DNA of 64,000 nucleotides, from NCBI GenBank assembly GCA_032718475.1, contig JAUCBJ010006005.1, positions 1 to 64,000 on the forward strand, read 5' to 3'. The notes under the pieces were generated by a model that worked only from the letters and a program-made list of their open reading frames with translations, was not told the origin of the DNA and did no database searches. Source of the DNA: Nemertoderma westbladi. Taxonomy: Eukaryota; Animalia; Xenacoelomorpha. The translations under genes and the position numbers were made by a program. How positions within the stretch are numbered: position 1 is the first letter of the stretch; each line of letters starts with the position of its first letter. Positions 1-64,000 of this stretch are shown here, piece after piece.

Positions 1-3000
1 CGACTATAAACCTACGAGGAGTCCGACTATAAACCTACCGAGGAGTCCGACTATAAACTTACCGAGGAGTCCGACTATAAACCTACCGAGGAGTCCGACT
101 ATAAACTTACCGAGGAGTCCGACTATAAACTTACCGAGGAGTCCGACTATAAACTTACCGAGGAGTCCGACTATAAACTTACCGAGGAGTCCGACTATAA
201 ACTTACCGAGGAGTCCGACTATAAACTTACCGAGGAGTCCGACTATAAACTTACCGAGGAGTCCGACTATAAACTTACCGAGGAGTCCGACTATAAACTT
301 ACCGAGGAGTCCGACTATAAACTTACCGAGGAGTCCGACTATAAACTTACCGAGGAGTCCGACTATAAACTTACCGAGGAGTCCGACTATAAACTTACCG
401 AGGAGTCCGACTATAAACTTACCGAGGAGTCCGACTATAAACTTACCGAGGAGTCCGACTATAAACTTACCGAGGAGTCCGACTATAAACTTACCGAGGA
501 GTCCGACTATAAACTTACCGAGGAGTCCGACTATAAACCTTACCGAGGAGTCCGACTATAAACCTTACCGAGGAGTCCGACTATAAACCTTACCGAGGAG
601 TCCGACTATAAACTTACCGAGGAGTCCGACTATAAACCTTACCGAGGAGTCCGACTATAAACCTTACCGAGGAGTCCGACTATAAACTTACCGAGGAGTC
701 CGACTATAAACCTACCGAGGAGTCCGACTATAAACCTACCGAGGAGTCCGACTATAAACCTACCGAGGAGTCCGACTATAAACCTACCGAGGAGTCCGAC
801 TATAAACCTACCGAGGAGTCCGACTATAAACCTACCGAGGAGTCCGACTATAAACCTACCGAGGAGTCCGACTATAAACCTACCGAGGAGTCCGACTATA
901 AACCTACCGAGGAGTCCGACTATAAACCTACCGAGGAGTCCGACTATAAACCTACCGAGGAGTCCGACTATAAACCTACCGAGGAGTCCGACTATAAACC
1001 TACCGAGGAGTCCGACTATAAACCTACCGAGGAGTCCGACTATAAACCTACCGAGGAGTCCGACTATAAACCTACCGAGGAGTCCGACTATAAACCTACC
1101 GAGGAGTCCGACTATAAACCTACCGAGGAGTCCGACTATAAACCTACCGAGGAGTCCGACTATAAACCTACCGAGGAGTCCGACTATAAACCTACCGAGG
1201 AGTCCGACTATAAACCTACCGAGGAGTCCGACTATAAACCTACCGAGGAGTCCGACTATAAACCTACCGAGGAGTCCGACTATAAACCTACCGAGGAGTC
1301 CGACTATAAACCTACCGAGGAGTCCGACTATAAACCTTACCGAGGAGTCCGACTATAAACCTTACCGAGGAGTCCGACTATAAACCTACCGAGGAGTCCG
1401 ACTATAAACCTACCGAGGAGTCCGACTATAAACCTACCGAGGAGTCCGACTATAAACCTACCGAGGAGTCCGACTATAAACCTACCGAGGAGTCCGACTA
1501 TAAACCTACCGAGGAGTCCGACTATAAACCTACCGAGGAGTCCGACTATAAACCTACCGAGGAGTCCGACTATAAACTTACCGAGGAGTCCGACTATAAA
1601 CCTACCGAGGAGTCCGACTATAAACCTACCGAGGAGTCCGACTATAAACCTACCGAGGAGTCCGACTATAAACCTACCGAGGAGTCCGACTATAAACCTA
1701 CCGAGGAGTCCGACTATAAACTTACCGAGGAGTCCGACTATAAACCTACCGAGGAGTCCGACTATAAACCTACCGAGGAGTCCGACTATAAACTTACCGA
1801 GGAGTCCGACTATAAACTTACCGAGGAGTCCGACTATAAACCTACCGAGGAGTCCGACTATAAACCTACCGAGGAGTCCGACTATAAACCTACCGAGGAG
1901 TCCGACTATAAACCTACCGAGGAGTCCGACTATAAACCTACCGAGGAGTCCGACTATAAACTTACCGAGGAGTCCGACTATAAACCTACCGAGGAGTCCG
2001 ACTATAAACCTACCGAGGAGTCCGACTATAAACCTACCGAGGAGTCCGACTATAAACCTACCGAGGAGTCCGACTATAAACCTACCGAGGAGTCCGACTA
2101 TAAACCTACCGAGGAGTCCGACTATAAACCTACCGAGGAGTCCGACTATAAACCTACCGAGGAGTCCGACTATAAACCTACCGAGGAGTCCGACTATAAA
2201 CCTACCGAGGAGTCCGACTATAAACCTACCGAGGAGTCCGACTATAAACCTACCGAGGAGTCCGACTATAAACCTACCGAGGAGTCCGACTATAAACCTA
2301 CCGAGGAGTCCGACTATAAACCTACCGAGGAGTCCGACTATAAACCTACCGAGGAGTCCGACTATAAACCTACCGAGGAGTCCGACTATAAACTTACCGA
2401 GGAGTCCGACTATAAACCTACCGAGGAGTCCGACTATAAACCTACCGAGGAGTCCGACTATAAACCTACCGAGGAGTCCGACTATAAACTTACCGAGGAG
2501 TCCGACTATAAACCTACCGAGGAGTCCGACTATAAACCTACCGAGGAGTCCGACTATAAACTTACCGAGGAGTCCGACTATAAACTTACCGAGGAGTCCG
2601 ACTATAAACCTACCGAGGAGTCCGACTATAAACCTACCGAGGAGTCCGACTATAAACCTACCGAGGAGTCCGACTATAAACCTACCGAGGAGTCCGACTA
2701 TAAACTTACCGAGGAGTCCGACTATAAACCTACCGAGGAGTCCGACTATAAACCTACCGAGGAGTCCGACTATAAACCTACCGAGGAGTCCGACTATAAA
2801 CCTACCGAGGAGTCCGACTATAAACCTACCGAGGAGTCCGACTATAAACCTACCGAGGAGTCCGACTATAAACCTACCGAGGAGTCCGACTATAAACCTA
2901 CCGAGGAGTCCGACTATAAACCTACCGAGGAGTCCGACTATAAACCTACCGAGGAGTCCGACTATAAACCTACCGAGGAGTCCGACTATAAACCTACCGA

Positions 3001-5606
3001 GGAGTCCGACTATAAACCTACCGAGGAGTCCGACTATAAACCTACCGAGGAGTCCGACTATAAACTTACCGAGGAGTCCGACTATAAACCTACCGAGGAG
3101 TCCGACTATAAACCTACCGAGGAGTCCGACTATAAACCTACCGAGGAGTCCGACTATAAACCTACCGAGGAGTCCGACTATAAACCTACCGAGGAGTCCG
3201 ACTATAAACCTACCGAGGAGTCCGACTATAAACCTACCGAGGAGTCCGACTATAAACCTACCGAGGAGTCCGACTATAAACCTACCGAGGAGTCCGACTA
3301 TAAACCTACCGAGGAGTCCGACTATAAACCTACCGAGGAGTCCGACTATAAACCTACCGAGGAGTCCGACTATAAACCTACCGAGGAGTCCGACTATAAA
3401 CCTACCGAGGAGTCCGACTATAAACCTACCGAGGAGTCCGACTATAAACCTACCGAGGAGTCCGACTATAAACCTACCGAGGAGTCCGACTATAAACCTA
3501 CCGAGGAGTCCGACTATAAACCTACCGAGGAGTCCGACTATAAACCTACCGAGGAGTCCGACTATAAACCTACCGAGGAGTCCGACTATAAACCTACCGA
3601 GGAGTCCGACTATAAACCTACCGAGGAGTCCGACTATAAACCTACCGAGGAGTCCGACTATAAACCTACCGAGGAGTCCGACTATAAACCTACCGAGGAG
3701 TCCGACTATAAACCTACCGAGGAGTCCGACTATAAACCTACCGAGGAGTCCGACTATAAACCTACCGAGGAGTCCGACTATAAACCTACCGAGGAGTCCG
3801 ACTATAAACCTACCGAGGAGTCCGACTATAAACCTACCGAGGAGTCCGACTATAAACCTACCGAGGAGTCCGACTATAAACCTACCGAGGAGTCCGACTA
3901 TAAACCTACCGAGGAGTCCGACTATAAACCTACCGAGGAGTCCGACTATAAACCTACCGAGGAGTCCGACTATAAACCTACCGAGGAGTCCGACTATAAA
4001 CCTACCGAGGAGTCCGACTATAAACCTACCGAGGAGTCCGACTATAAACCTACCGAGGAGTCCGACTATAAACCTACCGAGGAGTCCGACTATAAACCTA
4101 CCGAGGAGTCCGACTATAAACCTACCGAGGAGTCCGACTATAAACCTACCGAGGAGTCCGACTATAAACCTACCGAGGAGTCCGACTATAAACCTACCGA
4201 GGAGTCCGACTATAAACCTACCGAGGAGTCCGACTATAAACCTACCGAGGAGTCCGACTATAAACTTACCGAGGAGTCCGACTATAAACCTACCGAGGAG
4301 TCCGACTATAAACCTACCGAGGAGTCCGACTATAAACCTACCGAGGAGTCCGACTATAAACCTACCGAGGAGTCCGACTATAAACCTACCGAGGAGTCCG
4401 ACTATAAACCTACCGAGGAGTCCGACTATAAACCTACCGAGGAGTCCGACTATAAACCTACCGAGGAGTCCGACTATAAACCTACCGAGGAGTCCGACTA
4501 TAAACCTACCGAGGAGTCCGACTATAAACCTACCGAGGAGTCCGACTATAAACCTACCGAGGAGTCCGACTATAAACCTACCGAGGAGTCCGACTATAAA
4601 CCTACCGAGGAGTCCGACTATAAACCTACCGAGGAGTCCGACTATAAACCTACCGAGGAGTCCGACTATAAACCTACCGAGGAGTCCGACTATAAACCTA
4701 CCGAGGAGTCCGACTATAAACCTACCGAGGAGTCCGACTATAAACCTACCGAGGAGTCCGACTATAAACTTACCGAGGAGTCCGACTATAAACCTACCGA
4801 GGAGTCCGACTATAAACTTACCGAGGAGTCCGACTATAAACCTACCGAGGAGTCCGACTATAAACCTACCGAGGAGTCCGACTATAAACCTACCGAGGAG
4901 TCCGACTATAAACCTACCGAGGAGTCCGACTATAAACCTACCGAGGAGTCCGACTATAAACCTACCGAGGAGTCCGACTATAAACCTACCGAGGAGTCCG
5001 ACTATAAACCTACCGAGGAGTCCGACTATAAACCTACCGAGGAGTCCGACTATAAACCTACCGAGGAGTCCGACTATAAACCTACCGAGGAGTCCGACTA
5101 TAAACCTACCGAGGAGTCCGACTATAAACCTACCGAGGAGTCCGACTATAAACCTACCGAGGAGTCCGACTATAAACCTACCGAGGAGTCCGACTATAAA
5201 CCTACCGAGGAGTCCGACTATAAACCTACCGAGGAGTCCGACTATAAACCTACCGAGGAGTCCGACTATAAACCTACCGAGGAGTCCGACTATAAACCTA
5301 CCGAGGAGTCCGACTATAAACCTACCGAGGAGTCCGACTATAAACCTACCGAGGAGTCCGACTATAAACCTACCGAGGAGTCCGACTATAAACCTACCGA
5401 GGAGTCCGACTATAAACCTACCGAGGAGTCCGACTATAAACCTACCGAGGAGTCCGACTATAAACCTACCGAGGAGTCCGACTATAAACCTACCGAGGAG
5501 TCCGACTATAAACCTACCGAGGAGTCCGACTATAAACTTACCGAGGAGTCCGACTATAAACCTACCGAGGAGTCCGACTATAAACCTACCGAGGAGTCCG
5601 ACTATA
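1..5606. repeat. 24-bp tandem array (CCGAGGAGTCCGACTATAAAC[C/T]TA)n, about 230 units, truncated by the window edge
   Basis: Near-perfect periodicity. Variation is essentially one C/T site plus a few 25-bp units (about 540-670 and 1335-1365). The array overlaps exon 11 by about 17 bp. Confidence 0.99.
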
Positions 5607-5691
5607 GCTTGACAATCAGCCCCAGCGTAAATATCCTTGAGTTGGTCTGAAACTGGAAGGCATAACGTGTGAACTCGTATCCGACGCTCAC
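5590..5691 (-). CDS. SEC24: SEC24A/B-like exon 11 (GERRIRVHTLCLPVSDQLKDIYAGADCQAIVGLL). Its 3' boundary lies inside the 24-bp array and is uncertain. Not in the ORF track.
   Basis: Hand translation gives the conserved ERRIRVHT motif. Acceptor ttcttctgattctag| at 5692/5691. The first available donor is CTCG|GTAGGT at 5590/5589. Confidence 0.92.
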
Positions 5692-5726
5692 CTAGAATCA
5701 GAAGAAGATTCCGATGCTACTAATTC

Positions 5727-5912
5727 TGTCCCGGAAAATTCGGACCCAGAAAATTCGGTCCCGGACAAATTGAACCCAGACAATTCGGTCCCGGACAATT
5801 TTAACCCAGACAATTTTGGTCCCGGACAATCTGAACCCAGACAATTCGGTCCCGGACAATTTGAACCCAGACAATTCGGTCCCGGACAATTTTAACCCAG
5901 ACAATTCGGTCC
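5727..5912. repeat. 30-bp minisatellite built from two 15-bp subunits (CCCGGACAATTTGAA/CCCAGACAATTCGGT), about 6 units, in intron 10
   Basis: Direct inspection. It explains the repetitive ORF 5698..5904. Confidence 0.9.
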
Positions 5913-6046
5913 CAAAGAAGATAATACTGTACCAGGAAACGAATCATCAAAAATAAAGGAATCCAGTATCTTCACGAGGTAAATAGATTGTAGAAAACCG
6001 ACACAATAATAACAGCTGATATAGTCTGAATAATAACTATACTAAC

Positions 6047-6220
6047 CTTTACTACTGGTGTATAATACGGCAGCCTGTATAGTAGCTGCCTTGGTGTCGG
6101 TTAGCGCCTCATCCATAGAGAGCTGAAGTGCAAATCCGGCGTCAGGGTTGATGTTGGGTAGAGTCAGAAGATCGGTAGATCTAACGAACAAGTTGCCATG
6201 GAAAGTGTGAATAGCAAGAC
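6047..6220 (-). CDS. SEC24: SEC24A/B-like exon 10, beta-sandwich (LAIHTFHGNLFVRSTDLL...YTSSK)
   Basis: HTFHGN.FVRSTDLL is characteristic of Sec24A/B. Acceptor tcgcag| and donor G|GTTAGT, phase 1/1. Confidence 0.96.
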
Positions 6221-7773
6221 CTGCGATAGTAGACAACAATCAAAAAACGCGATCTCGTGATCCCGAAATATACACAAATAGTAAAGTAAAGTATATTGAA
6301 TAATGCCCAGGCTAGTTCTAAAGTGACTCTATTGAATTATGTCAGTAAACCATCCAGCAATATATAACAATTATTTAAATACCATTTTATCTTACTAATG
6401 CTTCATGAGTGTGAAATAATAAAGTGATTTATAAAGTTGTCCAATTGAATTGAATTGAAGTATATTTCTTTCTGTTATAGGTCCAATAAAAATTTGCATA
6501 ATTTACATACATTACTGTTAGAATGAAAGTAATGTGACCACAACAGAAAAACTAATAGCGAGGCTAGTGCCGTCATTCTGAGGTGGTCAGGACCAACAGG
6601 GAGGAGGAGGGGGGTGGGGGGGGGGGGGGGGGGGGGGGGTTGGTTACCTGGGCCTTTTGAAATTTAGGAATGGAAATTAATAGAAAATCGAACTAACAAA
6701 CTAGCTACCTTCCGGCTATATTTTTGGGCAGAATTTTTATTGTTGCTTTGAATCTTTAGCTACAATCGTTTTAAAAAAAGTGTATCCAGCAATATTACAC
6801 CAGTTACACCGCAGTTATTCTTCTACCTTGTATAGCTGTTTGTTGGTACCAATGGAAAGCTGGCCCTGCAAGGATTCTAAATATGTAACACAATTTGAAT
6901 TTCGTTGAAAAATAGCTGAGATATGGGCGTTCAAATGTTATTATGTTGTCATAACATTGGCCTTACACCTTATTTTTTTCGTATGTATAATGGTTGTAGA
7001 AGACCCTAGGCTTATTGAGTTGCCACACAGAGACTCTGTTTCACCGTATTCTGTCTATAATTACAACTATAATATTGACACGTTCTAATGTTGTTTTTAC
7101 GTTAAATTTTAAGTTGTTTTTAAATGTTGTTTGCTGCAATTTAAATTTCATTAGATTGACATATCATTCCTCATGTACATGTACTGTGACGGCCATTCAT
7201 ACGTCTGTTATTCGTCAATTCGTCATACCTAAACTGTACAAGGACACTTTATTATGCACTTAAAATATTTTTATACATTTTCTTATTTTTAAAACAGGTT
7301 ATTGGACCTACCATAACGAAATGACCCTGCATAACTTGCATTCATCATATTTTTATAAAGTTGTCCACCAAAATTTATTAGTGGTTTGTGAAGTCATTAT
7401 TTATGCTCTTTCATGGGATGTTTTATAATCGGCGTGTTTTACCTATAGACTTCTTATGTGACATGAATAAAGAAACGTCAAGAACTCAACATTAAGTCGT
7501 CCCTTCCGCATTCATTGTCTGTTTCGTGTTATCACCTCATCGGCTTCATTATTGGCTCCGCGTCAAATAATGTATAACAAACATTGTAACAACTCCGTTC
7601 AACACTCGCCCTCTACGCTGGGCGACTAAAATAGGAACTCAGGACCACGTTCGGGATCGGGATCGGGATCCCGATTGAGCACCATTAACTTAATTAAACC
7701 CTATAGCCTTACAGTATTGAAATCCTGATTAATATATAATAAATCAGTTAGAATGAGATGGACATCGACTTAC

Positions 7774-7932
7774 CTCTTGTACAACGAATTCTCATTACCG
7801 ACTCGAATCCTATTTTTCGGGTTAGGTATCGCGTTAAATCCGTCTCGAATTTATCCACCGAACTCAACTGAAGTCCGGAATTGTATTCGGGATAGTAATG
7901 GACGCACCCGCTGGAATACTTGGAAATTTGAC
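7774..7932 (-). CDS. SEC24: SEC24A/B-like exon 9 (QISKYSSG...RYLTRKIGFESVMRIRCTR)
   Basis: RYLTRKIGFE..MRIRCT is the trunk/beta-sandwich junction motif. Acceptor cctttag| and donor G|GTAAGT, phase 1/1. Confidence 0.96.
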
Positions 7933-8500
7933 CTAAAGGTTTAAACAAATTTGAAAGAATAAATTATAATTGTTGTACATAGGCCTAGAAAATAAAATAG
8001 ATTTTGTATTTTAAGTAAATAAGCTTCACTTTAACACAGATCAGACAAGTGTTTATATATAGTTAGAGATTGCAATGGGGCTGTAAAACTGCGGTATTCT
8101 GTATGCAGAATTAAGAAACATCTTTTTTAACAGTATACTGAACAATGAATCTTGGTTTCTCCTAGGTCTGCGGCTGAGGGGGGGGGGGGGGGATTTAAGG
8201 GAAAGGAACAGGTTTCAGTGACATGTTAAATAATGAGAGTCAATAGCACCTAGCACAGTTTGCAATTTATTTTCCTAGTATTCTGCTGTAAATAAAAAAT
8301 ACTTAATTGCTACAAAATAGTACAACTACAAATACAAGGATCTAGTCCTAGTATAGGAAAGACCTAGGGCTAGGATAGTTATAGTATAGGGGGGGGGGGG
8401 GGGGGGGGGGGCAGTGTGCTTGTGGATTAGTCATGTCACAATGTCTGAATGTCACGGTGATCAGACTGTGATATTTTCTTTTATAATTAACTGAACCTAC

Positions 8501-8729
8501 CGACGGTGGCCAAGTCGCTGTACTGGGTGGCCAGTAGGAACAGATCGACGGCGATGTGCTGCCCGCTGCAATCCAAGGCCATCCGTTTGTACCAGTCGTT
8601 GGCCGGGTTGAGGTGCTGTATGGAGGACGAGTGGGATCTGGCGTTGGGATCCTCGCGGGATTTAAGGGATCCCGGACCCACGCTGGGGATAGCGCATTGG
8701 AAAACCGTGATCCGACCGCCCCACGTTTT
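8501..8729 (-). CDS. SEC24: SEC24A/B-like exon 8, trunk domain (KTWGGRITVFQ...YKRMALDCSGQHIAVDLFLL...YSDLATV)
   Basis: Conserved motifs in ORF 8487..8750. Acceptor tttatctacag| and donor G|GTAGGT, phase 0/1. Confidence 0.96.
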
Positions 8730-9989
8730 CTGTAGATAAAGGAAAAACAACTCATATTTGCAAATTAATAGATAAAATATTTCATTTAATTAATAACATA
8801 CCCCACCATCCCCGGATCATGCTGTTCTACGCCGCACTGGGGACTATTATATCCGCAGAACACACACGTCAACATTGGCGGATAACCTGCCACATTAGCT
8901 TCTTAACTTACTGTACACCTTTTATAATATAACAATAATTTTAATAAACTATTGTAAATAAACTCAAATACAAATATAATTGTCAATAAGCTTAAAGTGT
9001 CCAATTGTTTGTCCGGTAGTTACGATATAATTTGAAATGGCTTTAATTTATTCGTATTTAATAAAGTTATATATTATTTTGTAGCTAATTTATTTGCGCA
9101 GCTTACGCACTAAAAATTATCAAAATCTGTAAAGGCAGTCAAAAAATATGCCCCATCAAAGATTGAAATATCGTCAAAATCAGTTGTCCCTTACATGAAA
9201 AGACCACAAACAACTGTGGGGAAATTTTATCACCCCAAGTGGCAAATATAGAAAACCTGTTGGGAAGCTTAGATGTTTGATGTTTTGCTTTCTTTTCCGA
9301 TATATTTCAGGCCATAATATTCATGTTGAACCATTTGAGATCGAGACATAAAATGGGCATGGATTTTCAATTTTGTGTCACATCTGTAACATTTACGTCT
9401 AGAATCTGAAGTAGTAACAGTAGGGTTTTCAGTTTTGATATATTTAGAATCAACAGCGTTTCTAACATAGACCATATATCACATACAAAGGGTAAGGTCA
9501 TCTCATTTGGGAAGTATTTATGTTTAACAAAGTCAATATAGAAAGCATAAACGTCCATATCTGTAACGCTACAAATCTGGCCACAGATTTTGATAATATT
9601 AATCTCATACAAGTATAATGGTACGGGTGGAAAGGCAATTTGAATTTATGCCGCAACAACCCCAAGAGTTAATGTGATAAATAAACACCAAGGATGTATG
9701 AATGGCGGTGGTAAGCGATTTTGTCATCCATCTGTAACGCGTCACCGTTACAGTGCAGTGCGTTACAGATAGGGCATGTTTCATCTGTAACGCATTATAT
9801 AACCAGTTATCGATGCGTTACAGACTGTAGGTTTTCAGTCTTATATATATGACAGTCCTATCTGTAACGGAGTGTCATCCAGAAATACAATAAGGCATCA
9901 CTGACAATATTGAATGCCTACGCGATTGATACGTTATTCGTCTTCCTACTGACATCCTAACTGCTCATGGTAATGTGGTAGTGTAAGAT

Positions 9990-10100
9990 GGGTGAGTGTA
10001 AAACGCGGAACCGGATGCAAGATCCGGATCTGCACCCGGATTTTGAGGTTAAAACGCGGATCCGGATGTTCATGAAATCCGGAAATGAGTGCAAAATGAG
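9990..10100. mobile_element. Degenerate terminal fragment related to the 53-bp foldback family
   Basis: GGGTGAGTGTAAAACGCGGAACCGGA resembles the terminus GGGTAGGTGTAAAACGCGGATCCGGA at 12783 and 48743. Confidence 0.6.
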
Positions 10101-11045
10101 AATTCAAGCTAATTTTCATTGTCCAGTGTTACTAGATCATTTAATAAAATGTGCTTCCTGCAAAATATCGCTTTATTTCATTTAGAATTGTAGAAGATAC
10201 ATTTCCTACAAACAGTGTTTTTTTTAACATACAATATATTGTACAGACGGTCCTTTGCCCAATGTTTTGTTTTTCGTTTTCATGATTAGGAACTAACAGA
10301 CGTATATAGATAGACTTCAATAAATTTGTATGTCTAATTTCATCTGACATGAAGCAATAAATAAACAAAAGTAAAGAATCCAGTCACTGTTATCAGTGAG
10401 TCTTGTGTAACTTCAATGTAAGATTGACTCTAATGATTAAATACTCTAATGCGTATAAAAGGCCTATATTTTACTATAAATTTCTAAATCATTGCCTTAA
10501 CATCACTTACTGACTTACATGACGGACTTGTGCACTACTTAGATTATTGTGATAAGTTTAGTCAGATCCGTTTATTGGATGAGGTAATGGACGTCTCTGA
10601 ATCAGTTGCAGAGAAACGCCATGGAGCGGTTACATAAGTACAGAGAACAAATTGACCGCGCGGTTGTTATACAGAGTATTTTAAACAAGCATATAAAAAG
10701 CGGCGCGATAGAGAAAATTTAACACGAGATAAAAAAAAATCGTGAAAAACAAGATTATCGGTTACACAGAAAAATGTTAATGAAAAACTTTCTCTATTTA
10801 TTATTGGAAATCATGTGTATTTAAGTATAACCTACATATAATTTAGTAGATGCGATGGTTATGGGCAGATATCGCTGCTTGTTTACAAATGTTTGTCCAA
10901 TATCTCCCTTTGAGCAGCGCGTCATGCTCTCCCTCTACTATCACAAGATTCGCCATGAAATTCTCAAACAATTTTTTCCGTCAATTTGTACCCCTTTTTG
11001 GCCACTTTTAAGTATATTGACCCAATTGTTTACTTGGGTGATTCT

Positions 11046-14000
11046 CATAAAATCTGTACCGTGTTGCGGACAGGACAAAGGTCAAAAAAAGTTTTCAGAA
11101 AGTTAAATATTCCCGTACTCAAATATTCTATTATAATGCTAGTGTGGTGTTTTAAAGTTTCCAAGCAATAGCACTTCTTGTTTTTAAAATACAGTATTTT
11201 AAATCTGGTCATCTGCCATTGTTGTGGATGGGACAAAGCCATGCCATTGTGCTGATAGATTATGTTTGCAAAAAAGATACACTGATATTTTGAGTTAAGA
11301 AACTAACAACAATGTTTAAGCATTCATTTTGTTAAAAAATAAGAACCTTGTTGTTATAAAAATACGTAAAAAATCTGAAATTCTATAAGAATTCTTAAAA
11401 ATTCTAAGAAATTCAGCAGCGTATCTTATGTGGACCCATCTCTATGGAAATAAGAAGCTAATATATAAATTATCAACGTCACAGATAATTGTTTAACATG
11501 AACTACAATACCGCAGTGATACAACTTAATATTTAGTTGGTGTTTACGAAAAATCGTACTTCTGGTACATTATGAATGTTGCGGATGGGACATTATATAC
11601 TTGTTTATCGAATATTGTGGGATTACGGGAAATTTAAAGCAACGCCAATTGGAGAGAAATATGGCAGCGACTGCTAACGACAAAAATTGGCTCTATGTTC
11701 ATAACACAAACATCATTTTGCAATTTTCTAATGATTCAACTATGTCCCGCCCGCAACTTTCATACCAAATTAGTAAATACTTAAATAGATAATACTAAAT
11801 ACTAAAAAGTTTAGAAACAGTTAAAAGTTCAGTGGAACAGCTGAAAGTTGCATATTAATGTCCCCAATGTCATTTTGTTTGACAAAATGGACTGGACAAT
11901 TGCCATCAAACTCTTACGTTTCTTCCTGAACTGCATTAGTTTCCAATAATTATATTATGGACTTTTCACATTCAGTCATTTGGCATTATGAAACGAATTA
12001 TTGAGTCACTAATTTGGCATTGTGAAAGGTCAATCAAGGCTTGTAAAGTATAATACCGATGTTGTTGACGTACCAATATCTTGTGGATCGACATTGTTCA
12101 CAATGTGGAGTTTTATTGTACAAAATAGACCTCAAGCACTATGTTTCTTTGAGACTGATAATAATGTGGCTGAAGGATTTTTCAAGTTAAATTTAAATCA
12201 GTAACATGTTCCGATCAGAAATATTATGATAATATAAAACATATCATCTTACATTGGCTGTATAAGTGAGTATCATACACCTAAATACGGATGGGACATC
12301 GGCATTTACTTGTCTGCCCGGGATTAACGGCCAATATATGTAAACTTTTTGTATTATTTATTAATTAGTAGGGTTAATGTCTTACATAAAAAATATATAT
12401 GGCCATTTGATAGTATCCAGGGCTTATAAGAAACGCCCGTTGTGGATGGGACAGGTTGTTTGTAATTTCAAACAAACGGTATAAATTTGAGTTATTTTTC
12501 AATAATACTTGGAGTATTGTGTCTAATTGCTAAAATACTGTGTGTATGTAATAATTGACCAACTTTTGGCCCAAAAATACACGTTATAATACCATTCGTG
12601 TTCCCCTAAATGAAGAATGTTTCGGATGGGACATTTAGCATGACAATTTTTGTTGCACAGATAAAGCTAAAATCAAATCCTAAAAATAGACCAATCCTTA
12701 TTTTTTTAACTTTAAAACGTAAGCTGGACATATACCACGTAATATTGAAGAGCTAATCTTTGAGCATATAATGTTCGTAAAAGGGTAGGTGTAAAACGCG
12801 GATCCGGATTCAGGATCCGGATACGGATCAGGACCCGGATTTGCGAGTGTAAAAGGCGGATCCGGATTTATATACAATCCGTAACTGAGTGTAATATGCG
12901 GATTCTGAAATACGCAATCCGTATTCCAGTGTAAAACGCGGATTCATATATTTTGTGAATCCGGAATGGAGTGTAAAACACGGATTTACGTTAATTACCA
13001 AGTTTTATTGGATCCGGAATGGAGTGTAAAACACGGATTTTCGTTAATTACCAAGTTTTGTTTGATCAGGAATGGAGTGTAAAACACGGATTTACGTTTA
13101 ATTACAAAGTTTTATTGGATCCGGAATGGAGTGTAAAATACGGATTTACGTTAATTACCAAGTTTTATTGGAACCGGAATGGAGTGTAAAACACGGAATT
13201 ACGTTAATTACCAAGTTTTATTGGATCCGGAATGGAGTGTAAAACACGGATTTACGTTAGTTACCAAGTTTTATTGGATCCGGAATGGGGTGTAAAACGC
13301 GGATTTAAGTTAGTTTCCATCCGGAAAAGGGTGTAAAACGCGGATTCAAGTTAATTAGTAAGTTTTAATGAACAATTTGTAAAACGCATATATGTAATAA
13401 AGACCCAGACCCTCATCTAGTTACAATTATGTAATTACAATTTTGTAATTAACGAAAATCCGTGTTTTACACTCCATTCCGGATCCAACAAAACTTGGTA
13501 ATTAACGAAAATCCGTGTTTTACACTCCATTCCGGATCCAATAAAACTTGGTAATTAACGAAAATCCGTGTTTTACACTCCATTCCGGATCCAACAAAAC
13601 TTGGTAGTTAACGAAAATCCGTATTTTACACTCCATTCCGGATCCAACAAAACTTGGTAATTAAAGAAAATCCGTGTTTTACACTCCATTCCGGATCCAA
13701 CAAAACTTGGTAGTTAACGAAAATCCGTGTTTTACACTCCATTCCGGATCCAACAAACTTGGTAATTAAAGAAAATCCGTGTTTTGCACTCCATTCCGGA
13801 TCCAACAAAACTTGGTAACTAACGTAAATCCGTGTTTTACACTCCATTCCGGATCCAATAAAACTTGGTAATTAACGTAAATCCGTGTTTTACACTCCAT
13901 TCCGATCCAATAAAAATTGGTAATTAACGTAAATCCGTGTTTTACACTCCATTCCCGATCCAACAAAACTTGGTAATTAACGTAAATCCGTGTTTTACAC

Positions 14001-16462
14001 TCCATTCCGGATCCAATAAAACTTGGTAATTAACGTAAATCCGTGTTTTACACTCCATTCCGGATCCAATAAAACTTGGTAATTAACGTAAATCCGTGTT
14101 TTACACTCCATTCCGGATCCAATAAAACTTGGTAATTAACGTAAATCCGTGTTTTACACTCCATTCCGGATCCAATAAAACTTGGTAATTAACGTAAATC
14201 CGTGTTTTACACTCCATTCCGGATCCAATAAAACTTGGTAATTTACGTAAATCCGTGTTTTACACTCCATTCCGGATCCAATAAAACTTGGTAATTAACG
14301 TAATTCCGTGTTTTACACTCCATTCCGGTTCCAATAAAAATTGGTAATTAACGTAAATCCGTGTTTTACACTCCATTCCGGATCCAACTAAACTAGGTAA
14401 TTAACGTAAATCCGTGTTTTACACTCCATTCCGGATCCAATAAAACTTGGTAATTAACGTAAATCCGTGTTTTACACTCCATTCCGGATCCAATAAAACT
14501 TGGTAATTAACGTAAATCCGTGTTTTACACTCCATTCCGGATCCAATAAAACTTGGTAATTAACGTAAATCCGTGTTTTACACTCCATTCCGGATCCAAT
14601 AAAACTTGGTAATTAACGTAAATCCGTGTTTTACACTCCATTCCGGATCCAATAAAACTTGGTAATTAACGTAAATCCGTGTTTTACACTCCATTAATTA
14701 ACGTAAATCCGTGTTTTACACTCCATTCCGGATCCAATAAAACTTGGTAATTAACGTAAATCCGTGTTTTACACTCCATTCCGGTTCCAATAAAAATTGG
14801 TAATTAACGTAAATCCGTGTTTTACACTCCATTCCGGATCCAATAAAACTTGGTAATTAACGTAAATCCGTGTTTTACACTCGATTCCGGTTCCAATAAA
14901 AATTGGTAATTAACGTAAATCCGTGTTTTACACTCCATTCCGGATCCAACTAAACTAGGTAATTAACGTAAATCCGTGTTTTACACTCCATTCCGGATCC
15001 AATAAAACTTGGTAATTAACGTAAATCCGTGTTTTACACTCCATTCCGGATCCAATAAAACTTGGTAATTAACGTAAATCCGTGTTTTACACTCCATTCC
15101 GGATCCAATAAAACTTGGTAATTAACGTAAATCCGTGTTTTACACTCCATTCCGGATCCAATAAAACTTGGTAATTAACGTAAATCCGTGTTTTACACTC
15201 CATTCCGGATCCAATAAAACTTGGTAATTAACGTAAATCCGTGTTTTACACTCCATTCCGGATCCAATAAAACTTGGTAATTAACGTAAATCCGTGTTTT
15301 ACACTCCATTAATTAACGTAAATCCGTGTTTTACACTCCATTAATTAACGTAAATCCGTGTTTTACACTCCATTCCGGATCCAATAAAACTTGGTAATTA
15401 ACGTAAATCCGTGTTTTACACTCCATTCCGGATCCAATAAAACTTGGTAATTAACGTAAATCCGTGTTTTACACTCCATTCCGGATCCAACAAAACTTGG
15501 TAATTAACGTAAATCCGTGTTTTACACTCCATTCCGGATCCAATAAAACTTTGTATTTAACGTAAATCCGTGTTTTACACTCCATTCCGGATCCAATAAA
15601 ACTTGGTAATTAACGTAACTCCGTGTTTTACACTCCATTCCGGATCCAATAAAACTTGGTAATTAACGTAAATCCGTGTTTCACACTCCATTCCGGATCC
15701 AATAAAACTTAGTAATTAACGTAAATCCGTTTTTTACACTCCATTCCGGATCCAATAAAACTTGGTAATTAACGTAAATCCGTGTTTTACACTCCATTCC
15801 GGATCCAATAAAACTTGGTAATTAACTAGAAACCGCGTTTTACACCCCTTCCCGGATCCATTAATGCATGGTAATTAACTTGAATCCGCGTTTTACACCA
15901 CTTCCCGGATCCAATAACACTTTGTAATAAACCTGAATCCGTATTTTACACCCAATCCCGGATTCAGTAGAAATATGAATCCGCGTTTTACACTCCGTTG
16001 AGGATTTAGCCTAAAACATGAATCCGCGCTTTACATTCCTTTCCGGATCTGAAAAAAAGGCCAATCCGCATTTTACACTCGGTTACGGATTCGGTAAATT
16101 TAGCAGTGCGCGTATCCGCAGATTACACCCTAAAAATGTAAATTCAGTCGACTTCCATAGGGACAATGTTAAATGATAGAATCCGGATCCTGATCCGGAT
16201 CCGCGTTTTACTCTGACCCCATAAATTATAGAACTAACGTTGTTTATTTTTCACAAATGTTGTGGATGGGACACAATTTATTATTATTTTAACTTCAAGA
16301 GGTCATGACATATTTTTGAGGAAGCCTTTTTGTGGCACATGGGTGGTATATTATTGTAGAATAAAATGAGCCATTACTCTTATATCTATGATGGTAAGTA
16401 TGAGAAATAAACGGCAATAAAATAGGCAAATGTCCCGTCCGCAACGCGGTACAGATTTGATG
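11046..16462. mobile_element. Older non-autonomous TIR element that hosts foldback copy 1
   Basis: Inverted termini: CATAAAATCTGTACCGTGTTGCGGACAGGACA, versus the reverse complement of 16431-16462 (CATCAAATCTGTACCGCGTTGCGGACGGGACA). GGATGGGACA motifs recur near 11225, 11583, 12289, 12444, 12624 and 16264. No TSD recognised. Confidence 0.65.
12783..16219. mobile_element. Foldback (Mutator-like) element copy 1, inverted arms of 53-bp tandem repeats, right arm greatly expanded
   Basis: Termini GGGTAGGTGTAAAACGCGGATCCGGA ... TCCGGATCCGCGTTTTACTCTGACCC. The unit GGATCCGGAATGGAGTGTAAAACACGGATTTACGTTAATTACCAAGTTTTATT runs in opposite orientation on the two sides of about 13370-13445. Confidence 0.88.
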
Positions 16463-16532
16463 CTTAATCGCGAGACCACTTAATGGTCTCGCGTAAATCA
16501 ACTTGTAATTATTGCTATTCTGTTAAACTCAC

Positions 16533-16690
16533 AATTAGTTGATATGATATCTGAATAGCAGCTCCCATACTGCTTCTTGCATCAGTTTGGTTGGTAAATC
16601 TGTTCGGAAGTTCTCTCAGTAAATCTTGAACTAACGACAGACATTCCTTTATATTTACCAGCACAGAATCGGGAGAAGGTATAAAAACAT
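16533..16690 (-). CDS. SEC24: SEC24A/B-like exon 7, trunk domain (DVFIPSPDSVLVNIKEC...SSMGAAIQISYQLI), not in the ORF track
   Basis: Hand translation. Acceptor attattttag| and donor |GTGAGT. 158 bp, phase 1/0. Confidence 0.94.
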
Positions 16691-17081
16691 CTAAAATAAT
16701 AACAATATTATGTATTTTTTATATTAGAACCCTTTTAAAAGGGTTAAAAATTAAAAGTTTTCAACCCACAGGATTCTCACTCGCTCTACGAAATAAACTC
16801 GCTGTTGTCCGTCTATATGGATGGTGTTGTCACCTCACAAATAATTATTATAGCGCGCGAAGTGCTATAAATACGAGGAAGAGTATGATACAGGCAGACA
16901 GGGGTGAATTTCAACAATATATTTTGTTTTCAGGAGGGTCCGCGTGATTGTTGATTTTCATCCTTTCAACAATGCAGTGATGTGCTCGTGGTATTTACCG
17001 AAGATGAAAAATTTTCAAAATAACAACGTAGTACGCTGGAGGATTGTATTACTTTATTACTGTATGTATATAACATTACTG

Positions 17082-19336
17082 TATGGTGGCCCAGAAGAGA
17101 CAACTTAAAAAATATTTCATTTCGAGTAAAAAAAAACGACAAAAACGAATTATTCATGAATTTCTTGTTTTATATTTTACTACAAATAAAAAAAACGACA
17201 AAAACGAAATTTGGTTTCAAGTAAGGAAGGTTTTGAGAGGGAGATTTAAAACAGACTTTAGGCCTACATGCTTGTTTTGGTAAATCCAGAAATGGATATC
17301 TTAATTTCGGCGTATTATTACCTACGTTTTACTGTTAGAGATACAAGGGTGCTATTGAAATCGTAACATGGAATAACTATTAGCGATAGGACAATTAGAC
17401 GACGTAGAGCTGATTTAAACCTTAGAAGCCGTTGTTACGAGCAGTCACTTCCTCGTGTATTACGTGCGTTAGAATCGGAACTTATCGAATTTTCTGCAAT
17501 TAATTGTGGGTATCGGACGATTCATCGACGCTTATGGAGTCGGCACTTTATAAACCTTCGCCGAGAAACTGTTAGAATACTTCTTAAACACATTGATCCG
17601 GCTGGTGTTAATGCTCGTTTATGGCAAACTCTACTACGTCGCTCACGTTATGGATCGGCGGATCTCAATCATATACTGTTATACATTCTGTGCTATTATC
17701 ATTGGAACATTAACATCGAGAAACACAAACTCTGTTATTTTCCCGACGGCCTTCGGCAGTGCCGGATTAACCGTAAGGCATATAAGGCACGTGCCTTAGG
17801 GCCAGCAGAAAATACGGGCCATTTTTTCTCAGCGAGTCATTCTTGTGAAAAAAATATTTTTATCTGAAAAGTCTACATTTTTTCTCACTATAATGTATAG
17901 AAAACGAAAACAGAGCAAGAAAGTGCATCTTTCGACTACTTTCTATCCCTAAATTTCTGATAGAAAGTGCAAAATTCTAGCTCAGTCGACCGACAAGTGC
18001 TGTGTTATTAGTTCGAGTCCTGATGGCAGGGAAATAATAAAACATGGGCAGTAAAACTTTAAAGTGCTAATTATGAACAATGGAGAATTTAACTTTATTT
18101 ATTTGTGGGGAATTATTTGTAGTTAAGCTCTTAAACTTTCTAGAACAACCCAATAATTACGTGGTGACATACTGGAAATACTGTACATAGTAAATGTATT
18201 GCGTGGAGATATGGTAGTGCGAAAATATTATTTTTTACCGGGAACGAGTTTTATAAATACATGTAGGCCCTAATAGATAAAAAAAGGATGAAATAGTTGT
18301 TGATAAAAAAAAAACGTGTCAGAAATAACTTCTTGACACAAATTCAATTCTCGTGTATTGAATTTTGCACTCGATGGCCTTTTAGGTGCAATTCCTGCAA
18401 AACCTAAAAGTATAATTGGGCAGCATAATTGAATTTGGTAAATTAAATTAGTGACAAAAAGTACTTATTTCCGATACTGTTCTCTATCGGAGAACATTTC
18501 TTTCTCAGCAAGTCCAAATCTACAGTAGATAAGAAATATTATATCTTTGCACTAAGCCCACACTTTTGGTGTGTTATATATCTCAGCAAGTCCTGTAAAG
18601 ATAAGTACCGTGCAAAACCTACCCTACAGAAAATAAATAACACATTCCCACGATCCGATCAAAATTGCTAAATGCCTACAGGAGCCAGTCAGCCTTTACC
18701 CTTTAACGCCGGCTTAATAAAAATTTTCTGCATTGAAAACCGGCTATAGAAAAAAAAGAAAATTTTTTTTTTAAATTTGTTAAAACCCTGGAAATTAAAA
18801 ACTAAAAAAAATTTCAAAAATTTTTTTCAAAATTTTACCTTTAGTAGTAACTTCACTTCATAGTACAAAAATTTTTTTCAACATTTTTTTCAAAATTTTT
18901 TTTTTTAAATTTTTTTTTGAAGAAATTTTTGTACTAATGTAGGCAGGGTACTACTAAAGGTAAAATAAAAACAGATATTTGACTTCTATCACCACACCAT
19001 TTTGGCCTAGTTTTACCGTGTTACAGTATTATTATAGGAAATGGAAATATTATAATATTATTATTATTGTTAATATTATTATTATTGTTAATATTATTAC
19101 TATTATATTATATTTTAATAGAGTAAGGTTATGTTATGCATGTGACAAATATTCCAGCATGGTGGATTGATTTATTAATTTAAAGAGCTTTACAAAACTT
19201 TGCAACATTACACATTCAACTGTGTTGAAATAAAAAAAACGACAAAAACAAGAAATTCATGAATAATTCGTTTTTGTCGTTTTTTTTTTTACTCGAAATG
19301 AAATATTTTTTAAGTTGTCCCTTCTGGGCCACCATA
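17082..19336. mobile_element. Non-autonomous DNA transposon with about 90-bp TIRs. TATGG...CCATA termini with a 6-bp TSD are IS3EU-like.
   Basis: TATGGTGGCCCAGAAG.GACAACTTAAAAAATATTTCATTTCGAG... is mirrored at the right end. TTACTG flanks both sides (17076-17081 and 19337-19342). An alternative parse gives an 8-bp TSD ATTACTGT. Confidence 0.88.
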
Positions 19337-19451
19337 TTACTGTGTTTATTCCTTATTGTTAAAATTTATTGGAATTATTTATATAGAAACTATATGAAAT
19401 TCTAAGCTGCATTGCTGGTATTTAGTATCGGCTTATAAATCAAGCTCTTAC

Positions 19452-19683
19452 CATCAACATCGGGTACAACAACCATATGAGGTTTACTGAGTCCTTCGTG
19501 TAAATAGTGAAAGTGAACCGACGAATCGAATGTTATAATGGCAATACGTCGACGCGCGTCACCAGGCAGGTCTTCTAACTTATCCAATAGGACAGCAGTG
19601 GCGGAGGCGAGATAACCTGATTGGATGGCAGGTTGCGAGACGTCGAATAAGAATATATAGATTGCGGGTTGGGGAGGCCGGAG
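19452..19683 (-). CDS. SEC24: SEC24A/B-like exon 6, start of the trunk (vWA-like) domain
   Basis: Translates LRPPQPAIYIFLFDVS...LDKLEDLPGDARRRIAIITFDSSVHF...VVPDVD. Acceptor tttctatag| and donor G|GTAAGA, phase 0/1. Confidence 0.96.
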
Positions 19684-19750
19684 CTATAGAAATACAAGTT
19701 AATAAACTTAGGGAGATGGACCTATTCATTCGTACGGCCTGGACAAGGCC

Positions 19751-22700
19751 TATTTGTACCTGGTCTATTCGTACACGGACGCTTCGTACTTGGACAATTT
19801 GTACCTGGTCTATTCGTACCCGGACACTTCGTACATGTACTATTTGTACCGGTCCATTCGTACCCAGACACTTCGTACATGTACTATTTGTACCGGTCTA
19901 TTCGTACACGGACGCTTCGTACTTGGACAATTTGTACCTGGTCTATTCGTACCCGGACACTTCGTACATGTACTATTTGTACCGGTCCATTCGTACCCAG
20001 ACACTTCGTACATGTACTATTTGTACCGGTCTATTCGTACACGGACGCTTCGTACTTGGACAATTTGTACCTGGTCTATTCGTACCCGGACACTTCGTAC
20101 ATGTACTATTTGTACCGGTCCATTCGTACCCAGACACTTCGTACATGTACTATTTGTACCTGGTCTATTCGTACCCGGACACTTCGTACCTGTACTATTT
20201 GTACCTGGTCTATTCGTACCCGGACACTTCGTACATGTACTATTTGTACCGGTCCATTCGTACCCAGACACTTCGTACATGTACTATTTGTACCTGGTCT
20301 ATTCGTACACGGACGCTTCGTACATGTACTATTTGTACCGGTCCATTCGTACCCAGACACTTCGTACATGTACTATTTGTACCTGGTCTATTCGTACACG
20401 GACGCTTCGTACTTGGACTATTTGTACCTGGTCTATTCGTACACGGACGCTTCGTACATGTACTATTTGTACCGGTCCATTCGTACCCAGACACTTCGTA
20501 CATGTACTATTTGTACCTGGTCTATTCGTACACGGACGCTTCGTACTTGGACTATTTGTACCTGGTCTATTCGTACCCAGACACTTCGTACATGTACTAT
20601 TTGTACCGGTCCATTCGTACCCAGACACTTCGTACATGTACTATTTGTACCTGGTCTATTCGTACACGGACGCTTCGTACTTGGACTATTTGTACCTGGT
20701 CTATTCGTACACGGACGCTTCGTACTTGGACTATTTGTACCGGTCCATTCGTACCCGGACGCTTCGTACATGTACTATTTGTACCTGGTCTATTCGTACC
20801 CAGACACTTCGCACCTAGACTATTTGTACCTGGTCTATTCGTACCCAGACACTTCGTACCTGTACTATTTGTACCTGGTCTATTCGTACCCAGACACTTC
20901 GTACCTGTACTATTTGTACCTGGTCTATTCGTACCCAGACACTTCGTACCGAGACTATTTGTACCTGGCCCATTCGTACCCAGACACTTCGTACATGTAC
21001 TATTTGTACCTGGTCTATTCGTACACGGACGCTTCGTACTTGGACTATTTGTACCGGTCCATTCGTACCCGGACGCTTCGTACATGTACTATTTGTACCT
21101 GGTCTATTCGTACCCAGACACTTCGCACCTAGACTATTTGTACCTGGTCTATTCGTACCCAGACACTTCGTACCTGTACTATTTGTACCTGGTCTATTCG
21201 TACCCAGACACTTCGTACCGAGACTATTTGTACCTGGCCCATTCGTACCCAGACACTTCGTACATGTACTATTTGTACCTGGTCTATTCGTACCCAGACA
21301 CTTCGCACCTAGACTATTTGTACCTGGTCTATTCGTACCCAGACACTTCGCACCTAGACTATTTGTACCTGGTCTATTCGTACCCAGACACTTCGTACCT
21401 GTACTATTTGTACCTGGTCTATTCGTACCCAGACACTTCGCACCTAGACTATTTGTACCTGGTCTATTCGTACCCAGACACTTCGCACCTAGACTATTTG
21501 TACCTGGTCTATTCGTACCCAGACACTTCGCACCTAGACTATTTGTACCTGGTCTATTCGTACCCAGACACTTCGTACCTGTACTATTTGTACCTGGTCT
21601 ATTCGTACCCAGACACTTCGCACCTAGACTATTTGTACCTGGTCTATTCGTACCCAGACACTTCGCACCTAGACTATTTGTACCTGGTCTATTTGTACCC
21701 AGACACTTCGCACCTAGACTATTTGTACCTGGTCTATTTGTACACAGACACTTCGCACCTAGACTATTTGTACCTGGTCTATTCGTACCCAGACACTTCG
21801 TACCTGTACTATTTGTACCTGGTCTATTCGTACCCAGACACTTCGCACCTAGACTATTTGTACCTGGTCTATTCGTACCCAGACACTTCGTACCTGTACT
21901 ATTTGTACCTGGTCTATTCGTACCCAGACACTTCGCACCTAGACTATTTGTACCTGGTCTATTCGTACCCAGACACTTCGTACCTGTACTATTTGTACCT
22001 GGTCTATTCGTACCCAGACACTTCGTACCTGTACTATTTGTACCTGGTCTATTCGTACCCAGACACTTCGCACCTAGACTATTTGTACCTGGTCTATTCG
22101 TACCCAGACACTTCGTACCTGTACTATTTGTACCTGGTCTATTCGTACCCAGACACTTCGTACCTGTACTATTTGTACCTGGTCTATTCGTACCCAGACA
22201 CTTCGTACCTGTACTATTTGTACCTGGTCTATTCGTACCCAGACACTTCGCACCTAGACTATTTGTACCTGGTCTATTTGTACCCAGACACTTCGCACCT
22301 AGACTATTTGTACCTGGTCTATTTGTACACAGACACTTCGTACCTGTACTATTTGTAGCGGTCTATTCGTACCCAGACAGTTCGTACATGTACTATTTGT
22401 ACCTGGTCTATTCGTACCCAGACACTTCGTACCTGTACTATTTGTACCTGGTCTATTCGTACCCAGACACTTCGTACCTGTACTATTTGTACCTGGTCTA
22501 TTCGTACCCAGACACTTCGCACCTAGACTATTTGTACCTGGTCTATTCGTACACAGACACTTCGCACCTAGACTATTTGTACCTGGTCTATTCGTACCCA
22601 GACACTTCGCACCTAGACTATTTGTACCTGGTCTATTCGTACCCAGACACTTCGTACCTGTACTATTTGTACCTGGTCTATTCGTACCCAGACACTTCGT

Positions 22701-25700
22701 ACCTGTACTATTTGTACCTGGTCTATTCGTACCCAGACACTTCGCACCTAGACTATTTGTACCTGGTCTATTCGTACACAGACACTTCGCACCTAGACTA
22801 TTTGTACCTGGTCTATTCGTACCCAGACACTTCGCACCTAGACTATTTGTACCTGGTCTATTCGTACCCAGACACTTCGCACCTAGTACTATTTGTACCT
22901 GGTCTATTCGTACCCAGACACTTCGTACCTGTACTATTTGTACCTGGTCTATTCGTACCCAGACACTTCGCACCTAGACTATTTGTACCTGGTCTATTCG
23001 TACACAGACACTTCGCACCTAGACTATTTGTACCTGGTCTATTCGTACCCAGACACTTCGCACCTAGACTATTTGTACCTGGTCTATTCGTACCCAGACA
23101 CTTCGTACCTGTACTATTTGTACCGGTCCATTCGTACCCAGACACTTCGTACATGTACTATTTGTACCTGGTCTATTCGTACCCGGACGCTTCGTACTTG
23201 GACTATTTGTACCTGGTCTATTCGTACCCAGACACTTCGTACCTGTACTATTTGTACCTGGTCCATTCGTACCCGGACACTTCGTACCTGTACTATTTGT
23301 ACCTGGTCTATTCGTACCCAGACACTTCGTACCTGTACTATTCCTGTACCCAGACACTTCGCACCTAGACTATTTGTACCTGGTCTATTCGTACACAGAC
23401 ACTTCGCACCTAGACTATTTGTACCTGGTCTATTCGTACCCAGACACTTCGCACCTAGTACTATTTGTACCTGGTCCATTCGTACCCAGACACTTCGTAC
23501 CTGTACTATTTGTACCTGGTCTATTCGTACCCAGACACTTCGTACCTGTACTATTTGTACCTGGTCTATTCGTACACAGACACTTCGCACCTAGACTATT
23601 TGTACCTGGTCTATTCGTACCCAGACACTTCGCACCTAGACTATTTGTACCTGGTCTATTCGTACCCAGACACTTCGTACCTGTACTATTTGTACCGGTC
23701 CATTCGTACCCAGACACTTCGTACATGTACTATTTGTACCTGGTCTATTCGTACACGGACGCTTCGTACTTGGACTATTTGTACCTGGTCTATTCGTACC
23801 CAGACACTTCGTACCTGTACTATTTGTACCGGTCCATTCGTACCCGGACACTTCGTACCTGTCCTATTAGTACCTGGTCCATTCGTACCCTGACACTTCG
23901 TACATGTACTATTTGTACCTGGTCTATTCGTACACGGACGCTTCGTACATGTACTATTTGTACCTGGTCTATTCGTACCCAGACACTTCGTACCTGTACT
24001 ATTTGTACCTGGTCTATTCGTACCCAGACACTTCGCACCTAGACTATTTGTACCTGGTCTATTCGTACACAGACACTTCGCACCTAGACTATTTGTACCT
24101 GGTCTATTCGTACCCAGACACTTCGTACCTGTACTATTTGTACCGGTCCATTCGTACCCAGACACTTCGTACATGTACTATTTGTACCTGGTCTATTCGT
24201 ACACGGACGCTTCGTACTTGGACTATTTGTACCTGGTCTATTCGTACCCAGACACTTCGTACCTGTACTATTTGTACCGGTCCATTCGTACCCGGACACT
24301 TCGTACCTGTCCTATTAGTACCTGGTCCATTCGTACCCTGACACTTCGTACATGTACTATTTGTACCTGGTCTATTCGTACCCAGACACTTCGTACCTGT
24401 ACTATTTGTACCTGGTCTATTCGTACCCAGACACTTCGTACCTGTACTATTTGTACCTGGTCTATTCGTACCCAGACACTTCGCACCTAGACTATTTGTA
24501 CCTGGTCTATTCGTACCCAGACACTTCGCACCTAGACTATTTGTACCTGGTCTATTCGTACCCAGACACTTCGTACCTGTACTATTTGTACCTGGTCCAT
24601 TCGTACCCAGACACTTCGTACCTGTACTATTTGTACCTGGTCCATTCGTACCCAGACACTTCGTACCTGTACTATTTGTACCTGGTCTATTCGTACCCAG
24701 ACACTTCGTACCATGTACTATTTGTACCTGGTCTATTCGTACCCGAACGCTTCGTACATGTACTATTTGTACCGGTCCATTCGTACCCGAACACTTCGTA
24801 CCTGTACTACTTGTACCTGGTCTATTCGTACCCGAACGCTTCGTACATGTACTATTTGTACCGGTCCATTCGTACCCGAACACTTCGTACCTGTACTATT
24901 TGTACCGGTCCATTCGTACCCAGACACTTCGTACATGTACTACTTGTACCTGGTCTATTCGTACCCGAACGCTTCGTACATGTACTATTTGTACCGGTCC
25001 ATTCGTACCCGAACACTTCGTACCTGTACTATTTGTACCGGTCCATTCGTACCCGAACACTTCGTACCTGTACTACTTGTACCTGGTCTATTCGTACCCG
25101 AACGCTTCGTACATGTACTATTTGTACCGGTCCATTCGTACCCGAACGCTTCGTACATGTACTATTTGTACCGGTCCATTCGTACCCAGACACTTCGTAC
25201 ATGTACTACTTGTACCTGGTCTATTCGTACCCGAACGCTTCGTACATGTACTATTTGTACCGATCCATTCGTACCCGAACACTTCGTACCTGTACTATTT
25301 GTACCGGTCCATTCGTACCCAGACACTTCGTACATGTACTATTTGTACCGGTCCATTCGTACCCAGACACTTCGTACATGTACTACTTGTACCTGGTCCA
25401 TTCGTACCCAGACACTTCGTACCTGTACTATTTGTACCGGTCCATTCGTACCCAGACACTTCGTACATGTACTACTTGTACCTGGTCTATTCGTACCCGA
25501 ACGCTTCGTACATGTACTATTTGTACCGGTCCATTCGTACCCGAACACTTCGTACCTGTACTATTTGTACCGGTCCATTCGTACCCAGACACTTCGTACA
25601 TGTACTACTTGTACCTGGTCCATTCGTACCCAGACACTTCGTACCTGTACTATTTGTACCGGTCCATTCGTACCCAGACACTTCGTACCTGTACTATTTG

Positions 25701-28700
25701 TACCGGTCCATTCGTACCCAGACACTTCGTACCTGTACTATTTGTACCGGCCCATTCGTACCCAGACACTTCGTACATGTACTACTTGTACCTGGTCCAT
25801 TCGTACCCAGACACGTCGTACCTGGACTATTTGTACCGGTCCATTCGTACCCAGACACTTCGTACCTGAACTATTTGTACCTGGTCTATTCGTACCCAGA
25901 CACTTCGTACCTGTACTATTTGTACCTGGTCCATTCGTACCCTGACACTTCGTACATGTACTATTTGTACCTGGTCTATTCGTACACGGACGCTTCGTAC
26001 TTGGACTATTTGTACCGGTCCATTCGTACCCGGACGCTTCGTACCTGGACTATTTGTACCTGGTCCATTCGTACCCAGACACTTCGTACCTGTACTATTT
26101 GTACCGGTCCATTCGTACCCAGACACTTCGTACCTGAACTATTTGTACCTGGTCTATTCGTACCCAGACACTTCGTACATGTACTATTTGTACCTGGCCC
26201 ATTCGTACCCAGACACTTCGTACCTGTACTATTTGTACCTGGCCCATTCGTACCCAGACACTTCGTACCTGTCCTATTAGTACCTGGTCCATTCGTACCC
26301 TGACACTTCGTACATGTACTATTTGTACCTGGTCTATTCGTACCCAGACACTTCGTACCTGAACTATTTGTACCTGGTCTATTCGTACCCAGACACTTCG
26401 TACATGTACTATTTGTACCTGGCCCATTCGTACACAGACACTTCGTACATGTACTATTTGTACCTGGCCCATTCGTACCCAGACACTTCGTACCTGTACT
26501 ATTTGTACCTGGTCCATTCGTACCCAGACACTTCGTACCTGTCCTATTAGTACCTGGTCCATTCGTACCCAGACACTTCGTACCTGTACTATTTGTACCG
26601 GTCTATTCGTACACGGACGCTTCGTACTTGGACTATTTGTACCTGGTCTATTCGTACCCAGACACTTCGTACATGTACTATTTGTACCTGGTCTATTCGT
26701 ACCCAGACACGTCGTACCGAGACTATTTGTACCTGGTCTATTCGTACCCAGACACTTCGTACATGTACTATTTGTACCTGGCCCATTCGTACACAGACAC
26801 TTCGTACATGTACTATTTGTACCTGGCCCATTCGTACCCAGACACTTCGTACCTGTACTATTTGTACCTGGCCCATTCGTACCCAGACACTTCGTACCTG
26901 TCCTATTAATACCTGGTCCATTCGTACCCAGACACTTCGTACCTGTACTATTTGTACCGGTCTATTCGTACACGGACGCTTCGTACTTGGACTATTTGTA
27001 CCTGGTCTATTCGTACCCAGACACTTCGTACATGTACTATTTGTACCTGGTCTATTCGTACCCAGACACGTCGTACCGAGACTATTTGTACCTGGTCTAT
27101 TCGTACCCAGACACTTCGTACATGTACTATTTGTACCTGGTCTATTCGTACACGGACGCTTCGTACTTGGACTATTTGTACCTGGTCTATTCGTACCCAG
27201 ACACTTCGTACATGTACTATTTGTACCTGGTCTATTCGTACCCAGACACATCGTACCTGTACTATTTGTACCTGGTCTATTCGTACCCAGACACTTCGTA
27301 CATGTACTATTTGTACCTGGTCTATTCGTACACGGACGCTTCGTACTTGGACTATTTGTACCTGGTCTATTCGTACCCAGACACTTCGTACATGTACTAT
27401 TTGTACCTGGTCTATTCGTACCCAGACACATCGTACCTGTACTATTTGTACCTGGTCTATTCGTACCCGGACGCTTCGTACATGTACTATTTGTACCGGT
27501 CTATTCGTACACGGACGCTTCGTACTTGGACTATTTGTACCTGGTCTATTCGTACCCAGACACTTCGTACCTGTTCTATTAGTACCTGGTCCATTCGTAC
27601 CCTGACACTTCGTACATGTACTATTTGTACCGGTCTATTCGTACACGGACGCTTCGTACTTGGACTATTTGTACCTGGTCTATTCGTACCCAGACACTTC
27701 GTACATGTACTATTTGTACCTGGTCTATTCGTACCCAGACACATCGTACCTGTACTATTTGTACCTGGTCTATTCGTACCCAGACACTTCGTACATGTAC
27801 TATTTGTACCTGGTCTATTCGTACACGGACGCTTCGTACTTGGACAATTTGTACCTGGTTTATTCGTACCTGGTCTATTCGTACCCAGACACGTCGTACC
27901 GAGACTATTTGTACCTGGTCCATTTGTACCCAGACACATCGTACCTGTACTATTTGTACCTTGTCCATTTGTACACAGACACTTCGTACATGTACTATTT
28001 GTACCTTGTCCATTTGTACACAAACACTTCGTACATGTACTATTTGTACCTGGTCTATTCGTACCCAGACACGTCGTACCGAGACTATTTGTACCTGGTC
28101 CATTCGTACCCAGACACTTCGTACCTGTACTATTTGTACCGGTCCATTCGTACCCGGACGCTTCGTACCTGGACTATTTGTACCTGGTCTAATCGTACCC
28201 AGACACTTCGTACCTGTACTATTTGTACCGGTCCATTCGTACCCGGACGCTTCGTACCTGGACTATTTGTACCTGGTCCATTCGTACCCAGACACTTCGT
28301 ACCTGTACTATTTGTACCGGTCCATTCGTACCCGGACGCTTCGTACCTGGACTATTTGTACCTGGTCCATTCGTACCCAGACACTTCGTACCTGTACTAT
28401 TTGTACCGGTCCATTCGTACCCGGACGCTTCGTACCTGGACTATTTGTACCTGGTCCATTCGTACCCAGACACTTCGTACCTGTACTATTTGTACCGGTC
28501 CATTCGTACCCGGACGCTTCGTACCTGGACTATTTGTACCTGGTCCATTCGTACCCAGACACTTCGTACCTGTACTATTTGTACCGGTCCATTCGTACCC
28601 GGACCCTTCGTACCTGGACCATTTGTACCTGGTCTATTCGTACCCAGACACGTCGTACCGAGACTATATGTACCTGGTCCATTCGTACCCGGACGCTTCG

Positions 28701-30111
28701 TACCTGTACTATTTGTACCGGTCCATTCGTACCCGGACGCTTCGTACCTGTACTATTTGTACCGGTCCATTCGTACCCGGACGCTTCGTACCTGGACTAT
28801 TTGTACCGGTCCATTCGTACCCGGACGCTTCGTACCTGGACTATTTGTACCGGTCCATTCGTACCCGGACACTTCGTACCTGTACTATTTGTACCTGGTC
28901 TATTCGTACACAGACACTTCGTACCTGTACTATTTGTACCTGGTCTATTCGTACCCAGACACTTCGTACCTGGACTATTTGTACCGGTCCATTCGTACCC
29001 GGACGCTTCGTACCTGGACTATTTGTACCGGTCCATTCGTACCCGGACGCTTCGTACCTGGACTATTTGTACCGGTCCATTCGTACCCGGACGCTTCGTA
29101 CCTGGACTATTTGTACCGGTCCATTCGTACCCGGACGCTTCGTACCTGGACTATTTGTACCGGTCCATTCGTACCCGGACACTTCGTACCTGTACTATTT
29201 GTACCTGGTCTATTCGTACACAGACACTTCGTACCTGTACTATTTGTACCGGTCCATTCGTACCCGGACGCTTCGTACCTGGACTATTTGTACCGGTCCA
29301 TTCGTACCCGGACGCTTCGTACCTGGACTATTTGTACCGGTCCATTCGTACCCGGACACTTCGTACCTGTACTATTTGTACCTGGTCTATTCGTACACAG
29401 ACACTTCGTACCTGTACTATTTGTACCTGGTCCATTCGTACCCAGACACTTCGTACCTGTACTATTTGTACCGGTCCATTCGTACCCGGACGCTTCGTAC
29501 CTGGACTATTTGTACCTGGTCTATTCGTACCCAGACACATCGTACCTGTACTATTTGTACCTGGTCCATTCGTACCCGGACGCTTCGTACCTGTACTATT
29601 TGTACCGGTCCATTCGTACCCGGACGCTTCGTACCTGTACTATTTGTACCTGGTCTATTCGTACCCGAACGCTTCGTACCTGTACTATTTGTACCGGTCC
29701 ATTCGTACCCGGACGCTTCGTACCTGTACTATTTGTACCGGTCCATTCGTACCCAGACACTTCGTACCTGTTCTATTTGTACCTGGTCTATTCGTACCCA
29801 GACAGTTCGTACATGTACTATTTGTACCTGGTCTATTCGTACCCGAACGCTTCGTACCTGTACTATTTGTACCGGCCCATTCGTACCCGGACACTTCGTA
29901 CCTGGACTATTTGTACCGGTCCATTCGTACCCAGACACTTCGTACCTGTACTATTTGTACCTGGTCTATTCGTACCCGAACGCTTCGTACCTGTACTATT
30001 TGTACCGGTCCATTCGTACCCAGACACTTCGTACCTGTACTATTTGTACCGGTCCATTCGTACCCGGACGCTTCGTACCTGTACTATTAGTACCGGTCCA
30101 TTCGTACCCAG
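19751..30111. repeat. 44/45-bp satellite of three 15-bp subunits (TATTTGTACCTGGTC TATTCGTACCCAGAC ACTTCGTACCTGTAC), about 230 units
   Basis: Direct periodicity with regional variant blocks. It is the source of all the long repetitive ORFs between 19662 and 30158. Confidence 0.99.
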
Positions 30112-33100
30112 TAAGCAACCGAGGGTGGACTCTCTATAGCCGAGGGGCACTTGTATAATAACTAATAATCACGAACCCCATCCTCTTATAATATATAACT
30201 CTGTAGTAGTCAGTAGCAGTAGTAATAGTAGTAGTAGTAGTAGTAGTATAAGTAGTAAGTAATAGTAAAGGAGATCGGTTTAAACCAAAGTGATAAAGTA
30301 ACATTATCATATAACATAATCATATAGACAAAGTAGAATAAGATACAGATTCATAATTATTTTATCAAACTCATGTACTACACTGAAAAAAGTAACTACA
30401 TCTCGTTTGAAAAAGTGCCACTATCAATTATTAGTGGCATTAATTAATTTTGAAAGTTGCGATTTTACTAAACTGCAATTTTTTTCGAAATATGCAATTA
30501 TTTATTTTTCCAAATTACAAAAACCCATTTTGTTAAATTTAATTAAATGTACTTCTAGAATATACCAGGTTATGGAAATTACTAAATATATTAAAGTTCC
30601 ACTTTTTTGAATTTCTGTAAAAAGGTGCGCTTTTAAACAAGTGTTGTAAAGTGCTATTTTAAAACAAAAAAAATTAAAAAAGTACCCTAATCAGTAAACA
30701 GTTACGATTTTAAACTTTTAACGCAAACGTGACCCATGAAAATGTGAATATTGTGTAAAAAGATACGATATGCTTTAAAGGAAACAAATCATATCTTAGG
30801 AGGATTGAAGAGCCTCTTTAAATTAAAATTCAGTAACATACACTTTTTAAACTTTTTGTAAAAAGTTACTGCCTGGTACAGTTGTTGAGAAATTGACCGG
30901 TATACAGAACCTGTATAGGTACATTTAGTTTCGATTTATTGTAAGTCAACATAACAGCTGTGCTAATTGTTCTATAGGCTTTCATTGAATCATGCATACT
31001 TAGTGGTTATCAGATATTGCATTATTTTAGTAGTACTGGTACGTGAGTTGTATATTATTTGGAATAAATCGTAGAATTTACTGTGGGGCGAGCTTCAAAG
31101 CTTCAAAGTGAGAGAGCCAAAGCATATGGGTACCATTAACGAGTTGTATGTCGTCGTCGTCATACATTTTTGATGCTAGTAACTCTCGGTCATTCCTTGA
31201 TGAAATTAAACCAAACCTTGTCCGTATGTAGTACTCCAAAAGTTTAGAAAGAATCTGAAGTTTGGTCAAAAATCAGACAATCTGTCAGTCGCTACCGGTA
31301 GTTTAAGACTTTTGATAAAAACCAAAATAACTTCGAAAGTCGGAATATTTGCAATATTTATCAAATGGCGGAATCAGTGTGTTATGTGTATCCGGAGATG
31401 CAGATTAAACACCACCGCCTTCACGATAAAATTGCATTTTTCCATCATAAGTTATCCGTACACAAGGCGAACAAGTCTTACCGACACAGGGGTGCCGCAG
31501 CCGATACAGCGATAGGCCTAAGGACACCACCGTTGATCCATCCAAGGCCTACAACAAGGGCGATGACAATGAAAGTGTTACTACCGGTACCGATACCTCG
31601 GTAAAATCGACTTCTGTGGTGGGTCAAGTGTTGAGTAAGGATGCAACTAAGAGATTTACTGGCTGCAAACGAATGAAAGTGAACGTGTTGACGGCTAAGA
31701 AAAAAATTAAAAACCAAGAAAGAAAACGGTTCTTGTAGACCTACAGGAGGATCTGCGGAGTTCAGATGATCCCGAATCGGATAATTCCGATTCAACAACC
31801 GCTTCCAGTTCGAGCCTCGAGTCAGTGTCTATTTTGGAGTCAGATCTAGGAGATGCTGAATATATTCCTGGAGGAGGAGGCGGCGCTCTCATTTGGGCGA
31901 GAATGAGAAAAAAGGATATACCCTGGCCTGGTAAGGTTTCTTCTGTTGCACCAGATAGAACTGACCCTCCTCCGATGTTTGTTGCGTTATATGTCATGTC
32001 TTATATCAGTATAACTGTCTGTTATGAAATAACCGAAGCAGCGGCTGCCATAGAAACTGTAAAACTGTTATGTGTTAAATATTTGATCAATCTCGTGTAT
32101 ATTAATAGCCATAATTATAGTAATAGATTCTCGTGTTGTTTATTATTCACTATTAAACTGTTATGGGGATAAACTTTTGGGTCAATATTCATCATACCTT
32201 AAAAATATGACTTCATTTAATTTAAAGAAATTTACACTCATTATTAAAAAGAATATAAGTTCCCCTTTGATAAGCAAACCAAACTAGTTCTTCTTTACAG
32301 TGAAAAGTACCTCTTTTTCACATACTAAGTAATATAAGTTGATCTTAAATATTGCGGGGAGTGGTATTTTTAAATAGAAAGTAGCACTTTAATTGGAAAT
32401 CAAGTACCACTTTATATTTTAATAAGTGCTGCTTAATCTAAAAAGTGCATGTTTTAAATGATTATCCCACAAGTAAAGTACATATTACATTAAAAAAAGC
32501 TGAGCTTTATTCCTACTAATGAATATAAAAACGTAAATAATATTCAGAAAAGTGTCGTTTTCTAAACAGAAAATCAGTACTAACATTATCAAAAAAGTAC
32601 CACTTTTTAAAGTAATTAAAAGTGATCTTTTCTGCTCCTTGAAAAAGTGCCATTTTTATATTGTAATAAAAAGTGACTCTTTTTGCTACTTAAAAAAGTG
32701 CCGGTTTTTCAAAAAAGCGTATCTCGTTTGAGTACTCAAAACCAGATGCACTTTTTTGGAAAATCGGCACTTTTTTATGAAAAAAGTACAACTTCGTTTT
32801 TTCAGTGTACTTACTTCAATGTGCCAATTGTAACAATAATTAAACATATTATTCCAATTAATCTGCGTTTGGCCCTATAAGATATTATACTGAAGTGTTT
32901 TATATCAATATATCCATGCGAGTAAACAAGAAGTGAAGTAAATGTTTATTATTATAGTTTTAGAAATTGAATGATATACCCAAGATAGTGAAATAGACAA
33001 TATACCAGAAATTGCCATTTGATCAGATATATCAAAGCGGCGTCTTTAGTATAATACCGTAATAGTATCAATTAACTCTGTTATACAATGTAAATATACT

Positions 33101-35346
33101 AAATCTATTTATAAATATATTATGAGCCCTACATTGTATATTTCTCCTACAGGTAGACAATGTAGTATGTTAAAACTTGATATAATTTGGTATAATGTAT
33201 AACATATTACAAATAAGACTGAGGCAGCTAAACTATATTGCAAATAAATCAAATATCCTAAAGTAATATACTAGACCCTCCCTCCACCCTATAAATAGTG
33301 TTCACCACCTACCCCACCCACCGCCCTTATTACTTCATAATAATGAAAGATAGTACTGGCGCTCCGGTCACTCCGTTCCCTCCGCTGGGGGGGTTAAGTT
33401 GTAGGTTTTGACACTATGCAAAATCCGAGCACAGAGTTAGAAGCGCATTGGATAGGCGAACATTTCTTGCAGTGAAAGTATTTCCATACCTATTATAGTT
33501 TTCGAGATAGTCAGACATGAGTAGCTAAAATTTGAATTTTTTTGGTAAAGTCTGATTTCACCGGTACCTATCATCCGAAATATGGATTGTGATATATCGT
33601 TAGATGCGGGTCCACTAACTGTACTTTCACATATTTTCAAGGAAAAAATTCGATCAAGGGTTTTCGAAATATTTTCGAATTACCGGAAGCAGACTTTGGA
33701 CGACCATATCTCCGGTACCGGTAGGCCTATTGAGTCGAAATTTTTTTTAATCTACTTAGAACACTCCAGTGAATGTTTTTTAGTTTGAAAGTTTTGCCCC
33801 AAAATGCTCAGAAGTAATTTCGAAAAAACTGATCATTTCGCGATCATGATCTTTTGACCCCCTAGAATTGAACTTTTTTATGGTCAAATTTTGGCTACCC
33901 CCCCTAATTCGAGGGTGAGGAATCTTTTTGTAATGTTAAGTTTTTTCATACGGTGAACTCACAGGACTTGGTCTTCGAAATAAAACCGAAAACATGATCT
34001 TTCCTGATCATGGCCTGATCAAATCGCTTTTTGAAAATTTTGAAATGCTCAAAAGTTGCCCCTTCTTAATAGAAGTCGATTAGTAAAAAAAAAATCGGGG
34101 GTCTCAAACAAAGTTTTAGAGAAAATCGGGAAAAACTGAAAAACACGATCTTTTATGATCAGGAAGCTGATCTCGAGAACTGGTTGCCCGATCGAGCCAA
34201 TTTTTTTTTAATCAACTCAGAATAGACCATTGCACATTTCTTACAATGAATGTTTATTAGAAAAATGCTTAGATTCGATTTTAAATATACTGATCTTTTC
34301 GCGATCATGATCTTGAGTTTTGACCCACTAGACTTGAACTTTTTTATGCCCAAATTTTGGCTACCCCCCATAATTCGAGGGCGAGGAATCTTTTTGTGAT
34401 GTTAAGTTTTTCCATACGGTGAACTCCCAGGACTTGGTCTTCAAAATAAAACCGAAAACACGATCTTTTCTGATCGCGGCCTGATCAAATCGCTTTTTGA
34501 AAATTTCGAAATGCTCAAAAGTTGCCCCTTCATCATAGAAGTCGATTCGTAAAAAAAAAACGGGGGTCTCAAACAAAGTTTTCGAGAAAATTTGAAAAAA
34601 CCGAAAAATATCATCTTTAATGATCAGGTATCAGATCTCGAGAACCGGTTGTCCGATCGGGCCAATTTTTTTTTTAATCGACTCAGGGCGGTGTTCTGAA
34701 CGTTTCCTACAGTAATTGTTTATATCCAAAATGCTTAGTTACGATTTTACGAAGTCCGATCTTTGCGCGATCATGATCTTGCGTTTTGACCGGGAAGAAT
34801 TCATTTTTTTTTAAATCTTTTAACGGGAATCATGACTAATGTGGGGTCGCTGAATCTTTTTGTAATGTTAAGTTTTTCGATTGGAGCAAGCCTTGAGTGT
34901 CCGATTGCTGATCAAAACTGATCTTTGCTGATCATGGTCAAGATCATGATCTGATCACTCTCAACTTTTTCATTTGAATGTAAACCCATATGCTGCCTAT
35001 CGATTGGCGCCGGTCCCAAGTCCGTAGCATTAGCGGTTCTGGATTTATCTCCATAGCAACGTGGTTGCTAGGGAAGCGGACTTTTTGACTCAAATTGGCC
35101 CTAGCTGGAGAACCGTGACTTTTTTAACACATTATGTATGGCGAAAAGTCTTCTGGATAAATTTTGGGGGGGGGGGGGGGGGGGTCTAGGAACATCCTAT
35201 TGTTCGTTTTCGCTTAGTTGCTGAGATCCTCTCGTCCCACAAATTCCAGGATTCTATAAAGGCATTCTGCTGGACTAGTTCCGTGGCCGGAATAGTGTTC
35301 GGTGTTCTGCGAACAGAGAACCTAATCGGTTTAGGGCCCTGACAGT
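30112..35346. mobile_element. Copy 1 of a roughly 2.8-kb repeat unit inserted in the satellite, possibly a rolling-circle/Helentron-derived non-autonomous element; carries a nested CACTG element
   Basis: Begins TAAGCAACCGAGGGTGG and ends TAGGGCCCTGACAGT, with CCAG on both sides. It contains an (AGT)n tract and roughly 465-bp internal tandem repeats at 33830-34880. Nearly identical to 35396-37489. The family assignment is tentative. Confidence 0.6.
30381..32807. mobile_element. CACTG-terminated (CMC/EnSpm-like) non-autonomous transposon, 2427 bp, TA TSD
   Basis: TA|CACTGAAAAAA ... TTTTTTCAGTG|TA, with many subterminal AAAAGT[G/A]C motifs. The empty site TCATGTACTACTTACTTC is present in the duplicate at about 35655-35672. 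Confidence 0.92.
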
Positions 35347-35395
35347 CCAGACACTTCGTACCTGTTCTATTTGTACCTGGTCTATTCGTACCCAG

Positions 35396-37489
35396 TAAGC
35401 AACCGAGGGTGGACTCTCTATAGCCGAGGGGCACTTGTATAATAACTAATAATCACGAACCCCATCCTCTTATAATATATAACTCTGTAGTAGTCAGTAG
35501 CAGTAGTAATAATAGTAGTAGTAGTAGTAGTATAAGTAGTAAGTAATAGTAAAGGAGATCGGTTTAAACCAAAGTGATAAAGTAACATTATTATATAACA
35601 TAATCATATAGACAAAGTAGAATAAGATACAGATTCATAATTATTTTATCAAACTCATGTACTACTTACTTCAATGTGCCAATTGTAACAATAATTAAAC
35701 ATATTATTCCAATTAATCTGCGTTTGGCCCTATAAGATATTATACTGAAGTGTTTTATATCAATATATCCATGCGAGTAAACAAGAAGTGAAGTAAATGT
35801 TTATTATTATAGTTTTAGAAATTGAATGATATACCCAAGATAGTGAAATAGATAATATACAAGAAATTGCCATTTGATCAGATATATCAAAGCGGCGTCT
35901 TTAGTATAATACCGTAATAGTATCAATTAACTCTGTTATACAATGTAAATATACTAAATCTATTTATAAATATATTATGAGCCCTAAATTGTATATTTCT
36001 CCTACAGGTAGACAATGTAGTATGTTAAACTTGATATAATTTGGTATAATGTATAACATATTACAAATAAGACTGAGGCAGCTAAACTATATTGCAAAGA
36101 AATCAAATATCCTAAAGTAATATACTAGACCCTCCCTCCACCCTATAAATAGTGTTCACCACCTACCCCACCCACCGCCCTTATTACTTCATAATAATGA
36201 AAGATAGTACTGGCGCTCCGGTCACTCCGTTCCCTCCGCTGGGGGGGTTAAGTTGTAGGTTTTGACACTATGCAAAATCCGAGCACAGAGTTAGAAGCGC
36301 ATTGGATAGGCGAACATTTCTTGCAGTGAAAGTATTTCCATACCTATTATAGTTTTCGAGATAGTCAGACATGAGTAGCTAAAATTTGAATTTTTTTGGT
36401 AAAGTCTGATTTCACCGGTACCTATCATCCGAAATATGGATTGTGATATATCGTTAGATGCGGGTCCACTAACTGTACATTCACATATTTTCAAGGAAAA
36501 AATTCGATCAAGGGTTTTCGAAATATTTTCGAATTACCGGAAGCAGACTTTGGACGACCATATCTCCGGTACCGGTAGGCCTATTGAGTCGAAATTTTTT
36601 TTAATCTACTTAGAACACTCCAGTGAATGTTTTTTAGTTTGAAAGTTTTGCCCCAAAATGCTCAGAAGTAATTTCGAAAAAACTGATCATTTCGCGATCA
36701 TGATCTTTTGACCCCCTAGAATTGAACTTTTTTATGGTCAAATTTTGGCTACCCCCCCCTAATTCGAGGGTGAGGAATCTTTTTGTAATTTTAAGTTTTT
36801 TCATACGGTGAACTCACAGGACTTGGTCTTCGAAATAAAACCGAAAACAAGATCTTTCCTGATCATGGCCTGATCAAATCGCTTTTTGAAAATTTTGAAA
36901 TGCTCAAAAGTTGCCCCTTCTTAATAGAAGTCGATTAGTAACAAAAAAATCGGGGGTCTCAAACAAAGTTTTAGAGAAAATCGGGAAAAACTGAAAAACA
37001 CGATCTTTTATGATCAGGAAGCTGATCTCGAGAACTGGTTGCCCGATCGAGCCAATTTTTTTTTTAATCAACTCAGAATAGACCATTGCACATTTCTTAC
37101 AATGAATGTTTATTAGAAAAATGCTTAGATTCGATTTTAAATATACTGATCTTTTCGCGATCATGATCTTGAGTTTTGACCCACTAGACTTGAACTTTTT
37201 TATGCCCAAATTTTGGCTACCCCCCATAATTCGAGGGCGAGGAATCTTTTTGTGATGTTAAGTTTTTCCATACGGTGAACACATTATGTATGGCGAAAAG
37301 TCTTCTGGATAAATTTTGGGGGGGGGGTCTAGGAACATCCTATTGTTCGTTTTCGCTTAGTTGCTGAGATCCTCTCGTCCCACAAATTCCAGGATTCTAT
37401 AAAGGCATTCTGCTGGACTAGTTCCGTGGCCGGAATAGTGTTCGGTGTTCTGCGAACAGAGAACCTAATCGGTTTAGGGCCCTGACAGT
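35396..37489. mobile_element. Copy 2 of the roughly 2.8-kb unit; lacks the CACTG insertion and has a deletion of about 704 bp
   Basis: Colinear with 30112-35346. The segment equivalent to 34425-35128 is missing, with AAC microhomology at the junction. Confidence 0.8.
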
Positions 37490-37920
37490 CCAGACACTTC
37501 GTACCTGTTCTATTTGTACCTGGTCTATTCGTACCCAGACAGTTCGTACATGTACTATTTGTACCGGTCCATTCGTACCCAGACACTTCGTACCTGAACT
37601 ATTTGTACCTGGTCTATTCGTACCCAGACACTTCGTACTTGGACTATTTGTACCTGGTCTATTCGTACACAGACACTTCGTACCTGTACTATTTGTACCG
37701 GTCCATTCGTACCCGGACGCTTCGTACCTGTACTATTTGTACCGGTCCATTCGTACCCGGACGCTTCGTACCTGTACTATTTGTAGCGGTCCATTCGTAC
37801 CCAGACAGTTCGTACATGTACTATTTGTACCGGTCCATTCGTACCCGGACGCTTCGTACCTGTACTATTTGTACCGGTCCATTCGTACCCAGACACTTCG
37901 TACCTGTACCATTTGTACCA
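37490..37920. repeat. Remainder of the 44/45-bp satellite (about 10 units)
   Basis: Same unit as 19751-30111. One further unit separates the duplicated blocks at 35347-35395. Confidence 0.95.
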
Positions 37921-37962
37921 TTGGGATTCGATCCGACTATTGAGGTACACAAACTGACTAAC

Positions 37963-38199
37963 CATATATTCTGAAGGCGCAATAAACTCTACAGTTGAGT
38001 TTCTAATCTCAGTCCGTCGCTGCGGGTTCCCGTGAGTTTTACTAACTGGATCGTAAAGGAACTCGTCGGGGACCTCATTGTGTCGGTAACAGACGTTACA
38101 GCGCCAATGACGTTGATCCACAAACGTTACATAAGGATTGATGTAGGTCCGACAGGAGCGACAACGAACAATCGGGGATGATTGAATCACCGGTAGAGT
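37963..38199 (-). CDS. SEC24: SEC24A/B-like exon 5, Sec23/Sec24 zinc finger (CRSC...CNVC)
   Basis: Translates TLPVIQSSPIVRCRSCRTYINPYV...WRCNVCYRHNEVPDEF...TVEFIAPSEYM. Acceptor ttttcag| and donor ATG|GTTAGT. 237 bp, phase 0/0. Confidence 0.97.
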
Positions 38200-38329
38200 C
38201 TGAAAAGCAATACAGTGGATGACTTGTAGTGTCTATAAAGCAACAGTGGATACTGGCTACGAATTAGGAATCTGTGAATTACAACAATGCACAACACTTA
38301 AAGCCATACATTTTCATTAAAGAAGGTAT

Positions 38330-41300
38330 TCTTGGTAGTGAACAGGCATTCCTTTAGGAAACAGAGTGGAAGGATTTACTGTGGAAGATCAGCCGTGTTG
38401 GTGAACAGTCATTCCTTTACGAAACAGAGTGGACGGGTTTACTATGGAAGATCACCCATGGTGGAGAACAGGCATTCCTTTTAGGAAACATAGTGGAGAC
38501 TGGAGGTGTTTACTGTGGAAGATCACCCATGGTGGTGAACAGGCATTCATTTAGGAAACATAGTGGAGGGGTTTACTGTGGAAGATCACACATGGTGAAC
38601 AGTCATTCCTTTAGGAAACAGAGAAGAAGGGTTTACTGTGGATGATCACCCGTGTTGGTGAACAGTCATACCTTTAGGAAACAGAGTGGAAGGGTTTACT
38701 GTGGAAGATCACCCATGGTGGTGAACAGGAATTTCTTTAGGAAACAGAGTGGAAGGGTTTACTGTGGAAGATCAGCCATGGTGGTGAACAGGAATTTCTT
38801 TAGGAAACAGAGTGGAAGGGTTTACTGTGGAAGATCACCCATGGTGGTGAACAGGCAACATAGAGGAGGGGTTTACTGTGGAAGATCACCCATGGTGGTG
38901 AACACCATTCATTTGGGAAACAGAGTGGACGGATTTACTGTGGAAGATCACAAATGGTGGTGAACATGCATTACTTTAGGAAACAGAGTGGAAGGTTTTA
39001 ATGTGAAATATCACCCATGGTGGTGAACAGTCATTCCTTTAGGAAACAGAGTGGAAGGCTTTACTGTGGAAGATCACCCATGGTGGTGAACAGGAATTTC
39101 TTCAGGAAACAGAGTGGAAGGGTTTACTGTGGAAGATCACCAAGGGTAGTGAACAGGAATTTCTTTAGGAAACATAGTGGAAGGGTTTACTGTGGAAGAC
39201 CACCCATGGTGGTGCACAGATATTCCTTTAGGAAACATAGTGGAAGGGTTTACTGTGGAAGATCACCCACGGTAGTGAACAGGCATTCCTTTAGGAAACA
39301 GAGTGGAATGGTTTACTGTGTAATATCACCCATGGTGGTGAACATATATTCCTTTAGGAAACATAGTGGAAGGGTTTACTGTGGAAGATCACCCACGGTG
39401 GTGAACAGGCATCCCTTTAGGAAACAGAGTGGAATGATTTAGGCTACTGTGGAAGATCACCCATGGTGAAGAACAGGCATTCCTTTTAGGAAACATAGTG
39501 GAGGGGTTTACTGTGGAAGATCACACATGGTGGTGAACATACATTACTTTAGGGAAACAGAGTGGAAGGTTTTACTGTGGAATATCACCCATGGTGGTGA
39601 ACAGGCATTACTTTGGGAACAGAATGGAATGGTTTACTGTGGAAGATCACCCATGGTGGTGAACAGGCATTCCTTTAGGAAACAAAGTGGAAGGGTTTAC
39701 TGTGGAAGATCACCCATGGTGGTGAACAGGCATTACTTTGGTAACATAATGGAATGGTTTACTGTGGAAGATCAACCATGGTGGTGAACAGGCATTCCTT
39801 TAGGAAACAGAGTGGAATGGTTTACAGTGGAAGATCACCCATGGTGGTGAACAGGCATCCCTTTAGGAAACAGAGTGGAATGATTTTGGCTACTGTGGAA
39901 GATCACCCATGGTGAATAACAGGCATTCCTTTTAGGAAACATAGTGGAGGGGTTTACTGTGGAAGATCACCCATGGTGGTGAACAGGCATTCATTTAGGA
40001 AACATAGTGGAGGGGTTTACTGTGGAAGATCACACATGGTGGTGAACATACATTACTTTAGGAAACAGAGTGGAAGGTTTTACTGTGGAATATCACCCAT
40101 GGTGGTGAACAGGCATTACTTTGGGAACAGAATGGAATGGTTTACTGTGGAAGATCACCCATGGTGGTGAACAGGCATTCCTTTAGAAAACAGAGTGGAA
40201 GGGTTTACTGTGGAAGATCACCCATGGTGGTGAACAGGCATTACTTTGGGAACAGAATGGAATGGTTTACTGTGGAAGATCACCCATGGTGGTGAACAGG
40301 CATTCCTTTAGGAAACAGAGTGGAATGGTTTACAGTGGAAGATCACCCATGGTGGTGAACAGGCATTAATTTGAGAACAGAATGGAAGGGTTTACTGTGG
40401 AAGATCACCCATGGTGGTGAACAGGCATTCCTTTAGGAAAACAGAGTGGAAGTGGAAGGGTGTACAGTGGAAGATCACCCATGGTGGTGAATAGGCATTC
40501 CTTTAGGAAACAGAGTGGAAGGGTGTATAGTGGAAGATCACCCATCGTGGTAAATAGGCATTCCTTTAGGGAACAGATTGGAAGGGTTTACTGTGGAAGA
40601 TCACCCATGGTGGTGAACAGGCATTCCTTTGGGAAACAGAGTGGAAGGGTTTACTGCGGAAGATATCACCGATGGTGGTGAACAGGAATTTCTTTAGGAA
40701 ACAGAGTGGAAGGGTTTACTGTGGAAGATCACCAACGGTGGTGAACTGAACAGGCATTACTTTGAGAACATAATGGAAGGGTTTACTGTGGAAAATCACC
40801 CATGGTGGTGAACAGGCTTTCCTTTAGGAAACAGAGTGGAACGGTTTACTGTGGAAGATCACCCACCGTGCTGAACAGGAATTTCTTTAGGAAACAGAGA
40901 GTGGAAGGGTTTATTGTGGAAGATCACCCATGTGGTGATAAACGGGCATTCCTTTAGGAAACAGAGTGGAATGGTTTACTGTGGAAGATCACCCATGGTG
41001 GTGAACAGGCATTACTTTGGGAACAGAATGGAATGGTTTACTGTGGAAGATCACCCATGGTGGTGAACAGGCATTCCTTTAAGAAACAGAGTGGAATGGT
41101 TTACTGTGGAAGATCACCCACGGTGGTGAACAGGAATTTATTTAGGAAACAGAGTGGAAGGGTTTACTGTGGAAGATCACCCATGGTGGTGAACAGGCAT
41201 TACTTTGGGAACAGAATGGAAGGGTTTACTGTTGAAGATCACCCATGGTGGTGTACAGGCATTCCTTTAGGAAACAGAGTGGAATGATTTAGGCTACTGT

Positions 41301-44300
41301 GGAAGATCACCCATGGTGGTGAACGGGAATTTCTTTAGGAAACAGAGTGGAAGGGTTTATTGTGGAAGATCACCCATGGTGGTGAACAGGCATTACTTTG
41401 GGAACAGAATGGAATTGTTTACTGTGGAAGATCACCCATGGTGGTGAACAGGCATTCCTTTAGGAAACAGAGTGGAATGGTTTACTGTGGAAGATCACCC
41501 ACGGTGGTGAACAGGCATTACTTTGGGAACATAATGGAAGGGTTTACTGTGGAAGATCACCCATGGTGGTGAACAGGCATCCCTTTAGGAAACAGAGTGG
41601 AATGGTTTATTGTGTAAGATCATCCATGGTGGTAAACAGGCATTCCTTTAGGAAACAGAGTGGAATGGTTTACTGTGGAAGATCACCCATGGTGGTGAAC
41701 GGTCATTACTTTGGGAACAGAATGGAAGGGTTTACTGTGGAAGATCACCCATGGTGGTGAACAGGCATTCCTTTAGGAAACAGAATGGAATGGTTTATTG
41801 TGGAAGATCATCCATGGTGGTGAACAGGCATTACTTTGAGAACAGAATTGAAGGGTTTACTGTGAAAGATGATCCATGGTGGTGTACAGGCATTCCTTTA
41901 GGAAACAGAGTGGAATGATTTAGGCTACTGGGGAAGATCACCCATGGTGGTGAACAGGAATTTCTTTAGGGAAACAGAGTGGAAGGGTTTATTGTGGAAG
42001 ATCACCTATGGTGGTGAACGGGAATTTCTTTGGGAAACAGAGTGGAAGGGTGTACTATGGAGGATCACCCATGGTGGTGAACGGGAATTTCTTTAGGAAA
42101 CAGAGTGGAAGGGTTTACTGTGGAAGATCACCCACGGTGGTGAACAGGCATTCCTTTAGGAAACAGAGTGGAATGGTTTACTGTGGAATATCACCCATGG
42201 TGGTGAACATATATTCCTTTAGGAAACATAGTGGAAGGGTTTACTGTGGAAGATCACCCACGGTGGTGAACAGGCATTCCTTTAGGAAACAGAGTGGAAT
42301 GATTTAGGCTACTGTGGAAGATCACCCATGGTGAAGAACAGGCGTTCCTTTTAGGAAACATAGTGGAGGGGTTTACTGTGGAAGATCACCCATGGTGGTG
42401 AACAGGCATTCATTTAGGAAACATAGTGGAGGGGTTTACTGTGGAAGATTACCCATGGTGGTGAACATACATTACTTTAGGAAACAGAGTGGAAGGTTTT
42501 ACTGTGGAATATCACCCATGGTGGTGAACAGTCATTCCTTTAGGAAAAAGAGTGGAAGGGTTTACTGTGGAAGATCACCCATGGTGGTGAACATACATTA
42601 CTTTAGGAAACAGAGTGGAAGGTTTTACTGTGGAATATCACCCATGGTGGTGAACAGTCATTCCTTTAGGAAACATAGTGGAGGGGTTTACTGTGGAAGA
42701 TCACACATGGTGGTGAACTGAACATACATTACTTTAGGAAACAGAGTGGAAGGTTTTACTGCGGAATATCACCCATGGTGGTGAACAGTCATTCCTTTAG
42801 GAAAAAGAGTGGAAGGGTTTACTGTGGAAGATCACCCATGGTGGTGAACAGGTATTACTTTGGGAACAGAATGGAATGGTTTACTGTGGAAGATCACCCA
42901 TGGTGGTGAACAGGCATTCCTTTAGGAAACAGAGTGGAATGGTTTACAGTGGAAGATCACCAATGGTGGTGAACAGGGATTACTTTGAGAACAGAATGGA
43001 AGGGTTTACTGTGGAAGATCACCCATGGTGGTGAATAGGCATTCCTTTAGGAAACAGAGTGGAATGGTTTACTGTAGAAGATCACCCATGGTGGTGAACA
43101 GGCATTGCTTTGGGAACAGAATGGAAGGGTTTACTGTGGAAGATCACCCATGGTGGTGAACAGGCATTCCTTTAGGAAAACAGAGTGGAAGTGGAAGGGT
43201 CTACTAACAGTGGAAGATCACCCATGGTGGTGAATAGGCATTCCTTTAGGAAACAGAGTGGAAGGGTGTATAGTGGAAGATCACCCATGGTGGTAAATAG
43301 GCATTCCTTTACGAAACAGATTGGAAGGGTTTACTGTGGAAGATCACCCATGGTGGTGAACAGGCATTCATTTAGGAAACATAGTGGAGGGGTTTACTGT
43401 GGAAGATTACCCATGGTGGTGAACATACATTACTTTAGGAAACAGAGTGGAAGGTTTTACTGTGGAATATCACCCATGGTGGTGAACAGTCATTCCTTTA
43501 GGAAAAAGAGTGGAAGGGTTTACTGTGGAAGATCACCCATGGTGGTGAACATACATTACTTTAGGAAACAGAGTGGAAGGTTTTACTGTGGAATATTACC
43601 CATGGTGGTGAACAGTCATTCCTTTAGGAAACATAGTGGAGGGGTTTACTGTGGAAGATCACACATGGTGGTGAACATACATTACTTTAGGAAACAGAGT
43701 GGAAGGTTTTACTGTGGAATATCACCCATGGTGGTGAACAGTCATTCCTTTAGGAAAAAGAGTGGAAGGGTTTACTGTGGAAGATCACCCATGGTGGTGA
43801 ACAGGTATTACTTTGGGAACAGAATGGAATGGTTTACTGTGGAAGATCACCCATGGTGGTGAACAGGCATTCCTTTAGGAAACAGAGTGGAATGGTTTAC
43901 AGTGGAAGATCACCCATGGTGGTGAACAGGCATTACTTTGAGAACAGAATGGAAGGGTTTACTGTGGAAGATCACCCATGGTGGTGAATAGGCATTCCTT
44001 TAGGAAACAGAGTGGAATGGTTTACTGTAGAAGATCACCCATGGTGGTGAACAGGCATTGCTTTGGGAACAGAATGGAAGGGTTTACTGTGGAAGATCAC
44101 CCATGGTGGTGAACAGGCATTCCTTTAGGAAAACAGAGTGGAAGTGGAAGGGTCTACTAACAGTGGAAGATCACCCATGGTGGTGAATAGGCATTCCTTT
44201 AGGAAACAGAGTGGAAGGGTGTATAGTGGAAGATCACCCATGGTGGTAAATAGGCATTCCTTTACGAAACAGATTGGAAGGGTTTACTGTGGAAGATCAC

Positions 44301-46490
44301 CCATGGTGGTGAACAGGCATTCCTTTTGGAAACAGAGTGGAAGGGTTTACTGTGGAAGATATCACCGATGGTGGTGAACAGGAATTTCTTTAGGAAACAG
44401 AGTGGAAGGGTTTACTGTGGAAGATCACCCATGGTAGTGAAAAGGAATTTCTTTAGGAAACAGAGTGGAAGGGTTTACTGTGGAAGATCACCCATGGTGG
44501 TGAACAGGCATTCCTTTAGGAAACAGAGTGAAATGGTTTACTGTGGAAGATCACCCATGGTGGTGAACAGGCATTACTTTGGGAACAGAATGGAAGGGTT
44601 TACTGTGGAAAATCACCCTCGGTGCTGAACAGGAATTTCTTTAGGAAACAGAGTGGAAGGGTTTATTGTGGAAGATCACCCACGGTGCTGAACAGGAATT
44701 TCTTTAGGAAACAGAGTGGAAGGGTTTATTGTGGAAGATCACCCATGATGATGAACAGGCATTCCTTTAGGAAACAGAGTGGAATGGTTTACTGTGGAAG
44801 ATCACCCATGATGATGAACAGGCATTCCTTAAGGAAACAGAGTGGAATGGTTTACTGTGGAAGATCACCCATGGTGGTGAACAGGCATTACTTTGGGAAC
44901 AGAATGGAATGGTTTACTGTGGAAGATCACCCATGGTGGTGAACACGCATTCCTTTAAGAAACAGAGTGGAATGGTTTACTGTGGAAGATCACCCACGGT
45001 GGTGAACAGGAATTTATTTAGGAAACAGAGTGGAAGGGTTTACTGTGGAAGATCACCCATGGTGGTGAACAGGCATTCCTTTAGGAAACAGAGTGAAATG
45101 GTTTACTGTGGAAGATCACCCATGGTGGTGAACAGGCATTACTTTGGGAACAGAATGGAAGGGTTTACTGTGGAAGATCACCCATGGTGGTGTACAGGCA
45201 TTCCTTTAGGAAACAGAGTGGAATGATTTAGGCTACTGTGGAAGATCACCCATGGTGGTGAACGGGAATTTCTTTAGGAAACAGAGTGGAAGGGTTTATT
45301 GTGGAAGATCACCCATGGTGGTGAACAGGCATTACTTTGGGAAGAGAATGGAATTGTTTACTGTGGAAGATCACCCATGGTGGTGAACAGGCATTCCTTT
45401 AGGAAACAGAGTGGAAGGGTTTACTGTGGAAGATCACCCACGGTGGTGAACAGGAATTTATTTAGGAAACAGAGTGGAAGGGTTTATTGTGGAAGATCAC
45501 CCATGGTGGTAAACAGGCATTCCTTTAGGAAACAGAGTGGAATGGTTTACTGTGGAAGATCACCCATGGTGGTGAACAGGCATTACTTTGGCAACAGAAT
45601 GGAAGGGTTTACTGTGGAAGATCACCCATGGTGGTGAACAGGCATTCCTTTAGGAAACAGAGTGGAATGCTTTACTGTGGAAGATCACCCATGGTGGTGA
45701 ACAGGCATTCCTTTACGAAACAGAGTGGAGGGGTTGACTGTGGAAGATCACCCATGGTGGTGTACAGCCATTCATTTAGGAAACAGAGTGGAATGATTTA
45801 GGCTACTGTGGAAGATCACCCATGGTGGTGAACAGGAATTTCTTTAGGAAACAGAGTGGAAGGGTTTATTGTGGAAGATCACCCATGGTGGTGAACGGGA
45901 ATTTCTTTGGGAAACAGAATGGAAGGGTGTACTGTGGAAGATCACCCATGGTGGTGTACAGCCATTCCTTTAGGAAACAGAGTGGAATGATTTAGGCTAC
46001 TGTGGAAGATCACCCATGGTGGTGAACAGGAATTCCTTTAGGAAACAGAGTGGAATGCTTTACTGTGGAAGATCACTCATGGTGGTGAACAGGCATTACT
46101 TTGAGAACAGAATGGAAGGGTTGACTGTGGAAGATCACCCATGGTGGTGTACAGCCATTCCTTTAGGAAACAGAGTGGAATGATTTAGGCTACTGTGGAA
46201 GATCACCCATGGTGGTGAACAGGAATTTCTTTAGGAAACAGAGTGGAAGGGTTTATTGTGGAAGATCACCCATGGTGGTGAACGGGAATTTCTTTGGGAA
46301 ACAGAATGGAAGGGTGTACTGTGGAAGATAACCCATGGTGGTGAACAGGCATTCCTTTAGGAAACAGAGTGGAAGGGATTGGTTTACGGTGGAAGATCAT
46401 CCATGGTGGTGAACAGGAATTCCTTTAGGAAACAGAGTGGAAGGATTTAATGTGGAAGAGCACCCATGGTGGTGAAAAGGAATTCCTTGG
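38330..46490. repeat. 62/63-bp satellite (GTGGAAGATCACCCATGGTGGTGAACAGGCATTCCTTTAGGAAACAGAGTGGAAGGGTTTACT), about 130 units with higher-order blocks
   Basis: 21-aa periodicity in the spurious ORFs. A diagnostic variant recurs at 43185 and 44138 (953-bp period). Confidence 0.98.
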
Positions 46491-46971
46491 CTCAAGAGCC
46501 TAAAGATTCTCCTATACTTATTCAATATATCGTAAAAATTTTGATATATTAAAAATTGGATGTGAATTATATAGATACAGAGATATAACAATTTACGTGT
46601 GACAGGCCACTGTAAATTGTATTAATTTCCCATTGAATCACAGCTTATTGTGCAATTACAGTAATTCAATTATTCTGGAACATTACTAATTTGCTACCTA
46701 CACTTTACTGCTGTTCTTTTTTATGGCTTGTGTTATGTAAATTTATGCAGAACTTCAATGAATGCGTATGTTCCGTTCGATATGAATCCTTCGCAAAGTA
46801 ATTTTTTATAGACTTTTTGGTCATTAAGAAGTAACAAGGTAATATAGAATCCTAAAATCTGGTTCGGATTGATTGCTATTTACTTTTGGGATTTACGGTA
46901 GATTGACTCGCCAATCAGTTATTTTATAACTTACTTATTCACATACCGGACCGGTATATTCGGGAACTTAC

Positions 46972-47074
46972 TCTCAGATCTTTAAAAGGATGCAGAAGAA
47001 TTCCCAGTGGTAGGCGGGATTTTTTCAATAAACTTTCAGTTTCAGGTAGGGTAGTTAACGTGCAACGAAGAGAG
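46972..47074 (-). CDS. SEC24: SEC24A/B-like exon 4 (SLRCTLTTLPETESLLKKSRLPLGILLHPFKDLR), not in the ORF track
   Basis: Hand translation matches the conserved RCTL...LPLG.LLHPFKDL motif. Acceptor ttttttgcag| and donor |GTAAGT. 103 bp, phase 2/0. Confidence 0.95.
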
Positions 47075-47564
47075 CTGCAAAAAAATATAAGCTTTTACAA
47101 AAATAACGAAATCCGTTAGCCAATGGACTTAGTTAATTCTAAGGGACGGTCAGTTACTAATATACTAAATTATTAACTTACATGTCACTATTAATTTGCA
47201 GAAGCGATAAAATAGCACCCCCCCCCCCCCCCCCCCGCGTTGGTTGGACACCAGGTGTGGCAATCCCTACTTGTTTAGATTTCAAAATCAAAACAATTAG
47301 TTGTGATCAAAGATATGCAGGAACAATGTAATCTCGTCACAGTTAGAAACTAAGATCCAAAGAATTATTTACAATGGACTCCGCCCGCAGAAAAATTCAG
47401 CTTTTAGCTAAATTTGTTTACATTGAAATTGTTGATATTATTAAAGCTCTTATTATTGTTTGACTCTTCTTAGGAAGATTAAATAATGATGTTAGTTGTA
47501 AAGGACTCGGGAGTTCCTGTATAAACTCCGATATATATATATTTATTAATCAAACTCAACTTAC

Positions 47565-47761
47565 TGCGGTTCAACTACGATCTCCTCGTCGGGAACATTT
47601 GCTCTCGGTAGTAGCGGCGTCGGGGGTTCAATAGGAGCCGTCGGAACGATACGGCGGTGCTGCAACAGGTTGATCGGTCGAGAATCGCTGATTGGTTGAT
47701 TACCTTGGACATTTAATCCGGATGAACCAATGGGAGCACCGTTAACTTCAGAATAGTTCGG
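47565..47761 (-). CDS. SEC24: SEC24A/B-like exon 3 (PNYSEV...RPINLLQHRRIVP...IVVEP)
   Basis: Acceptor ttgcag|CCG and donor CA|GTAAGT, phase 0/2. The RPINLLQ motif resembles the Sec24A/B segment just before the core. Confidence 0.88.
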
Positions 47762-48005
47762 CTGCAACGTAATATAGTTAATCATTAATTTGAAAGAGAT
47801 AATAAACAACAAACAACGGCATTACAAAAAAACTTAAGTTAAAAATAACAATGATGAGAGATTTACTTCCTAAAACCAAAGAACTAAGTCTACCAAACAA
47901 AAAATAGTAGTTCGAATACAGCAACAATATTATGTCAATTTGTTGAATAATGGCACCGGAAACTCGCGCAGATATAAATGCACAATAAATAATAGTTTCA
48001 ATAAC

Positions 48006-48332
48006 CTGTTGGGGTAAGGAAGGCCCTGTCATGGCGTAGTTTCCTGTTCGATTCTGAAGATGGGGCGCCTGAGAAGCCATTTGCTTTAGTAATGGCGGCT
48101 GAGTAGGATTAGGGGGAAACTGCGGAGGAGGTTGGTATTGGTTGATGCCAGGTGCTGCTGGGTTTACAGGTAGATAAGGTTGATATTGGCTGAATCCAGG
48201 AGCCGGCGAAGAGTGGTCGGACCCAGGTGCCGGCACATGGTGGCTGAACCCTGGTGCCGGCGCAGGGTGGCTGGATCCAGGTGCCGGTAAAGGGTGATTA
48301 GGTGTACGAGTGTATCTGTGTAATTCTTTGCC
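48006..48332 (-). CDS. SEC24: SEC24A/B-like exon 2 (GKELHRY...PAPG repeats...GPSLPQQ)
   Basis: Acceptor ttttattttaatgcag|GGC and donor CAG|GTTATT. 327 bp, phase 0/0, Pro/Gln-rich. Confidence 0.8.
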
Positions 48333-48742
48333 CTGCATTAAAATAAAAAATAACCCCTTCTTTAGATACCATCTAGAGTTGAAACAGAGACCTGTCACTG
48401 ATCTCTGATATCTGGACTCTCTGGGCTCTTTTTTGGTCTCCGTATAGGTCTCTGGTTCCCGGGTATTGAAAACAAACATTTTACCCAGAGATCAGTGATT
48501 TGACAGAAATAGGTATTTAAAAATAGATCCTGTACAACACAAAATATGAAATTATGATTATTTTTCACAAATTTTTTACAATTAATTATTTCTTTAATTT
48601 TTAACTATTTTTCATACACCACTTCAACATAATTATATATTCACTTTTACACTATTTCTATTTCTAATAAATGTACCGATAATCTTCTATTTAATTAATT
48701 TAAGGTGCGTTTAAATTTAAGTTAAATTAGCACCTAGTAAAG

Positions 48743-51138
48743 GGGTAGGTGTAAAACGCGGATCCGGATACGGATCAGGACCCGGATTTGCGAGTGTAAA
48801 AGGCGGATCCGGATTTACATACAATCCGTAACTGAGTGTAATATGCGGATTCTGAAATACGCAATCCGTATTGCAGTGTAAAACGCGGATTCATATATTT
48901 TGTGAATCCGGAATGGAGTGTAAAACACGGATTTTCGTTAATTACCAAGTTTTGTTGGATCCTGAATGGAGTGTAAAACACGGATTTTCGTTAATTACCA
49001 AGTTTTGTTGGATCCGGAATGCAGTGTAAAACACGGATTTTCGTTAATTACCAAGTTTTATTGGATCCGGAATGGAGTGTAAAACACGGATTTTCGTTAA
49101 TTACCAAGTTTTGTTGGATCCGGAATGGAGTGTAAAACACGGATTTTCGTTAATTACCAAGTTTTGTAGGATCCGGAATGGAGTGTAAAACACGGATTTT
49201 CGTTAATTACCAAGTTCTGTAGGATCCGGAATGGAGTGTAAAACAAGGATTTTCGTTAATTACCAAGTTTTGTTGCATCCGGAATGGAGTGTAAAACACG
49301 GATTTTCGTTAATTACCAAGTTTTGTAAGATCCGGAATGGAGTGTAAAACACGGATTTTCGTTAATTATCAAGTTTTGTTGGATCCGGAATGGAGTGTAA
49401 AACACGGATTTTCGTTAATTACCAAGTTTTATAGGATCCGGAATGGAGTGTAAAACACGGATTTACGTTAATTACCAAGTTTTAATGGATCCGGGAAGGG
49501 GTGTAAAACGCGGATTCAATTTATTTACCAAGTGTTACTGGATCCGGGAAGGGGTTTAAAACACGGATTGATTCAGGTTAATTTCAAAGTGTTTCTGGAT
49601 CCGGGAAGGGGTGTAAAATCCGGATTTACGTTAATTACTGAGTATGTTAATGAGGGGCAAAACTATTAATGAGGGACACAAACATTAATGGGGGACACCT
49701 TAATAGTTAAATAGACACCTTAATAATTTGTCTATGTCTAGAGGCCACACAAAGCTTAATCCGGCTCTGGGGGACACCTTAATAGGGGTCAATGCTTCCC
49801 AATGTAACATTAATAAGGGCGATGGTGATGCTTGGCCGTGAGACATTATTAGATATTGATTAGCTGAAAAACTACTACCGTAGGAACGTGACCTCTCTGG
49901 TAGAGCGGCTCTGTAGACAATTGTAATGTGTCCCACATTAATGTTTGAGTCCTGGCCACTATGGGCTTCCGTACCCCTTATACTAGAGACAGCACAACCT
50001 TATATTAGTATTACCTTATATGGTAGGATTACTGTCCTGTTCCCTGATTGGCTTATCCATCCCAACCTCCCTTACAAACAAGAATCACTGTTCTGCCTAG
50101 CTGGCGGTAGTTTGTACTGCATCATAGCGTAGGCCTACTCTATTTAAGGCCTTACAAGCGTGCTGCCTTTCTAATTTATGGAGGCTGAACTGTTCAGTAT
50201 AATTTCTTATTAAACATGGATGACAGTGATGACTTTGTACAAGTTCCATTTACGGGATTCGTTATTCCGAGTCCAACCAATGATACAGCCATTGTTGAGC
50301 CGCTTGAACTCACTACGCAAACATCGTGCACCCCGAGTCCGGAGAAGAAAAAAAACAGGAAAGTCCGCAAGCCAAGAAAAGTTACTAAAGAACAATAAAC
50401 ATTGTACTAATTAATAATTGTAACTAGATGGGGGTCTGGGTCTTTATTGCATATGCGTTTTACAAATTGTTCATTAAAACTTACTAATTAACTTGAATCC
50501 GCGTTTTACACCCTTTTCCGGATGGAAACTAACTTAAATCCGCGTTTTACACCCCTTCCCGGATCCAATAAAACTTGGTAATTAACGTAAATCCGTGTTT
50601 TACACTCCATTCCGGATCCTACAAAACTTGGTAATTAACGAAAATCCGTGTTTTACACTCCATTCCGGATCCAATAAAACTTGGTAATTAACGAAAATCC
50701 GTGTTTTACACTCCATTCCGGATCCAATAAAACTTGGTAATTAACGTAAATCCGTGTTTTACACTCCATTCCGGATCCAATAAAACTTTGTAATTAACTA
50801 GAAACCGCGTTTTACACCCCTTCCCGGATCCAATAAAACTTTGTAATAAACCTGAATCCGTATTTTACACCCAATCCCAGATTCAGTAGAAATATGAATC
50901 CGCGTTTTACACTCCGTTGAGGATTTAGCCTAAAACATGAATCCGCGCTTTACATTCCTTTCCGGATCTGAAAAAAAGGCCAATCCGCGTTTTACACTAG
51001 GTTACGGATTCGGTAAATTTAGCAGTGCGCGGATCTGCAGATTACACCCTAAAAATGTAAATCCAGTCGACTTCCATAGGGACAATGTTAAATGATAGAA
51101 TCCGGATCCTGACCCGGATCCGCGTTTTACTCTGACCC
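48743..51138. mobile_element. Foldback (Mutator-like) element copy 2, with 53-bp repeat arms and a unique centre of about 0.8 kb
   Basis: Same termini as 12783-16219. 9-bp TSD with one mismatch: CTAGTAAAG (48734-48742) and CTAGCAAAG (51139-51147). Confidence 0.9.
50216..50398 (+). CDS. Candidate 60-aa mini-gene in the foldback centre (acidic N-terminus, Lys/Arg-rich C-terminus)
   Basis: AACATGG start context, upstream ATTGG and TATTTAA, and AATAAA overlapping the stop codon. No homology recognised. Confidence 0.3.
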   Translation: MDDSDDFVQVPFTGFVIPSPTNDTAIVEPLELTTQTSCTPSPEKKKNRKVRKPRKVTKEQ

Positions 51139-52078
51139 CTAGCAAAGAGGGTTCTTATTTAAGGATAAGGGTGCTTAATTTGAGCACTCATAATGTTTAA
51201 AAGTGAAAGAAAGGGCTGTTCTCCATTATAGGATAGATAATATGACGACCAAATGGAGAGAATGAGCGTAACGGTAACGAGGCTTGTAAATGGGGCGAGT
51301 AGAGTACTATACCTGTGCACTAAGTATTTGTAAATGACCAAGTTTATAGTACTGTACATTGAAATGTATATGATTTGAACAATTGTAAAATAAGTGCCTT
51401 TAATTAATAAAGTAGCGACTACCTATGGCGCAAAACTAAATTATGTAACATATTACTAACAATAACAAAATAAGAACGAATTAATTAAGCCCCCCAAACT
51501 GTACGAGCGCTTACAATGAATTGAAATGGGTTGGATTTACTTTACTGCAATTGAACCATAGAAAAATAGTTCTAAGGCCGTATGTACCTGTTTGTGCTAT
51601 ATAGGGGAGTAGGCCTAATCAAATTGCAAGTAGAAAAATAAGCAAAGTTTCTGATCTCCGGCTCTGGTATTTTTTAAAATAATTATCCGGGTAGGGCTCA
51701 GGTTTACCGGGATTAAGAAAAACAGGTATCTGTTTCAACTCTAAACCATACATACATTTTTTTGGTTTACAGTATAATAGCACCGTTTTCATGCTGCAGC
51801 CATCACATAAGCAGCCATCATATGCAGCCATAATATATATAGAGCCCACACACTAACGCTTCTTAATCGAAACATTAGGCCGTCATTTTGTGATTTAGAC
51901 GTGGTTTACGTATTCCTATAAATCAATCCGTCCTAATTAAACTCTAAAGTTTCACTATTAATTTCGTTCGTCCGAATAGCAGCATACAATGGTATACTGG
52001 TAGTCAAATGAGGAGATATTTTATTATATAAACAGATAAATAATTATAAATAGTAGAAAGGTACCAGTTGTAACTCAC

Positions 52079-53536
52079 GTCTGCGAAAGGTCGTTGGGGA
52101 GAAGGCAACACGGGGAACTGTTGATTAACAACTGTGGGATACCGCGTCTGCACACTAGATGGAGCCACATAGGGTGTAGTTGGTGGGCCGGGTCGTATAA
52201 CGTCGTACTTCTGGCCCACGTTGTGTTGGGAGGAGCCGGAGTTTAACGCATATTGAGAAGATGGAACTACTTTGGAATAATCCGGTTGCTCTGGGATGCC
52301 GTTGGCATTGGTCGTCGGCGGTAGAACCAAGGAAGGATTGAGAGGGAATTGGACCGAACTGTCAGGGTGTGCTTGGTAAGGAACATGCCTTGAAGGAGTA
52401 TAGGAACCAGTGGAATAGGGGGGTGACAACACCGATTTAGGTGGCGCAGAAGAACTTGAAGGCGCTGCCGCGATGACAGAAGATGCATCGAATCCCGTGG
52501 TGATTTGCCGAGACGACGCTGTCTGCCTTGACGGATATTCAATACCGGTAGTTAAACCGAGGCTAATATCATTGCGATTGCCATCCCCAGGGGTAGAGTA
52601 GGATGCAGGATAATGCGTCCGAGAAGGCAAACTTACATTTGTGTGGACTACGTTTGATTGGGAACTCAAGGAATTATGATTGGGTACACCCTTACTGGAT
52701 GCCCCAACTTGGGTTGGCGGAGCGCTGACTGGGAATACATTACTGGGGGTCGTATAAGACACCGCGGTACCACTCGAATAGGAATTGGGTGGGAATACGT
52801 TTCTGACGGGTTTATTGAGAGCGACGCCATCGTTTATTTGTGGACTACCTCGACCGTGAGATGATACCGGTGCAATACCGCGGTTCGTATTCACTGCCTG
52901 AACATTGCCGGGATGCACCTGCCCATTATCGGGTAATGGTGCCGGAGAAATATATTGTACACGTTGATGTTGAGCCATAGCAGAACGATTTTGATCTTGA
53001 GGTCGATTGATAACATCATGAGATGCATAGTGACGTACAGAATTGTAATCGACGCGATGACTTTGCTCAACTCGAGTTGCAGTTTCATTAGGCAACGTAT
53101 TATGGCTATTCACAGGTGTTGTATTGTTATCATGAACATTACGACTAATTGGAGTTGTTGGGGATGGAATATGGCGCATGTTATGATCAGCTTGAGATGT
53201 GGATGACGATAAATGCCCAATATGTGGAGCAATTTGGGATACTAAATTATCTCCACGGACTGAGGAAGTCGGTCCATTTTGACCACTCGTAGATGTTGAG
53301 GTATTAGGCGGGATAGATCGTCCAGTAGGCATATCTGGCGCGATAAAACGCGAACTGGGATTAATTTGAGGTCCAGGTATCATAGTAGAACCAGTTGATG
53401 TTGCGGAACCCTTTTGCTGGATATTATGCTGACTATTAGGAGGAGTTGAAGTGAAATTGCCTCGATTTGGAGGAATGTTCCGAACAGGGGGGGAAGGATA
53501 AACGGGATTATCCCATTGTCCTCGTGCAGGATACAT
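52079..53536 (-). CDS. SEC24: SEC24A/B-like gene, coding exon 1: 486-codon Pro/Ser/Asn/Gln-rich low-complexity N-terminus (MYPARGQWDN...PQRPFAD)
   Basis: ATG at 53536 inside ORF 52004..53602. Donor GAC|GTGAGT at 52079/52078, phase 0, matches the next exon. Composition fits a disordered Sec24 N-terminus. A possible acceptor (tgtcag|) at 53606/53605 implies an upstream non-coding exon. The start codon and the link to SEC24 are inferred. Confidence 0.75.
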
Positions 53537-54252
53537 CACAGGCCGACAAGAGCAGCCGAAGGCCGAGAAGTCAGATATTAAAATTGTATTGCGATAGAAC
53601 ACAGCCTGACAGCATATATAAGTACTAGTGAATGCTATGCTGTCTACTTCACTGTTTTAACGGTATATACTTGATAACTGCCAAATCAAGGTTCAGAGGA
53701 TTTATTACTGTATTATGATATTACTGCTATGATACCGGTATGCTGGTATGTTTAATAAGGCTACATGGCACTAGGTACCGCAGTATGATGCTTATGGTAG
53801 GAGCCTACCGTTAGCGTTTCTTCAATTACCGTAGAAATCAAATTAAATTAATTATTAAACCGATAGGATGTACTTATTGTCACGATACCGTAACTATCTA
53901 CTGAAACGGAACTATCAACAGATCAACTGTAGGCCTAACTGCCTAATCAGTAATCATTGATAAAAACTTAAAGAAAAAAGTTGACAATTGTTACAGTAAC
54001 AGTAGCCTACAATGCTACAAATGTACAGCAGAAGTACAATTCTACATACAGACATATTTCTAAAATTACCGTACCGGTAGGCCTAGTCCTAAATATAAAT
54101 TGCACACAACACACTAAAATTCTAACTTACTGTATAAAACCAATATATGTTAACATTAGACTGTTAGACAGTTAGAGGGTCCTACGAATTACTGAATTAG
54201 GCAAAATAATCACAAAATACCACAAAAAGGCTAAACTATTACCGGTACCTAC

Positions 54253-54562
54253 TAGGGCTCGATCGGAGCTCCGGCCTCCGGCTCCGGCCATTTTGGCACC
54301 TCCGGCTCCTGCTCCGGCTCCGGTAAAAATATTGCCGGAGTTAATTTTTTAATAAAGTATTATATTTCGTGCATATTCTAATCTGAACAATTATTTACAC
54401 TATAAGTACTGTCAGACTGTAGTACAGCTTCAATATCCAGCAGTCCAGCATACTGGCATAATACTGCAGTATTTATTAGGCCTGCTTAAAGTCAATGACT
54501 GACTGACTGTTGACTGTACTGCAGTACCAGTACTGGTACTGGCCAGCTGGCTGACTAGCAGA
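54253..54562 (-). mobile_element. hAT-like MITE terminal fragment (TAGGGCTCGATCGGAG...), an inverted copy of the right end of 57818-58656
   Basis: Reverse-complement match to about 58380-58656, with CTCCGG subterminal repeats. Confidence 0.8.
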
Positions 54563-55013
54563 CAGTCGGTGAGAAGTCAAAAATTGGACTTGAGTCCAAA
54601 ATTGGACTTCGACTCCAGTTCAAGTCCAAAATTGGACTTATGTGAGTCTAATATTGGACTTCAAATCAGCCAATTGTTCCAGGGCCTTGGGTAATTGGAT
54701 CGGGCGGGATTTTTTTTTTTTAATCGAAAATATATCAAAAAATAAGAGTTTTGAACAGGGGGACCTGAAATTCACCAGGGGGAACTATTTTTATAAGGCT
54801 TTGAATTTTTACAAAAGTCCAATATTGGACTTTAAGTCCAATTTTGGACGCGACATTGAGAATCAAACTTAAATGTACATGATGCATAACAGATGAGAGA
54901 CAACCAGACAGCTATTAAGTTATGGAAAGTTACCTTTGCAGCTCTGTATGTACTGACTGATGTATCTTCAGTGTACTGTACTTAGAATATTTACATTCAT
55001 GTTATGTCTAACC

Positions 55014-56951
55014 TAGGGCTCAACAGAAGCTTCGGCTTCGGTTCGGTTCGGGCCGAAGTTTGGCAATTTCGGTTCGGTTCGGCTTCTGCAATTGATACTG
55101 CAGAAGCCAGGAGCAAACTTTGCTAATTATTCCAAGTATTATATTGACTGATTGAGCTAAGACCAGAAGACAGTAAGACTAATCAATCTGTCCATCGTTG
55201 TACTAATTAATTTTGGGGTGCAAACGTTAAGCAGACACTGGTGCAGAGCAGACAGTAGGTACAGACAGTGGTGCAGACAGTGGTGCAGACAGTGATGCAG
55301 ACAGTGGTGCAGACACCTGGTGCAACAGCGGTGCAGTCGTGCAGCCACTGGTGCAGACAGTGGTGCAGACAGTTGTGCAGGCTTTGATACAGGCAGTGGT
55401 GCAGACAGTGGTGCAGACACTGGTGCAGACACTGGTGCAGACAGTGTTGCAGACAGTGGTGCAGACACCTGGTGCAGACAGTGGTGTAGACAGTGGTGCA
55501 GACACTGGTGCAGACAGTGGTTCAGACACTGGTGCAGACAGTGGTGCAGACAGTGGTGCAGCCAGTGGTGCAGACAGTGGTGCAGCCAGTGGTGCAGACA
55601 GTGGTGCAGATACTGGTGCAGACACTGGCAGACTGGTGCAGACAGTAAAGGCTGAAAGGGGCGAGCAGGTTAGTAAAGGAGCAGTTTAGTAAAGGAGCAG
55701 GTTTCAGAGGAGTATTGGGGGAACCAAAACAATAAACGTTATTGTTTTGGAGGCTAAGAATACCCAAGGGCCAAGAATACTCGCAGGCTAAGAATACTCG
55801 CGGACTAACAATTCCTGAGACCTTACTGTAGTTAGTCTGCACTGTCTGCACCACTGTCTGACTGTCTGCACCAGTGTCTGCACCACTGTCTGCACCAGTG
55901 TCTGCACCACTTTCTGCACCAGTCTGCACCACTGTCTGCATCACTGTCTGCACCACTGTCTGCACCAGTGTCTGCACCACTGTCTGCACCAGTGTCTGCA
56001 CCACTTTCTGCACCAGTCTGCACCACTGTCTGCACCAGTGTCTGCATCACTGTCTGTACCAGTGTCTGCCGCACCACTGTCTGCACCACTGTCTGCACCA
56101 GTGTCTGCACCACTGTCTGCACCAGTGTCTGAACCACTGTCTGCACGCTGCACCACTGTCTGACTGTCTGCATCACTGTCTGCACCACTGTCTGCTGTCA
56201 GCACCACTGTCTGCACCAGTGCCTGCACCACTGTCTGCACGCTGCACCACTGTCTGCACCACAGTCTGCACCACTGTCCGCACCAGGTGTCTGCACCACT
56301 GTCTGCACTGCACCACTGTCTGCTTAACGTTTACACCCTTAATTTTGGACTGAACTTCCATTTAAATGGCATTATTTTTTTAATTGTTTTCAGTTTACTT
56401 GGGTAGTTTCAAAATTAGCTTAATTATACAGTAGTTTAGGTTAGGCTAAATAGGCCTATTGCCATTTTACTTTGTAGTACCCATTTATTAATTAATCATA
56501 ACTTTGATATTGATACATAATACCAAATACAGAAATATACCTACTACCTCATACTGTCATATAAATAGTACTACCTGTACTTTTAGTGAGGTTTTCTAAA
56601 TTTTATGTCCCTACTGTACGGCTTACTACGGATGAAAATGTGGTGCATACAGTAGCAGTAAGTATACAGTAGTTTAGGTTAGTAATGCTGTACAGTAATG
56701 TAAATATTGTCATTTTATTTTGTAGTACTTATTTTTTTAATTAATCATAGCTTTCTTGCTAAGTCAGCACACCAAATAGGTACCAGTCTGCCACTGCCAG
56801 TCAGCCAGTATAGTGACGTAAAGACGAATTTATGACCATAACTTGCTAACTTTCTGAACTTCGGTTCGGATTCGGTTCGGTTCGGCCCGAAGTTGGCCCT
56901 GCTTCGGTTCGGTTCGGTTCGGCACCATAAAGTGCCTTCTGTTGAACCCTA
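55014..56951. mobile_element. hAT-like MITE (TAGGG...CCCTA), 8-bp TSD GTCTAACC
   Basis: TIR TAGGG(C/T)TCAACAGAAG and (TTCGG)n subterminal repeats. TSD at 55006-55013 and 56952-56959. The empty site is visible in the paralogous segment at about 63410-63425. Confidence 0.93.
55216..56338. mobile_element. Foldback (Mutator-like) element with inverted arms of 12-bp repeats (GGTGCAGACAGT), 9-bp TSD TTAATTTTG
   Basis: GGGTGCAAACGTTAAGCAGACA ... TGTCTGCTTAACGTTTACACCC, with a perfect TSD at 55207-55215 and 56339-56347. Confidence 0.92.
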
Positions 56952-57453
56952 GTCTAACCTTACAGCCTTGTACCAAGGACTTTCAGACTTTAGAGTCTTT
57001 AGGACTAGATTAGATTATGCTCCAAGAAATATTTAATTACAAATTATATTTGGTGGAAACTGGTAGCAATGCCAGGTTTGCCAACTGCAGCTGCTGCTAA
57101 GGCTAACTACAGTACACAGTACAAGCTACGATTTCGTCTAAGCCTATACCTGTATAGGCAGATCAAGATAGGAGCCCTATCAGAAAGAAATACTACAAAG
57201 TTGATGCTACCACCATCTCTTCTAATTTTTCCATACAACAGGAAGGGTATTTTAAAACGGCTGGATCATGAAAGGGGATTAACTGATTAACGTGTTGGCG
57301 TCTCCACATAATAATTACAGAAGTAACACACGTCATAAACCAATTGAGGGAAAGGAACAGGTTACAGAGGCCGGTTTTTCTAACTAAAACAATAAACGGC
57401 CACTTTTGACTTTACCAATTGAAGGAGCCCTATCACCACATACTACTTACTAC

Positions 57454-57800
57454 TAGGGCTCGATCGGAGTTGGGATTTGGCCGGAGCTGGAGCAGGAGCC
57501 GGAGTTAGACAATCTGGCCGGAGCCGGAGCAGGAGCCGGAGTTTTTCAAAAATTTTAAAAATTTAATTATTTATTTAAAAAAAAATAAATTATGGTTATC
57601 GTTCGCCAATCGCTCATAATCAATCATACTGTCTGACTGTAGGTCTAATTAATTTCATAATTTATAGATTTACGAATTTTCAATTTAAAATTTAAGTACC
57701 GGTACCGGTAATTAATTTATCACGGACAGACAGACAGACGGCCTGACGCTGACGGCTAAAAATTACCTACATTACCTAACTGCCTAACTCACTACAGTAG
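57454..57800 (+). mobile_element. hAT-like MITE left-end fragment of the same family as 57818-58656
   Basis: Starts TAGGGCTCGATCGGAGTTGGG and is colinear with 57818-58145. Confidence 0.8.
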
Positions 57801-57817
57801 GGAACATACTAGGCTGC

Positions 57818-58656
57818 TAGGGCTCGATCGGAGTTGGGATTTGGCCGGAGCCGGAGCAGGAGCCGGAGTTGGACAATTTGGCCGGAGCCGGAGCAGGAGC
57901 CGGAGTTTTTTAAAAATTTTAAAAATTTAATTATTTATTAAAAAAAAAATAAAGTATGGGATATCGTTCGCCAATCTGCCAATCGCTCATAATCAATCAT
58001 ACTGCTGTACTGTAGGTCTAATTAATTTCATAATTTATAGATTTACGAATTTTCAATTAAAAATTTAAGTAATTAATTTATCACGGACAGACGGCCTGAC
58101 GCTGACGGCTAAAAATTACCTACAGTACCCAACTCCAACTCACTAACTATCTAACTATGGTAGAGGTGTGTCTGTGTACTGTGACTGTAGGTAGCCTACC
58201 GCTGTACTGTACTGTAGGTAGCCTACCGCTGTACCGCAGTACCGTACGTATAACAGTACTACCTGACTACAGTACATTATGCTGGCATGACAGTCAGTAA
58301 ATGGCTGCAGTGGTACAGCTATACAGTGTACAATCATAGCATTTACAACAATTTTTTACAGTAGGGCCTATCTGTAACAACCTGCTAGTCAGCCAGCTGG
58401 CCAGTACCAGTACTGCAGTACAGTCAGTCAGTCATTGACTAACTGACTAAGTAAATACTGCAGTATTATGCTTGATATTGAAGCTGTACTACAGTACTTA
58501 TAGTGTAAATAATTGTTCAGATTAGAATATGCACGAAATATAATACTTTATTAAAAAATTAACTCCGGCAATATTTTTACCGGAGCCGGAGCAGGAGCCG
58601 GAGGTGCCAAAATGGCCGGAGCCGGAGCCGGAGGCCGGAGCTCCGATCGAGCCCTA
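57818..58656 (+). mobile_element. Complete hAT-like MITE of about 840 bp, TIR TAGGGCTCGATCGGAG
   Basis: 16-bp TIRs. GAACATAC follows the right end and also occurs at 57802-57809, 8 bp before the left TIR. Confidence 0.85.
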
Positions 58657-59904
58657 GAACATACCCTTAAATAAGCTCCAAAAGTGGGTTCTTATTTAAG
58701 GAAAATGGCTCTTATTTAGGGGTTTTTGGGCCTTTTTTGGATATTTTTTCGATATAATATGCAATAACTTGTTTCAGGAAAAAATACCGCATAATTTTAT
58801 TTCACAATGTAAAAGTTGGGTCTTTCTTGAACATAAAGCAAAAAACCAGAAAACATTTCACCGTCCGGTTTTTTTTCTACAAGCATTTTAAAATTGCATC
58901 AAAAATACGACTAGTTCCTAAATAAGGGGGATTTTTTAAATTTACCTTATTTAAGATATCGAAATTGTACACGTAAATACTAAAAGTCCCTAAATAAGAA
59001 CTTTTTGACCTGGGTTTCTTATTTAGGAAGACAATTGTATTCCAAAATCTGCACATCTTAAATAAAATAAATATTCCTTATTCCTTACAGTATGTGTTAC
59101 ACTTCTTTCATAATTCTTTGATTTATGTCAGTCTGTATATTGCTAATTGTTGGGTTAAGGATAAGGACAATGGTTGCACTGCACTCTATAAATCCTCTAT
59201 AGAATATCGTATCATAATGAAGTTGCTAGCACTGGCATTCTTACCTCACACGGTAGCATAGAATAGCCCATTGATATTCAAAAGAATAGCCCATAGCCCA
59301 TCTGAGCGCACATACATTGTCACGTATTTCGATGAAACATGACTCAAATAACTGGACATCGCCGCACAGTTTCGAAAAACTAACTTGTGTCCTGCATTTC
59401 CTCTTCTGCTCCGCGTTACGCCCTTACGCCCCACTTAGATGGATTGTCCACAATGTTGTACTTGAAAGGTGTGAAAAAGGTGAAAAACCAATGTCAATGT
59501 CATGTCAATAGGCACAAAGATGGTTCGGTTGGGCAGCTGATAGACGTTATGAAGGTTAAAGATGATGACTGGATGACGTTTTGGCTCAACTGGCTCAGGC
59601 AGGAGTGGGACACGTTCATGGGACCTTTGCGCAGCATGAAGTGAGCAAAGCCTTAGCTAGCCCTAGCTGATAGGGGCCCCACCCCATTAACATGTTATCT
59701 TTCGTTAGTCAGAGGTCGTTCAACACAATACTCCTCTCCTTAATTTGCCTCATTGCGTTCGTTTAATTTCATCAAGGAATGACCGAGTTATTAGCGATAA
59801 AAAAATTTACAACGATGACAGACAACTCGTTAATAGCACCCATATGCTAAGGCTTCGCTCACTTGAACGTGGCTCTCCCCCCACATTCAATCCGGTTCGA
59901 CGCA

Positions 59905-60420
59905 GTTTGTTGCTCATTGTTGCTCATTGCTACTCGTTGTGCTTTATTATTTCTCATTGTTGCTCGTTGTTGGTCATTGTTGCTCATTGTTGCTTGTTGG
60001 TGCTCATTGTTGCTCGTTAGTTGTACTTTATTATTGCTCGTTGTTGCTCGTTGTACTCTATTATTGCTCGTTGTTGCTCATTATTGCTCATTGTTACTCA
60101 TTGTTGCTCGTTGTTGTACTTTATTATTGCTCGTTCAATCGTTGTTCCTCATTGTTGCTCGTTGTTTCTCGTTGTTGTACTTTATTATTGCTCGTTGTTG
60201 CTGAATATTACTCGTTGTTGCTTGGTCAGTCGTTGTTGCTAATTGTTGATCGTTGTTGTACTTTATTATTGCTCATTGTTGCTCAATATATCTCGTTGTT
60301 GCTCAATATAACTCGTTGTTGCTCGTTCAGTTGTTGTTGCTCATTATTGATCGTTGTTGCTCGTTGTTGTTCTTTATTATTGCTCATTGTTGCTCAGTGT
60401 TTCTCATTGTTGCTCAATCA
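59905..60420. repeat. Degenerate TTG-rich low-complexity repeat (TTGTTGCTC[A/G])
   Basis: Direct inspection. It explains the Leu/Cys-rich ORFs at 59745-60520. Confidence 0.9.
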
Positions 60421-61340
60421 GTCAGGGAGATCATCAATTTTGGGGTTACCCCAAATTTCGAATTCTGGTAATAGACTGTCGAAAATTGGGGTTTTTTGTT
60501 CAAATTTGAGGTATTTTTAGGCTCATAATATCGAGTGTTGCTGCGACTTAGGGAAACTGTTGGAGCAACTTCTACTTTTAATATGTTAAAATATAATGTA
60601 AAATAAGAACTTTTATCGATGCAATAAAATATTTCACCGATGCAAACATGCTTTTATTGGGGGCGAAAATTGAAATTTGAGGTTAAACCTCAAATTTGAG
60701 ACAAAACCTCAAATTTCGCCAGTCTTTACAACATCACCAGCCTGCCAGCAGTAGGGTGTAGCAGTAGGCTTTGCTGCTTAGTGCTTATAGAGCTTGGTGA
60801 GAATGGGTGACCAGTCGACCAGTGTAACCTGTGAAGTATGCAGGGTAGGCTTAACCTTACAGCACAGCAACTTACAGTCAATAACTTTAATGATTGTTAA
60901 CTCCGTTAGTGATTGGTGATAAAAATGCAGAAGACTAGAGAAATTCGCTATCCTTACAGCCTTACTGTTGGTAAGAAGAACAGTAGAACAAATCCTCACT
61001 GTTGCGAGATTCAAGCTCACACAGCTGCACAGTCACAGACTCAGGAAGGCCTACTATATCTTGTAGATGTTGAATCAATTCCAGAATTTGGAAGTTTACA
61101 TATTCTGGCATTCATCGGTTCTGTTCATCATTCATATCACACATCTTCGGAAAAAAAAATGTTTTCTGGTTGTTGATGTCCTCAAAAAACTTTGTATAAA
61201 ACTTTGTATATCAAATGAAGCCATTCCTCTCCTGACAGCCTGATGAAGACTTATGTAATATTCACCTGCCCTAGCTCTATCTGTCAATTGGAATACTGTA
61301 CCATCATTCTTCCACAGGTTGGAGCCCATTTCTAGACAAA

Positions 61341-61862
61341 TGTTGCCGCAAAGGTTGACGTGGTTTATACAATATATGTGGACTTGATTCTTTTGTTAGT
61401 TATTCTATATGACTGGCAACTGGAGACTCTAAAGTTGGAACCACCACCTACTGCAGTATACAATAATACATCAATTAAAGTTCAATTTGATAATGTGCTT
61501 TAAACTTATATGTAAAGATCTAAACCTGATCCTCCATTACTGATTACAACAATGTGCAACATAATATCTCAGCCAGACATCCAATGCAATCATGACCTGG
61601 CCATATATATGTTGCCGCAAAGGTTGACAGGTTGACGTGGTTTATACAATATATGTGGACTTGATTCTTTTGTTAGTTATTCTATACGACTGGAGACTCT
61701 AAAGTTGGAACCACTACCTACTGCAGTATACAACAATTAAAGTTCAATTTGATAATGTGCTTTAAACATATATGTAAAGATCTAAACCTGATCCTCCATT
61801 ACAACAATGTGCAACATCCTTGCAGACTATTTTAAAATCCCAGCCAGACATCCAATGCAATA
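61341..61862. repeat. Two-copy tandem duplication of about 270 bp
   Basis: TGTTGCCGCAAAGGTTGAC...CCAGACATCCAATGCAAT occurs at about 61341-61590 and again at about 61610-61862. Confidence 0.85.
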
Positions 61863-62917
61863 TATATATAAGATATAATAATAATATATAATATATAAGG
61901 CAATATATATAAAATTATGAAGCAAAGGCCATGCCCCGCCCATCTGCCCATGTCTGCATGTTCCATACATCACCTCTTCTTTATCAGGGTCTGGGTCATT
62001 AACATATGGAACATGCTGGACCTGGAACACAGTAGAAACATCATCATCACTAATCGCTATTCTTTTAAACAGTCTTTAGTCTATGCTTGATCTGCTTTCT
62101 TATCAAGACATCTGAAATGTTTTAGAAATCTAATTATAAGTAACTGTTTGTTTATACTATACATACATACATCATTTTAAATTGACCTTATGAGGAACCA
62201 GAATCATTTATAACTTGGGCAAAAAGTATAACCTTTTTCACTAACCGATTCTCGAGGCTTTATCTCATCTCTGGAGAACACCTTGCAGGCACTAAAGTTG
62301 CATTGCAATAGTGTGTAGGGATAGATTTTGCTCAAATTTCAATCAAAAATTTTGAACAACACATTCAATAAAATTTTAGAAATTCCACCAAAAATATTTT
62401 GGCACTTGTGTCAAATCAAATAGGTGACCCTCCTAATCTGCTAATCCTGAAATCACCAGCTAATCCTGAAATTTAGTGCAGCTGATATCAATATTCCTAA
62501 CTCTTGTTTATTGTTTTTTGGTTTTTCTTTCAACTCACCTCTGTAACCTGCTCCTTTGCTAACCCTGTAACCGGGCACTAGTGAAAGTGACTTTAGTTTA
62601 GGTGATTTCAGGATTAGCAGATTAGGAGCTAGAACTTTTTTTACCGGGAGAAAAAGTAAAATCAATGCAAAATTATGGCTCTATGGTACATTATTATGTG
62701 GCAATATTATTCAATATTATTGCAGGTTGCTGTGTTGCCGACTTTGCAAAAGCTGTGCCCAACAAAAAGTTACAAAAAAATCCCTAATTAATTATTTTGC
62801 TTATATTAGTTGATCACGAATCTATTTTCTATTTTGATACTTTTCGACACGCAATAAAATTACAAACTGCATTGTCAATTTGTAGTAATTAATTTAAGTA
62901 GGCCTATTTGTAATTGT

Positions 62918-63889
62918 CAGTCGGTGAGAAGTCAAAAATTGGACTTGAGTCCAAAATTGGACTTCGACTCCAGTTCAAGTCCAAAATTGGACTTCTGTGA
63001 GTCCAATATTGGACTTCAAATCAGCCAATTGTTCCAGGGCCTTGGGTAATTGGATCGGGCGGGATTTTTTTTTTTTAATCGAAAATATATCAAAAAATAA
63101 GAGTTTTGAACAGGGGGACCTGAAATTCACCAGGGGGAACTTTTTTTATAAGGCTTTGAATTTTTACAAAAGTCCAATATTGGACTTTAAGTCCAATTTT
63201 GGACGTGAAATTGAGAATCAAACTTAAAGGTACATGAAGCATGACAGATGAGAGAAAGCCAGACAGCTATTAAGTTATGGAAAGTTACCTTTGCAGCTCT
63301 GTATGTATCTTCAGTGTACTGTACTTAGAATATAGTGGTACATTCTAGCATTTTAGGTACTTTGTACTTTACTTTTAGCATATTGTTTAGTTTACAATTT
63401 ACATTCATGTTATGTCTAACCTTACAGCCTTATGTACCCAGGACTTTAGAGTCTTTAGGACTAGATTAGATTATGCTCCAACAAATATTTAATTACAAAT
63501 TATATTTCGTGGAAACTGGTAGCAATGCCAGGTTTGCCAACTGCAACTGCTGCTAAGGCTAACTACAGTACAAGCTACGATTTCGTCTAAACCTATGGGA
63601 GCCCTATCAGAAAGAAATACTACAAGTTGATGCTACCACCATCTCTTCTAATTTTTCCATACAACAGCAAGGGTATTTTAAAACGGCTGGATGATGAAAG
63701 GGGATTAGTAAACTGATTAACGTGTTGGGGTCTCCACATAATAAGTACAGAAGTAAGAAGTAACACACAACTAATTGAAGGAAAGGAACAGGTTACAGAG
63801 GCAGACTTTTCTAACTAAAACAATAAACGGCCACTTTTGACTTTACCAATTGAAGGAGCCCTTATCACCTCACCACATACTACTACTAC
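62918..63889 (+). repeat. Paralogue of about 1 kb matching 54563-57453 once the 55014-56951 insertion is removed; begins with GTCCAAAATTGGAC palindromic repeats
   Basis: Colinear from CAGTCGGTGAGAAGTC to CACATACTAC with small indels. ORFs 54642 and 62997 are near-identical. Confidence 0.9.
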
Positions 63890-64000
63890 AATCGGCATGC
63901 TGCATTGCAGCTGCATTATATATATAGGCCCTATTAAGAAAATAAGAATGCTGTGCCGGCTTGTTGACAAAAGTGCGCCTCCACAACTCCCTTACACTCT

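What the first reader, a model, noticed from the sequence alone, without database searches (positions are those of the whole stretch)
1..5691. Satellite made from a SEC24 exon end: about 230 tandem, in-frame 5' splice sites
Seen: on the gene strand, exon 11 reads ...GAT TGT CAA GCT [ATA GTC GGA CTC CTC GGT AGG TTT]n. The first unit of the array is therefore the coding sequence IVGLL itself, and each unit contains CTCG|GTAGGT or CTCG|GTAAGT. The unit is 24 bp and has no stop in the SEC24 frame. Each successive donor is thus in the same phase and adds 8 residues (G[R/K]FIVGLL) for roughly 175 units, until the first 25-bp unit near 1360. Known: GTAAGT is the U1-complementary donor consensus, and this position is at the start of the Sec24 helical domain, just after the cargo-binding RRIRVHT motif. 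Inference: an essential gene tolerates a multi-kilobase ladder of competing donors. This could produce graded insertion isoforms, act as a U1 snRNP sink, or require a strict rule for choosing the proximal donor.
Basis: partly seen in the sequence, partly recalled or inferred. Interest (0 to 1): 0.85.

Follow-up and report, generated by a model that had tools for sequence, protein, structure and literature searches.

The report
Splice-donor satellite in SEC24 intron
The last 16 bases of one exon of an animal's SEC24 protein-export gene, with its splice signal, are repeated at least 233 times into the next intron, but the one spliced transcript seen joins at the first copy, so this is likely a large, harmless case of a repeat type already known from human and lancelet genes.

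Summary
The array is real: at least 233 copies of a 24-bp unit (16 exon + 8 intron bases) at the end of the ERRIRVHT exon of an intact-looking SEC24A/B gene, running off the window start. 177 donors are in frame before the first stop. It is present in DNA runs of two samples with a different unit mix, so it is no assembly artefact. The isoform ladder is not supported: run X4 behaves as RNA, and its only contig here (4,682 nt, depth 300) splices at the first donor with no extra unit. Contigs cannot exclude minor use of later donors. This matches human F7/CBS/LMNB2 junction VNTRs and amphioxus 'mirages', where mostly the first donor is used. The scan has noted at least eight similar arrays in this genome (unchecked notes). 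New here: this intron lies 9 nt upstream of the position held in 39 of 39 distinct intron-bearing relatives, while its neighbours are conserved. Whether the array caused that shift is untested because its far end is outside the window. Verdict: new member of a known kind, interest 0.3.

The parts
1..5605 (-). Tandem array of the exon H end plus 5' splice site; 24-bp unit, at least 233 copies, cut by the window start
5582..5605 (-). Unit 1: last 16 exon bases (5605-5590, IVGLL plus 1 base) and first 8 intron bases (5589-5582)
   Evidence: splice point from the X4 contig
5584..5589 (-). Donor used in the spliced contig (GTAGGT); 9 nt upstream of the donor position conserved in other animals
1366..5566 (-). 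Pseudo-donors 2-177, in phase, each would add 8 residues (G[R/K]FIVGLL); no use seen
1337..1381 (-). First 25-bp unit (no. 177, 1381-1357) and first in-frame stop (1339-1337)
1..707 (-). Distal block rich in GTAAGT-type and 25-bp units (units 201-232: 21 K-type, 5 of 25 bp, 6 R-type)
5590..5691 (-).
6047..6220 (-). Exon G; its end is joined to exon H in the X4 contig
7774..7932 (-). Exon F, carries VMRIR (B-site arginines, R750/R752 in human numbering)
8501..8729 (-). Exon E (trunk domain)
16533..16690 (-). Exon D (trunk domain)
19452..19683 (-). Exon C (trunk domain start)
37963..38199 (-). Exon B (zinc finger)
46972..47074 (-). Exon A

Best explanation
The array is a tandem repeat of the exon H/intron boundary of a SEC24A/B gene; the spliced transcript seen uses only the first donor, so the other copies are likely silent pseudo-donors in a tolerated, likely neutral intronic minisatellite of the 'mirage'/F7 type. 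Shown: the unit is exon end plus donor; the array is in DNA of two samples, with a unit mix that differs from the window; the dominant spliced form has no extra unit. Inferred: a junction segment of at least 28 bp was duplicated, a 4-nt slip gave the 24-bp unit, and slippage or unequal exchange amplified it, as for the other multi-kb satellites that fill about 60% of this gene. Inferred from F7 and from exon definition: the spliceosome commits to the most upstream donor behind the exon H acceptor, so array length hardly affects the mRNA. The 9-nt upstream position of this intron most likely predates the array, because the unit copies the already shifted donor.
For:: X4 has one contig here (4,682 nt, depth 299.6, no mismatch over 5588-5693). 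Its loose end at 5693 is the end of exon G, so it is spliced. Its loose end at 5588, read by hand, continues the frame as G-C-M-A-V-D-R-T-Y-Q-S, matching [S/A][K/N]MAVDR in 115 of 120 relatives, so no unit is retained. X4's share of words (0.18) fits the exon share of that stretch (664 of 3,241 nt). DNA runs X1 (sample S1) and X2/X3 (S2) hold array contigs at depths of about 100-700. X2 record 14 (depth 19.2) joins exon H to the array without a loose end. K-type units are 42% in X1 and 46% in X3 against 43 of 232 K-type or 25-bp units in the window. S2 has a 4-nt insertion that restores the four exon bases before unit 1 (28-bp unit; depth 195.9 in X3, 21.3 in X2, 0 in X1), and record 14 ends at 5580, where a 31-mer graph would branch if those bases are shared. 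The used donor is the weaker type (7 Watson-Crick + 1 wobble pair to U1, against 8 for unit 3), as in F7, where position beats strength (PMC1557585). Eight exons are open and bounded by AG/GT. No unusual RNA fold (z = -0.34).
Against: One RNA-like run only, as contigs, which drop rare variants, so minor +8/+16 aa forms are not excluded; IFI6 and CBS do use two extra donors (PMC1557585, Introduction). X4 is labelled 'DNA?' by the tool and is a different sample (S3) from the DNA runs. X4 has no array contig at all, although more than 230 copies would pile even a little pre-mRNA into a visible signal. That could be clean mRNA or filtering, but also an animal with a short or absent array, in which case X4 says nothing about splicing across a long array. 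The far end of the array and the next acceptor were not seen. Neutrality was not tested. First-donor scanning was shown in mammalian cells, not in this animal.
Confidence: 0.8

Rival explanations
1. Short ladder: donors 2-3 (at most up to about 9) are used at a meaningful level and give SEC24 forms with 8 or 16 extra residues in the first helix of the helical domain.
For: Donors 1-177 are in phase and stop-free. Unit 3 pairs better with U1 than unit 1. IFI6 and CBS use two extra donors (PMC1557585, Introduction). An unchecked note on GALNS in this genome reports a second donor in use.
Against: Only the first-donor form is in X4. The segment has no indel among 115 of 120 relatives with the motif. 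Frame-breaking 25- and 28-bp units persist.
Confidence: 0.08
2. The array is tied to the change of intron position: either it arose at a cryptic donor inside Gly-Lys codons and first-donor preference moved the intron 9 nt upstream, or the array is itself a new intron whose last copy supplies the acceptor, with the 9 nt coding G-C-M kept as a micro-exon or as the start of the next exon.
For: 39 of 39 distinct intron-bearing loci have the donor after Met+1 and none at the window's site; 13 of 15 genomic read-through ORFs agree. Neighbouring introns are at conserved sites. The shift is a multiple of three, and Gly-Lys occurs at this place in relatives (P0125, L074). Ebner et al. proposed that mirages create new intron positions (PMC3087553, passages).
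Against: The unit holds the shifted donor, which is simplest if the shift came first. GTAAGT is the ordinary donor word, so the 'G-K-F' reading of K-type units is expected by chance. The F/G intron of SEC24 appears to sit 2 nt upstream in 5 of 20 intron-bearing loci; of the three I checked, L030 and L049 have no TRF array at all. 9-nt near-intron pairs by sliding are known without arrays (PMC2891723).
Confidence: 0.08
3. The array acts as a U1 snRNP sink or other regulatory device.
For: 232 donor-like sites in 5.6 kb of nascent RNA.
Against: No data point to it. The array's make-up varies between samples. No donor-spanning repeat in 51 of 51 intron-bearing loci of relatives (median 1.3 kb of intron held). 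A few hundred sites on short-lived nascent RNA are small against the cell's U1 pool (own knowledge).
Confidence: 0.02
4. The array is an assembly artefact, or lies in a dead SEC24 copy.
For: Its true length could not be measured; the window ends inside it.
Against: Array contigs in two samples and a contig joining it to exon H; structured unit variants; eight intact exons; a spliced contig identical to exon H.
Confidence: 0.02

Closest known systems
Human F7 intron 7 37-bp VNTR (Borensztajn et al. 2006, PMC1557585; seen: abstract, 12 passages, whole Discussion)
   Same: First unit spans the exon/intron boundary; identical pseudo-donors follow; only the most upstream donor is used, even against stronger downstream sites.
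   Different: 5-9 copies against at least 233; 4 exon bases per unit against 16; a 37-bp unit shifts frame, the 24-bp unit does not; mammal against an invertebrate-like animal.
Human IFI6 (6-16), CBS intron 13, LMNB2 and PDGF intron 4 junction minisatellites (as summarised in the Introduction of PMC1557585; primary papers not read)
   Same: Donor reiterated 10-25 times; LMNB2 and PDGF use only the first donor.
   Different: IFI6 and CBS also use two further donors, which was not seen here (contigs only); arrays about ten times shorter.
Amphioxus 'mirage' minisatellites (Adh3, globins BflGb6/BflGb9; Ebner et al. 2010, PMC3087553; seen: 6 passages)
   Same: Tandem copies of an exon-intron boundary, polymorphic between haplotypes, normal mRNA, recurrent in one genome.
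   Different: 3-6 copies in BflGb6 against hundreds. Their model of a mirage making a new intron position is hypothetical; here a shifted intron and an array coincide, without proof of cause.
Near intron pairs by intron sliding (Lehmann et al. 2010, PMC2891723; seen: 12 passages)
   Same: Novel position under 32 nt from the ancient one, distance a multiple of three (9-nt cases listed).
   Different: No satellite is mentioned in the passages seen; no sister species were available here to tell sliding from loss and gain.

Membership tests
Junction-spanning minisatellite (mirage / F7 type) | First unit spans a real exon/intron boundary | tested here: met
   16 exon + 8 intron bases; splice point fixed by the X4 contig
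Junction-spanning minisatellite (mirage / F7 type) | Head-to-tail copies reiterate the splice signal in the adjacent intron | tested here: met
   232 donor-like sites in 233 units
Junction-spanning minisatellite (mirage / F7 type) | Polymorphic between alleles or individuals | tested here: met
   Unit mix differs: K-type 42% (X1), 46% (X3), 43 of 232 K-type or 25-bp (visible window part); 28-bp variant in S2 only. Length polymorphism not measured.
Junction-spanning minisatellite (mirage / F7 type) | Mature mRNA is mainly normal (authentic donor used) | tested here: met
   One contig, one run, first donor; that animal's array was not seen
Junction-spanning minisatellite (mirage / F7 type) | Pseudo-donors are functional when upstream ones are lost | not testable with these tools
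   Needs a minigene test as in PMC1557585
Multi-donor ladder (IFI6/CBS type) | Transcripts that use donors 2-3 | tested here: inconclusive
   None in X4, but contigs drop rare variants
Near intron pair | Intron within 32 nt of an ancient position in an alignable coding region | tested here: met
   9 nt upstream of the site in 39 of 39 distinct intron-bearing loci
Near intron pair | The ancient position is intron-free in this gene | tested here: inconclusive
   Genomic DNA of the next exon is outside the window; a 9-nt micro-exon is not excluded
SEC24A/B | Zinc finger, trunk, beta-sandwich and helical domains in order; closer to Sec24A/B than C/D; B-site VMRIR | tested here: met
   most of the helical domain and the gelsolin repeat lie outside the window

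The most novel reading that the evidence does not exclude
A mirage caught moving an intron: the satellite seeded on a cryptic donor in the exon's Gly-Lys codons, first-donor preference made it the real donor, and the intron of an essential COPII gene shifted 9 nt (or the array became a new intron ahead of a 9-nt micro-exon). In a genome with many giant junction satellites this would be a recurring route to new intron positions and the first direct support for the model proposed for amphioxus globins that my searches could find.
Probability: 0.1. Interest if true: 0.65.

Novelty: new member of a known kind. Interest (0 to 1): 0.3.

Why it matters
As it stands, it extends the first-donor rule from 5-25 copies in human genes to more than 230 in-frame copies in a conserved trafficking gene, with stronger donors 48 nt downstream apparently ignored. 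That makes a clean natural test of 5' splice-site choice outside mammals. The single locus is not surprising. The better question is genome-wide: why this animal repeatedly amplifies its own splice junctions into multi-kb satellites, and whether introns with such arrays sit at shifted positions more often than others. If they do, mirages would be a demonstrable cause of intron movement.

Tried and rejected
No whole genome is held for this window, so the far end of the array, the next exon's acceptor and a genome-wide count were out of reach. No RNA holder listed among the 6 runs; X4 turned out to be spliced when laid. Single-copy depth for X1 and X3 and the intron-read background of X4 were not obtained, so array length was not estimated from depth; exon H has no cover in X1 and X3, which proves nothing. 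No contig showing the exit from the array was among the 23 of 46 records displayed. The unit pattern has 0 matches in metagenome contigs and no look-alike among earlier findings; nothing was noted near this place or on mirage plus intron shift. Cluster look-up of 10 of the 15 read-through ORFs gave no names. RNA fold of exon H plus the first units: z = -0.34, no masking structure. Rejected: (a) that the unit is wholly exonic (IVGLL-G-K-F): K-F occurs in 5 of 80 loci, but the mRNA reads G-C-M and GTAAGT is the ordinary donor word; (b) selection for frame: five of eight codons are exon by construction and 25/28-bp units persist; (c) recursive splicing through the AG|GT in R-type units: no evidence either way, not needed for an intron of this size.
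Full report
Observation. TRF gives 1-5606, period 24, 233.3 copies, 99% matches. On the minus strand unit 1 starts at 5605. Of 233 units, 189 have the donor word GTAGGT (R-type), 36 have GTAAGT (K-type), 7 are 25 bp, and the last is a 23-bp variant at the window edge. The frame of exon H stays open through the array to a stop at 1339-1337, and donors 1-177 are in phase. K-type and 25-bp units cluster at the far end (units 201-232: 21 K, 5 of 25 bp, 6 R). The unit is found nowhere else in the window. The array runs off the window, so 233 is a minimum.

The gene. The exon matches human Sec24A (E 1.9e-9) and Sec24B far better than Sec24C/D. Five of the 120 fetched homologues were used as tblastn queries and placed eight exons between 47074 and 5590. 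With corrected limits, all eight are open and bounded by AG/GT (one search had three limits off by 1-2 nt). Pfam's helical domain begins at the D of GAD, so the unit peptide IVGLL lies in its first residues. With a single offset of 345, the B-site residues V748/R750/R752 fall on VMRIR in exon F and I818 on the I of RRIRVHT (PMC5464768 and PMC12463132, passages). About 60% of the gene span (28,594 of 47,821 nt) is tandem array, and only this array shares 12-mers with an exon. The best homologues are 73% and 63% identical; the taxon is undetermined.

Is it real? Four of six listed runs were laid on 5534-5721. X1 (sample S1) and X2/X3 (S2) hold short array contigs at depths of about 100-700, and X2 record 14 (220 nt, depth 19.2) runs from exon H into the array with no loose end. 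One of these samples may be the source of the window, but two samples hold the array. The unit mix differs: K-type is 42% in X1 and 46% in X3, against 43 of 232 K-type or 25-bp units in the visible part of the window; the unseen distal part may account for some of this. S2 has a 4-nt insertion (depth 195.9 in X3, 21.3 in X2, none in X1, none in the window) that restores the four exon bases preceding unit 1. Record 14 ends at 5580, where a 31-mer graph branches if those four bases are shared. I infer a 28-bp or longer founding unit and a 4-nt slip to 24 bp. Array length could not be estimated from depth.

What is spliced. X4 is labelled 'DNA?' but behaves as RNA. Its share of words is 0.18, close to the exon share of the stretch (664 of 3,241 nt). 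Its single contig here (4,682 nt, depth 299.6) matches 5588-5693 without mismatch, and its loose end at 5693 is the end of exon G (compared by eye). Its loose end at 5588, translated by hand, continues as G-C-M-A-V-D-R-T-Y-Q-S. Relatives read [S/A][K/N]MAVDR here (115 of 120 have the motif; M and A invariant). So the dominant mRNA uses donor 1 and holds no extra unit. Donor 1 is the weaker type (7 Watson-Crick + 1 wobble pair to U1, against 8 for unit 3; U1 motif recalled). Limits: one run; contigs drop rare forms; the animal of X4 was not typed for the array, and X4 has no array contig at all, which could mean clean mRNA, filtering, or a short or absent array in that animal.

An overlooked feature. 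The junction in X4 falls after Leu plus one base. In other animals it falls 9 nt later, after Met (or Phe) plus one base. Of 15 short genomic ORFs, 13 break at M-G and 2 read through. Of the best 80 of 217 metagenome loci (65 distinct), 39 have GT at the later site, none at the window's site, 25 read through, and 1 reads through with an in-frame stop. The two introns upstream are at conserved sites in this gene: G/H has GT at the same place in 42 of 42 non-read-through loci, F/G in 15 of 20, and the other 5 appear shifted by 2 nt. None of 51 intron-bearing loci repeats its donor. So this is a 9-nt near-intron pair in the sense of Lehmann et al. (PMC2891723, passages), unless a 9-nt micro-exon hides beyond the array. 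The unit copies the shifted donor, so the shift most simply came first; a causal link is open.

Mechanism. Shown: unit = exon end + donor; presence and variation in two samples; first-donor splicing in one contig. Inferred: local duplication of the junction, then amplification by slippage or unequal exchange in a satellite-rich genome; the first donor wins by position, as shown for F7 in mammalian cells (PMC1557585: abstract, 12 passages, Discussion), and donors beyond no. 9 would make an exon over 300 nt (the size limit is own knowledge). The in-frame unit needs no selective explanation. I put this at 0.8, a meaningful short ladder at 0.08, an array-driven intron shift at 0.08, and a U1 sink or an artefact at 0.02 each.

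Comparison and novelty. The class is described: F7 (5-9 copies), IFI6 (25 pseudo-sites, two extra used), CBS (15-20, two extra used), LMNB2 and PDGF (first only), all as summarised in PMC1557585; and amphioxus mirages, which leave the mRNA normal and were proposed as a source of new intron positions (PMC3087553, 6 passages). The testable defining features are met. A search for SEC24 + intron + minisatellite found 0 papers; searches on junction VNTRs, mirages and intron sliding listed no report of this locus or of an array shown to move an intron, judged from titles and abstract openings. The library lacks most subscription papers, and no supplements were read. Earlier notes of this scan list at least eight similar or larger arrays in this genome and several in other animals; these are unchecked, and they gave me the 'mirage' lead. 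Verdict: real, exon-derived, most likely tolerated; a new, large member of a known kind, with an unexplained 9-nt intron shift as the one open point. Interest 0.3.

Noticed in passing
window 5590/5589 (minus strand): The intron after exon H lies 9 nt upstream of the site conserved in 39 of 39 distinct intron-bearing relatives; neighbouring introns are conserved.
   Followed up: yes
window 5722-46488: The other SEC24 introns hold unrelated multi-kb satellites: 15/45-bp (19750-30109, ending 66 nt from the exon C acceptor; related short arrays at 5722-5914 and 37490-37919), 63-bp (38333-46488) and 53-bp (12959-15963). None shares 12-mers with an exon.
   Followed up: partly
window 19750-30108 (+ strand): The 15-bp satellite has stop-free stretches of over 830 codons in all three plus-strand frames; probably a by-product of a stop-free unit.
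   Followed up: no
window 8501-8494 (minus strand): The exon E donor has nearly the same context as the amplified donor (TCG|GTAGGTT) but is not repeated, so donor sequence alone does not decide where an array forms.
   Followed up: no
runs X2/X3 on window 5556: A 28-bp unit variant with four more exon bases is present in sample S2 but not in X1 or the visible window.
   Followed up: yes
run X4 on window 5534-5582: No array contig in the RNA-like run, although collapsed repeats should amplify any pre-mRNA signal; unexplained.
   Followed up: no
L030, L049/L050, L070/L072 (end of the RIRCTR exon): The F/G intron of SEC24 appears to start 2 nt upstream of the usual site in these loci; L030 and L049 have no tandem array.
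   Followed up: partly
L038, L041, L044, L045, L048: Phe replaces the otherwise invariant Met after the exon H peptide (K-F), in 5 of 80 loci.
   Followed up: partly
L047 versus L055/L056: Same sequence apart from an in-frame stop in L047 (AVD*), probably a sequencing or assembly error.
   Followed up: no
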